From contig CAYWDM010000003.1 in NCBI GenBank assembly GCA_964457085.1, positions 64,218 through 128,217 on the forward strand: DNA of 64,000 nt, in the 5' to 3' direction. Numbering within the stretch: position 1 is the first letter of the stretch; every line of letters begins with the position of its first letter. The notes under the pieces are model-generated. The model did no database searches, was not told the origin of the DNA, and saw nothing but the letters and a program-made list of their open reading frames with translations. A program made the translations under genes and the position numbers. Shown piece after piece: positions 1-64,000 of this stretch. This stretch comes from an uncultured Pseudomonadales bacterium (GTDB taxonomy: Bacteria > Patescibacteriota > Microgenomatia > UBA1400 > PJMF01).

Positions 1-195
1 TCTCCAACAATAGAAAGACCTTCTTGTACTTGATCTAGATAATCGTCAAATACGTTTTCTAATTTTTAATATCTCTCAGGAGTAAGATCATTGAAAGCTA
101 GTAGGGTGGATTCTGGTGTGACCATTTCTAAATTGTACACTACACTTTTCAAGGAAAAAAATAACAGACTTGGTGAGATATGGGCACATTTGACC

Positions 196-783
196 CTACA
201 AAACTCCAGATAACAGTAGCTCATTGGTTAATTCAGGATATGCATTCGCAACAAATGCCTTAGCTTTGTTTCTGACAGGTCGATCATCTAGCCCCAACTT
301 TTGTGCTAATTTTAAGATCTCTGTTTGAGCCTCTGCTTGCGATTTGTCACCTGCATATTCGATCTCACAAACGCTATATCCAAAATCAGTTAGGTCGATA
401 TCAATTGTGAACGGAGCATCCTTGAACGTATGGCGAGTGGTTACCATGGCAATAATTGGCTGAAGGTTATTCGTGATCCAGACTTCGAGTGTTTGTTCTT
501 CCGGCACTCCTAGAAATTGCTTAATCTGTTTTTCTCCAGATAGCTCATCGTAGATTTCTAGTTGTTGTCCACGATTTTTAGGTTTTCGGTGTTTAAGCTC
601 AAAAGCATCATTTCGTTGTCTCAGCCAGGTATCATTTTTCAACAAAGAAAAATCAGCAGTGTCAAAATATATCTCATTTAAGGTTTTGGTAGTAGAAAGT
701 GAAAAGATAGCTTGAATGGTTGCTATTTGGTCAATGGAGAAGGGAAACTGTTGTTCGATTTCTAACATGGGTAAATTATACAT
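196..783 (-). CDS. CYTH-domain protein (class IV adenylate cyclase / triphosphatase-like)
   Basis: 195 aa ORF; N-terminal LEIEQQF (ExExK-like) and later EIEYAGD acidic motifs typical of CYTH fold; no database check. Confidence 0.45.
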   Translation of the reverse strand: MYNLPMLEIEQQFPFSIDQIATIQAIFSLSTTKTLNEIYFDTADFSLLKNDTWLRQRNDAFELKHRKPKNRGQQLEIYDELSGEKQIKQFLGVPEEQTLEVWITNNLQPIIAMVTTRHTFKDAPFTIDIDLTDFGYSVCEIEYAGDKSQAEAQTEILKLAQKLGLDDRPVRNKAKAFVANAYPELTNELLLSGVL

Positions 784-832
784 TCCAGGTACTTCTCTTT
801 GAGTTTCTCAACTAACATGTTAGATTTGATAT

Positions 833-1357
833 ATGTTCGAAAAATGGCACATGGAAGAGGAAATACGCGAAGTTCCAGCACTAGAAAAGCTGGATCCCAG
901 AGTTCCAGATGAGGGAGTGGCGGTTGTTGATGGTAAGGTATTTGTTGATGGGGGCTGTTGGTATTTGGAGTTGGGTGCTGTTTTGGCGGGAATCAAAATG
1001 AATGAGGAGGCGATTGAACGCGGCGAAAAAGTTGAATATCATCAGGGATTTTTGGCAAAGTTAATTGAGGCACGAGAGATAATGTTGGATATATTGAGCC
1101 GGGTTGGAGATGACACTACAGAATTAAAACTTGCGGAGGCAGAGACTGCTGATGCATTTGTGCCTTTATCAGTGGATTTGATAGATAAAGGTAAAGCTCT
1201 TATCGACGGTAAAATTATTGTGAACTTTGATCGACTATTTCGAGAAATTGAAAGGCTCCAATCTGAGTTGACTGCCACTCCTCGTGATCTTCAAAAACAA
1301 GCCTTGCTTGAAGCATATCTAAAAGCAAAACGACTAATGATTCAAAGCATTCGGTAA
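833..1357 (+). CDS. hypothetical protein
   Basis: 174 aa ORF, divergent from CYTH gene; no recognisable motif. Confidence 0.4.
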   Translation: MFEKWHMEEEIREVPALEKLDPRVPDEGVAVVDGKVFVDGGCWYLELGAVLAGIKMNEEAIERGEKVEYHQGFLAKLIEAREIMLDILSRVGDDTTELKLAEAETADAFVPLSVDLIDKGKALIDGKIIVNFDRLFREIERLQSELTATPRDLQKQALLEAYLKAKRLMIQSIR

Positions 1358-1379
1358 ACATTTTATAGTCATCTCACAC

Positions 1380-1856
1380 TCAAGTTACAGGGATACCTTG
1401 ACTAATTCTCTCTAAAGTCAGTTCAGCCAAAAATAGACGTTTATATGCCATCATAAACTTGTGTAGGTTGGACGATCCAGATTTTTTCAGTGCCTCAGCC
1501 AATATTTTTTGATTTGATGCCTCAGTATGTAAGGCTCTGAGTTGTATATACAATGCGATTTCTGCTTCAGTTAATAGGATTTTAGCAAATTGAGCTATTT
1601 CATTTGCATCTATAACTGACAATTCTGTTACAAAAATATGTTTATATGCCATCATAAAAGCAGTCAGTTCAGCAGAATCAGTTTGTCTAAGTGATTCAGC
1701 TAAAATTTGCTGGTCTGATTGACCATTGAGTGGCTCTCTGAGTTGTCGATATCGCTCTTTTTGTAGGGGAGAAAGTGTAATACCGCTAAACCTTGACATC
1801 ATTTCAGCTTGTAGACCGGAAGTATCATAAATCTGATTTACCATTGTCCACAGCAT
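1380..1856 (-). CDS. hypothetical protein with internal tandem duplication
   Basis: 158 aa; two ~45-aa repeats (QQILAESLRQ..FMMAYKHIFVTEL / QKILAEALKK..FMMAYKRLFLAEL). Confidence 0.45.
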   Translation of the reverse strand: MLWTMVNQIYDTSGLQAEMMSRFSGITLSPLQKERYRQLREPLNGQSDQQILAESLRQTDSAELTAFMMAYKHIFVTELSVIDANEIAQFAKILLTEAEIALYIQLRALHTEASNQKILAEALKKSGSSNLHKFMMAYKRLFLAELTLERISQGIPVT

Positions 1857-2211
1857 AACAGTGTTCTGGTTATTAGCTATGGTTAGTGAGAAATTTATTC
1901 ATGAATACAGAGAGCTATCTAAGCATTTTTTGTCTTTGATCCATTATTGATACAAGGTTTCAGCTCAAAATAGTTGCCATCATATCCCATAACTTTAAAT
2001 ATTTGTGTTATTTTGATATAATTCGAGTGTTGTCGTAGTTAATCGTCGTGCTTGCACTGACAGGATTGGCTACAATAGCTGTATTTCTCTTGCACATTCA
2101 CAAATTGATTGTTTGACAGTAAACAGGGTGGTTTGAAGATATTTTTGTCTTTGGATCACCCTGTTTACACACTCCTGAAAAGGGGTGGACAGGCTTTAGA
2201 TTATAGGAGAT

Positions 2212-2613
2212 GTGATGTCAAGGAAAAACGGTCCACAGAAATGGGAAGTGAGGGGTGGCGTCTTATATATTGATGGCGCCAATACGCAGTCTGCTGCCAA
2301 TTGGACAATGTCCATGTTGGAGCGATCACTCTCGCAATTGAAAGAGGGCATTGTCCAATCTGGACATGCCATCATCATTGAAGCAATATACATTGAAAAA
2401 TATGTTGCCGAGTCCCTTTTTGCTGAAGGGACATTGACCGAAACCATGCTGAGCAATGCTGAGATTTTCGACGGCATTACTTTCATGGCGAGATTGGGTG
2501 GGGACCTCACACAGGTTTCTATTCAAAATACAACTCATAGCGGATCGTTCGATTTTATTATCAGCGGTCATCCAACCGGTAAGGTTCGGGTTCAGGCAGG
2601 TGAAAAAATCTAA
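2212..2613 (+). CDS. hypothetical protein
   Basis: 133 aa ORF preceded by AGGAG RBS (2197-2201) and followed by a strong intrinsic terminator. Confidence 0.5.
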   Translation: MMSRKNGPQKWEVRGGVLYIDGANTQSAANWTMSMLERSLSQLKEGIVQSGHAIIIEAIYIEKYVAESLFAEGTLTETMLSNAEIFDGITFMARLGGDLTQVSIQNTTHSGSFDFIISGHPTGKVRVQAGEKI

Positions 2614-2638
2614 ACCAAATAATCGTGCTGCAAGAGAA

Positions 2639-2671
2639 AGCCCCGTTCATTTTTATGTACGGGGCTTTTTC
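2639..2671 (+). terminator. rho-independent terminator
   Basis: 8-bp GC-rich stem agccccgt/acggggct with 12-nt loop followed by TTTTT. Confidence 0.7.
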
Positions 2672-2757
2672 GTGGCAAATATGTGTGAGCTAGCATAGCA
2701 GCATGTGTGCAAATGAAATTACAGTGCTTTTATTAAAAATGGCTTATACTTTGTGTA

Positions 2758-3378
2758 ATGCAAATCATTGATCTTACTCACACATTTATTGATAACATGC
2801 CGGTGTATCCTGGAGATCCAGCAGTGACACTCAAATCAGTTGCTGAGTTGGCCACCTCAGGATACAACGATCATGAGTTAAAAAGTTTTATGCATGTTGG
2901 TACTCATATGGATGCACCACTACACATGATTGCTGATGGTAAGCATATGGACGAGATCGCTTTAGAGCGGTTTATGGGGCAGGGAGTACTGTTGGATGTG
3001 CGAGGTAGACAAAAAATAGATGCTACCGCTTTCGATGGTGTGAGCGTAAAACCAGATTCAATTGTGCTGCTCTATACCGGTTTTGAGTCAAAATATCATA
3101 GTGATAGTTATTATGATAATTATCCTGCAGTGACTGAAGATTTCGCCCAGAAAGCAGTTGACCTACAGGTAAAAATAGTTGGTATGGATATCTTAGGACC
3201 AGATCAACCACCATTTCCAACTCATAAAATTTTATTGGGAAATGAGGTGTTGATTATTGAAAATCTTTGCAATCTGCACATGCTTCTTGGTGTTCCAAAA
3301 TTTGAAGTCATGGCTTTACCCATGAAGTTGCATGCCGACGCTGCTCCAGTTAGAGTCATGGCAATTGTGAAAATGTAA
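2758..3378 (+). CDS. putative cyclase family protein (kynurenine formamidase-like)
   Basis: 206 aa; HVGTHMDAPLH metal-binding motif characteristic of PF04199 cyclase family. Confidence 0.65.
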   Translation: MQIIDLTHTFIDNMPVYPGDPAVTLKSVAELATSGYNDHELKSFMHVGTHMDAPLHMIADGKHMDEIALERFMGQGVLLDVRGRQKIDATAFDGVSVKPDSIVLLYTGFESKYHSDSYYDNYPAVTEDFAQKAVDLQVKIVGMDILGPDQPPFPTHKILLGNEVLIIENLCNLHMLLGVPKFEVMALPMKLHADAAPVRVMAIVKM

Positions 3379-3423
3379 TTTTATTGACAGCTTTTCGTGA
3401 TTTAAAATGACATACTGTCAGAT

Positions 3424-3777
3424 ATGCTCAATTTAAACTCCGTAATGCTTGGTACCAGTCAACCAAAAGTAATGGCTGCTTTCTACGAAAAGGTATTTGG
3501 TAGTAAGCCAGGTATGTCAGAAGGTGAGTGGAGTGGCTGGCAAGTTGGTAACAGTTTTTTTTCCATTGGTAAACATAGTGAGATTACTGGAACCGCAAAA
3601 GAACCACAGCGTATTTTGTTTAATTTTGAAACCAAAGAGGTTAAAGAAGAATTTGAGAGAATTAAAGCTGCCGGAGCTACAGTTATTAAAGGTCCATACG
3701 AAATGGGTGGTGGCTGGATTGCCACTTTCGCCGACCCCGATGGCAATTACTTTCAGTTGGTGACTCCTTGGGAGTAA
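3424..3777 (+). CDS. VOC/glyoxalase-bleomycin resistance family protein
   Basis: 117 aa; two-module beta-alpha-beta fold pattern, C-terminal ATFADPDGNYFQLV typical of VOC superfamily. Confidence 0.55.
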   Translation: MLNLNSVMLGTSQPKVMAAFYEKVFGSKPGMSEGEWSGWQVGNSFFSIGKHSEITGTAKEPQRILFNFETKEVKEEFERIKAAGATVIKGPYEMGGGWIATFADPDGNYFQLVTPWE

Positions 3778-3840
3778 ATAGAGTTATCCAGTTTGTAGTT
3801 ATCTATTGATATGACATGTTGACTGATACAATGTTGTCAT

Positions 3841-4233
3841 ATGTCGTTTTCTAAATATAGAATTCTCATTTTTTCTGAAAATCCAGACAAGTTGGTGACG
3901 TTTTATACAGATTTTTTTGGGTTTACACTGCTCGAAAAATTGGATATTCCCGGCGATTATGGATACATGCTCAATGTAGTTGGAGATTTAAATGTTTGGC
4001 TTGGCCAACACTCAGAAATAAAAGGAAAAGCCAAAGAAAGTTTCCGTCATTTATTCAATTTATACCCTGAAGAAGGTGTGGAGTATTGGTATCAAAAAGC
4101 TAAAAATAATTCAGACGCAACAATAGTTGCCAAACCATTTTTGGCACCATTTTCAACACCAGAAAACCAAGTGTGGTTTTGCACGATTCTTGATCCTGAA
4201 GGGAATAGTTGGCAGTTTGTGGGTAAGAAATAG
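3841..4233 (+). CDS. VOC/glyoxalase family protein (paralog of upstream gene)
   Basis: 130 aa; FCTILDPEGNSWQFV C-terminus parallels upstream VOC protein; tandem paralogs. Confidence 0.55.
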   Translation: MSFSKYRILIFSENPDKLVTFYTDFFGFTLLEKLDIPGDYGYMLNVVGDLNVWLGQHSEIKGKAKESFRHLFNLYPEEGVEYWYQKAKNNSDATIVAKPFLAPFSTPENQVWFCTILDPEGNSWQFVGKK

Positions 4234-4290
4234 CTGATGCTAGTTTGCTTTCATATTAGTCATCACAGTTGGCTATAATTCGAGTTCGTA

Positions 4291-5448
4291 GTGAAAAATC
4301 CAAAACTAACTCTATTCTTTATCTCTCAGTCACTTGCCTGCACGTATTTCTGGTTAGTGTTGGCCATCCCATACTTGCTCTATCGAGGGCTATCTTCTGC
4401 GGAAGCTTTTTCGTTGATGGCAATCTATCAGTTTTTTGGAGTGATTTTGGAGTATCCCACAGGTGTGATTGGTGATCGGTACGGGTACCGTCGAGTGATG
4501 TATCTGGCAAATGCATTAATGTTTGTCTCGATGGTAGTAATGACATTGAATGGGGGGTATTACCTGTATTTGTTTGCACTGTTGTTGCTTGCCATTGGGA
4601 ATGGTTTTTCATCGGGAAATGATATGGGAGTGCTCAAAGCGGTGTCAAATGATATAAAAAAAGACACTGCAAATTACAACGCATTGATGGATTTTGTACT
4701 GTTTTTTAGCTCAGTAGTTGGCGGTTTAATCGGCAAGATTAGTTACGAATTAGCCCTGATAATTAGTGGTATCTGTATGTTTGCCGCAAACATACCACTG
4801 TACTTGCTAAAAGACGGCATCAATCAAAAAAGAAATGCCAACTCATTAATCTCGATAGTTAGAGATGGATTTGGTTCACTCAAAAACTCATTTTTTAGAC
4901 AACTTTTCCTGGTGGTAGCAATTTTTGGCGGGTACTCATTTGTGATTAAGAGTGTTTTTGGCAGTTTTGGCAGTTTATTTAATATAGATCTGGTTACTAT
5001 CGGTGTGATTATTGGGCTTGGGGGACTCACTCGCTCAATCGGTGGAAAATTGTATGCTGAGTATCCTGGTTTCAATATTATTTTGGCACTGATCCTAACT
5101 GGTTTTTCAATTGTGTTGATGGGAGCATTTCCCAGTTATTTTGTGGTGGTTGGGCTAATGACCTTTAACCAACTACTCATTGGATATTGTGGTTCAAAGA
5201 TTGATGGGGACATTCATGATTTTGCTAGTGACCATGTCAGGGCCAGTTTGTTTTCGCTGAAAAGATTGACAATGCGATTGGTGGCATCTGGTTATTTAGT
5301 TTTGTACGGCATTGCCATTGGTGCCGATCAATTTTCACTGATTATGTACGCCACTGGCTGTGCATTATTGTTGGTGGTGGTTGTAGCGTGGAACTATTTG
5401 TCATTGAGTAAAATGGCAGTAACTAAAAATCAACTTGAATTACAATAA
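4291..5448 (+). CDS. MFS transporter
   Basis: 385 aa, ~12 hydrophobic segments; GDRYGYRRV loop motif (MFS motif A-like) between TM2-TM3; GTG start. Confidence 0.65.
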   Translation: MKNPKLTLFFISQSLACTYFWLVLAIPYLLYRGLSSAEAFSLMAIYQFFGVILEYPTGVIGDRYGYRRVMYLANALMFVSMVVMTLNGGYYLYLFALLLLAIGNGFSSGNDMGVLKAVSNDIKKDTANYNALMDFVLFFSSVVGGLIGKISYELALIISGICMFAANIPLYLLKDGINQKRNANSLISIVRDGFGSLKNSFFRQLFLVVAIFGGYSFVIKSVFGSFGSLFNIDLVTIGVIIGLGGLTRSIGGKLYAEYPGFNIILALILTGFSIVLMGAFPSYFVVVGLMTFNQLLIGYCGSKIDGDIHDFASDHVRASLFSLKRLTMRLVASGYLVLYGIAIGADQFSLIMYATGCALLLVVVVAWNYLSLSKMAVTKNQLELQ

Positions 5449-5452
5449 GTGT

Positions 5453-6316
5453 ATGGAAAAAATTAAAGCAGTGGTGTTGGACATTGATGGGGTGATTGTG
5501 GGTGAAAAAATTGGTTTTAATTCACCCGATCCACACCAAGATGTTGTCGTTGCACTGGAGCATATCCAGAATTCTGGCATTCCCATTATTCTGTGCACCG
5601 CCAAGCCAAACTTTGCTATCAAAAAAATAATTGTGGATGCACATTTAGACAATTTCCATATTACAGATGGCGGCGGAGTTTTGATTGATCCACTCAACCA
5701 AAAAGTGTTGCAGTCTCATGTCATTTCGCCAAAAATTGTTACAAAAATTGTAGAAAAGTTGCTTGAAAATGATGTCTACACTGAACTCTATACGACCAGT
5801 GAATATGTAGTTCAGTCATCACAGGTGTGTGATATCACCAATGGTCATGAGCATGTGCTACAAACACCTGTACGGCAAGTTGTGTCGTTATTGGCAGAAA
5901 TTGACAAGTTGAACTGTACTAAAATCATGCCTGTAGCTCGTGATCTGGATCATAAAAAAATTGTAGACTCGCTATTACAGCAGTTTATTCCAGATGTAGT
6001 AATTAGCTGGGGAGTCCATCCGGTCATTTTGCCATTACAGTTTGGAATTGTAACTGCTCCGGGAATTAGCAAGTCAGTTGCAGCTTCAGAAATAATCAGG
6101 ACACTCAAAATTGAGATGAAAAATGTCTTGGGGGTTGGCGACAGTGCTAGTGATTGGCAGTTTATTGAACCCTGTGGGTTTGGTGTGGCAATGGGCAATG
6201 CCCAACCAGAGCTAAAAGAGCTCGTACAGTCGAAAGGTGATGCTGGATACATTGCACCATCTGTTGATGAAAATGGTGTGCTTCTAGCATTTAGGCATTT
6301 CGAGTTGATTAGCTGA
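5453..6316 (+). CDS. HAD-superfamily hydrolase, Cof-like (HAD-IIB)
   Basis: VVLDIDGV (DxDG motif I), C-terminal GVGDSASD and GNA motifs; start moved to ATG 5453 to avoid overlap with MFS gene. Confidence 0.7.
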   Translation: MEKIKAVVLDIDGVIVGEKIGFNSPDPHQDVVVALEHIQNSGIPIILCTAKPNFAIKKIIVDAHLDNFHITDGGGVLIDPLNQKVLQSHVISPKIVTKIVEKLLENDVYTELYTTSEYVVQSSQVCDITNGHEHVLQTPVRQVVSLLAEIDKLNCTKIMPVARDLDHKKIVDSLLQQFIPDVVISWGVHPVILPLQFGIVTAPGISKSVAASEIIRTLKIEMKNVLGVGDSASDWQFIEPCGFGVAMGNAQPELKELVQSKGDAGYIAPSVDENGVLLAFRHFELIS

Positions 6317-6416
6317 GTTTTTATTTTCAATATCCATAAATGAATGTATTGTTTATGTTGTTGTAATAGTTTGATTGGTTGTTTATCTCCTTAGCTTTTT
6401 ACATTACCATGATGGT

Positions 6417-7802
6417 ATGAACGAAAAATACGAAGCTTCATTTGATACGATGCCAGATCAGTACGGAAAAGTACTTGATGGAATGTTTTATGGACTAGAT
6501 GTGGGTGCCATCAAAGAATTAGTGAAGCTGGTGCGTACGGAGTTGGCTGCTGTTGGATCCAAGATTGAAAAGACACCAGACATGTCTCAAGTACTGAAGA
6601 TGATGGATATCTTTTTTCAAAGATTAGCTGCGAGTGAAGATTTGAAAAAAGGCGGTTTGAAAATGTTGCTGCCAAAATTAGTTTTTAAAGCAATCGATAT
6701 GGTTGTCGAGGCATCAGACCCAGCATTTGCGAAAGAATATTCTATTCAACTGACTAATGCTTTAGAAACTCACGATGCGGTAGCTGCTGCAAAAGTATTT
6801 GTGCGAATTGTTAGCTCAAGTGCCTATGTGCGTGAGGAGAAAGACTTTGGTTTATCTGCAAAAGTTGGCAAGCTGCTCGCAGACTCATTTGAGTCTAGTT
6901 CAATTGCCGACCTAATTACCAGAAAAGGCGAAGTCAAACAGCTGGGCAATTGGACCATGTCTGAGGAACTGGCACTGCAATCTGCAAATGGTATTCAGAT
7001 ACCACAACCTATTGGTGAAAAAATAATAAAAGTATATATCCAGACAGAACCACCAGAATTAGCTGGGGTATATGAGCAAGTCGCTGTTGATAAAGCAGTT
7101 GGAGCTGAGAGACAAACAGCATGCCCACAATGTGGAGGCGTTGCATCTAAAAACCCTTATCGCCAAACCTGTGAGAATTGTGGCACAAGATATGATCAGG
7201 AAACACTCACTCGTGTTATTTCGGAAAGAGTGCATAAACTGAAGCGAAAAGCTGAACCACCACGGGTTGATGAAGCACCAGTTAGAAGCGAGCCAACACC
7301 GCAGAAAAAAACTGAAGTCAAATCAGGTACAGATTTTGAGGTTGATGACATCAGTGATTTGGAGGTGAGCGCAGGTCCTTACCGTAATATTACAATCAGT
7401 AATGGTAGTGAAATTACATTCAATCATACCAGGGCTACAGGTGATGTAGACATATCGGGTGTTAGTGATATTGATGGAGATCTTACGGTGAGTAGTGATT
7501 CAAACATTGCTATTGATGATGCGAATGATTGTAATTTTTCGATTACCAGAGTTACAGAGAGCGACACAGCAGCCACTGGAAATTTGTCTATAACCGATGT
7601 CGGGGAGGTCAATTTAAGTAGTACACATAATGAAATTAGCATCGACAATGCTGGAGCAGTATATTTTGATAACGCGATCGCTTTCGGAGATGTGACAATT
7701 AAGGATGCGGGTAAAATTTCAGGCAAGTTGCTTTTTATAGGTAACGGTCAGTTACGGGTAACCGATTGTGGACAACAAAAACTTGAAGTGCGACACCAAT
7801 AA
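6417..7802 (+). CDS. hypothetical protein with zinc ribbon and C-terminal beta-helix-like repeats
   Basis: 461 aa from ATG 6417; CPQCGG..CENCG zinc-ribbon; C-terminal ~130 aa of short alternating G/D/S-I/V repeats (bactofilin/beta-helix-like). Confidence 0.5.
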   Translation: MNEKYEASFDTMPDQYGKVLDGMFYGLDVGAIKELVKLVRTELAAVGSKIEKTPDMSQVLKMMDIFFQRLAASEDLKKGGLKMLLPKLVFKAIDMVVEASDPAFAKEYSIQLTNALETHDAVAAAKVFVRIVSSSAYVREEKDFGLSAKVGKLLADSFESSSIADLITRKGEVKQLGNWTMSEELALQSANGIQIPQPIGEKIIKVYIQTEPPELAGVYEQVAVDKAVGAERQTACPQCGGVASKNPYRQTCENCGTRYDQETLTRVISERVHKLKRKAEPPRVDEAPVRSEPTPQKKTEVKSGTDFEVDDISDLEVSAGPYRNITISNGSEITFNHTRATGDVDISGVSDIDGDLTVSSDSNIAIDDANDCNFSITRVTESDTAATGNLSITDVGEVNLSSTHNEISIDNAGAVYFDNAIAFGDVTIKDAGKISGKLLFIGNGQLRVTDCGQQKLEVRHQ

Positions 7803-7867
7803 GCTTAATATCGGAAGTTTGACGCCGCTGTATTCAAAAGCAAATCTTGATTAGCTTGTGTGAAACT

Positions 7868-8206
7868 ATGTCTACAAAACAAAGCACGGTTGATTTTTTA
7901 CTTGACCAGTTCAATCAGCATACCACGGTGACCTATCGAAAAATGTTTGGTGAATATGCACTCTATTGTCAGGGAAAAGTGGTGGCATTGGTTTGCGAGG
8001 ATCAACTATTTATCAAACCAACTGTAGCGGGGAGAGCATTACTGCAAGAGGTAGATGAACAACCTCCATATCCAGGTGCGAAACTCTATTTTTTAATTTC
8101 TGGTGATGACTGGGATGATGATGAATTGCTGGGACGGTTAATTTTAGCGACTGCCAAAGAACTGCCGTTGCCAAAGCCAAAAAAGAACAAAAAATTTGCG
8201 TTATAA
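7868..8206 (+). CDS. TfoX N-terminal domain protein
   Basis: RKMFGEYALYCQGKVVALVCEDQLFIK matches TfoX/Sxy N-domain core; only N-domain present (112 aa). Confidence 0.55.
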   Translation: MSTKQSTVDFLLDQFNQHTTVTYRKMFGEYALYCQGKVVALVCEDQLFIKPTVAGRALLQEVDEQPPYPGAKLYFLISGDDWDDDELLGRLILATAKELPLPKPKKNKKFAL

Positions 8207-8242
8207 TGCTCGCTACGTTTGGTAGTTGTTATTAGAAAGCGT

Positions 8243-9349
8243 ATGTCGAGCAAAAAAAGTAATCTCATTTTCTTACATGGATTGTCAGGTGCTGGAAAGG
8301 GAGAACTACAGAGAATCATTACCGCACAATATCTGGGGCATGAATATGAGGTAGTGGCTGTTTCTAGTGGTGAATTATTTCGTGAGGCCAAAAATGACCC
8401 TGAAATCGCGGCCCAAATGCAGGCGGGCAAATTCCCGCTAACATTGGCATTGATTATTCCTGGACTAAAGTCCAAGTATCGTGAATTTTTACAGTTACAC
8501 AAGGCAAAAGAGGGCAAAGCCATCATGATCCTGGATGGCACTATTCGTAGAGCGATATTTGAATCAGGAGGTGAATCAATCCCATCTCAAATTGATCAGA
8601 TGGCAGTGGCTTTTTATGAGGTGCGTCAGGAAGAAGGCTATTTAACTGAAACCATGCCGCTGCAAATTGCTCAAGAAATTCGCGATTCAAAGCATATTTT
8701 AGTTGACGTTATGCCGGAAGATGCTGAGTTGCAGATGAGAAAGCGTGTTGAAAAAGAAATTCTGCAGGTGCAACGTCAATTGGCTGAACATGATTTTCCC
8801 GCAGCACTAGCACCACAAATCATTGAGTTTTTACCAGAATTGATCGCTGCAATCCAAGAGGTAGTTGATACTGAAGTCACCGATGCAAATTACACTGAAC
8901 TCAAACGACATTTTGTCGAGCTACGAGGTACTTTATTTGCCCTAGCTGAACTGACTCTAGCTCCTTCTTTACTTGAATTAATGCAAAAGATGGATCTGAT
9001 TGCTGAGCTACGAGATGATGATATTTTGGCTGAAACGCGCAGAAAGCGAATTGAGAATTTGTTGGTTAAAAAAGACGGCCGATATGAACCAGGATTTGCA
9101 GCTACTGCTCTAGAAGAAGTCGGTATTTATTACGATGTGGAGCTACAACGATTTATGACCAGTGAGGGAAGAGATAATTGTGTAGTTATCGAAAACGGAT
9201 ACAGTCGTGGAGTTGATTTCGAGTTGTTTAAATCGAGATGTACCGAGCTGTCAATGAATTTAGTTGCTGTGGATGATGAAGGTCGATTGTCTGAGCGGCC
9301 AAGTGGTGAGTCAACAGCACATAGGCGACTTGGTGGAATCGAGACTTAG
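8243..9349 (+). CDS. P-loop NMP-kinase-like protein with long C-terminal extension
   Basis: GLSGAGKGE Walker-A and ILDGTIRR (adenylate-kinase LDGFPR-like) motif in first 120 aa; ~220 aa helical C-terminal extension of unknown function. Confidence 0.5.
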   Translation: MSSKKSNLIFLHGLSGAGKGELQRIITAQYLGHEYEVVAVSSGELFREAKNDPEIAAQMQAGKFPLTLALIIPGLKSKYREFLQLHKAKEGKAIMILDGTIRRAIFESGGESIPSQIDQMAVAFYEVRQEEGYLTETMPLQIAQEIRDSKHILVDVMPEDAELQMRKRVEKEILQVQRQLAEHDFPAALAPQIIEFLPELIAAIQEVVDTEVTDANYTELKRHFVELRGTLFALAELTLAPSLLELMQKMDLIAELRDDDILAETRRKRIENLLVKKDGRYEPGFAATALEEVGIYYDVELQRFMTSEGRDNCVVIENGYSRGVDFELFKSRCTELSMNLVAVDDEGRLSERPSGESTAHRRLGGIET

Positions 9350-9406
9350 AAAGATTGACTGAAATTGAACGTAGTGACTAGCACATACAGAATGTGAGTT
9401 ATAATT

Positions 9407-9991
9407 TTGTCTATGTCTAGACATCAGCGAGTGGCGGAACTGGTAGAGCAAGCATACGCAACCTCAGATCAAGATTTCGCGCAGTGGATGTGGCAATTTC
9501 ATTTACAAATAGTGGCCAAAAAAGCAGCAGAGTTGGCAGATACGTATGGTGCTGATCCTGACATTGCTGTGGCTGGGGCATGGCTACATGATTTTGGTGA
9601 TGCATTTACCAATCGTCACTCACCAGATCACGAGCAAATTTCTAACAAACAAGGTCGATTGTTACTTGAGAAGGCAGGATATCTTGAATCTGAGATCGAC
9701 CAGGTCATGGATGACGTAATCGCGCCGCATTCGTGTCAAAATGATTTTTTGCCGACTACAGTTGCAGGTAAAGTTATGGCTACTGCCGACGCACTAGCTC
9801 ATTTAAACACTGATTTTTATTTACAATTTGCTTGGAAACATTTGCCAGAAGGTAAAAATTATCAACAATACATTGAGTGGGTGCGGGAAAAAATTGAACG
9901 AGATTTTAATACTAAGATTTTTTTTGAAGCAGTTAAAAACAAAACACGACAACGATACCTGACATTAAAAGAGCTATTCGTAATAAGTTAA
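9407..9991 (+). CDS. HD-domain phosphohydrolase
   Basis: H..H...WLHDFGD motif of HD superfamily. Confidence 0.55.
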   Translation: MSMSRHQRVAELVEQAYATSDQDFAQWMWQFHLQIVAKKAAELADTYGADPDIAVAGAWLHDFGDAFTNRHSPDHEQISNKQGRLLLEKAGYLESEIDQVMDDVIAPHSCQNDFLPTTVAGKVMATADALAHLNTDFYLQFAWKHLPEGKNYQQYIEWVREKIERDFNTKIFFEAVKNKTRQRYLTLKELFVIS

Positions 9992-10003
9992 TTTGGAGGT
10001 TAG

Positions 10004-10408
10004 ATGAACCAAAATTTTGCAGAATTGATCGAACAAGCACAGCAATTGACTGGCAGGCGGGAATTGACCAGTGACATGAGTGTGGGAAAAGTGGCTTGTG
10101 TGGTTCGTTCCAAAAGTGGCAAAATCTATACTGGTCTGAGCATTAAGGCCACTAGTGGTATGGGTTTCTGTGCTGAAATTGCTGCCATGAGTCGGATGAT
10201 TACTGATGGGGAGACTGAAATTGAGATGTTGGTAGCAACAAATGAGAATGGTCGTGTCATTACACCCTGTGGTAAGTGCCGTGAATTTTTATTTCAACTC
10301 AGTCGTGCTAATCTACAAACCAGAATAATCTTGAGTGAGACTGAGTCAGTTACTCTCGAGGAATTATTGCCAAAACGGTGGCAAGAGTATTGGGGTGACA
10401 GGGAGTAA
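10004..10408 (+). CDS. cdd: cytidine deaminase
   Basis: CAEIAAM and PCGKCREFL zinc-binding motifs of CDA family; 134 aa. Confidence 0.7.
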   Translation: MNQNFAELIEQAQQLTGRRELTSDMSVGKVACVVRSKSGKIYTGLSIKATSGMGFCAEIAAMSRMITDGETEIEMLVATNENGRVITPCGKCREFLFQLSRANLQTRIILSETESVTLEELLPKRWQEYWGDRE

Positions 10409-10437
10409 CTGTAATTAGTCGCAAGAATTAGAATGCT

Positions 10438-10656
10438 TTAACTCAACTGTTTAAATCTCGGCATTTTTTTTCCAGCTATCACTACATCTTCGGCGAACAT
10501 CGCTAGTGGACGCACCCAAACCGATGCAGTTGGATTGTCGTACAGCGACACATACACCACCAACTCTTCAAGTGTTTCACTGTGTTTGGCCACTGCCAAC
10601 ACCAAGTATTTATTGCCTTTGTAATGTTGGTACATTCCTGGGGTGATTTTTTTCAT
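10438..10656 (-). CDS. DUF1653-like small protein
   Basis: 72 aa; YQHYKGNKY N-terminal signature of DUF1653. Confidence 0.45.
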   Translation of the reverse strand: MKKITPGMYQHYKGNKYLVLAVAKHSETLEELVVYVSLYDNPTASVWVRPLAMFAEDVVIAGKKMPRFKQLS

Positions 10657-10659
10657 AGT

Positions 10660-11181
10660 TTAGTCGTTTTCTGTACTTGGTTCTAATTCTGGATAGAGTT
10701 TTCTGACTGCAAACCAAAAGGCATCACCGAACTTGGTCGGATTTTGGCGTAATTGTTGTTGTAGCTCTTCGCGAGAAAATTTCTCGAATGCCACAGATTC
10801 ATGGTTGAGGGTGGGTTTTTGATCAGTGTAAATCTCAAACAATACGAACAGATGGTTTTCTTTGCGACCAATGACTTCTCGGTTGAAAATTGCCTGGCCA
10901 ATGCGTTTGAATCGAAAATCAGTCAGTCCCATTTCCTCTAAGGCTTCGCGTTTTAGTGCAGTTTCTTCGTTTTCTCCAGCACTGATGTGACCGCCAACGG
11001 GAGAGACAAATTGGCCAGCATCTTGGCGATCAGCTGCTTGTTTTACCAGTGTCCAGTTGCCCTGACTATCGATGACCTCGGCAACTACACAGCAATGCAA
11101 CAGACCTTTTTTATGAGCTTCGTCTTTGGGTACTTGACCAATAACGTCACCGTTTTCAGTAATGATGTCGACCATTTCCAT
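10660..11181 (-). CDS. NUDIX hydrolase
   Basis: Nudix box GGHISAGENEETALKREALEEMGL. Confidence 0.75.
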   Translation of the reverse strand: MEMVDIITENGDVIGQVPKDEAHKKGLLHCCVVAEVIDSQGNWTLVKQAADRQDAGQFVSPVGGHISAGENEETALKREALEEMGLTDFRFKRIGQAIFNREVIGRKENHLFVLFEIYTDQKPTLNHESVAFEKFSREELQQQLRQNPTKFGDAFWFAVRKLYPELEPSTEND

Positions 11182-11320
11182 AGCAATTATCGTACCGCAT
11201 GTATCTATTTTTTTTGCTATTGAATAATAAATTCAGCACCCAAATCTATAGAAAAAGCTTGTTTGATAGGTGGTTTTTTGACAGCATTTGATATACTAGC
11301 TCAGTAGCAACATATAAGGA

Positions 11321-11644
11321 ATGAGACCTATGTCTGAACTCGATCCATTTTCACCAGAAGCAGTGAAGGCTAGAGGATATGACGCTGCCATAGTTGAGAT
11401 ATTTAAACAGCACTCGTTGCCGTTACTTGAGTTTTTGTGGGAGAGTGAGTTCGCTTTTTACCAGGAAATGTTGAAAAATACTGTCAGTAATGATGAATTG
11501 CTTAAACAGTATCAATTGGCAATTTCTGATCCAAATCCAGAGGTATTTGGTGAGTTCGGCGAAGAAGCTTTACTGTTATTACTGCAGCATCGAGGGTATT
11601 CCCAACAGGCCTTAGCTGCACTAGACATTGTTTCCGCTTCATAA
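11321..11644 (+). CDS. hypothetical protein
   Basis: 107 aa ORF, no motif. Confidence 0.35.
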   Translation: MRPMSELDPFSPEAVKARGYDAAIVEIFKQHSLPLLEFLWESEFAFYQEMLKNTVSNDELLKQYQLAISDPNPEVFGEFGEEALLLLLQHRGYSQQALAALDIVSAS

Positions 11645-11755
11645 TCGATTGTTTACGTTGGGCTAATAGAGAGTTGTGTAACTGTTTGGTATGGCCTTTT
11701 ATGATCATGGTAGACTAGTATGGTCAAATGATGAGAGTCCTCAAATAAGGTAACT

Positions 11756-12091
11756 ATGAAAATCGCACAACTTTCCCAAATTGGCAGAATAGCGGTATCG
11801 CACGATCCACAACTTGAAAAAAAATTGCTGATTGAAAAGGGAGTCGTCCCACATTTTACTGGTTACTCATACGTGGAGGTTCCTGTTGATGGCTATGTCA
11901 GTGCCCATCACCACGAAGATATGTGGGAGATGTTCTTTGTGAGCTCAGGAAGAGCCGTGATGTCGATTGATGATGAGGTGTTCGAGATTAGTAAAGGCAG
12001 TTGTATCGTGGTTGAACCAAAAGAGGTGCACACCATCAAAAATGTTGGTAAAACAAAACTGATAATGCAGTATTTTGGAATTACCAAGTAA
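11756..12091 (+). CDS. cupin-domain protein
   Basis: HHHEDMWE...G..V..P...H cupin motifs. Confidence 0.55.
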   Translation: MKIAQLSQIGRIAVSHDPQLEKKLLIEKGVVPHFTGYSYVEVPVDGYVSAHHHEDMWEMFFVSSGRAVMSIDDEVFEISKGSCIVVEPKEVHTIKNVGKTKLIMQYFGITK

Positions 12092-12119
12092 ACGATCTCA
12101 TTTTTCTAGCGAGTCAGCA

Positions 12120-12917
12120 TCACCATTTTTTCTCAATTAGTTTCTTGAGCTCATCTTTAGAATGTTTGGAGGTCAAATCCAAGTTAATTGGGGTGATCGA
12201 GACTTTTTTATTTTTCAGGGTGTCAAAATCAGTACCTGGTTTGGTATTACTCAGATCAAGTCCTTTGCGTAGGTGATAAAAATAACTGCCATCATGGCCA
12301 AAAATCTGACCATAGCCATCTCGTGCCAGATCGCCAACTTCGAATTCAGTCTCGGCGGTGGCTTTGAGCGGAATGTTGACTGAAATCAAGTCAATTTCAT
12401 CGGACAGTTCTTGGTCGATTAGTGCAGCGACTACTTTAGTGGTAATGGCTGCGGCTGGTTCGAAGAGATGGTAGTTTTTAGGATCAGTAAAGTTGATTTC
12501 TTTATATTCTTCGTTGGTCATGCTGAGGTGGAGTGAGGAGACCACAGCCTTGACGCCGTTTAACGCTGCTTCCATACCAGCACCGGCGGTGCCTGAGCTG
12601 AGTACTCGACTGCGACCGGCATTGGAACCGGTGTTGATGCCGGAGACTACTAACCGAGGGGGTTCTTTGAGTAAGTTAAATAGGCCAATCTGGATGCAAT
12701 CGGCGGGAGTGCCGTTGACAGTATAAATCTCAAACTCATGGAGCATGGTTTTTTTGTAGTGGAGGTCGGCTTTTTTGGAGATGGATTTGCCCTGCCAGCT
12801 ACGCTGTGAATCGGGCACCACCACCATGACACTAAACTGTGCCGACAGGGCTTTGAGCAGTGGGTAAAAGCCAACACAGTCAAAGCCGTCATCATTGGAG
12901 AGAAGAATATCAATCAT
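12120..12917 (-). CDS. surE: 5'/3'-nucleotidase SurE
   Basis: N-terminal MIDILLSNDDG signature; start set at ATG 12917 (upstream in-frame extension lacks homology). Confidence 0.8.
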   Translation of the reverse strand: MIDILLSNDDGFDCVGFYPLLKALSAQFSVMVVVPDSQRSWQGKSISKKADLHYKKTMLHEFEIYTVNGTPADCIQIGLFNLLKEPPRLVVSGINTGSNAGRSRVLSSGTAGAGMEAALNGVKAVVSSLHLSMTNEEYKEINFTDPKNYHLFEPAAAITTKVVAALIDQELSDEIDLISVNIPLKATAETEFEVGDLARDGYGQIFGHDGSYFYHLRKGLDLSNTKPGTDFDTLKNKKVSITPINLDLTSKHSKDELKKLIEKKW

Positions 12918-13074
12918 GGTTTGATTATACCTGTGACAGGGTGGGTGAGTGAATGCCACAAAGCGGCAAAAAATGCCACTAGTTTGCAAATTGATGTGTA
13001 TTGGTAGCGTCACCCGTTTCTATTTTGACGGTGGTACCATCCTGCTATATAAAGTTCTGCCATGAGTCGCCTTC

Positions 13075-14418
13075 ATGAGTGAGACAGCCGCCGCCCTACA
13101 CATACCTAGAAGTTTCCGTGAGTATTTTCCAGGCCTGGCGCTGCAATTGGAGGCTTGGTTCCCCAAACTTCGTTTCGAAGAAACCACTTTTGATAATTTA
13201 ATGCCGCTGCTATTGGCGGGTGAAGTTCCACACGCAGTGATGCTGTGGTTGATGAATGGTGATAACTGGCAAAAAGCTTTGGTGGATTTGTTTAACGCTC
13301 ATGTCTTGACCCAGAATATAGACAAGGCAGGGCCAAACGTCGATAGATTGGGAATTTTCGCTTCGTTTATTGACCTGCGACAAGATCAAAAATCTCGTAA
13401 ACCAGTGTCTGGTCGTCCCAAAGGCGAGATGGCGATTGTGAAAGCACAGGGCAGTTGGAGTAAGGCCTTGGCAAACATGATGAAGTATGTGGCTGGGGTT
13501 GATTACCTAGTTAATCTTGATGGCCACAGTCATCTGGCCACCACTCATTTTCAGGAAGTAGGAATCGAGGTGATTAACGTGACCACGGCGTTTGTAATGC
13601 TGGAGGAAATTAAGTCACGGGGATTGTTGAATGAAGAGCTGGAAAACATGATTTGTGGAGTGGATTTTGGGAACTTAGCGTTGGTGGAAGCCATCTGTCA
13701 GCGGATGGGCATGGACTACGCCATTATTCGCAAGCAACGGGAAGCCATTAACGGGGGAGTTAAAACCGAAACCACACATGAGTTGGTATACGGCGATGTT
13801 CGCGGCAAACGGGTAGTTCTGATGGACGACATGATTAGCAGCGGTGGCACTTTGATTAAGACTGTGAAGCTATTGATTGAAAATGGTGCGGAGGAGATTT
13901 TGGTCTGTGCCACCCATCCAGTGTTTGCTCCGAGGGAGTATTACGAGAATCTCCAAGAACTATTGAAAATTGATAAGGTAAAGATCGTGATGACGACTAA
14001 TTCGTTGCCACTCAAACGCGCCGAGTTTGGGGGTGATCGGAGTTTGGCCTACATCAAGAAGAAGAAAAAGAAACCACAAAAAGTGGCTGGTGCGGAGGTG
14101 GCGGGTGAGGCAGTAGTGGGTGAGAGTGCGGCAGCTGCTACTGAAGCAGTCGCAGTGCATGCAGATCAGCCAGTTGAGGCTGCACCAACTGAACGGCGAC
14201 AAGTCGAAATGCTTGATATCGACCGCTTTGTCGGCATCATCATCCAGGCGATGATGCACAGCAGCAACACCGATGATATTCGAGCGACATTAAAGGAACA
14301 TGTAGTAGTACAAGATGATCCGTATGCGATTTATGAACGACTCACCGGCAGACATTTAGACAAGCCAGTTGATGTGGGAGTGTACAGAGAAGGAGAGTTT
14401 GAGATGTTTGAGGAGTAA
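13075..14418 (+). CDS. ribose-phosphate pyrophosphokinase family protein with C-terminal extension
   Basis: VVLMDDMISSGGTL PRPP-binding motif, IFASFIDLRQDQK flexible-loop-like region; ~130-aa C-terminal tail with KKKKKKPQK and Ala-rich stretch; start uncertain. Confidence 0.55.
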   Translation: MSETAAALHIPRSFREYFPGLALQLEAWFPKLRFEETTFDNLMPLLLAGEVPHAVMLWLMNGDNWQKALVDLFNAHVLTQNIDKAGPNVDRLGIFASFIDLRQDQKSRKPVSGRPKGEMAIVKAQGSWSKALANMMKYVAGVDYLVNLDGHSHLATTHFQEVGIEVINVTTAFVMLEEIKSRGLLNEELENMICGVDFGNLALVEAICQRMGMDYAIIRKQREAINGGVKTETTHELVYGDVRGKRVVLMDDMISSGGTLIKTVKLLIENGAEEILVCATHPVFAPREYYENLQELLKIDKVKIVMTTNSLPLKRAEFGGDRSLAYIKKKKKKPQKVAGAEVAGEAVVGESAAAATEAVAVHADQPVEAAPTERRQVEMLDIDRFVGIIIQAMMHSSNTDDIRATLKEHVVVQDDPYAIYERLTGRHLDKPVDVGVYREGEFEMFEE

Positions 14419-14432
14419 GGTGAGGAGGATAT

Positions 14433-15818
14433 TTAGATTGGCAAAGTTATTTGGAATGTGGCTCCATGATTAATTTTACTCTTCACATTGATTGAGCCAC
14501 CAAGTACGTCTGTGACTAAGTTGTATACTTGAGACAATCCTAGTCCAATTCCTCGATTTGGATTTTTTGTTGAATAAAATGGTTCAAAGATATGTGAAAT
14601 ACATTCAGGCCTAATGCCACATCCTGAATCGCTAATATCTATTTCAATTGTCCCTCTTAGTTTTCTGACATTAATTTTGATATTTTTTTGTTCTGTATCT
14701 GATGCATTGCAGCAATCAATTGCATTTGTAATTAAATTACAGAGAATTGGCGACAAATATGTTGGGTCAACTGAGTATCGAAGCAGTGTGTGGCAGTTAA
14801 TTGTCAAATTGATTTTATTACTGCGTAATTGATGTTCAAAAAATAATACATTTTGTTCAATGATTTTTTTTAGTCTAATATTTTCTTTATTTGAGTGTTG
14901 GTTTACTTGTCTTCTGGCCGCCACAATATATGTTTCTATACGAGTTAGTGCTTGATTGGTGATGGATAGTTGGTGTTTGATTGTTTTTGGTTGAGAGGTT
15001 TGGTTGATGTCATGTAGGGCTAAAAAAGCCGCAGTAACTGGCTGAGCAATATCATGCAACATTCCTGCAGAAGATTTGCCTAATTCTGCCAATCTATATA
15101 GTTGAAAAATTCGATCTAAGTGGGCAGAGCGTAGTTGTTGCGTGCGATGGAGCACTTCCTTTTCAAGCAAATCTCTTTCAAGTAATAGTTGAGCTGTGAT
15201 TCTTCTTGCCTCTAAGTCAGCTAACTCAACTTGTTTGCTAAAAACAAATATAACCAAGGTTATTAGAAACAGCATCGTGCTAATAGCCAAACCATCTGCA
15301 AATTGGACTAGTTCTTGGTTCCAACCATTCGAATATGTAATTACTTGATTTGCTTGAAGGATTGAGAGAGTTGTTAAAAAAAGACTATGTATGATGAATA
15401 AAGCAAAGATTTCCTTGGATCCAAACAACATTCCACAGATGAATAGTGAAAGTGCATAAATCAACAAACTTTGTGGTACGTCAACACCCCAGAAAAGTGA
15501 CAAGCCATATCCACACAGACTTAAGATACTCATGAGTAAAATCGAGATATGACGGTAGTTTTCTTGGTTGTTTATTTTCCAGAGTAATGAAAAAAGTAAT
15601 GTGATAAGGATTGGCACGATGAGAGGGACGCCGTTATATGACTGACCCTCAATCATCCGCACAATTATTACTATTATTGTTAGTATCGCACTCAAAGTTG
15701 TTACACCGAATAAACTAATTTTTAGTAGCCAAGATTTTCTTTCGTCAAGATTCTCAGATCTAAAATGTGTTGATATTTCTTCAAGAGGATGGAGAAAAAC
15801 ACTAATTGGATTGGACAT
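14433..15818 (-). CDS. sensor histidine kinase (membrane)
   Basis: ~6 N-terminal TM segments, H-box HDIAQPV, HATPase motifs DSGCGI...GLGL. Confidence 0.8.
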   Translation of the reverse strand: MSNPISVFLHPLEEISTHFRSENLDERKSWLLKISLFGVTTLSAILTIIVIIVRMIEGQSYNGVPLIVPILITLLFSLLWKINNQENYRHISILLMSILSLCGYGLSLFWGVDVPQSLLIYALSLFICGMLFGSKEIFALFIIHSLFLTTLSILQANQVITYSNGWNQELVQFADGLAISTMLFLITLVIFVFSKQVELADLEARRITAQLLLERDLLEKEVLHRTQQLRSAHLDRIFQLYRLAELGKSSAGMLHDIAQPVTAAFLALHDINQTSQPKTIKHQLSITNQALTRIETYIVAARRQVNQHSNKENIRLKKIIEQNVLFFEHQLRSNKINLTINCHTLLRYSVDPTYLSPILCNLITNAIDCCNASDTEQKNIKINVRKLRGTIEIDISDSGCGIRPECISHIFEPFYSTKNPNRGIGLGLSQVYNLVTDVLGGSINVKSKINHGATFQITLPI

Positions 15819-15861
15819 TTGATGATTGAAGTAGCTAGACGACTGAGTTCTTAATGGTTGG

Positions 15862-16593
15862 CTAATAAGATTGCGAATTAGTTGATTTGTATTTTTTCAA
15901 CTCTCCTCCGGACTTAATAAATGCTATCTCATGAGGAATAAGATATCCTACATTTCTCACTGTTTTAATGCACTGCATAGAGAATTGTTGCTCAATACGA
16001 CGTCGAAGTCGACTGATATGTACCTCGATAGTATTCGTACCCATATCATCTGTATTTTCCCAAACACTTTCAATAATCATCGATCTGGTGACAATGCTAC
16101 CTTGGTGTCTGAGCAATATTTCCAGCAGCTGGCCTTCTTTGCAATTTAACTGAATAAACTTGTCCTGATAGGAAAGCTGTTTGTTTGAACTGTCAAAATG
16201 ACATTTTCCAACTGCGTACTTATGTGCCTGATATCTTGGGATTCTGCGAAGTAGGGCTCTGACTCGACATAGCAGTTCCTCTGGGTGAAATGGTTTACTT
16301 AAGAAATCATCCGCACCAATATCAAGACAGTTTAGTTTGTCTTTCATTTCATATTTTGCTGAGATTATGAGACAGGGAATGGTATGGCTGTCATCTCTCC
16401 AATTTTGACATAGTTCCATACCAGTACCATCCGGCAAGCTCAAATCAATTATGGCTAGGTCATAGCTATTTACATCCATTAAATATTCAGCGGCTGATTT
16501 AGTATTAACCTGATCAACAATGTAATTTTTTTTAAGTAATTTTAATAATTGTCTGGCAAGTAGTTGATCATCTTCCACGACTAGTATTCTCAT
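15862..16593 (-). CDS. OmpR-family response regulator
   Basis: MRILVVEDD receiver start, C-terminal winged-helix (RLRRRIE...VRNVGY). Confidence 0.85.
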   Translation of the reverse strand: MRILVVEDDQLLARQLLKLLKKNYIVDQVNTKSAAEYLMDVNSYDLAIIDLSLPDGTGMELCQNWRDDSHTIPCLIISAKYEMKDKLNCLDIGADDFLSKPFHPEELLCRVRALLRRIPRYQAHKYAVGKCHFDSSNKQLSYQDKFIQLNCKEGQLLEILLRHQGSIVTRSMIIESVWENTDDMGTNTIEVHISRLRRRIEQQFSMQCIKTVRNVGYLIPHEIAFIKSGGELKKYKSTNSQSY

Positions 16594-16678
16594 ATTCGAA
16601 TAGTATCTCAGCTATCTGAACGGAAAATGAACTCGTAAAGGGTACGCACTAAAATGTCAAACTAATTGAAAATGATTC

Positions 16679-17299
16679 TTACAATAAAAACCCCGCCAGC
16701 ACATTCACAATTGGCGAGACTATTTGTGATACTGGGGAACTGCCTCCTGCCCAAGGAAAGATCAGTAATATCAACACAAAGGTGCCGTATCGCTCCATAA
16801 AGTCTTCAAACTCAATGGCGGTTTCTCTGGGGAGTACTGCCAGGATGATTTTTGAGCCATCTAGCGGTCCGGCAGGAATTAAATTAAAAACAGCTAACAG
16901 CAGATTGATGATTATCACCTGGCCAAGCACCACCGTAAAAAAGCCCATGCCCAAGATGCCGGTTTTCAGCAACAGACTGGCTACAATGGCGATGGCAATA
17001 TTGGAGAGTGGGCCAGCAGCTGCGATCAAGGCGGTATCTCGAATTGGCTCCTTGAGATTGTAGGGATCAAAAGGTGCGGGTTTGCCCCAACCAAAACTAG
17101 TCAACAACATAGCCAAGGTGCCGATGGGATCGAGGTGGGCAAGGGGATTGAGGGTCAAGCGACCTTTAGCTCGGGGAGTGGGATCACCCAGTTTATCGGT
17201 GACCAGACAGTGAGCATATTCATGGATAGTGATCGAGAGTAATAGGACAGGGAAAATGACGAAGAACGCCAGTGGATTCGAGAATAAGAGGTTAATCAT
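16679..17299 (-). CDS. site-2 protease family (M50) membrane metalloprotease
   Basis: HEYAHCLV HExxH in TM helix plus GPLDGSKI (LDG motif); 206 aa polytopic. Confidence 0.7.
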   Translation of the reverse strand: MINLLFSNPLAFFVIFPVLLLSITIHEYAHCLVTDKLGDPTPRAKGRLTLNPLAHLDPIGTLAMLLTSFGWGKPAPFDPYNLKEPIRDTALIAAAGPLSNIAIAIVASLLLKTGILGMGFFTVVLGQVIIINLLLAVFNLIPAGPLDGSKIILAVLPRETAIEFEDFMERYGTFVLILLIFPWAGGSSPVSQIVSPIVNVLAGFLL

Positions 17300-17442
17300 G
17301 GTCTATACAGTATACCGGCTGTGGCAAGAGTTGGCGGTTGGTTTTCAAACAGATTTTTAAATTGAGTCGCCCGCGACTACTACAAAAGAAACACAATTCG
17401 ACCTCTGGTCTGTCAGGTATCTCTGGCATATAATTACAGTTC

Positions 17443-18366
17443 GTGTCACACGCTACCGCCACCCCTACTAGAAATCCGTTACTCGGAGCAGGCATCTTGC
17501 TGATCATCGCTACTTTTTGGAGTTTCTATGGCGTTTTAGTTCGCATGCTCGGGTATAACATCCCGTTTTTCTATGGTGCCGGAATGCGAAATGTGATCGC
17601 TGGGTTGCTGTTATTAATCCCGTTGCTGTTACTTAAGCAAACCAAGTCAATGCCGGCTCGAGATTGGGCCTGGGCGATTGCTCGGAGTGTGATTGGGATG
17701 TTGGGTATGATCGGCGGCTACGCTGGCTTCTTCTATTTACCCATGGGCACCGCCTATTTCGTTAACTTTAGTGGTGTTGTCATTGGGGGCTTTGTGTTTG
17801 GCAAATTCTTGTTTCAAGAAAAACTGACCCCACTCAAAATCATTGGTTTTTGTCTGGCACTGCTCGGTATGGCATTGGTATATGGAGTCTCATTTAATCC
17901 TGACACCGCCACTTATCTCTGGATGACTTTTTTGGCTGGTTGGGGCGGAGCCTTCTGGACCGTCAGTTCCAAAAAAATCTCCGACAAATATAGTGGACTG
18001 CAGCTCAACACCATTGATTTCTGTACTTTTGGTATCTTAGCAACCACGATTTCATTGTTGCGTCATGAAGTTTGGAGTTGGCCAACTGCCACCGTGCCAT
18101 GGCTCGCTAACTTAATTTTCTTGGTGATGTTTATTATCACTGGCCAATTGATTATCGTTGGCTTCAAACATATCGACGCCCAGCGTGGCAGTTTGGTGTT
18201 GCTACTGGAGGTGGTACTCGGTTCAATACTCGGAGTGGTGGTATTTCAAGAACATCTCTCGTCATGGGCGTTTGTTGGCGGAGCCTTAATTCTAATTGCA
18301 GCCGCACTGCCAGAGGTGGGGGAGTTGTTGAAAGAGCGGCGAAAAAAAGTTGTAGTAGAGTCTTAA
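17443..18366 (+). CDS. DMT (EamA-like) family transporter
   Basis: 307 aa, ~10 TM helices with duplicated 5-TM pattern; GTG start; TATAAT at 17427-17432. Confidence 0.6.
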   Translation: MSHATATPTRNPLLGAGILLIIATFWSFYGVLVRMLGYNIPFFYGAGMRNVIAGLLLLIPLLLLKQTKSMPARDWAWAIARSVIGMLGMIGGYAGFFYLPMGTAYFVNFSGVVIGGFVFGKFLFQEKLTPLKIIGFCLALLGMALVYGVSFNPDTATYLWMTFLAGWGGAFWTVSSKKISDKYSGLQLNTIDFCTFGILATTISLLRHEVWSWPTATVPWLANLIFLVMFIITGQLIIVGFKHIDAQRGSLVLLLEVVLGSILGVVVFQEHLSSWAFVGGALILIAAALPEVGELLKERRKKVVVES

Positions 18367-18381
18367 TACGTGTAAATCAGG

Positions 18382-18410
18382 TTGCCCAGATTCCTGCTTA
18401 ATGATACAAT
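18382..18410 (+). promoter_or_regulatory. candidate sigma70 promoter for rpmB
   Basis: TTGCCC -17 nt- TACAAT immediately upstream of L28 gene. Confidence 0.4.
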
Positions 18411-18419
18411 CCACAAGTT

Positions 18420-18638
18420 ATGAAAAGTTTTTCGTTCAAGTTTCCAGTAATCGCTCACATGGGCCACAGTGTGTCTCATGCAAAAAATCGCCATAGTCGT
18501 GCATTTAAATACAATCTGCACACCGTGACTGTTTTAGTAGAAGGTGTCAAAAAACGCATGAAGTTGCCCGCTCGGATGATTAAATTCCTCCGCAAATCTG
18601 GTGTAACTACTCATTACAAACCACCAGTCAAAGCATAA
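18420..18638 (+). CDS. rpmB: 50S ribosomal protein L28
   Basis: HSVSHAKNRHSRAFKYNLH matches bL28 core (G.NVSHANN.T.RRF.PNL); 72 aa. Confidence 0.65.
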   Translation: MKSFSFKFPVIAHMGHSVSHAKNRHSRAFKYNLHTVTVLVEGVKKRMKLPARMIKFLRKSGVTTHYKPPVKA

Positions 18639-18658
18639 TTTTACTTTTGTAAATTTGA

Positions 18659-18684
18659 AATCCCAGCTTCGGCTGGGATTTTTG
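18659..18684 (+). terminator. rho-independent terminator
   Basis: aatcccagc-ttcg-gctgggatt hairpin followed by TTTTT. Confidence 0.7.
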
Positions 18685-18715
18685 GTTCTAGGGTGAAAAG
18701 TCAGCTGTCGATTAG

Positions 18716-19750
18716 TTATGAAAGGGTGAAGGCGGTTTTTAATTGTGCCCAGGAGGCTGGCGTTTTGCCCTCAAGTTGCAATTGTGGCAGTGTCACTTGG
18801 CTATTTTCCAGACGCAGTTCTAAAATGATCAACCGTTGCTCACCTTTTGGAGTGGGTGCCAAGGTCCAGAGTTTTGGCCAAGGCGAAAAAGCTCGACAGG
18901 CTCGTTCTAACTGTATTGGCCAGTCCGTTGGTGATTGTTGACTGAGTAGTTCTGCCAGTATCGGTGTTTGTGGCTCGGTTGCAGCAGCTTCATTTTGAGT
19001 TTGCTGCAAATATTTAGTAAGGTCAGTAGTGGCTTGTTCGATCCACTCAGCAGTTTTTGTTTGTGTAGCCCGCAGCACTGACCAAGGCACAAAACTATCT
19101 TTTTTATCTAGCCGTCGTGCCATTATGGTTGGTGAAATGGCTGGTTGTGGCGATGCTATTTGGGTATTTTGAGCAATTTTATATAAAGTCTCTGGAATCA
19201 GTGGGGCAATCAAAGTAAACGCCTCAAAGTAGTAGCTGGCACTATTCCAGTTTGGATCAACTGAAAATGTAGGCTGTAGCCAAACGTTGCCTTGATCCAT
19301 GGCAGCTGCCACGGTGATCAACGAAATTGCTGATTCTTTTGCACCGCTGAGTAACACAAATTGTCCGGGTGAGCTGCCTCGCCAAGCGGGTAAAGCCGAG
19401 GGGTGAATATTGAGTGGTTGGATGCGAGCTTGCTGTAGTAACCACTTGGGCACATAGTAGCCAAAATCGACCACTAATAGAAAATCTGCACTCTGTATTT
19501 CGCTTCCGAGCTGACTGGTAACAGCACTGCGACAGTTTTGATCTAGTTTTTTCTCAACTAGCACGGTGGGGATTTTGTTTTCTTCCGCGAAAAGCTGTAG
19601 TGGATTTTTAGTAATTTCTTGTTTGCGACCAATAGGTTTTGGTGCCGGGGTGACGATGAGCTTGATTTCAAAGCGCTGGTCAGCGAGTACCGATTTGGCG
19701 ATGAGGCAGGTGTGGGTTGTAGAACCAGCAATGATGAGTGAATATGCCAT
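18716..19750 (-). CDS. fmt: methionyl-tRNA formyltransferase
   Basis: N-terminal formyltransferase fold, IHPSALPAWRG (HxSLLPxxRG) motif; downstream of def in same operon. Confidence 0.85.
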   Translation of the reverse strand: MAYSLIIAGSTTHTCLIAKSVLADQRFEIKLIVTPAPKPIGRKQEITKNPLQLFAEENKIPTVLVEKKLDQNCRSAVTSQLGSEIQSADFLLVVDFGYYVPKWLLQQARIQPLNIHPSALPAWRGSSPGQFVLLSGAKESAISLITVAAAMDQGNVWLQPTFSVDPNWNSASYYFEAFTLIAPLIPETLYKIAQNTQIASPQPAISPTIMARRLDKKDSFVPWSVLRATQTKTAEWIEQATTDLTKYLQQTQNEAAATEPQTPILAELLSQQSPTDWPIQLERACRAFSPWPKLWTLAPTPKGEQRLIILELRLENSQVTLPQLQLEGKTPASWAQLKTAFTLS

Positions 19751-19779
19751 AAAAAATGTCTACCAACTGTCAGCCTGCG

Positions 19780-20355
19780 TTAATATAACTCAATGAATGA
19801 ACGATCCTCGATCTCCACCAACTCTTTATCACTATCCTTATATATCGGTAGGCCGGTGCGCAGCGAGTGATCGGTGAATAAAATGCCATCGAGATGATCA
19901 TACTCATGTTGAATTACTCGAGCATGGAAACCATCAAAAATATCTTGATGACTTACTAAATGGTCTTTTTCGAGAGTTTGATATTCCACGGTGATCCATT
20001 TCCATCGTGGTACTGGACCATAGAGTCCGGGCATAGAAAGACAACCCTCAAGTGTTTGCTCTCTGGAGTTGGGGCCCAGAATTTCTTCGGGGCTGTGTTT
20101 CATGATGATCGGGTTGATGAAAACGGTAGCTGGAATTTTCTGGTTTCGTTCATCGCCATCTGGACCGACTTTGGTGACGAACATTCTTAGTAAGACGTTA
20201 ACTTGAGCAGCAGCCAATCCAACACCACTGGGATTTCGCTTAGCAGTCAGCGTTTCAGATAGGTCTTTGACTAAGTGAATCAACTTCACATCCACTTTCT
20301 CAACTGGTTTGGAGATTTGGCGGAGTGACTGGTGGGGGACGGTAATAATCTGCAT
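19780..20355 (-). CDS. def: peptide deformylase
   Basis: GVGLAAAQV, EGCLSMPG, HEYDHLDG motifs 1-3. Confidence 0.9.
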   Translation of the reverse strand: MQIITVPHQSLRQISKPVEKVDVKLIHLVKDLSETLTAKRNPSGVGLAAAQVNVLLRMFVTKVGPDGDERNQKIPATVFINPIIMKHSPEEILGPNSREQTLEGCLSMPGLYGPVPRWKWITVEYQTLEKDHLVSHQDIFDGFHARVIQHEYDHLDGILFTDHSLRTGLPIYKDSDKELVEIEDRSFIELY

Positions 20356-20394
20356 CTAAGACTGTATTATACAAAACTCTTTGGCCGAGGTCGG

Positions 20395-21057
20395 CTACCA
20401 GTTACTCTCAAGGATTTCTTGGTCGCTCCACGCCTGCAGAGCTTGGTCTGTGAGCTCGTCAAGCGAGACTGAGAGCTGCTTGGAGATTTGTTGTTCCATA
20501 GTCAAATACAGTTGCAATCTAGATGCCACCCACTCGGGGTCACCCCATTCTACCTCGCGGTTTTGATATCGCTCTGCCAGGTCAGCAAATCTTTGCTGGA
20601 GACTCAAAACACCATAGGGTCCGACCCGGAAATCACTATAGGCAAAGAGTTTTTGAACCCAATCATTTTCTCTGACTGCATCTTCAAGACCTTGGCTAGT
20701 GTGTTTGGCGATTTCTGTGGCAACAACATCACCACCATCTAGATTACAAGTTTTGAGCAGTGAGATGGTAACTTGATCAGTATCACGACCATATTTGACT
20801 ATTAATTCTGCTTGAACCTTCCGCCAGTGTGTTATCTCAGCATCAGTGAGTAGTTTAATTTTGGCGGATGGAGTCAGGTCGAATTTGACCAGATTTCCCA
20901 AGTCATGAACCAGGATAGTACGTCGTAATAATTGTGTATCAAACTCAGGTCCACTCCAGTTTTTAACTAACCAATTGCCGACTTTCGCCACTCGCAGCAT
21001 GTGCGTCTGCAGTAGTTGGGGTAAGGGTAATTGGCTATAGAGCTCGGCAATGGTCAT
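20395..21057 (-). CDS. HD-domain protein
   Basis: H..R......ILVHDLGN HD motif. Confidence 0.5.
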   Translation of the reverse strand: MTIAELYSQLPLPQLLQTHMLRVAKVGNWLVKNWSGPEFDTQLLRRTILVHDLGNLVKFDLTPSAKIKLLTDAEITHWRKVQAELIVKYGRDTDQVTISLLKTCNLDGGDVVATEIAKHTSQGLEDAVRENDWVQKLFAYSDFRVGPYGVLSLQQRFADLAERYQNREVEWGDPEWVASRLQLYLTMEQQISKQLSVSLDELTDQALQAWSDQEILESNW

Positions 21058-21061
21058 CTTC

Positions 21062-23197
21062 TTAGTGTTTCAACTGGGCACTCGCACTTGCGACAGCTGC
21101 GAGTCTGGCTAATACCTCAGGGTTATTTGGGCTGAGGTTGGTCAAAATGTAATTGTATTCAAATGTAGCTTTATCGAATTGTTGCAGTGCTTCCCATTGT
21201 TTGCCGAGTTCATATCTCGCAGTCAAGTAATCTGGTTTGAGTTCAACTGCTTTTTGCAGAGTGACCATGCCTTCTGCACTTTTATCGGATGCAAGTTGAA
21301 CCAGTGCTAGGTTGTAATAGAGTTTGGCATCGGTAGGTGACAACTCAATAGCTTTTTTAAGAGCTTCGATTGCCTTAGGCAAGTAAGTGGGATGAATTTG
21401 TGAGAGGTTGATAAAGACCCGTGCCCTAGTTTTATAGAAATTGAGGTGTCGAGGGTTCAGTTGCAGGGCATAATCACTAGCCTTAATTGCGGTCTCAGCT
21501 AATTGAGCAGCAGCGGTAGTTTCGTTTGTTTGATCGAGATCTGCCGCAAGTTTGCCGTAATCCATAGCCAATTCGTCATAGTACAAGGCTTCTCCTGGAG
21601 CAGCTGCAATTGCCTCACTAAAATGGTCGAGTGCAAGTGAGTATTCACCAGCTTGATACAGCGATTTAGCACGAACGAATAGGCGATCTGCCCACCACTG
21701 TTGATAAATCTGGAACAGCAACACACACACCACCACAGAAATAGCTGCGAATGCAAACCAATGACCAAGGTCGAGAATAGGTTTTGGCAGTGCAGCGTCC
21801 TTTGTTGGTTCATGGGGTATGTTTGGTCTGGCCATAATACTAATGACAGCCATAAACCAAAAAAGCAGCACATTCACCATCACTGTTGAGAATCCAAAAA
21901 AGTTTGAAACTGATAGTGCTACTACGCCAGAAAGTAGTGCCAATGCCAACTGTTTTTCTTCAGTTGGTTGAGTTTTAAACCCGACTATTAACAGGCAAAG
22001 CACTCCAAACCAGCAGAGCAACAGCACATAACTCAAAGTGCCAACTGTTCCTGTAGTTGCCAAGTAATTGAGAAATTCATTGTGTGCTTTGTTGTAGAGG
22101 TAATCCCATTCCGAGACAGAGTTGTGTTCTACTGGCCTATCTTGGTAGTAGCTATACGCAAATGTTTCAACTCCTGATCCAAAGATGGGATATCGTTTCC
22201 AGACTTGTAGTGCACCTTTCCAGACAATTTGTCGAATCACACCGGAATCAGTGCCGCCATTGTCCAAGACTGTGCCAGCAGGTGCAGCTGGAGTCACTGC
22301 AGCGGTTTTTCGCTGCAGCAAATTAAAGAGTGATGGTGAAAAAGGTGAACCAACAATTAGTGTCAGCACTAAAATTGCTATGCCTCCTAATATGGTGTTT
22401 TTCAGGGCATCCCGGTGGAAGAAGAGCTGTACAGCTCCCATCAGTCCCAGAGCCACGCCTAAGCCTAAAAATCCAGATCTAGATCTGGTAAATAGTAACG
22501 CTACAGTCATCAGTACTGCCAGAATTCGTGGCCACCAAACGTTCATTTTTGACGAAAATTGAACCAATGTCAGCGGTAGTAACGTAATCAGGTATGCTGC
22601 CAACCAGTTTGGTTGGCCAAAGCTGGCAAAAACGCGATTTTGGACATCTTGCACCCAACAATCGACATTGAATTTACCAGTTATCAACAAACAACTTGGC
22701 GAACGACCAAAGTGCTCTGGAATTGCATACAGCACTGTCAGGAAAGCTCCAAGCAACGTGGTTTTTAAAAAGCTGACCAGATGTTTCTTTTCAAAATTAC
22801 TGACGAATGCGTAATACAGCAATATGTATGCGATTGTCGATAACAGTCCGCCATTAAACCGAGTGTAATACCCAAAAATCGAGGTGCGAGGGTGAATTGA
22901 GAAAATAGTTGACAAGATTTGTGAGAATAAAAATAACAAAATGGGTACATCTAAGGCAGTTTTTGCTACCAAAATTTTCTTTTCAGTGATCATTTTCCAG
23001 GCCCAAAATGCAGCAATAAGGGTGGCAAAAACATAGACCACCAACATTTTAGGAAATTCAAACAACTCCTCATTTACCCAAGTAAAAACAAACGGCGTGC
23101 CAAGAAGTAATAGGTGATAGAGAAAGGATATCCAAGTGAGCGGGTCGCTGAAGCGTTTCATCAACTGCATGTGCTGACAGTATACCGACAACAGCAC
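21062..23197 (-). CDS. O-antigen ligase (Wzy_C)-like polytopic membrane protein fused to C-terminal TPR repeats
   Basis: ~12 TM segments in N-terminal 500 aa; C-terminal 200 aa with AxxYYxLA/xxxG TPR-like repeats. Confidence 0.55.
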   Translation of the reverse strand: MLLSVYCQHMQLMKRFSDPLTWISFLYHLLLLGTPFVFTWVNEELFEFPKMLVVYVFATLIAAFWAWKMITEKKILVAKTALDVPILLFLFSQILSTIFSIHPRTSIFGYYTRFNGGLLSTIAYILLYYAFVSNFEKKHLVSFLKTTLLGAFLTVLYAIPEHFGRSPSCLLITGKFNVDCWVQDVQNRVFASFGQPNWLAAYLITLLPLTLVQFSSKMNVWWPRILAVLMTVALLFTRSRSGFLGLGVALGLMGAVQLFFHRDALKNTILGGIAILVLTLIVGSPFSPSLFNLLQRKTAAVTPAAPAGTVLDNGGTDSGVIRQIVWKGALQVWKRYPIFGSGVETFAYSYYQDRPVEHNSVSEWDYLYNKAHNEFLNYLATTGTVGTLSYVLLLCWFGVLCLLIVGFKTQPTEEKQLALALLSGVVALSVSNFFGFSTVMVNVLLFWFMAVISIMARPNIPHEPTKDAALPKPILDLGHWFAFAAISVVVCVLLFQIYQQWWADRLFVRAKSLYQAGEYSLALDHFSEAIAAAPGEALYYDELAMDYGKLAADLDQTNETTAAAQLAETAIKASDYALQLNPRHLNFYKTRARVFINLSQIHPTYLPKAIEALKKAIELSPTDAKLYYNLALVQLASDKSAEGMVTLQKAVELKPDYLTARYELGKQWEALQQFDKATFEYNYILTNLSPNNPEVLARLAAVASASAQLKH

Positions 23198-23261
23198 TTT
23201 TTTTCATGGTCAGCTATGTGATAAGCTTATCTACATATAGTATCTCTAACCAAACCTGCCT

Positions 23262-24320
23262 ATGAACGACTCATTCTCAAATCAGAATTCTGTTGCTTTC
23301 TATCAAGCGCCTGCCGCACCAGCAACTCCAGTAGATCCAATGATGCCTGCGACCAATCCAACTGATCCAGGTATGGGTGGTCAAAACAACGACCAGGTTC
23401 AAGATATGAACCAGTCAACTCAATCCCAGTCGCCGGTTCAGGATCAGGAGCCAATCGTGCCTGAGCATAGTGATGCAGTAGTTGATCAGGATGTGATGGC
23501 ATACAATCCACCAGTTGCAGCTGTGTCTGGAAGTGAAGACGATACGTCCGCAATTCCAGATCCATCACCAACACCATCTCCATCTTCAGCACCACAAATT
23601 GATCAAGTGCAGTCACAGCCACAACAGCCAGTGGCAGAAACAAATGCACAGCTTGGTTCAACAAAACCAACCCCAGAAGAGATTGTTAAGAGATTGGCAG
23701 ATCGAATCAAGGCATATGAGGCTCGAGCGAATGAGCAAAAAACCGATGCAGCAGAGCAGCATCTGGGTGAGGTAGATAGTGTTGCAGCCGCTGCACCGCT
23801 CGCCGCACCATCAGTGATGCCAACAGATGACTCAAAACCAGTTGTCAGTGACGCTCCACTCAATGAAGTGGAAACGGAATCCAAGGAGGAATCACTTGAG
23901 GCACAAAACATTTTTGAATTGCTTGGAGTCATGGACGGTACCGACGCTGAAAAAGACGCTTTTCTCGATCAGCTACAGCAAGTTATTTGGGAGGATTTCC
24001 TTGAGTCAGACGTGCAGCTATTGCTCACCAAATCTGAGTCAGAGGAACTGCAGACAATTCTTTCACAAGAAGGTAAGAGTGATGCAGATCGTCAAGAACT
24101 AGCGGTCACATTCTTAGAGAAGTTAGTGCCTGATTTAGAGAACATTATGCTGGAGAAAGCACTTGATCTTAAAAAAGAAATGGTGTTTGAACGTATTGCA
24201 GGACTACGAGATTTATATAGTGGCCGACCAGAAGTCTTGGTCAAGCTTAACGAAATTGAGATTACCTTTAAGCAGGATAAATGGCACACAGGTGCTGTAC
24301 TGCTCAACGCACTCAAGTAA
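23262..24320 (+). CDS. hypothetical protein with acidic/Pro-Gln-rich low-complexity N-terminal half
   Basis: 352 aa; first ~190 aa compositionally biased (P,Q,D,S), structured C-terminal ~150 aa. Confidence 0.45.
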   Translation: MNDSFSNQNSVAFYQAPAAPATPVDPMMPATNPTDPGMGGQNNDQVQDMNQSTQSQSPVQDQEPIVPEHSDAVVDQDVMAYNPPVAAVSGSEDDTSAIPDPSPTPSPSSAPQIDQVQSQPQQPVAETNAQLGSTKPTPEEIVKRLADRIKAYEARANEQKTDAAEQHLGEVDSVAAAAPLAAPSVMPTDDSKPVVSDAPLNEVETESKEESLEAQNIFELLGVMDGTDAEKDAFLDQLQQVIWEDFLESDVQLLLTKSESEELQTILSQEGKSDADRQELAVTFLEKLVPDLENIMLEKALDLKKEMVFERIAGLRDLYSGRPEVLVKLNEIEITFKQDKWHTGAVLLNALK

Positions 24321-24416
24321 ACTGCAATCATTCTCGATAATCAGCGGCACTCTTTACACGGTGGGTGATACTCAGCTGGAGTTTCAGATGATTTTTTGTT
24401 AGGCTCAAGGTGGTTT

Positions 24417-25184
24417 ATGCAGAGTCAACAACATAGTCATTTATTGTGGGGGGTGATTCCAAGAAAAATGGTCGTTGTTTCACTAGACCACCGAGAGACC
24501 ACTGTTATCTGCAACAATCTTGAGCCAATCAAGATTAAAAACAGCCAAAAATATAGTGATCATTTTTTATTGGATATTAATGCCACTACTCTTTGGGCAA
24601 AAGTTTCACAGTTACTCAAGAGACAAGAGAATGCTGCAGGGATTTGGGAAACAATTTTTGGATATCAGATTGTTGTCTTGTTACGAAATAGTGCGACTAA
24701 ACTTGAAGAAAAAACAGTGCGTGAGAGTTTTGAACAGATTACTTTTAGTCCAAAAACGATTGCTTTTTCAAGGTTACAGGAGAATTTACTAGGGAAATTA
24801 GTTCCAACTGCTCAAAGTGTTTGTGCAGTACATTTTAGAGAGGAACAGGCCGAAGTTTTGCTGCGTTCTCAAGGTCAGACGATTGCCGAGACCCTTTGGT
24901 TTGATAGCTCGTTGTGTAGTCATGAATCAGAATCTTCAAGAGAGCGAATACTACAAAAGTGGTGGTGGCAATTGAAGCACTGGATATCTGTACATAGTCG
25001 GGCAACTGTAAGTGACGGCGAAGTTTCTCATATCTTATTGACTGGACTAAGTCCAGATCAGAAGTATTTGGTTAATAGTTTAAAAACTGCTTTTGGCACT
25101 ACTCAAATTCTGACACCTGAAGAATACACGCAGACAATAGCACACTGTGTATTCGAGATAGTTGCAGGTGGTGAGGGCATATGA
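24417..25184 (+). CDS. hypothetical protein upstream of mreC
   Basis: ATG 24417 preceded by AGGTGG RBS; 255 aa; VVVSLDHRETTVIC resembles N-terminal strand of actin-like ATPases (PilM/FtsA) but too short to call. Confidence 0.4.
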   Translation: MQSQQHSHLLWGVIPRKMVVVSLDHRETTVICNNLEPIKIKNSQKYSDHFLLDINATTLWAKVSQLLKRQENAAGIWETIFGYQIVVLLRNSATKLEEKTVRESFEQITFSPKTIAFSRLQENLLGKLVPTAQSVCAVHFREEQAEVLLRSQGQTIAETLWFDSSLCSHESESSRERILQKWWWQLKHWISVHSRATVSDGEVSHILLTGLSPDQKYLVNSLKTAFGTTQILTPEEYTQTIAHCVFEIVAGGEGI

Positions 25185-25951
25185 CCACTCATTCTAATGC
25201 TGCTCATAGTGGCAAAATACTACTCGGCATATTAATAGTATGTTTATTCGGAGATTTTCTTGGAGTTTGGGATCAACCACAACGCTATTTGGAACCGCAT
25301 CTGCTTGCGGTTCAACAGCCAATCACGAAATTTTGGCAAAAAATTGCTTGGACAGCAAACAGGGTGAACACAATCTGGGAAGCAACAGCACAGCTGCGAG
25401 CAGTCTCGCAGCAGTATAGTCAGGCTGCAATGCAATTGCAGGAATTGGAGGGACTGCGAGTTGAGAACAGAGAGTTGCGACGAATTATTGAAAACACAGA
25501 TCGTACTCTAAAGAAGTCTTTTTTTACGGTGCCGGTGGTTTCATTTGCACAGCCGACTGTCATGATTGGCGATAGTGCCGGTATCCAAAGTGGAGCGGTG
25601 GTTATTAGTCATGGCACGCTGTTAGGCTTTTTGGGTGAGACGAGCCAATACAACTCTCGAGTTGACCTGCTATCGCAATCAAGATCAAAACCAATTGTGA
25701 TAAAAACTGAAAATGGAGTTCAGGGTTTACTCAGGGGGGATGGTAGATACATTTGGATGAGTGAAGTGCCTAGTGATGCTAAAGTAGCTAAAGGTGAAAA
25801 AATATTTACTGTTGGCCAGGATAAAGTACCTCGAGATTTATTAATTGGAGTAGTGGCCCAAGTATCAGCACTGCCCCAAGATGCAGTCCTAAAAATACAG
25901 ATCAAACAACTGGTATCATTTTTTACAACTGATGTTGTGGAGGTATATTAG
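25181..25951 (+). CDS. mreC: rod shape-determining protein MreC
   Basis: N-terminal TM, coiled-coil LQELEGLRVENRELRR, two beta-rich repeats with G..V....G..G; followed by MreD-like and PBP2. Confidence 0.65.
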   Translation: MTTHSNAAHSGKILLGILIVCLFGDFLGVWDQPQRYLEPHLLAVQQPITKFWQKIAWTANRVNTIWEATAQLRAVSQQYSQAAMQLQELEGLRVENRELRRIIENTDRTLKKSFFTVPVVSFAQPTVMIGDSAGIQSGAVVISHGTLLGFLGETSQYNSRVDLLSQSRSKPIVIKTENGVQGLLRGDGRYIWMSEVPSDAKVAKGEKIFTVGQDKVPRDLLIGVVAQVSALPQDAVLKIQIKQLVSFFTTDVVEVY

Positions 25952-26377
25952 ATGCTTTGGTGGCAAACACTACAACACATGGGTAAGATTCTGGTATTGG
26001 CGTTCTTGTTGCTCTCTGAAAGGGTTGTTGGAGCTCCATTTGCGAGTTGGATTTGGTTTTACCGATGGTATGGTAGCGATATCCTGTCAGAAAAATGGTA
26101 TTTAGCACTTTTTTGGGCTATTGTTTGTAGCGTGTCATATCGAATTCCACTCGGCTTGATGATGCTGGTGGTGTTGGCATGGGTCATCTTAATAAAATTT
26201 GGTGACCAGAAAAAATTTACCCTGAAGTGGTGGCTGCCATTAGTAACGGGGTTAGTTACTCTTCTGGCAATTTGGTATTTGCAGTTGTCTTGGACATTGG
26301 GCTTAATTTGGTTGTTCGGGAACACAGCAATTTGGATTTGGCTTCAGGAAAAGTCAAAAAAAACATATGGCTATTAG
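25952..26377 (+). CDS. mreD: MreD-like membrane protein
   Basis: 141 aa, 4-5 TM helices, positioned between mreC and PBP2; GGAGG RBS. Confidence 0.45.
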   Translation: MLWWQTLQHMGKILVLAFLLLSERVVGAPFASWIWFYRWYGSDILSEKWYLALFWAIVCSVSYRIPLGLMMLVVLAWVILIKFGDQKKFTLKWWLPLVTGLVTLLAIWYLQLSWTLGLIWLFGNTAIWIWLQEKSKKTYGY

Positions 26378-28253
26378 ACGGCCACTTTTCATCACTTTAG
26401 TTCAAATACTGTTCATCAGTTATGGCTGTTTAATAGCCATCAGGTTAATACATCTGCAGTTGGTCAACGGTAGTTTTTATCAAAAACTTTCGGAAAATAA
26501 TCGCATTTTTGTACAGGATATTCCAGCCGAAAGAGGTGTTTTGCTCAGTCGGTACAAGCAACCCTTAGTGCATAACAAGCGACTGTATTTGGCGGCAATA
26601 GATGACCAGCTTTTTTCGCAATTGCGGCCTGTTAGTCAGCCAGAGGCATTGGCAATCAGTGCTACTGCTTCTGGCAAGGTTCAATTTCAGCTGTTGCGAT
26701 CATATGTATTGCAGTCACTGTCTACAGTTCTGGGATATACCAGTTTGGTTTCTGCTGCTGATTTGGAAAAGCGAGATGATGTGCAAAATTTGCTGTTGGT
26801 TGATCAAGTGGGGAGAATGGGATTGGAGCAGTCAATGGAAAATGTATTGCGGGGCAAGCCTGGAACTATTGCCTATGAAATAAATGCTTTAGGTAAAAAA
26901 CAACAACAATCTAGTGAAGCCGTTCCCACTCCAGGCGGCCTAGTCCAAACCACGATTGATCCTTATATTACAGAGGTAGCCAATCGGGCTTTTGCTGACC
27001 AAACTGGGGCTGTTGTGATACTGGATGTCAAAACTGGCCAGGTTTTGACATTGCTGAGCAAACCCAGTTTCGACGCCAACCAACTACAACCACTCATTGC
27101 AGGTACAGATGCGGAGAAAGTTCGCCAACAGCAAGTGCAATCGTATTTAAGCGACGAGCAAAAAGTATTTTTCAACCGGGCAACAAGTGGCTTGTATCCA
27201 CCAGGTTCACTTTTCAAGTTGGTAACGGCCTTGGGCGGATTAGAGGCTGGAGTAATTGATGCCCAAACTGAGGTTGAAGATCGAGGGACGATAACTGTTG
27301 GTGAATACAGCTATGCAAACTGGTATTTTACGCAGTATGGTCGAGTTGAGGGCATAATTTCCCTAGAAAAAGCCTTGGCTCGAAGCAATGACATTTACTT
27401 TTACCGAGCTGCAGAGAAATTAGGTCCCGATGCATTGGCACAAGCCGCACGACTGCATGGGTTTGGCAAACAGACTGGAATCGAGCTAATGTCAGAGGCA
27501 GCTGGTTTAGTTCCTGACCCTGCATGGAAAGAAAAAATCGTAGGCGAACCTTGGTACTTAGGCAACACTTTTCATTATGGCATTGGTCAGGGTGATATTT
27601 TAGTAACTCCCATACAACTCGCTCAGTTACTACAAACAATCGGGCATAAACAACAGTTATGTCAGCCAAGTTTGATTACTGAAAAAAGTGGTGTGTGTCG
27701 TGATCTTGGTGTTTCTGAATCAGCAACCACACTGGTGCTGAAAGGTATGCTGGCAGCCTGTTCTCCAGGTGGGACTGCCTTTCCCTTTTTTAGTTATAAC
27801 CAACAACGTGTTCTTGGTGCTGATGTAAAGCAAAATCTTGATAACGGAGCGGTGGCTTGTAAAACCGGCACTGCTGAATTTGGTGCGGCTGACTCAAGAG
27901 GGTATCGTAAAACACATGCCTGGTTTGGGGCAATTATCGGTACCAAACAACTCTTAAAAAACGTACAGCAGAGTCAGACGCAAGATACATTTGCCACAGC
28001 TGCAAGTGATTCAGCCGAACTTAGTTTGATTACAACTGACGATCAACTACGTACATTATGGCTTGAGCAGGTGAAGATACATGGTTTTCCAGATCAATTA
28101 GTAATTGTGGTTTTGGTTGAGAGTTCAACAGCCCAACCATTTCAAGAGGGTTCTCGGGACGCAGCCCCTGTCGCCAAAAAAATTGTTGATTGGATGGTTG
28201 GAACTAACATAGTTTCGACAACTGCAACTAATTCGGCTGCTCCCAAACAATAA
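26367..28253 (+). CDS. mrdA: penicillin-binding protein 2 (class B transpeptidase)
   Basis: SLFK (SxxK), SND (SxN) and KTGTAE (KTG) transpeptidase motifs; N-terminal TM anchor. Confidence 0.85.
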   Translation: MAIRRPLFITLVQILFISYGCLIAIRLIHLQLVNGSFYQKLSENNRIFVQDIPAERGVLLSRYKQPLVHNKRLYLAAIDDQLFSQLRPVSQPEALAISATASGKVQFQLLRSYVLQSLSTVLGYTSLVSAADLEKRDDVQNLLLVDQVGRMGLEQSMENVLRGKPGTIAYEINALGKKQQQSSEAVPTPGGLVQTTIDPYITEVANRAFADQTGAVVILDVKTGQVLTLLSKPSFDANQLQPLIAGTDAEKVRQQQVQSYLSDEQKVFFNRATSGLYPPGSLFKLVTALGGLEAGVIDAQTEVEDRGTITVGEYSYANWYFTQYGRVEGIISLEKALARSNDIYFYRAAEKLGPDALAQAARLHGFGKQTGIELMSEAAGLVPDPAWKEKIVGEPWYLGNTFHYGIGQGDILVTPIQLAQLLQTIGHKQQLCQPSLITEKSGVCRDLGVSESATTLVLKGMLAACSPGGTAFPFFSYNQQRVLGADVKQNLDNGAVACKTGTAEFGAADSRGYRKTHAWFGAIIGTKQLLKNVQQSQTQDTFATAASDSAELSLITTDDQLRTLWLEQVKIHGFPDQLVIVVLVESSTAQPFQEGSRDAAPVAKKIVDWMVGTNIVSTTATNSAAPKQ

Positions 28254-28295
28254 AGTGTCAGCATTTTGTTGGTAGCACTGTTGATACTGAGTTCT

Positions 28296-29480
28296 ATGTT
28301 AGGAATTCAGCAGCACAGTGACGGGTGTATGAGTGCAGTTTTTTCAGTTGCAGAACAGAGTATCGTATTGGCACTTTTGTCGCTGTACGGCATTGGTGAG
28401 CGTCGGTTTTGGCAGCTCTATTTTGTTTTAAAAAAAGCTCAATTAAGTTTACTAGATTTTTGGAATTATTCAGCTGAAATTCAAAAAAAGTTTATTGATG
28501 AGAAGTTTGTTGAGTCAATTAAAAAGCATAAATACGTATACAAAAATGATGATTATGAACAGTGGTTATTGCAGCACCAAATTTCGCCTATTGTATGGTC
28601 TACAAAAAACTATCCTGAGCGGTTAAAAACTATTGATTTTCCGCCACCAATTTTGTATGTTCGTGGGGAATTACCCGCAATGCATGCGGCATTGGCGATT
28701 GTAGGCAGCAGGCAAATGACTGCCTACGGTGAACAAGTTTTGCAGTCTTGGATTCCACATTTTGTCAAAGTTGGATTAGTAATTACTTCAGGGGCAGTTG
28801 TCGGTGTTGATCGGACGGCACAACAATTAGCGATTAATGCTGGCGGTCAAACAGTTGCAATTTTAGGATATGGACACTTATCATTGCAGAGTCGTTCGCA
28901 GCAATACTTACTAGATAGTTGGCGAGAGCGAGGAGCTTGCATTCTCAGTGGTTTTTCTCCCAACACAATTGCGAGTAAAGGCAGCTTTTTGGCGAGGAAC
29001 CACCTGGTGGCCGGAATCTGTGCTGGTGTCTTGGTAATTGAGGCAGCGGCCAAGAGCGGCAGCCTACATACTGCAGGGTTGGCTGCAGATTTTGGAAGGC
29101 CGTTAATGGCTGTGCCTGGATCAGTTTTTAATCCATTCGCAGTTGGTACGGCTGCTCTGATTAATCAAGGTGGTGAGATAGTGACCAATGTTACTGACGT
29201 ACTACGCTGTTTGAGAGAGACGGGGGTGCAGACTGTTTTTATGAAAACAGCATTGGAGAGTTTTGGTGAGAAGCGTGACATGAGTAACAATGCCCAACTA
29301 TCACAAGTAGCACAGCAGATTATTCAGTTACTCGAAGGTGGCGATTGGCAATTTGGTGAGTTGTTAGATCGATTGAGATCAAGTTATACCACTGCTGAAA
29401 TCTTAGTTGCAGTCAGCGAACTGGAATTGACTGACACTATTATAAGAAGGGGAACACAAGTTTTGTTAGCACATACATGA
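28296..29480 (+). CDS. dprA: DNA processing protein DprA
   Basis: Rossmann-like DprA core IVGSRQMT...GVDRTAQQLAI...AVPGS; start (28266 TTG / 28296 ATG / 28329 ATG) uncertain. Confidence 0.75.
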   Translation: MLGIQQHSDGCMSAVFSVAEQSIVLALLSLYGIGERRFWQLYFVLKKAQLSLLDFWNYSAEIQKKFIDEKFVESIKKHKYVYKNDDYEQWLLQHQISPIVWSTKNYPERLKTIDFPPPILYVRGELPAMHAALAIVGSRQMTAYGEQVLQSWIPHFVKVGLVITSGAVVGVDRTAQQLAINAGGQTVAILGYGHLSLQSRSQQYLLDSWRERGACILSGFSPNTIASKGSFLARNHLVAGICAGVLVIEAAAKSGSLHTAGLAADFGRPLMAVPGSVFNPFAVGTAALINQGGEIVTNVTDVLRCLRETGVQTVFMKTALESFGEKRDMSNNAQLSQVAQQIIQLLEGGDWQFGELLDRLRSSYTTAEILVAVSELELTDTIIRRGTQVLLAHT

Positions 29481-29619
29481 TGAGTTACATAATAGAATCG
29501 TTTTTTGACGTACCATCCTGTATGGTAATTGGAATGGAGTTTTACAATCAGTTCAGTGATAGAATGTTGAAGTCGCCAGAGGAATTGGTGATGCGTCAAA
29601 TCATAATTAGGATACAAAT

Positions 29620-31896
29620 ATGCAGCTTGTGATCGTTGAATCACCTACAAAGGCCAGAAAACTAAAAGGTTTCTTGGGTAGTGATTTCAAAGTTGAAGCA
29701 TCAGTGGGTCATGTTAGAGATTTACCAAAAAAGACGCTTGGAATCGACTTAGAGAAAAACTTTGAGCCGGTGTATGAGGTGAGTGTTGATAAGAAAAAAG
29801 TTGTTAAGCAGTTACAGTTACTGGCAAAAGATGCCACAAAAATCTATCTGGCAATGGATCCTGACCGAGAAGGAGAAGCGATTGCCTGGCATGTACAGTT
29901 TTTAATTGATGAAGCTGAGTCAAAGTCTAGTAAGTCTAAAAAAACCACTGGTACTGCTGAATCAGCTAGCCGATTTGTTCGTGCCACTTTTCATGAAATC
30001 ACCAAAACCGCAGTATTAGCAGCAATTGACCATCCGACTACTTTGAATATTGATTTAGTTAACGCACAACAAGCACGTAGAATTTTGGATCGCTTGGTGG
30101 GCTATCAAGTTTCGCCAGTATTGTGGAAGAAGGTGCGTCGTGGGTTATCAGCTGGTCGAGTCCAGTCTGTGGCTCTACGCTTAATTGCAGAGCGTGAGCG
30201 TGAGATTGAAGCATTTAAAGCAGAGGAGTATTGGGAAGTGGGTGTGCTCGTAGCACCACTGGGAAGTGCTGTAGTTTCCAGACCTGTATATCTCGAGGGT
30301 AAATTGCCAGAAGTACTGCCAGAGAATTACTTTCAAATCAATCTAGAAAAAGTAGATGAAAAAAAGTTTGCTGCAGACACCAAAGAAAAAGTTACTCCAC
30401 TCATAGCTGACCTAGAATTAGCAGCGTATCAAATTTTGAGTGTGGAAACAAAAGCCAGGTCTCGCCAAAGTTTGCCTCCATTTTCGACATCAACATTACA
30501 ACAATCAGCAGCTAATAAATTTGGTTTTTCAGCCAAGCAAACCATGGCTTTAGCACAGCAATTATATGAAGAGGGTTTGATTACCTATCATCGTACTGAT
30601 TCTGTAAATCTAGCCACCAGTGCCGTTGATATGGCACGGGCCTACATCTTAGATCGTTACGGTAAAGAGTATTTGCCAGATCAACCTCGCTACTTTGCTA
30701 ATAAATCAAAAAATGCACAAGAAGCTCATGAAGCAATTAGAGTTACTGATGTCCAATTAACAGGCGAGTCGATACTGCAGAAGGCCTCACAACTCACCGA
30801 TAGACACAGCAAGCTATATGATTTGATTTGGCGACGATTCTTGGCATGTCAGATGGCTAGTGCTGTCACTGATCAGACTGCCATGCTCGTTGCAGCTAAG
30901 CGAGAACATACATACCAGTTGAGAGCGACTGGATCGATTTTGCGATTCCCTGGTTGGACCACCCTTTTCCCCGGTGGAGAAGACCAACTATTGCCTCAGC
31001 TAACAGAGAAACAACAATTACAATTCGGTGATATCAACCCACAACAGAAGTTTACTCAACCACCTCCACGATATAACGATGCATCATTGGTGAAGGAACT
31101 AGAGAAACGTGGTATCGGTCGACCGAGTACATACGCCAGTATTATCTCGGTGATTGTTGATCGTGGGTATGTGGAGCGAACTGATAAAAAATTCTGGGCG
31201 ACTCAAATTGGTTTGGTTGTCAGTGATTTTTTGATTAAGTATTTTCCTGAGTTTATGAGTTACGACTTCACTGCAGAAATGGAAGAGGATTTAGATCGAA
31301 TTGCGCGTGGTGAAAAAGAATGGCGTAGTGTGGTTCAGACTTTTTATACACCGCTGGCTGCCAAAATCGCATCGGTGGTTGAGAGTGCAGAGCGAAGTCA
31401 GATTCCAGTCGAAAAAACAGGTGAAATCTGTCCACTGTGTGGCGAGACGGAGCATGGTGAGATAGTAATTAGATCAGGGAGATTCGGCAAATTTAAGAGT
31501 TGTTCGAGATTCCCCGAGTGTAAATACACCCAAAACTTAATCGAGACATTGCCTGATGTAACTTGTCCGTTGTGTGCAGAGGGACAAGTGGTGGTGAAGA
31601 AAACCAGATGGGGTAAACCATTTTTTGGTTGCGGACGATATCCTGAATGTACTTGGGCTAGTTGGCAGAAGCCAATTGCTGGACTGCGTATTACCCCAGA
31701 ACAATGGGCAATCTCGCAGGCCGAGCGGGCAGAGAGAATCGCTAAACGACAAGCCACAATGGCAAAAACAGCTCCAGCAGTTAAAAAACCAACCAAAAAA
31801 GCCACTCGAAAAAAATCTACAGCCAAACCTAAGTCAACTGTAAAACCAAAAAAACCAGCTGCAGCAACCCGTCGCAAGGCGACGGTGCAAAAGTAG
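29620..31896 (+). CDS. topA: DNA topoisomerase I
   Basis: Toprim N-terminus MQLVIVESPTKA, active-site region, three C-terminal C4 zinc ribbons, Lys-rich tail. Confidence 0.95.
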   Translation: MQLVIVESPTKARKLKGFLGSDFKVEASVGHVRDLPKKTLGIDLEKNFEPVYEVSVDKKKVVKQLQLLAKDATKIYLAMDPDREGEAIAWHVQFLIDEAESKSSKSKKTTGTAESASRFVRATFHEITKTAVLAAIDHPTTLNIDLVNAQQARRILDRLVGYQVSPVLWKKVRRGLSAGRVQSVALRLIAEREREIEAFKAEEYWEVGVLVAPLGSAVVSRPVYLEGKLPEVLPENYFQINLEKVDEKKFAADTKEKVTPLIADLELAAYQILSVETKARSRQSLPPFSTSTLQQSAANKFGFSAKQTMALAQQLYEEGLITYHRTDSVNLATSAVDMARAYILDRYGKEYLPDQPRYFANKSKNAQEAHEAIRVTDVQLTGESILQKASQLTDRHSKLYDLIWRRFLACQMASAVTDQTAMLVAAKREHTYQLRATGSILRFPGWTTLFPGGEDQLLPQLTEKQQLQFGDINPQQKFTQPPPRYNDASLVKELEKRGIGRPSTYASIISVIVDRGYVERTDKKFWATQIGLVVSDFLIKYFPEFMSYDFTAEMEEDLDRIARGEKEWRSVVQTFYTPLAAKIASVVESAERSQIPVEKTGEICPLCGETEHGEIVIRSGRFGKFKSCSRFPECKYTQNLIETLPDVTCPLCAEGQVVVKKTRWGKPFFGCGRYPECTWASWQKPIAGLRITPEQWAISQAERAERIAKRQATMAKTAPAVKKPTKKATRKKSTAKPKSTVKPKKPAAATRRKATVQK

Positions 31897-31897
31897 T

Positions 31898-32476
31898 ATG
31901 AAGATATTGTTATTTGGTGGTGCTTTTGACCCGCCACATCTGGGTCACCAGTCGATTGCTAAAAATGCCATAGCTCAAAACCTTGCTGATGAAGTTTGGT
32001 TTGTGCCCGTTAGACAACACTCATTTCAAAAAAATCTCAGTAGTCCAGCACATCGATTGGCCATGTTGCAATTGATTTTGGTGCCTGGCAGTCGGATTGA
32101 GACCTATGAAATGGAAACAACTGGTGTTAATTACACTTTTAACACCCTTGATGCCCTAACTTTGAAATATCCAGAACATCAATTCAGTTGGATCATTGGT
32201 TCTGACAATCTTGCAAGTTTTCACAAATGGGGAGATTCAAAAGGGCGCAACTATTTACAATTATTAGCCACTTATCCATTTTACGTATATCCCAGAGAAG
32301 GTTCCGCTTTTCATCCTTTGTATGACGGTATGACACCATTGCCCTCAATGCCTGAGGTAACAGTATCCTCAACTCAAGTGAGAACATTGGTGGCGGCTGG
32401 TAAATCAATTACAGAACTTGTTCCTAGTGAGATTGCCCAGTATATTGAGCAGAACCAGTTATATAGACCAAAATAA
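31898..32476 (+). CDS. nadD: nicotinate-nucleotide adenylyltransferase
   Basis: MKILLFGGAFDPPHLGH (HxGH) start. Confidence 0.85.
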   Translation: MKILLFGGAFDPPHLGHQSIAKNAIAQNLADEVWFVPVRQHSFQKNLSSPAHRLAMLQLILVPGSRIETYEMETTGVNYTFNTLDALTLKYPEHQFSWIIGSDNLASFHKWGDSKGRNYLQLLATYPFYVYPREGSAFHPLYDGMTPLPSMPEVTVSSTQVRTLVAAGKSITELVPSEIAQYIEQNQLYRPK

Positions 32477-32485
32477 GGAGTACTC

Positions 32486-32791
32486 ATGGTCAAATATCGA
32501 CAATATTACCAACAAATGGTGGATGAAAACAGAGAGTTGTTTAATGAGTTTTTGCCAATTCATCAGGAGTTTGTGGCCGACAAAGTGGCATGGTCCGCAA
32601 AATTTAATGAAGTTGGTCAAAAAGTAGTTGAAGTGATTCGAGCTTGGGATCGACGATTGTGTAGCGGCATGAGTAAAGGGAAATTCAGTGGTTATTCCCA
32701 ACAATTATCTGAGAAATTTTGGGCTGAAGTAAAAAAAGAGTTCACTCATATTGATATGGTTGGTGTTAAGATCGTAAAACGCACTGTTTGA
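32486..32791 (+). CDS. hypothetical protein
   Basis: 101 aa ORF between nadD and nadE. Confidence 0.4.
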   Translation: MVKYRQYYQQMVDENRELFNEFLPIHQEFVADKVAWSAKFNEVGQKVVEVIRAWDRRLCSGMSKGKFSGYSQQLSEKFWAEVKKEFTHIDMVGVKIVKRTV

Positions 32792-32809
32792 GTGCGTTAG
32801 AATAGGTGC

Positions 32810-33610
32810 ATGCAACAGCAATTTTCGTCATTTCAACCAGAACAATGGCTCAAGCACAGCGATGCATTTATTGCACAGGTGTTTTCAAATGCACTCAAGT
32901 CAAAAGCAGTGATTGCAGTTTCGGGGGGAATTGATAGTGCAGTTGCTACTAGTTTATTGGTGCGTGTGCTTGGAGCTCAAAATGTGATTGGGGTGTGTTT
33001 ACCGTATGGTGAACAGGATATGTCCGATGCACACACCCTCATGAATCACCTTGGTTTGTCGACAGATTCACAATTAATGATGGATATTAAACCAATTGTC
33101 GCTCAGTCTGCAACTATTGCTGGATTTTCACCTGACACAACTGATGTCGGGCAACAATTGAGGTTGGGGAACATGATGGCTCGTAGTCGAATGCTGTTGG
33201 TATTTGATCTGGCAAAAAAAATAGAAGCCTTGGTTTGCGGGACTGAAAACAAATCAGAACATTATTTGGGATATTTCACCAGATTTGGAGATGCTGCTTC
33301 AGATCTTGAGCCACTAGCAAATCTATACAAAACACAGGTCAGAATGGTAGCGGAAGCATTGCAGCTTCCTGAAGTATTTTTGGCAAAATCGCCCTCAGCT
33401 GGTTTATGGCCGGGACAAACGGATGAAACCGAATTGGGTTTTAGTTATGCTGAGGCTGATATTGTTTTGTCAGAACTGATCGATAAAAAAACTGCGAGAG
33501 TACAATTAGCTCAGCAAACTAGTTTGTCCCCAGAAACAATTACAAAGGTGCTTGCCCAGATTGACAGTAGCGCATTTAAATTGCAGGTACCGTATCTGCC
33601 CACTGACTAA
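32810..33610 (+). CDS. nadE: NH3-dependent NAD+ synthetase
   Basis: PP-loop AVSGGIDSAV (SGGxDS). Confidence 0.8.
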   Translation: MQQQFSSFQPEQWLKHSDAFIAQVFSNALKSKAVIAVSGGIDSAVATSLLVRVLGAQNVIGVCLPYGEQDMSDAHTLMNHLGLSTDSQLMMDIKPIVAQSATIAGFSPDTTDVGQQLRLGNMMARSRMLLVFDLAKKIEALVCGTENKSEHYLGYFTRFGDAASDLEPLANLYKTQVRMVAEALQLPEVFLAKSPSAGLWPGQTDETELGFSYAEADIVLSELIDKKTARVQLAQQTSLSPETITKVLAQIDSSAFKLQVPYLPTD

Positions 33611-33616
33611 GGAACT

Positions 33617-34153
33617 ATGAAAGAGATTAATCGCAAAATAATACTTGATTACAATAAAATGGCAGAGATTGTCCAAGCACATCGTGTCTTGGGACATCGC
33701 ATTGTGTGCACCATTGGCTCATGGGATATGTTGCATATTGGCCATATGAGATACCTCAATCGTGCCAAGGAAGCTGGGGATATTCTCTTAATCGGAGCCG
33801 ACAGTGATCGAGGCATTAAGCTCTACAAGAAAAGCGATTTGCGTCCCATCATTCCTCAAGATGAACGAATGGAAATGCTGGCATATCAAGATTGTGTCGA
33901 CTATGTCACATTAATAGACGATGTCGATGAAAAAGGTGGCTGGCTCTATGGGTTACTCAAAGTTGCCAAACCAGACGTTTTTGTAGCAGTGACTGATAGT
34001 TATCCTCCAGCACAGATTAAAGATATTAAAAAAATGGTCAAGGAAGTTATCTTATTACCTCGCCAAGCAGAGAAGACCTCTTCAACAAACATTATTGAAA
34101 AAACAGTGAAGAGCCATCTTGAAAAAATGCTGTTTCAATTGAAGCAGCGATAA
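33617..34153 (+). CDS. cytidylyltransferase-family nucleotidyltransferase (RfaE domain II-like)
   Basis: GSWDMLHIGH (G.FD.LH.GH) and LIGADSDRGIK...RPIIPQDER motifs parallel heptose-1-P adenylyltransferase / NadM-type enzymes. Confidence 0.55.
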   Translation: MKEINRKIILDYNKMAEIVQAHRVLGHRIVCTIGSWDMLHIGHMRYLNRAKEAGDILLIGADSDRGIKLYKKSDLRPIIPQDERMEMLAYQDCVDYVTLIDDVDEKGGWLYGLLKVAKPDVFVAVTDSYPPAQIKDIKKMVKEVILLPRQAEKTSSTNIIEKTVKSHLEKMLFQLKQR

Positions 34154-34159
34154 AGATAC

Positions 34160-35032
34160 TTGATGACAGAGAAAGATGCATATTTGAAACCTGATGTGAT
34201 GAATGATCGCAAACTCAATACAAAACCGCCAACTGAGCTAATTCGGAAGGGTCTGGTTTTGTTTGATGGTGATGGTACTGCAACCAATCTTGCTCGAGAA
34301 ATTACACCCCGCACTAGAAAAGCACTTACATTAGCTCATCAAAATCAACTTCGATTTGGGCTCTGTACTGGTCGGCAATTGGCACAATTATGGAATTATG
34401 CCTTGCCGTTATTTCCTGACCAGGCAATGCATGTGTTATCTGGAGGGGCACAAGTTGCAACCACAAAAGGGGAAGTGTTATGGGAACGACGAATTCCAAG
34501 TCAGGTAGTTAGAGAACTATGCGAGCTTGCAGATGCGAATGGCTGTGGTTTTGGATTTGGCACTGGGCCAGTGCTACATGTGAACCAACCGTTATTAGAG
34601 CGTTTTGAAACCGATAGCTGGAAGGTCAAAGCACAAGTTCCAGATTCAAGTTTAGCTGATTGGTCATCACCACTGTTGATTGTTAATCACTTGAATGCTG
34701 ACATGCGTAAAATATTGGACGCAAGTGATTTGGAGGTGAATTACATGATTGGTAAAGGCAATATTCCGTATGCAGATATCACATATAAAGGAGTGAATAA
34801 AGCTGATGGCATACGAGTTTGGGCAGAATTGAATGGTGTAGTTCCTCGAGATATTATTGGCATCGGTGATGGTGATAATGACCTTCCATTTCTAAAGAAT
34901 GTTGGTTGGGCAGTGGCTATGGGTAATGCCTATCCACCGGTCAAGGCAATCGCACAACAAATTATTGGTCACACGGACGATGATGGTTTGGCGATTTTTC
35001 TTGAGCAACTTGTGCAAGCTAGAAATTCTTGA
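34160..35032 (+). CDS. HAD-superfamily hydrolase, Cof-like
   Basis: LVLFDGDGT (motif I), GIGDGDNDLPFL and GNA motifs. Confidence 0.7.
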   Translation: MMTEKDAYLKPDVMNDRKLNTKPPTELIRKGLVLFDGDGTATNLAREITPRTRKALTLAHQNQLRFGLCTGRQLAQLWNYALPLFPDQAMHVLSGGAQVATTKGEVLWERRIPSQVVRELCELADANGCGFGFGTGPVLHVNQPLLERFETDSWKVKAQVPDSSLADWSSPLLIVNHLNADMRKILDASDLEVNYMIGKGNIPYADITYKGVNKADGIRVWAELNGVVPRDIIGIGDGDNDLPFLKNVGWAVAMGNAYPPVKAIAQQIIGHTDDDGLAIFLEQLVQARNS

Positions 35033-35925
35033 GTCCAAATGCTATGAAACAATCAGCACTTATTTTATACATGCCGGTAATCCATCAAGGATATGTGCGT
35101 TTATTGGAGAGTTTAACTCAGAGCTGCCAAATATATGTATTGCAACCTTCTCTGGCGGCTGATTTGCTTGGTATACAAGCTGACCCTGCTACATTGACGG
35201 CGGAAGAGTGTAAGGCCTTTTTAGAGATGAAAGGTTGGGAGGAGGTGCAAACTCTGGTTGCAAATAATCGGACTGAATTGTCTCAAGAGTTAGCATCATT
35301 CTCATCATTTGGTGAGGTACATTTGGTCGATGATCAGGTTGGGCGTGCAATAAACATGTTGCTGCAGTCGCAAGTATCAGCAACAAAAACAGCTCCAGAA
35401 ACTACCTGGCACACTGTTTTTTTACGGTGGGATAGCGATAGCGTCCAACAAACTTTGGCTGTAGATGTTGCAAAAACCACTACTACGGATCATCAAAAAT
35501 GGATGTCGATAGCGGATAAAATTGCAAAAAAAAGTAGTGACTGGTGGCGACAAGTTGGCTCAATTGCAGTAAAAAACAACTCAGAAATTTTACAGGCTTA
35601 CAACCAAGGTATGCCAGATGATCACACCCCATATCAGTATGGGGCGGTTCGTGATTATGTGACAACTGGGAGCTCTCCAGAATTGGCAAATTACATCCAC
35701 AGCGAGCAGAACTTGATTGCACTGGCAGCTGCACAAGGACTGTCACTAGCTGGGGCAGATTTGTACGTCACTCATTTTCCCTGTCCAGTTTGTGCGAAGT
35801 TGATCGCAAAGGCGGGTTTTAAAAAAGTCTATTTTAAAACTGGATCTGCAACACTTGATGGAAAGACCGTGTTAGAACAGCACAACATTGAGTTGATTCA
35901 GGTGATTTTGGATACAGATGACTAG
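35029..35925 (+). CDS. dCMP/CMP deaminase-family protein with ~150-aa N-terminal extension
   Basis: HSEQNLI...PCPVCAKLI zinc-binding deaminase motifs in C-terminal half. Confidence 0.6.
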   Translation: MSPNAMKQSALILYMPVIHQGYVRLLESLTQSCQIYVLQPSLAADLLGIQADPATLTAEECKAFLEMKGWEEVQTLVANNRTELSQELASFSSFGEVHLVDDQVGRAINMLLQSQVSATKTAPETTWHTVFLRWDSDSVQQTLAVDVAKTTTTDHQKWMSIADKIAKKSSDWWRQVGSIAVKNNSEILQAYNQGMPDDHTPYQYGAVRDYVTTGSSPELANYIHSEQNLIALAAAQGLSLAGADLYVTHFPCPVCAKLIAKAGFKKVYFKTGSATLDGKTVLEQHNIELIQVILDTDD

Positions 35926-36928
35926 TGATATTCGTTTGCCAATTACCATTTTGTCTGAGGTGTGTCGAAAAAATGACCTGGACTTTTCTGTGATAGATAG
36001 TTTCTCCAAATCAATTGTGAAGGTGAGTAGGGGAGATCAACATTTCTTAGCTGGTTTAGGAAAAGTGGGTATGTATCCACTTAATGCTCACTACAGTGCG
36101 TCAGTTGCAGGTGACAAAGCATGGACATACCAGCTGTTAACTCGAGCTGGATTTATAGTGCCTAGTGGTGACTATTTTTTTGTGACCAATGATTGGGCAG
36201 AGTTTCGATCTGAAGGTAAAGATATCGAATCTGCAGTAGTGTTTGCAGCTAAACTTGGCTATCCAGTGTTTGTAAAGCCAAACGATGCCTCTTCCGGTGT
36301 GTTGGCTGAATTAATCACTGACGAGCGAGGCCTGCGTGATCATTTACAGCGAATTGCACTCAAAAGTCCAATCGCCCTAGTACAACAGTATCTAGATTTT
36401 CCAGAGTATCGATTGTTCGTAGTTGATGGAGAAGTACAGTATCTATACCGACGCGAGAAACCGAAGGTGATAGGTGATGGTAAGTTGAGTATTATTGAAT
36501 TAATCGAAAAAATGAATCGAGACATTCCCATTGCCAGTCATCGAATTGATGCACAAACAGATTATTTGAAAACGCAGTTACAGCAGCAAAACGTGCAACT
36601 TCAGAATATTTTACCTCTGGGAGAATCATTGTTTGTAGCCGCTCATGCCAACTTGGCTAGTGGTGGTGAGTTACTGGAATATACTGAATCAGTGCCATCC
36701 CAGGTTCACGAATTTGCTGCAACAATTTCCAATGAACTGGGACTACGTGTGGCTGGCATTGATGTCTTCATTCCTGGCAGTTTGACCACCGAAATCTCAA
36801 CCAAAAACTGGACCATAATTGAAGTAAACAGCAACCCAAATCTAGCGGGAATTTACACGCATAATCATCAAGAAAAAGCACTAGAAATTTGGAAAAAAAT
36901 AATATTCAAATTTTTTAATAAAGATTGA
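35918..36928 (+). CDS. ATP-grasp ligase (RimK/CofF-like)
   Basis: PVFVKPNDASSG (ATP-binding Lys), LVQQYLDFPEYRLFVV, IIEVNSNPNLAG (E-x-N Mg site). Confidence 0.6.
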   Translation: MTSDIRLPITILSEVCRKNDLDFSVIDSFSKSIVKVSRGDQHFLAGLGKVGMYPLNAHYSASVAGDKAWTYQLLTRAGFIVPSGDYFFVTNDWAEFRSEGKDIESAVVFAAKLGYPVFVKPNDASSGVLAELITDERGLRDHLQRIALKSPIALVQQYLDFPEYRLFVVDGEVQYLYRREKPKVIGDGKLSIIELIEKMNRDIPIASHRIDAQTDYLKTQLQQQNVQLQNILPLGESLFVAAHANLASGGELLEYTESVPSQVHEFAATISNELGLRVAGIDVFIPGSLTTEISTKNWTIIEVNSNPNLAGIYTHNHQEKALEIWKKIIFKFFNKD

Positions 36929-36929
36929 T

Positions 36930-37676
36930 ATGAACATTAAAGCAGTAAGAACAAAAATTGTACATTGCGGTGACTCAGTGGCTGATTTAATTACCACCTA
37001 TTTGCCAGAAATCGAAGAGAATTCTGTGATTGCCATTGCTTCTAAAATAGTTGCCTATGAACAAAATCAGTGGGTCAAAATAGACGACCAAAACCCAAAT
37101 CAAAAACATGAATTGGTGCAGCAACAAGCCGATTTGTATTTGGCCTCAGAGTATTCAAAATACAACATGATGTTGGCGATAAAGAATCACACGCTGACAG
37201 TGAATGCTGGCATTGATGAGTCAAATGCCGATGGTGGTTTTGTGCTTTGGCCAAAAGATCTGCAAATCTATACGAATCAACTCTGGGAAGTTTTGCGAAA
37301 AAAATATGGCTTGAAAAATCTCGGAATAATCATTACTGATAGTAAAACCACGCCATTTCGTTGGGGTGTGACTGGAGTATGTTTGGCACACTGTGGTTTT
37401 GGAGCATTGCATGATTATGTGGGTGAGCAAGATTTATTTGGCCGACCAATTACCATGGAGCAGACCAATATTTCAGAGGCGGTTGCAGCAGCTGCAACTT
37501 TGGAAATGGGTGAGGTAGCAGAGTCACAACCACTGGCGGTGATTACTGAGATTCCGCTAATTAAATTTCAAGATCGACAACCAACAACAGCTGAGATTGA
37601 CCAACTCAAAATCGAGATTGAGGATGATGTCTATGGTCCACTGCTAACAGCTGTAGACTGGAAAAAGGGCGGTTGA
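36930..37676 (+). CDS. CofE-like protein (F420-0:gamma-glutamyl ligase family)
   Basis: NAGIDESN, GIIITDSKTTPFRWG, DLFGRP...EAVAAAATLEMGE motifs parallel CofE/FbiB N-domain. Confidence 0.5.
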   Translation: MNIKAVRTKIVHCGDSVADLITTYLPEIEENSVIAIASKIVAYEQNQWVKIDDQNPNQKHELVQQQADLYLASEYSKYNMMLAIKNHTLTVNAGIDESNADGGFVLWPKDLQIYTNQLWEVLRKKYGLKNLGIIITDSKTTPFRWGVTGVCLAHCGFGALHDYVGEQDLFGRPITMEQTNISEAVAAAATLEMGEVAESQPLAVITEIPLIKFQDRQPTTAEIDQLKIEIEDDVYGPLLTAVDWKKGG

Positions 37677-37756
37677 TGAGGTGGTGATGACAATCATGCC
37701 AGCATTTGCTACATTCAACTGAGACATTGACACAGTGCAATGTCCACAAGGAATGT

Positions 37757-38581
37757 ATGCAGCAATATCTCGACCTTCTTAAATTTGTGTTGGAAAACGG
37801 AGAAGATAAAGGTGACTACAAAGGTGAGATTAATAATAGAGCTGTTTTTGGCTATACTGCCCGATATAATCTTCAAGAGGGCTTTCCATTACTGACAACT
37901 AAAAAACTACATTTGCGTTCAATACTCTATGAATTGCTATGGTTTTTGCAAGGTAGTACTGACAACCACTGGCTGAATGAACACAAAGTTAGCATTTGGG
38001 ATGAGTGGGCAACCGCAGAGGAGTGTGCTAAATTTGGTCGTGAGCCTGGCGATTTGGGCCCAATTTATGGGGCACAGTGGCGAAAGTGGCAGAAGCGAGA
38101 TGGTGGGGTCATTGATCAGATTGCCAATGTTATTGAAGAGATTAAAACGCGACCGTATTCCAAACGCTTGATTGTAACCGCCTGGAACCCAGAAGACGTG
38201 GAGCAAGTAACGCTCGCACCTTGTCACTCACTATTCAAATTTTATGTGGCTGGTGACAAGTTGTCACTGCAACTTTTTCAGCGCAGTGCGGATGTTTTCT
38301 TAGGGGTACCGTTTAATATTGCATCTTATTCATTGTTGCTGATGATGGTTGCCCAGGTCACCGGGTTGCGACCCTGGGAATTTGTCCACACCATGTCGGA
38401 CACGCACCTCTATCATATCCATATGGAGCAAGCGAAACTGCAGCTCACTCGTGAGCCCAGGTCATTGCCGAAAATGACGATTAATCCTGAAGTGAAGTCG
38501 ATAAATGATTTCAAATTTGAGGACTTTACGCTCAGCGACTACAACCCACATCCACATATTAAAGCTGCGGTTACGATTTAA
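37757..38581 (+). CDS. thyA: thymidylate synthase
   Basis: MQQYLDLL start, [24 protein letters not shown] active-site Cys motif. Confidence 0.95.
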
Positions 38582-38609
38582 ATTCGTACCCATCAAATCG
38601 AAAGGATCG

Positions 38610-39788
38610 ATGCAAAATACACGCAAACAGTGGTTGGCTGCAAGTAAGGCTGGTTTGGCACTCTACGGTCATGATTTTTTGGCTACTTGGGATAAACCTT
38701 GGCCAGCAATTGAGTTGATGCTCTATACCGCCCAGCTTATTCGCGAGATGTACGCTGCCAAAATACCACTGCAGTATTTTCATAATCAAGTTGCAGTCTC
38801 GATTTTCAAAGATCTTTCGACGCGAACTAAGTACAGTTTCGAGTCAGCTGCTAATTTGATGGGTTTTGCAGTTCATGATCTTGACGAAAAACAATCGCAG
38901 GTTGGCCATGGTGAAACAGTGATGGAGACAGCTAACATGATTTCGTTTTTAACTGGCGTTATCGGTATCCGCGATGATAAATACGTGGGAGTGGGACATG
39001 CCTATCAGCAACAGGTTGCGAATTCCGTAGCTCAAGGTTTTGCTGAAGGTGGGTTGTTACAGCAACCACCAATAATTAATCTGCAATCAGATGAGGATCA
39101 CCCAACCCAATCGATGTCAGATCTGCTGCATTTGGCCAATTATTTTGGTGGCGTTGATAAAATTAGAGGTAAAAAAATTACCATTAGTTGGGCATATTCG
39201 CCAACATATGGCAAGCCATTATCGGTGCCTCAAGGTGCATTAGGATTATTGAGCCGTTTGGGCGTCGACCTCACTTTGGCACACCCAAAAGGATATGAAC
39301 TACTGCCGCACTTGATGACTAAAGCTCGAGATCAAGCCAATTTAAGTGGTGGTTCACTGATTGTCACTGATGATATGGCTGCAGCCTTCAAAGGTGCCGA
39401 TGTGGTTTATCCAAAATCTTGGGGTCCATACGACAAAATGTTGCGGCGAACTGAGTTGCTAAAAGTGAATGATCAGTCAGGGTTGACCTCTCTGCAGGCA
39501 GCTGAACTGCAGCAAAATGCACTGCACCAAGATTGGGAGTGTGATGAGGTTAAAATGAAGTCTACTAAAGGTGGCAAGGGTTTGTATTTGCATTGCTTGC
39601 CCGCAGATATCAGCGAGGTCAGCTGTAAACACGGCGAAGTATCTAAATCTGTATTCAACCGCTACCGCAAAGAAACCTATCTACAAGCCAGTTACAAACC
39701 ATTTGTAATTGCAGCCATGATGCTGCTGGGTGCAGGCGGTAAGGGTGGAGTGGAGTGGCTAAAAAAAGCTTCTGCAAAAGTTGGGTGA
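38610..39788 (+). CDS. aspartate/ornithine carbamoyltransferase family protein (long, YgeW-like)
   Basis: STRTKYSFE (STRTR-like CP-binding), HPTQ and HCLP motifs; 392 aa from ATG 38610 (AAAGGA RBS), longer than canonical OTC/ATC. Confidence 0.7.
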   Translation: MQNTRKQWLAASKAGLALYGHDFLATWDKPWPAIELMLYTAQLIREMYAAKIPLQYFHNQVAVSIFKDLSTRTKYSFESAANLMGFAVHDLDEKQSQVGHGETVMETANMISFLTGVIGIRDDKYVGVGHAYQQQVANSVAQGFAEGGLLQQPPIINLQSDEDHPTQSMSDLLHLANYFGGVDKIRGKKITISWAYSPTYGKPLSVPQGALGLLSRLGVDLTLAHPKGYELLPHLMTKARDQANLSGGSLIVTDDMAAAFKGADVVYPKSWGPYDKMLRRTELLKVNDQSGLTSLQAAELQQNALHQDWECDEVKMKSTKGGKGLYLHCLPADISEVSCKHGEVSKSVFNRYRKETYLQASYKPFVIAAMMLLGAGGKGGVEWLKKASAKVG

Positions 39789-39795
39789 GCGGTTA

Positions 39796-40242
39796 TCATC
39801 CTATTGGAAACTTCACCACATGCGCCCTGCCTGTTCGTCGATTGATTTTTGGCACAATCAAATGAAAGTGCAGGTGGCAAACAGTGGCACCCGTATGCAC
39901 TGTGTCACCAAATCGCAGTGTTAAACCACCACCAGCTAATTTGAATTCATTTTGTGCCCAAGCAGCCAGTTGTTTTACTGCGCTCAAATCATCGATTGTC
40001 AGTTCATCAAGTGCTTCTTTATGGATAGTGCTAATGATTAGAAAATGTTCTGCTGCATGTTTATATGGCCAACTGTTGCGGGTAATCAACCAATCACCAC
40101 ATTTTTTCAGGATTGGCTCTTTATGGTATTTGAAATGTTCAGGACAAAAAGGACAGGTGCCAGCTTCGCTTACAGACTCTAATATCTGGCGATATTCATC
40201 GCTTTTGGCATAGGTGGGATCAACCACTTTTTTTGCTGTCAT
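39796..40242 (-). CDS. HIT-family protein
   Basis: CPFC N-terminal and HLHFHLI histidine triad. Confidence 0.6.
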   Translation of the reverse strand: MTAKKVVDPTYAKSDEYRQILESVSEAGTCPFCPEHFKYHKEPILKKCGDWLITRNSWPYKHAAEHFLIISTIHKEALDELTIDDLSAVKQLAAWAQNEFKLAGGGLTLRFGDTVHTGATVCHLHFHLIVPKINRRTGRAHVVKFPIG

Positions 40243-40319
40243 AGTGGGAATATATCACTGGGAGTGTTGTATAGCTACCGACTCGTGTTTCCCCAATAGT
40301 TGAGTTACTATGGGAACAT

Positions 40320-41504
40320 ATGAGTGATGGTGAAATGAGAAAAGCAGCAGGTTTCGAGCAACAGCGTTTGAGGGAGACTACCACGCCCGAGGCTTTAGTT
40401 GATGCAGTGGTCCAAGCTGAATTTCAAACGAAAGATTCTCAAACCACCCTAGCATTAGTGGCTGGAGAAGCTATTCAACCTGGAAAAGATCAGCTGTCGG
40501 CGACAGTTAATACAGAGGCGGCGATAGTAATTCTTCAAACTCTTCAACAAAAACGATTGAGTCGAGAAGACGCAGCGAAAGAAAGTCCTGAGTTGAATCA
40601 AGCTGAAACTGCCCGGGCTTTTCAATCAGCGATTGATGATTTGGTAGCAACTCAGTGCATTAGTCTTGAGCTTGCGGCACAAGTTGCACAGATTTTACCA
40701 GTCGAAAACTTAAAAACAGTTAAGGGTAACTATGCCCGGTTTGGATATCTTTCTGATACTTTCCCTAAGGATCGAAGCGGAGCCGGGATAATTGAAGTTG
40801 GTGACAAAATTATTGCTACTTTTGCTGAAAAAATCCGACAAACTGCACTCCAGGCAGGCGTGGAATTAACCGAGACACAATGTCAGGAGGTTGCGACTAA
40901 GCGGGTACTCATGCATGAGTATGGGCATGCGGTTAAACAGACTAAAAAAATAGTAGCGTTTGAATCTGCGGTGGCTGCTGGAGAAAAGGATGAGGAATAT
41001 CACCTTCGCAATAGTCTTGAAAATACAACGAATGCAAAAATTGCTGCAGTGGCACCCTGTCCAGAATTGGCTCAGGTATTTGTTGGTGAGCCAGTCGATT
41101 CTTCTCGGGCAGCAACCGAGTTGCTAACCATGGATGAACGAATAGCAAGTGGGTTTGAACTGATTGGTTTGTCACAAGCGTTGCAGAAAATTGGAGTCTC
41201 TGGGGAGCAGTCTCAAGCCATGATCAAAAGCATCATGCAAGAGGAGGCACTGAAGTTTCGAGAGAAACAAATGGTTATAGAATTTGCGAGATCAAAAGGG
41301 TTATCGATTACTCAACTCAACGATGCCACAAGTTCACTTTTCATTTCCTTGCATCAGGAACACCCAGAGTTGGCAGAGTTATGTCGAGGTGGGTTTAATG
41401 CTGCATTTATGGGGTACAATTTTCCTCTGACTTTGAGCGAAATTACCAGATTTTGTCAGTCAGATATACTGACTGAACTTGAAAAGAAACCAATCGTTTC
41501 ATAG
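40320..41504 (+). CDS. hypothetical protein with HExxH motif
   Basis: 394 aa; single HEYGHAV zinc-metalloprotease-like motif, otherwise unassigned. Confidence 0.4.
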   Translation: MSDGEMRKAAGFEQQRLRETTTPEALVDAVVQAEFQTKDSQTTLALVAGEAIQPGKDQLSATVNTEAAIVILQTLQQKRLSREDAAKESPELNQAETARAFQSAIDDLVATQCISLELAAQVAQILPVENLKTVKGNYARFGYLSDTFPKDRSGAGIIEVGDKIIATFAEKIRQTALQAGVELTETQCQEVATKRVLMHEYGHAVKQTKKIVAFESAVAAGEKDEEYHLRNSLENTTNAKIAAVAPCPELAQVFVGEPVDSSRAATELLTMDERIASGFELIGLSQALQKIGVSGEQSQAMIKSIMQEEALKFREKQMVIEFARSKGLSITQLNDATSSLFISLHQEHPELAELCRGGFNAAFMGYNFPLTLSEITRFCQSDILTELEKKPIVS

Positions 41505-41536
41505 TCATTTTTATTTTTGTCGAGTACACTACCTTC

Positions 41537-42118
41537 ATGGAAGTTTTTATAATTGCAGCAATTACACTTGATGGATACATTGGCCGAACTGCGAGTGACC
41601 GGTCGTTTGATTGGACAACGGCTGAAGACAAGGCAGAATATATTTCTAAAATCAAGGAGTCTAAGCATTTGGTGATGGGGAATACTACACTGCGTATCGT
41701 TAAAAGATTTCCAGTTGATACCACGGTATATGCGTATACCAGACAACCAGAACAATTTTCTGCCGAAGGCTTGAGTCATGCGGCTACCTACCAGCCGACT
41801 TTCGAAAAACCTAGCGAGTTAGTCGAGCGGTTGACGGCAAGTGGGGTGCAGCAATTAGCAATTTGTGGCGGTGCCAGCATCTATCAACAATTTTTAGTAG
41901 CGGGTGTGGTTAATAAGCTCTATCTCACTATTGAACCAGTGTTATTTGGTCGAGGAATTAAATTGTTTGGTGAATCTATGGAAAACCGGCTGCAACTAGT
42001 TGAGAGTCGAGTACTCAATAGTCATGGGTCAGTTTGGCTTGAATACGATGTGCTGCCTGCCGGTGAGCTACAAAACACTAGTAATGATTTGCTAGAAAAA
42101 ACACTCTATGAAAGTTAA
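41537..42118 (+). CDS. folA: dihydrofolate reductase family protein
   Basis: MEVFIIAAITLDGYIG start and ICGGASIYQQFL region parallel DHFR (IAA...IG / GGG.VY..FL). Confidence 0.6.
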   Translation: MEVFIIAAITLDGYIGRTASDRSFDWTTAEDKAEYISKIKESKHLVMGNTTLRIVKRFPVDTTVYAYTRQPEQFSAEGLSHAATYQPTFEKPSELVERLTASGVQQLAICGGASIYQQFLVAGVVNKLYLTIEPVLFGRGIKLFGESMENRLQLVESRVLNSHGSVWLEYDVLPAGELQNTSNDLLEKTLYES

Positions 42119-42542
42119 ACTCAAATTATTTGATACCACATTACCAACTCCAGCATATAAAACAGCGGGAGCAGCGGCCTTTGACTTGTATGCTCGGTTA
42201 GAAGTAACTATTCCAGCCCATCAAGTAGGATATGTGCCACTGAACATCGCGCTCCAGTTGCCCAGTAACTGTTGGGCACAGGTCTCGGCTCGAAGCTCTT
42301 TGCACAAGCGTGGGCTAATTTTAGCCAACGGTATTGGGGTTGGTGATAGTGATTATCGAGGTAATAACGACGAATATATTGCAGCACTGCTTAATTTTAC
42401 TGATCAGCCGGTAGTCGTTGAACGTGGGGAGCGGGTAGTGCAGATGATTATTATGGAGCGAGAAAAAACAGAATTTGAGCTGGTGACTGAGTTTGTAGAT
42501 AGTGATGATCGAGGTGGTTTCGGGAGTACTGGGAAACACTAG
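42108..42542 (+). CDS. dut: dUTP diphosphatase
   Basis: ARSSLHKRG, GVGDSDYRGN, DRGGFGSTG motifs III-V. Confidence 0.9.
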   Translation: MKVKLKLFDTTLPTPAYKTAGAAAFDLYARLEVTIPAHQVGYVPLNIALQLPSNCWAQVSARSSLHKRGLILANGIGVGDSDYRGNNDEYIAALLNFTDQPVVVERGERVVQMIIMEREKTEFELVTEFVDSDDRGGFGSTGKH

Positions 42543-42573
42543 ATTGTAACCAGATGTTAATGGTGATAAGTTA

Positions 42574-43218
42574 GTGTCTATGGATACTAATTCGAATAAG
42601 ATGGAACCCCTAACAACTAATGATTCAGTTTTACCAAGCGAGTCAGACAGTGATAAATCATCAGCGACAGTTGACCAACTGCCTCCGGTTGACGCGCCAG
42701 AGATGCAGATGAATCATAAGTTCCAATCAAAAAAATTCCCAAAAAAACTGAAGTATATTTTTGCAAGTGCATTGTTGCTACTGTTGGTAGTTGGGGCAGC
42801 TGCAGCCTTTTTTTTAACCCAGACCAACCAGGATTTAAGACAGCAGGCTGCTGGAGCAACGTACGTTCGCTGTCAGAAAGGTGGTTTTTGCCCACTCGGC
42901 TCTGATTGTAATAAAGCTACTGGTATCTGTGAGGCAAAGCAGAAATGTAAATCACATGAGGCATGTCCTTCCACTAGTTTATGTAGCCCACAAGGTTTTT
43001 GTGAGCCAAAAAGATTTTGTACTACAAGTCGTGAGTGTAAGGGTACCGAGATTTGTCCGGGTAGTATTTGTGTGCCTTGTAGTAAAAAGGGGGAAGGCGG
43101 CTGGGTGTCAGGTGGAAAAGACACATGTTGTCCAGGGTTAAAGTTAAAACAATTGGATAAAACTTGCAATAAGTGGCCAAAATATACTCCATGCCCTGAG
43201 CAGCGATGCTCACCCTAA
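42574..43218 (+). CDS. cysteine-rich membrane-anchored protein
   Basis: 214 aa; N-terminal TM (ALLLLLVVGAAAAFFL), C-terminal 130 aa with ~24 Cys in repeated C-x-x-x-x-C / GxC spacing. Confidence 0.45.
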   Translation: MSMDTNSNKMEPLTTNDSVLPSESDSDKSSATVDQLPPVDAPEMQMNHKFQSKKFPKKLKYIFASALLLLLVVGAAAAFFLTQTNQDLRQQAAGATYVRCQKGGFCPLGSDCNKATGICEAKQKCKSHEACPSTSLCSPQGFCEPKRFCTTSRECKGTEICPGSICVPCSKKGEGGWVSGGKDTCCPGLKLKQLDKTCNKWPKYTPCPEQRCSP

Positions 43219-43387
43219 GAATATGAAATTGTGAGTTAGCCTGGGTGTATTCCTTTTAGAATACCTAACTTCGGATTTCCCATTTCTGTTGTAAATTCTG
43301 ACCTCAAAAACACAACATCTTGTGTTTTGAGTATATTTTGTACACTTGTAAGCCGGTTATTTTCTGCGTACTCTGTGATATGTAGTT

Positions 43388-44179
43388 TTGACATATCAAG
43401 AACTTGTGGTCGAGCAAATACGCACAGCACCAGCTCCGTGGAATAGAGAAAACCTCACTGTTGATGAGTTGGCAGTTATCGACCACTTAACTCGAAAGTG
43501 GCACGGATCATTACCAGTTTTTGAAGGTCCAAATAGGCGATTGCCTGTTGTACAGGCAGTGCTCCATGGCGAAAATGCTGAAGCATTGGCAGAGAGAGAA
43601 CAAGAGGGCACAGCAGCTTTTAATCCTCGTGCTGCCCAAAAAGAATCACTCGACATCGCGGTCCCAGTTCACGCATTTGCGATGAGGCGAGGTTTTGAGA
43701 TTGATTTGCAAGAAATTCGTCGCAGGATGGATGGCTACGGCAAGACATCGCACATCTACGATTACATCAAAGAGATAATCGGCAATTTGCCAGAATCTCA
43801 GGCTTTAGAGAAAGAACTTCAGTGGTTGCTAACTCAGGTTTATTCAATGATGTGGCATTTACCTGAGATTAACTCACCAGCGGAGATCGTGAAGCCGAAA
43901 ATGAAAGAGAACAAGCGAAACTATCCTGAGATGTATTACACGCTTATTCATCCAGAAACTGGAAAAATATTAACACCTGAAGAACAAGAACTGAGATACA
44001 TTCACTCGAATCGGTGTATGCGGTTAGTTCGGAGAACCTTTAACCGCACTAATGGGTTATATTGGACAGACCATGTGCCTCATGCACCCCTCATTCTTGA
44101 CTTTTTGCATGCAGAACGTAATTATCAAGCATTAGTAGAAGCAATGGAGCAGATCAAAAAATTACCGTTGGCGGTGTGA
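43388..44179 (+). CDS. hypothetical protein
   Basis: 263 aa ORF, no recognisable motif. Confidence 0.4.
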   Translation: MTYQELVVEQIRTAPAPWNRENLTVDELAVIDHLTRKWHGSLPVFEGPNRRLPVVQAVLHGENAEALAEREQEGTAAFNPRAAQKESLDIAVPVHAFAMRRGFEIDLQEIRRRMDGYGKTSHIYDYIKEIIGNLPESQALEKELQWLLTQVYSMMWHLPEINSPAEIVKPKMKENKRNYPEMYYTLIHPETGKILTPEEQELRYIHSNRCMRLVRRTFNRTNGLYWTDHVPHAPLILDFLHAERNYQALVEAMEQIKKLPLAV

Positions 44180-44190
44180 AAGGATAAGTT

Positions 44191-44838
44191 ATGGCAGCAA
44201 CAGGATATTTAATTACTTTTGAAGGCGGTGAAGGTGTGGGCAAAACCACCCAAGTGGCGTTGTTAAAAGAGCGGTTCCAGAAAATTGGCAAAGAAGTAGT
44301 TATCCTCAGAGAACCAGGTGGCACAGTGATTAGTGAGCAAATTCGAGAAGTGGTTTTGGCCAAAAAAAATGCTGCTATGTCAGATACCACTGAAGTATTG
44401 CTTTTTCAGGCTGCGAGAGCTCAAATTTATCAAGAATTAGTAATTCCGGCACTGGCCAAAGGTAAAATTGTGTTAATGGATAGATCTCGTGATAGTAGTG
44501 TGGTGTACCAGGGAATGGTACGTGGTTTTGGCAAGAAATTAATTGAACAACTAAATGATATCTCTACCAGTAAAACGCATCCAAATCTGACTTTTTTACT
44601 CGATGTTTCGGTTGATATCGGCTTAAAGAGACGAGAGGATGATGGCGATACCAATCGGCTGGAAGATGAAGCAAAAACCTTTCATCGAAAAGTTCGAGCT
44701 GCCTATCAACAATTAGCAGAAGAAAACCAAGGTCGTCGCTGGCATGTCATTGATGCCAAAAAACATATTGATGAAGTTGAAAAAGTGATTTGGGAGATTA
44801 TTAGCACTAAATTAAAACTGGATAACGACGAGAGATAA
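44191..44838 (+). CDS. tmk: thymidylate kinase
   Basis: ITFEGGEGVGKTTQ P-loop, DRS lid region. Confidence 0.9.
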   Translation: MAATGYLITFEGGEGVGKTTQVALLKERFQKIGKEVVILREPGGTVISEQIREVVLAKKNAAMSDTTEVLLFQAARAQIYQELVIPALAKGKIVLMDRSRDSSVVYQGMVRGFGKKLIEQLNDISTSKTHPNLTFLLDVSVDIGLKRREDDGDTNRLEDEAKTFHRKVRAAYQQLAEENQGRRWHVIDAKKHIDEVEKVIWEIISTKLKLDNDER

Positions 44839-44841
44839 CAG

Positions 44842-45453
44842 ATGCAAAAACTTCCAAAAGCAGTTAGGTTATTGATTGAGAAATTCGAACGCTTGCCTGG
44901 TATTGGTCCAAAATCAGCCCAACGCCTGGTGTTTTATTTGCTACATAACTCAGATCATGAACTCAATGAGTTTGCGTCACGGTTGGTAGCACTCAAGCGC
45001 GATACAAAAACTTGTAGTATCTGTCATTTTGTTGCTGAAACGGACCCTTGTCCAATTTGTGATGATGCATCTCGTGACCGGACGCAATTATGTGTGGTAG
45101 AGCAGGCATTAGATGTTTTGGCAATTGAGCGTTCTGAGCGGTTCAACGGTATTTATCATGTGTTGCATGGTTCTATTTCGCCACTTAACAACATTGGTCC
45201 AGATCAGTTGTATTTGCGTGATATTCTTGGTCGATTGGGTGAGGTTCAGGAATTGATTATCGCTACCAATCCTACTATGGAAGGCGAAGCGACTGCACTA
45301 TATATTACTGAATTTATCAAGAAATCCAGTCAAATAAACCAAGATTTGTTGCAAATTAGTCGAATTGGACATGGGCTGCCGGTCGGTGCTGATATTGAGT
45401 ATGCGGATGGCGTTACATTGGCACGAGCACTTGAGGGTCGTCGTCACATGTAG
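44842..45453 (+). CDS. recR: recombination protein RecR
   Basis: HhH LPGIGPKSAQRL, C4 zinc finger CSICHFVAETDPCPIC, Toprim domain. Confidence 0.9.
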   Translation: MQKLPKAVRLLIEKFERLPGIGPKSAQRLVFYLLHNSDHELNEFASRLVALKRDTKTCSICHFVAETDPCPICDDASRDRTQLCVVEQALDVLAIERSERFNGIYHVLHGSISPLNNIGPDQLYLRDILGRLGEVQELIIATNPTMEGEATALYITEFIKKSSQINQDLLQISRIGHGLPVGADIEYADGVTLARALEGRRHM

Positions 45454-45644
45454 TTTTTTTCGAGTGTTGGCGAGATATAGTGGAAAAACTGGCCATGTCA
45501 GTGTGTTTTTTTACTTGAGCACCTACAACTCTCATGCTATGGTTACAGTTGCATGGCATCAGTCACTGCACATACACCGTACCAGCCCGAAATAGGGTGG
45601 CGGTTTTTTTATTACCTCAATGGTGTTTTTTGCAGTGATCATGA

Positions 45645-45698
45645 TTGATGTCAGCAGTAGGTGTACTAAATATCCCTATTTTATAGGGCAAAAGGAGG
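45645..45698 (+). promoter_or_regulatory. candidate promoter (TTGATG-16-TAAATA), leader hairpin and RBS of hpf
   Basis: -35/-10-like hexamers at 45645-45650/45667-45672; 6-bp hairpin ccctat-ttta-taggg (45674-45688) abutting AAAGGAGG RBS (45691-45698). Confidence 0.3.
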
Positions 45699-45705
45699 CA
45701 CACAC

Positions 45706-46044
45706 ATGCAGGTGATTGTTCAGGCAAAGACACTTCCAGTTACAGCAGCGCTTCGAGCGTTTGTAGAGCGACAGGCACAAAAATTAGTCAAGTTTGGAGT
45801 AAAAATAACTAAAGTTCGAGTGTATATGGAGAATGTGGCACGTAAAACGAGTGACCCACGTCGCAGTGAAGTTAGATATAAGGTTGAAGTCCCAGGCAAA
45901 GATTTGGTGGTGGAGAAGAAAGGGAATGATTTGTATGTGGTGGTGACTGAAGCCACTACAGGAGTGATGCGTCAACTTGCAAGACTTAAGGAGAAGCATC
46001 TTGGTAGGAAACGCCACACAACTACAGAAACCAACCAAATTTGA
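45706..46044 (+). CDS. hpf: ribosome hibernation promoting factor (RaiA/HPF, short form)
   Basis: S30EA family pattern MQVIVQAK..T..L...V......L......KV.V, 112 aa. Confidence 0.8.
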   Translation: MQVIVQAKTLPVTAALRAFVERQAQKLVKFGVKITKVRVYMENVARKTSDPRRSEVRYKVEVPGKDLVVEKKGNDLYVVVTEATTGVMRQLARLKEKHLGRKRHTTTETNQI

Positions 46045-46063
46045 GTATCTACGGATCAAGTAA

Positions 46064-46573
46064 TTGAGTATTAAGCTTGTCAAAAACTCGTCGTCACAGT
46101 ATCCTGACTATATGACTGATTCAGCCACACCGTCAGGACAACAAAATCTCACCCAACAACTACCGTCCGTAGTTGATGATCAAGTTACTCAACCAATTAC
46201 TGATCCATCAGGTGCCAATCCAAATGATCCTGCTACAGCCAATCCACTAGACGCACTCGAGCAAATTCTCAAAGATGCGAAAGCGAAAGCGGGAAAAAAA
46301 CCAGAAGAGAGTGCTGTCGCCGCGGCACCACCTGCTGAGCCAGTTGCAGATGAAGCAACTCGATTAGCAGCTATCGCTGTTAAAGCAGAAGCTCAAGAAG
46401 TGGTTGATTCAGCCGCAATAGATGTACAACTTGACGCTCTCAAACAAGTTGCAGAGATGCCGGCATATGTTGCTCGTGTGGAACAAGATAAACAGAAGAA
46501 ACAACAAGAAGACGAGAAAAAACAGATGGCCGATGAAAATGCCATCATGCAGCTTAGTCATACCAAAATTTAG
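46064..46573 (+). CDS. hypothetical low-complexity (Ala/Pro/Gln-rich) protein
   Basis: 169 aa, compositionally biased, charged C-terminus. Confidence 0.4.
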   Translation: MSIKLVKNSSSQYPDYMTDSATPSGQQNLTQQLPSVVDDQVTQPITDPSGANPNDPATANPLDALEQILKDAKAKAGKKPEESAVAAAPPAEPVADEATRLAAIAVKAEAQEVVDSAAIDVQLDALKQVAEMPAYVARVEQDKQKKQQEDEKKQMADENAIMQLSHTKI

Positions 46574-46581
46574 GGATTTTT

Positions 46582-47175
46582 ATGTCTGATTTCGGTAGTG
46601 AAGGTGGAGGATACGTGCCCAGCCAGTCACAGAGCTCGGCGAAGTCGACTATGCCAGGCTCGCCATCGCTTGGTAGTCCATTTGCCGGCAACTCACCAAT
46701 GGGTGGCATGGGTGGAATGGGTGGCCTGGGTGGGGCATCTCCAGCGGGCAAGCCAACACCACCAAGAAATGTCGGCTCAATTGTCGAGGAGACAGTCAAG
46801 AGACCCGCTGAGGATATCGTTAAAGAGGCAAAGTCATTTTTTGATCTGAATCGTTTACTTGGTATTAATCCAGAAACAGATGGACCAGAGCAGCAAGCAC
46901 ATAAACAACAGTTGCATTCGAAGTGGCAAAGCATGACTCAGTCTGAGCAGCAGGTGGCACAACAACGGTATCAACAACTCGCAAAACAGAAACAAGTTGC
47001 GGAGCAGCAGAAAGCTGACTCACAGCGACAAAATGCCCAGCAGCAACAGTTAGTGATGCCAACAAGTACTAAAAAGGGTGCTGAGGGTCCAGGCGGAGGG
47101 AGTCGCAAGAAAATGATGACTCAACAGCTTAATCAAAACAGACAAAGCTTCAATAAAACTTCAAGCTCTGGCTAA
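46582..47175 (+). CDS. hypothetical low-complexity (Gly/Met/Gln-rich) protein
   Basis: 197 aa; GMGGMGGLGG repeat, Q-rich coiled segment. Confidence 0.4.
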   Translation: MSDFGSEGGGYVPSQSQSSAKSTMPGSPSLGSPFAGNSPMGGMGGMGGLGGASPAGKPTPPRNVGSIVEETVKRPAEDIVKEAKSFFDLNRLLGINPETDGPEQQAHKQQLHSKWQSMTQSEQQVAQQRYQQLAKQKQVAEQQKADSQRQNAQQQQLVMPTSTKKGAEGPGGGSRKKMMTQQLNQNRQSFNKTSSSG

Positions 47176-47233
47176 CACTGCACCCTGAAAACTTGGTACA
47201 ATCAAGTTAGAACCTTGCAGTACAATAACCACC

Positions 47234-64000: not shown

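Follow-up and report, generated by a model that had tools for sequence, protein, structure and literature searches.

A FolC2-type ligase gene and a candidate ATP-grasp partner in a folate and thymidylate gene cluster of Patescibacteria

Introduction

Genes for a dCMP-deaminase-like protein, an ATP-grasp ligase and a CofE-like protein lie immediately ahead of thyA in a 64-kb window (the whole stretch of DNA that was analysed), which raises the question of what a ligase pair of this kind would act on in such a place. ATP-grasp ligases that act on the glutamate tails of cofactors include CofF, MptN and MyfA/MyfB (PMC8498797, PMC8141765). An initial reading of the window from its letters alone (the sequence-only reading) had proposed that the ATP-grasp and the CofE-like protein form a functional pair, with folate as a possible substrate.

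Results

Organization of the locus

The coordinates of the three ORFs, all on the + strand, were confirmed, and the junctions were read directly (Table 1). The tight packing described in the sequence-only reading was confirmed: the deaminase stop and the ATP-grasp start share an 8-nt overlap (35918-35925, ATGACTAG), the ATP-grasp stop (36926-36928) is followed by a 1-nt spacer and the CofE-like ATG at 36930, and an 80-bp gap separates the CofE-like stop at 37676 from the probable thyA ATG at 37757. The thyA ORF is open from 37706, and public gene calls and the sequence indicate 37757 as the likely start. The upstream HAD ORF ends with a TGA at 35030-35032 (+), and the start candidates for the deaminase are TTG 35029 and ATG 35044, of which the latter is likelier (293 aa, as in the gene calls of public assemblies). 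A consensus scan of the + strand from 33000 to the thyA start found no terminator-like sites between the genes, the nearest such site on this strand being at 38251-38269, inside the thyA coding region. The motifs quoted earlier (HSEQN...PCPVC, NAGIDESN and DLFGRP) are present in the translations, and the three family assignments hold (PF00383, a RimK domain and PF01996).

Table 1. Features of the locus, in window coordinates
Feature	Coordinates	Strand	Remarks
Deaminase N-terminal domain, aa 1-152	35029..35484	+	HIGH-motif nucleotidyltransferase-like (cytidylyltransferase-like, HUP class) Rossmann fold
dCMP-deaminase-type zinc deaminase domain, HSE...PCPVC	35485..35925	+	PF00383 (dCMP_cyt_deam_1) at aa 153-270, E 1e-18
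ATP-grasp carboxylate-amine ligase, 336 aa	35918..36928	+	Rare family; predicted folate glutamate-tail ligase
CofE-fold FolC2-type gamma-glutamyl ligase, 248 aa	36930..37676	+	TIGR04132 252.8 bits; PF01996 (F420_ligase) E 3e-33
thyA, thymidylate synthase	37757..38581	+	PF00303 E 2e-110; NF002497 410.8 bits vs cutoff 327
DHFR-like reductase (RibD_C/DHFR_1)	41537..42118	+	PF01872 E 7e-14; PF00186 E 2e-6
dut (dUTPase)	42108..42542	+	dTMP-cycle cluster member; second dUMP source
tmk (thymidylate kinase)	44191..44838	+	PF02223 E 4e-46; downstream dTMP cluster member

The neighbours are as first read: thyA, a DHFR-family gene, dut and tmk. A carbamoyltransferase, of the YgeW type, is also among them. 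In many CPR loci the gene of the DHFR-like reductase, which presumably recycles the dihydrofolate that ThyA produces, adjoins that of a CofE-type ligase, and in one locus the two overlap by 8 nt. In about 20 CPR loci, as in the window lineage, dut is kept 3' of the DHFR-like gene. Since the closest relatives belong to Microgenomates-type Patescibacteria (Woese-, Beckwith-, Pace- and Levybacteria), the Saccharibacteria affinity suggested earlier is not indicated. The region is best explained as the folate/thymidylate section of a long operon carried by a small-genome bacterium of the Patescibacteria (CPR).

The CofE-like protein

The CofE-like protein is quite likely a folylpolyglutamate synthase (FPGS) of the FolC2 type, as judged from its family and gene context. 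The FolC2-type model TIGR04132 matches residues 1-246 at 252.8 bits, whereas the CofE equivalog models reach only 112-114 bits over residues about 10-215, below their cutoffs of 180-304, and the same pattern is repeated in 7 other family members. The view that this is no F420 enzyme is supported. The trusted cutoff of TIGR04132 is 350, so the protein counts as sister to the validated FolC2 of Chlamydia rather than as a certified equivalog. Its C-terminal 40 aa are unalignable to CofE, yet conserved within its own family; R234 of Archaeoglobus fulgidus CofE, in the corresponding region, contacts the F420 chromophore (PMC10861534). No F420-pathway Pfam families were seen among the window ORFs scanned.

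The family comprises 1,611 homologs, mostly from Patescibacteria, some of which had already been named folate gamma-glutamate ligase or DHFS/FPGS by the source pipelines. Among 80 related FolC2-type loci, 25 have thyA, DHFR or glyA within 10 kb, and DHFR and thyA lie within 300 nt of the CofE-like gene in 16 and 9, respectively. A cluster of the form deaminase-HIT-thyA-CofE-like-DHFR-like-dut recurs in Pace-/Microgenomates-type genomes. Canonical FolC was found neither in the 64-kb window nor in the 80 FolC2 loci by tblastn with four FolC queries.

An enzyme of this kind is already known, as Chlamydia CT611/FolC2 (2007) rescues an E. coli folC mutant (PMC1971073, PMC4161248). We infer FPGS activity for the CofE-like protein because of CT611, given the family relationship and gene context found here, and by this analogy it is predicted to replace FolC. 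The earlier suggestion of an alternative to FolC agrees with the predicted function, but is not a novelty, since FolC2/CT611 and TIGR04132 already exist.

The ATP-grasp ligase

The ATP-grasp protein has a RimK domain (E 1e-9), with K120 in a VFVKP motif and E302-x-N304. Membership in the CofF, MptN or RimK families, to which the sequence-only reading had likened it, is ruled out by scores far below the cutoffs (18.6 vs 300, 31.7 vs 350 and 65.7 vs 143.4 bits for the CofF, MptN and rimK_fam models); the LysX model gives 41.6 bits with a cutoff of 275.6. The closest characterised sequence relatives are the G domain of cyanophycin synthetase and the C-terminal module of GshAB (66-70 bits in the PDB, 100-121 bits on NCBIfam models), and the best structural neighbours are ArgX/LysX and RimK, which act on a C-terminal glutamate. 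In 99 of 100 neighbour-joining bootstraps the family stands apart from its outgroups, GshAB and CphA. Because it is not closely related to CofF and MptN, their specificity and regiochemistry are not transferable to it.

In the window lineage the ATP-grasp ORF overlaps or abuts its neighbours in 4 distinct loci (51-57% identity), and the trio with the deaminase and the CofE-like gene occurs only there. With this lineage excluded, 25 informative loci were counted. Canonical FolC directly adjoins the ATP-grasp in 10 of these, the FolC partners scoring 216-304 bits with TIGR01499 (cutoff 162.65) and carrying FOL3_C; in one of them (L128) the ATP-grasp is sandwiched between two FolC genes with overlapping ORFs. 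A CofE-type FolC2 is the direct neighbour in 2 of the 25, one of which (L108) additionally has 5-formyl-THF cycloligase (5-FCL), folA, dcd, thyA and glyA. DHFR lies within 1 kb in 2 loci, and several have further folate genes nearby (5-FCL, glyA, thyA). Both clades of the family contain folate-linked members, and the loci range from 34 to 72% GC. That the same ATP-grasp is kept while the non-homologous synthase beside it is swapped between FolC and FolC2 suggests that it works with FPGS. Comparative genomics shows the partnership that had been proposed, with folate as the predicted and best-supported substrate.

No folate gene was found within 5-8 kb in 11 of the 25 loci, which include four of the nearer relatives of the window protein (35-43% identity). 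MATCAP-like carboxypeptidases lie on its flanks in one subclade (two loci), a hint that some members take the C-termini of peptides or proteins as substrates. None of the 80 other FolC2-type loci carries the ATP-grasp, which is therefore dispensable for FolC2 function. The trio is thus not co-conserved: the deaminase and CofE-like genes are widely found together in CPR dTMP clusters that lack the ATP-grasp. No LysW-type small acidic carrier protein is evident adjoining the ATP-grasp in the window.

The two-domain deaminase

The best solved relatives of the deaminase domain are dCMP deaminases (cyanophage S-TIM5, 4p9c, E 1.5e-15; Streptococcus mutans, 2hvv; T4, 1vq2; human, 2w4l). The protein is likely a dCMP deaminase that would convert dCMP to dUMP for ThyA, in keeping with the supply role first suggested for it. 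Its N-terminal 150 aa have no Pfam match, but are no longer unexplained: they are a HIGH-motif nucleotidyltransferase-like fold, which probably binds a nucleotide. The two-domain architecture is common to 1,570 homologs of 270-300 aa, and since more than 1,500 Patescibacteria deaminases have it, the N-terminal domain is not specific to this locus. Sixteen FolC2 loci that lack the ATP-grasp also encode the two-domain deaminase.

Discussion

Comparison with known systems

The CofE-like protein resembles Chlamydia FolC2 (the 'putative folate metabolism gamma-glutamate ligase' of TIGR04132, its best full-length model) in its CofE fold, its clustering with folate-dependent genes (DHFR, thyA), the lack of a canonical FolC seen nearby and its predicted replacement of FolC. 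It differs in scoring under the trusted cutoff as a member of a sister clade, and in being coupled to an ATP-grasp in the window lineage. Chlamydial folC2 belongs to an operon for de novo folate synthesis (folB-folKP-folA-folC2-ct610), whereas the window gene lies in a dTMP-cycle/salvage cluster.

CofE and CofF likewise combine a CofE-fold gamma-ligase with an ATP-grasp (CofF being an alpha-L-glutamate ligase) on a cofactor glutamate tail, but the cofactor there is F420 and here would be folate, the window ATP-grasp falls outside the CofF/RimK family, and no F420 genes were seen. MptN (tetrahydromethanopterin:alpha-L-glutamate ligase) and MyfA/MyfB (methylofuran glutamate ligases) are ATP-grasps too and extend the tail of a C1-carrier cofactor with glutamate, although they represent another branch and other cofactors. 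Loci with an ATP-grasp and FolC, a Mur ligase, mirror the logic of CphA1 (G ATP-grasp plus M Mur-ligase), in which separate ligases serve the alpha-carboxylate and the side-chain carboxylate. Unlike CphA1 and GshAB, the window ATP-grasp stands alone, lacking N and M domains, belongs to a separate family and has bona fide FolC or CofE-type FolC2 as partners. RimK, LysX and ArgX differ in having proteins (S6, LysW) as acceptors.

To our knowledge, no gene is assigned to the E. coli activity that forms alpha-carboxyl-linked folylpolyglutamates. This activity, known as such only (Ferone et al. 1986), matches the chemistry predicted here, an alpha-linked glutamate on the distal folate tail made by an enzyme distinct from FolC. 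The deaminase shares the zinc motif H-[AS]-E...P-C-x-x-C with the classical dCMP deaminases (T4 Cd, human DCTD, S. mutans, cyanophage S-TIM5), and it would similarly supply dUMP for ThyA; it differs by the extra ~150-aa domain, which has H-x-G-Y replacing H-x-G-H and lies outside Pfam models. The score with the ComEB equivalog is 52, below the cutoff of 219.

Alternative explanations

The ATP-grasp could be an operon passenger with a non-folate substrate (a peptide or protein C-terminus, or a glutathione-like small peptide), its adjacency to the CofE-like gene being incidental. We consider this unlikely, though it deserves weight: it would account for the 11 loci without folate genes, nearer relatives included, for the MATCAP-like neighbours and for the 80 FolC2 loci without an ATP-grasp, and it agrees with the products of the closest sequence relatives (cyanophycin, glutathione) and the protein substrates of the structural neighbours. 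However, the gene adjoins FolC in 10 loci and the non-homologous FolC2 in the window lineage and 2 more, often with overlapping ORFs, in both clades and across the whole GC range, while by chance far fewer than 1% of loci would be expected to have it beside a gene present in one or two copies; a LysW-type carrier, moreover, is not evident next to it in the window. We are more doubtful of a folate role without an alpha-linked cap, namely a DHFS-like addition of the first glutamate to pteroate, redundant gamma-glutamates or a non-glutamate amino acid. The FPGS linkage serves this reading equally well, regiochemistry cannot be carried over from CofF or MptN, and the relatives use other amino acids, the CphA G domain adding aspartate and GshB glycine. 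Against it, the two FolC paralogs of L128 would already cover DHFS and FPGS, and the CphA analogy, with the ATP-grasp on the backbone alpha-COOH and the Mur ligase on the side-chain COOH, would favour alpha chemistry. A DHFS variant would also be unnecessary if CPR genomes salvage folate, as is generally described for them (folA/glyA/folD, without de novo synthesis; PMC11974145).

An ordinary F420 tail pair of CofE and a CofF-like ATP-grasp, for which the PF01996 domain and the CofE/CofF precedent (PMC8498797) might speak, is very improbable and was rejected: the CofE models give half the FolC2-model score, the CofF cutoff is far from reached, CofC, CofD, CofG and CofH were not found among the window ORFs scanned or the annotated flanks of relatives, and the surroundings are thyA, DHFR and dut. 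Equally improbable is a module in which the three proteins hypermodify a pyrimidine nucleotide, an idea of the sequence-only reading that gained no support. Tight coupling beside thyA/dut/tmk and a nucleotide-binding-type domain on the deaminase would suit it, but the two-domain deaminase is widespread and often without the ATP-grasp, which elsewhere pairs with FolC, 5-FCL, folA and glyA and not with deaminases, and thyA encodes a standard thymidylate synthase, above the equivalog cutoff. Hardly credible is a split cyanophycin-synthetase-like polymerase, with the ATP-grasp as G domain and a Mur ligase as M domain making an amino-acid polymer; CphA G domains are the best sequence matches and many loci have a Mur-ligase-family partner, but these partners pass the folC cutoff, carry FOL3_C and match the CphA model only locally (up to 36 bits), the contexts of the ATP-grasp include DHFR, thyA, glyA and 5-FCL, and the window partner is a CofE-fold enzyme.

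Proposed pathway

The best overall explanation, to which we assign a probability of roughly 55%, is a FolC2-type FPGS with a partner ATP-grasp on the folate tail and a dCMP deaminase. The FolC2-type ligase would convert the gamma-carboxylate of the terminal glutamate of salvaged folate to an acyl-phosphate and then add L-glutamate. In CofE the activation step is GTP/Mn-dependent. The ATP-grasp, coupled translationally ahead of the CofE-like gene, would act on the same glutamate tail, and we think it reasonably probable that it acts on folate together with FPGS. It would phosphorylate the free alpha-carboxylate of the terminal glutamate in an ATP-dependent step and then add an amino acid, glutamate being a first guess. 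The product would be an alpha-linked cap or extension, comparable to the products of CofF (F420) and MptN (methanopterin) and to the distal tail of folate in E. coli, where alpha-linked glutamates occur according to the citation of Ferone 1986 in PMC1971073. The alpha-linked cap is put forward tentatively, by analogy, and both the linkage and the identity of the amino acid are speculative.

The two-domain deaminase would feed dUMP to ThyA, and its N-terminal domain may serve as an allosteric sensor of the dCTP/dTTP type or as an accessory catalytic site. Polyglutamylation would keep folate in the cell and let it serve ThyA, DHFR and related enzymes better as a cofactor. The new part of the locus is the ATP-grasp, probably a folate-tail-modifying enzyme of a kind not described before.

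Results

Gene layout upstream of thyA

The three plus-strand ORFs directly upstream of thyA are as the sequence-only reading had described them, and their families and neighbours were confirmed using Pfam and NCBIfam. The deaminase stop overlaps the ATP-grasp start by 8 nt (ATGACTAG), the CofE-like ATG follows the ATP-grasp stop after a 1-nt spacer, and a gap of 80 bp precedes the probable thyA start (37757). A simple scan of the plus strand from 33000 up to thyA revealed no intergenic terminator-like site; the closest one (38251-38269) lies within thyA. The neighbours comprise thyA, a YgeW-type carbamoyltransferase, a HIT-family gene, a DHFR/RibD_C-like gene, dut and tmk.

Features of the window and of the homologous loci compared with it (L-numbers)
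Locus	Feature	Position	Strand	Remark
Window	Deaminase-like gene	35029-35925	+	ORF present; probable true start ATG 35044, 293 aa, matching public gene calls
Window	ATP-grasp gene	35918-36928	+	ORF present
Window	CofE-like gene	36930-37676	+	ORF present
Window	YgeW-type knotted carbamoyltransferase	38505-39788	+	Likely start 38607
Window	Cytidylyltransferase-like protein	33617-34153	+	178 aa; PF01467
Window	HIT-family protein	39796-40242	-
Window	Protein with no Pfam match	40320-41504	+	394 aa
Window	Cysteine-rich protein	42574-43218	+	Predicted membrane anchor
Window	Formyltransferase	18716-19750	-	Formyl_trans_N; likely fmt
Window	SurE	12120-13013
Window	PRPP-synthetase-like protein	13075-14418
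L128	FolC, ATP-grasp, FolC	749-4372		422, 346 and 446 aa
L108	Folate/dTMP island	813-7353
L100	LOG/'lysine decarboxylase'-family gene	6915-7556		PF03641, SLOG
L007	MATCAP-like metallocarboxypeptidase	6737-7972		PF08014
L093	MATCAP-like metallocarboxypeptidase, two copies	287-1546; 3532-4857		PF08014

The CofE-like protein as a probable FolC2-type synthase

The protein encoded at 36930 carries the domain of the CofE/F420-ligase family, as had been proposed, with F420_ligase PF01996 matched over residues 6-205 (E = 3e-33, 115.6 bits). Its scores lie below the CofE equivalog cut-offs, which range from 180 to 304 bits across models (TIGR01916 / NF009809: 112.2 versus 180.65 and 113.7 versus 274). 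The best model is TIGR04132, 'putative folate metabolism gamma-glutamate ligase', which covers residues 1-246 of 248 with 252.8 bits, ~2.2 times the best CofE score, and a like pattern was obtained for seven further family members (202-262 bits with TIGR04132 versus 92-130 with the CofE models). The curated (trusted) TIGR04132 cut-off of 350 is missed by the window protein and by all CPR members tested (202-262). The last ~40 residues are unalignable to CofE and strongly conserved within the family, with F213, E222, D232, D233, P237 and W244 invariant. In Archaeoglobus fulgidus CofE, the F420 chromophore pocket is lined by the C-terminal R234 from the dimer partner (PMC10861534), and an altered C-terminus would therefore be expected for an altered cofactor.

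Searches recovered 1,611 relatives of the window protein, for the most part from Patescibacteria; some are named in their source as 'putative folate metabolism gamma-glutamate ligase' or 'dihydrofolate synthase / folylpolyglutamate synthase', and others as F420 ligase. Examination of 80 related genome loci revealed thyA, DHFR or glyA within 10 kb of the CofE-type gene in 25, with DHFR in 16 and thyA in 9 at a distance of 300 nt or less. The typical order is nadD-nadE-cytidylyltransferase-like-deaminase-HIT-thyA-CofElike-DHFRlike-dut, and in one of the compared loci (L020) an 8-nt overlap joins the CofE-like ORF to the DHFR-like one. Canonical FolC, the Mur-ligase-type folylpolyglutamate synthase (FPGS), was found neither in the window nor in the 80 loci, flanks of up to 10 kb being covered. 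The F420 core genes cofC, cofD, cofG and cofH were absent from the scanned ORFs of the window and from the annotated flanks of relatives, and no genes of de novo folate synthesis were seen among the ORFs scanned in the window.

A non-homologous, CofE-type synthase is known from Chlamydia, where CT611 (FolC2), a COG1478/CofE homologue located in the chlamydial folate operon, complements an Escherichia coli folC mutant (PMC1971073; PMC4161248); CT611 is the one enzyme of this type with FPGS/DHFS activity shown by folC complementation (PMC1971073). We conclude that the CofE-like protein, whose score is under the cut-off of 350, is a predicted FolC2-type folylpolyglutamate synthase and a sister of the chlamydial enzymes. 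The earlier proposal of a folate substrate thus stands in part: folate polyglutamylation is favoured by the TIGR04132 match and the clustering with thyA, DHFR and glyA, while the supposed alternative to FolC is not new, since it is already known in kind as FolC2. The F420 (CofE) reading was rejected on HMM scores and gene context, and an F420-type CofE/CofF pair is disfavoured likewise, with both the CofE and the CofF scores below their cut-offs. Nor did a nucleotide-modification module find support, and the relatives indicate Microgenomates-type Patescibacteria rather than the Saccharibacteria that had been named.

A rare family of ATP-grasp ligases

The 336-aa window protein has the ATP-grasp superfamily fold and ATP/Mg-binding motifs of a complete ligase, with conserved catalytic residues and a confident structure model (pLDDT 91.8). 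It misses the cut-offs (in bits) for CofF (18.6 versus 300), MptN (31.7 versus 350), rimK_fam (65.7 versus 143.4), RimK NF007764 (16.5 versus 331) and the LysX family. Among characterized proteins, it is closest in sequence to the G domain of cyanophycin synthetase and the C-terminal module of GshAB. Cyanophycin synthetase consists of N, G and M domains, an architecture that the window protein does not share, and its model is matched in the G-domain region only (positions 206-451 of 862; 120.7 bits versus 850).

The family, which we define here as the FPGS-associated ATP-grasp family, is rare, with 23 matches in a word-indexed search of 5.8 billion proteins. In a distance (neighbour-joining) tree with two outgroup segments only, GshAB and CphA, its two main clades, A and B, were set apart from these in 99 of 100 bootstraps. 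One homologue (L005, contig SRR25425413_288; 39% identity) is carried by an archaeal-looking contig encoding Spt4, S27e, S24e and Rpb7 (28% GC), and the family thus crosses the boundary between bacteria and archaea (DPANN-like).

The ATP-grasp gene adjoins folylpolyglutamate synthase genes in many loci

The deaminase-ATPgrasp-CofElike trio and its surrounding synteny are kept in four distinct loci (ATP-grasp identity 51-57%), which make up the window lineage. Beyond it, the co-conservation in relatives that the sequence-only reading required was rejected, as the ATP-grasp gene occurs in none of the 80 other CofE-type loci. When its neighbours were counted in 25 informative loci outside the window lineage, the gene was found to adjoin an FPGS gene, FolC or FolC2, in 12, as it does in all window-lineage loci. 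The partner is canonical FolC in ten (L092, L094, L096, L097, L101, L102, L106, L107, L127 and L128), scoring 216-304 bits with TIGR01499 against a cut-off of 162.65, and CofE-type FolC2 in two (L099 and L108). A further two (L100 and L105) have DHFR within 1 kb, together with dcd and thyA, and purL divergent from the ATP-grasp gene. No folate gene was seen nearby in the remaining 11 (L005-L008, L091, L093, L095, L098, L111, L131 and L132), which include some nearer relatives of the window protein. The first view, taken from L005-L008, where the homologues stand alone among unrelated genes, was of the ATP-grasp gene as a solo passenger; it was overturned by a metagenome scan and neighbour clustering, which together with family scans brought out the FolC linkage.

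The FPGS-linked members fall in both major clades and in loci of 34-72% GC, so the linkage extends beyond CPR and does not go back to one inherited arrangement. We infer that chance adjacency to a partner gene present in one or two copies would occur at well under 1% per locus. Since the partner may be either the Mur-ligase-type or the unrelated CofE-type synthase, the functional tie of the ATP-grasp protein appears to be with the reaction rather than with any one protein. Nothing was found in the literature on ATP-grasp proteins partnering with folylpolyglutamate synthases.

In L128, two FolC paralogues, both with FOL3_C, enclose the ATP-grasp gene in a compact three-ligase folate glutamylation operon with ORF overlaps of 8 nt and 19 nt, which would be a promising experimental system. 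In another lineage, the L108 island comprises glyA-thyA-dcd-CYTH on the minus strand, folA on the plus strand, the CofE-type ligase (minus) and the ATP-grasp gene with 5-formyl-THF cycloligase (plus); the gene for the CYTH-domain protein thus lies with dcd on one side and folA on the other. The LOG-family gene of L100 lies immediately downstream of the ATP-grasp gene, in surroundings of purL, folA, dcd, thyA, deaminase and glyA. Fusion ORFs of 592-864 aa in L092, L094 and L096 were dismissed as open-frame artefacts of high-GC DNA, being Arg/Pro/Ala-rich, domain-free and without mutual similarity.

In one subclade (L007 and L093), the ATP-grasp gene is flanked by genes for MATCAP-like metallocarboxypeptidases, which suggests that some members act on the C-termini of peptides or proteins. 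This pairing of ligase and carboxypeptidase recalls tubulin tyrosine ligase and MATCAP and, by that analogy, is a hint that a C-terminal residue may be added reversibly.

The two-domain deaminase

The C-terminal half of the first protein is a dCMP-deaminase-type domain (PF00383, E = 1e-18, 67.6 bits versus a cut-off of 25) in which the zinc-binding and catalytic motif H-[AS]-E ... P-C-x-x-C is present as HSEQN...PCPVC. The closest solved structures in the PDB are the dCMP deaminases of cyanophage S-TIM5, Streptococcus mutans, T4 and human, and the protein falls short of the ComEB equivalog level (TIGR02571, 52.2 versus 219.45). The N-terminal ~150 aa (N-domain) have a Rossmann-like HUP fold resembling that of the HIGH-signature nucleotidyltransferases (cytidylyltransferase-like), with an invariant H19-x-G21 followed by Y instead of H-x-G-H. 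A Pfam search of this domain up to E = 5 gave nothing meaningful, with no match to PF01467, and the second, C-terminal signature of HIGH nucleotidyltransferases was not identified in it. Exhaustive searching returned only 9 cluster representatives, the N-domain diverging fast. The full architecture is present in 1,570 matches of 270-300 aa from many Patescibacteria groups, and it occurs also in FolC2 clusters without the ATP-grasp gene and in L100. Apparent 'solo' N-domain proteins seem to be contig-end fragments, two of which (P0150 and P0151) stop within the deaminase domain.

The neighbouring 178-aa cytidylyltransferase-like protein (RfaE-domain-II-like, weakly FAD-synthetase-like) is of the same fold class as the N-domain, and its gene accompanies the two-domain deaminase in many CPR loci in the order nadD-nadE-cytidylyltransferase-like-deaminase. 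An origin of the N-domain as a duplicate of this gene was rejected: hhalign aligned the HxG motif alone, with a probability of 0.6%.

Other genes in the window

The YgeW-type carbamoyltransferase (NF005538, 512.6 bits versus a cut-off of 453; TIGR03316, 507.9 versus 500) lies directly 3' of thyA in this reduced genome; it is found also in L003 and L004 and not in L010. The HIT gene is placed between deaminase and thyA in ~14 CPR loci (deam-HIT-thyA-CofElike-DHFRlike-dut), and from this conserved position its product may act as a nucleotide hydrolase in the same pathway. The 394-aa protein has a homologue in L010 (38% identity), encoded between HIT and the DHFR-like gene, and the cysteine-rich protein is encoded after dut. 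The formyltransferase, near which SurE and a PRPP-synthetase-like protein are encoded, would fit a requirement for 10-formyl-THF. ARAGORN detected neither tRNA nor tmRNA genes in the whole 64-kb window (1-64000).

Discussion

We hypothesize that the ATP-grasp family is an unrecognized folate-tail ligase, which works with FolC or FolC2 and extends folylpolyglutamates by an alpha-linked glutamate or a different amino acid; the proposal is a tentative one, to which we assign a probability of roughly 30%. FolC2 would extend the gamma-carboxylate of the terminal glutamate on salvaged folates, presumably via a GTP/Mn acyl-phosphate of the kind described for CofE (PMC10861534). The ATP-grasp protein would then phosphorylate a second carboxylate of the same folate tail and add an amino acid. 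By analogy, the terminal glutamate would most likely be attacked at its free alpha-carboxylate; both the regiochemistry and the choice of amino acid are speculative. In cyanophycin synthetase, the ATP-grasp and Mur-ligase domains act on different groups, the backbone alpha-carboxylate and the side-chain carboxylate, respectively. F420 is capped with alpha-glutamate by CofF (PMC8498797), and MptN adds alpha-glutamate to methanopterin, the methylofuran tail being built by MyfA/MyfB (PMC8141765). These pairs of gamma-ligase and ATP-grasp form a kindred system, from which the present one would differ in its folate substrate and in its branch of the ATP-grasp superfamily. For E. coli folates, alpha-linked glutamates in the distal tail, arising from an activity distinct from FolC, are described in the work of Ferone (1986) as cited in PMC1971073. 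The deaminase would provide dUMP for ThyA, and the DHFR-like protein, dut and tmk would complete the dTMP cycle.

The two-domain deaminase is widespread and uncharacterized. Its HIGH-nucleotidyltransferase-like domain, fused to over 1,500 dCMP deaminases of Patescibacteria, could represent a new module, catalytic or nucleotide-sensing, that controls dUMP supply.

Polyglutamylation governs the retention of folate in the cell and its performance as a cofactor, and for host-dependent bacteria that salvage folate it is probably the key step in holding the scavenged vitamin. The wide use of the CofE-type synthase in CPR is under-appreciated, and the protein frequently still carries an F420 annotation, which can wrongly imply that these organisms have F420 metabolism. 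What is new is an ATP-grasp family whose gene accompanies FPGS of the Mur-ligase and CofE types alike, a concrete, clonable and testable candidate enzyme for a third step in building the folate tail. If the proposal is true, it would supply a gene family for alpha-linked folate tails of the sort that biochemical work on E. coli described in 1986, an observation for which no gene is known, and would mean a chemically distinct, capped folate in some CPR, DPANN-like and high-GC bacteria.
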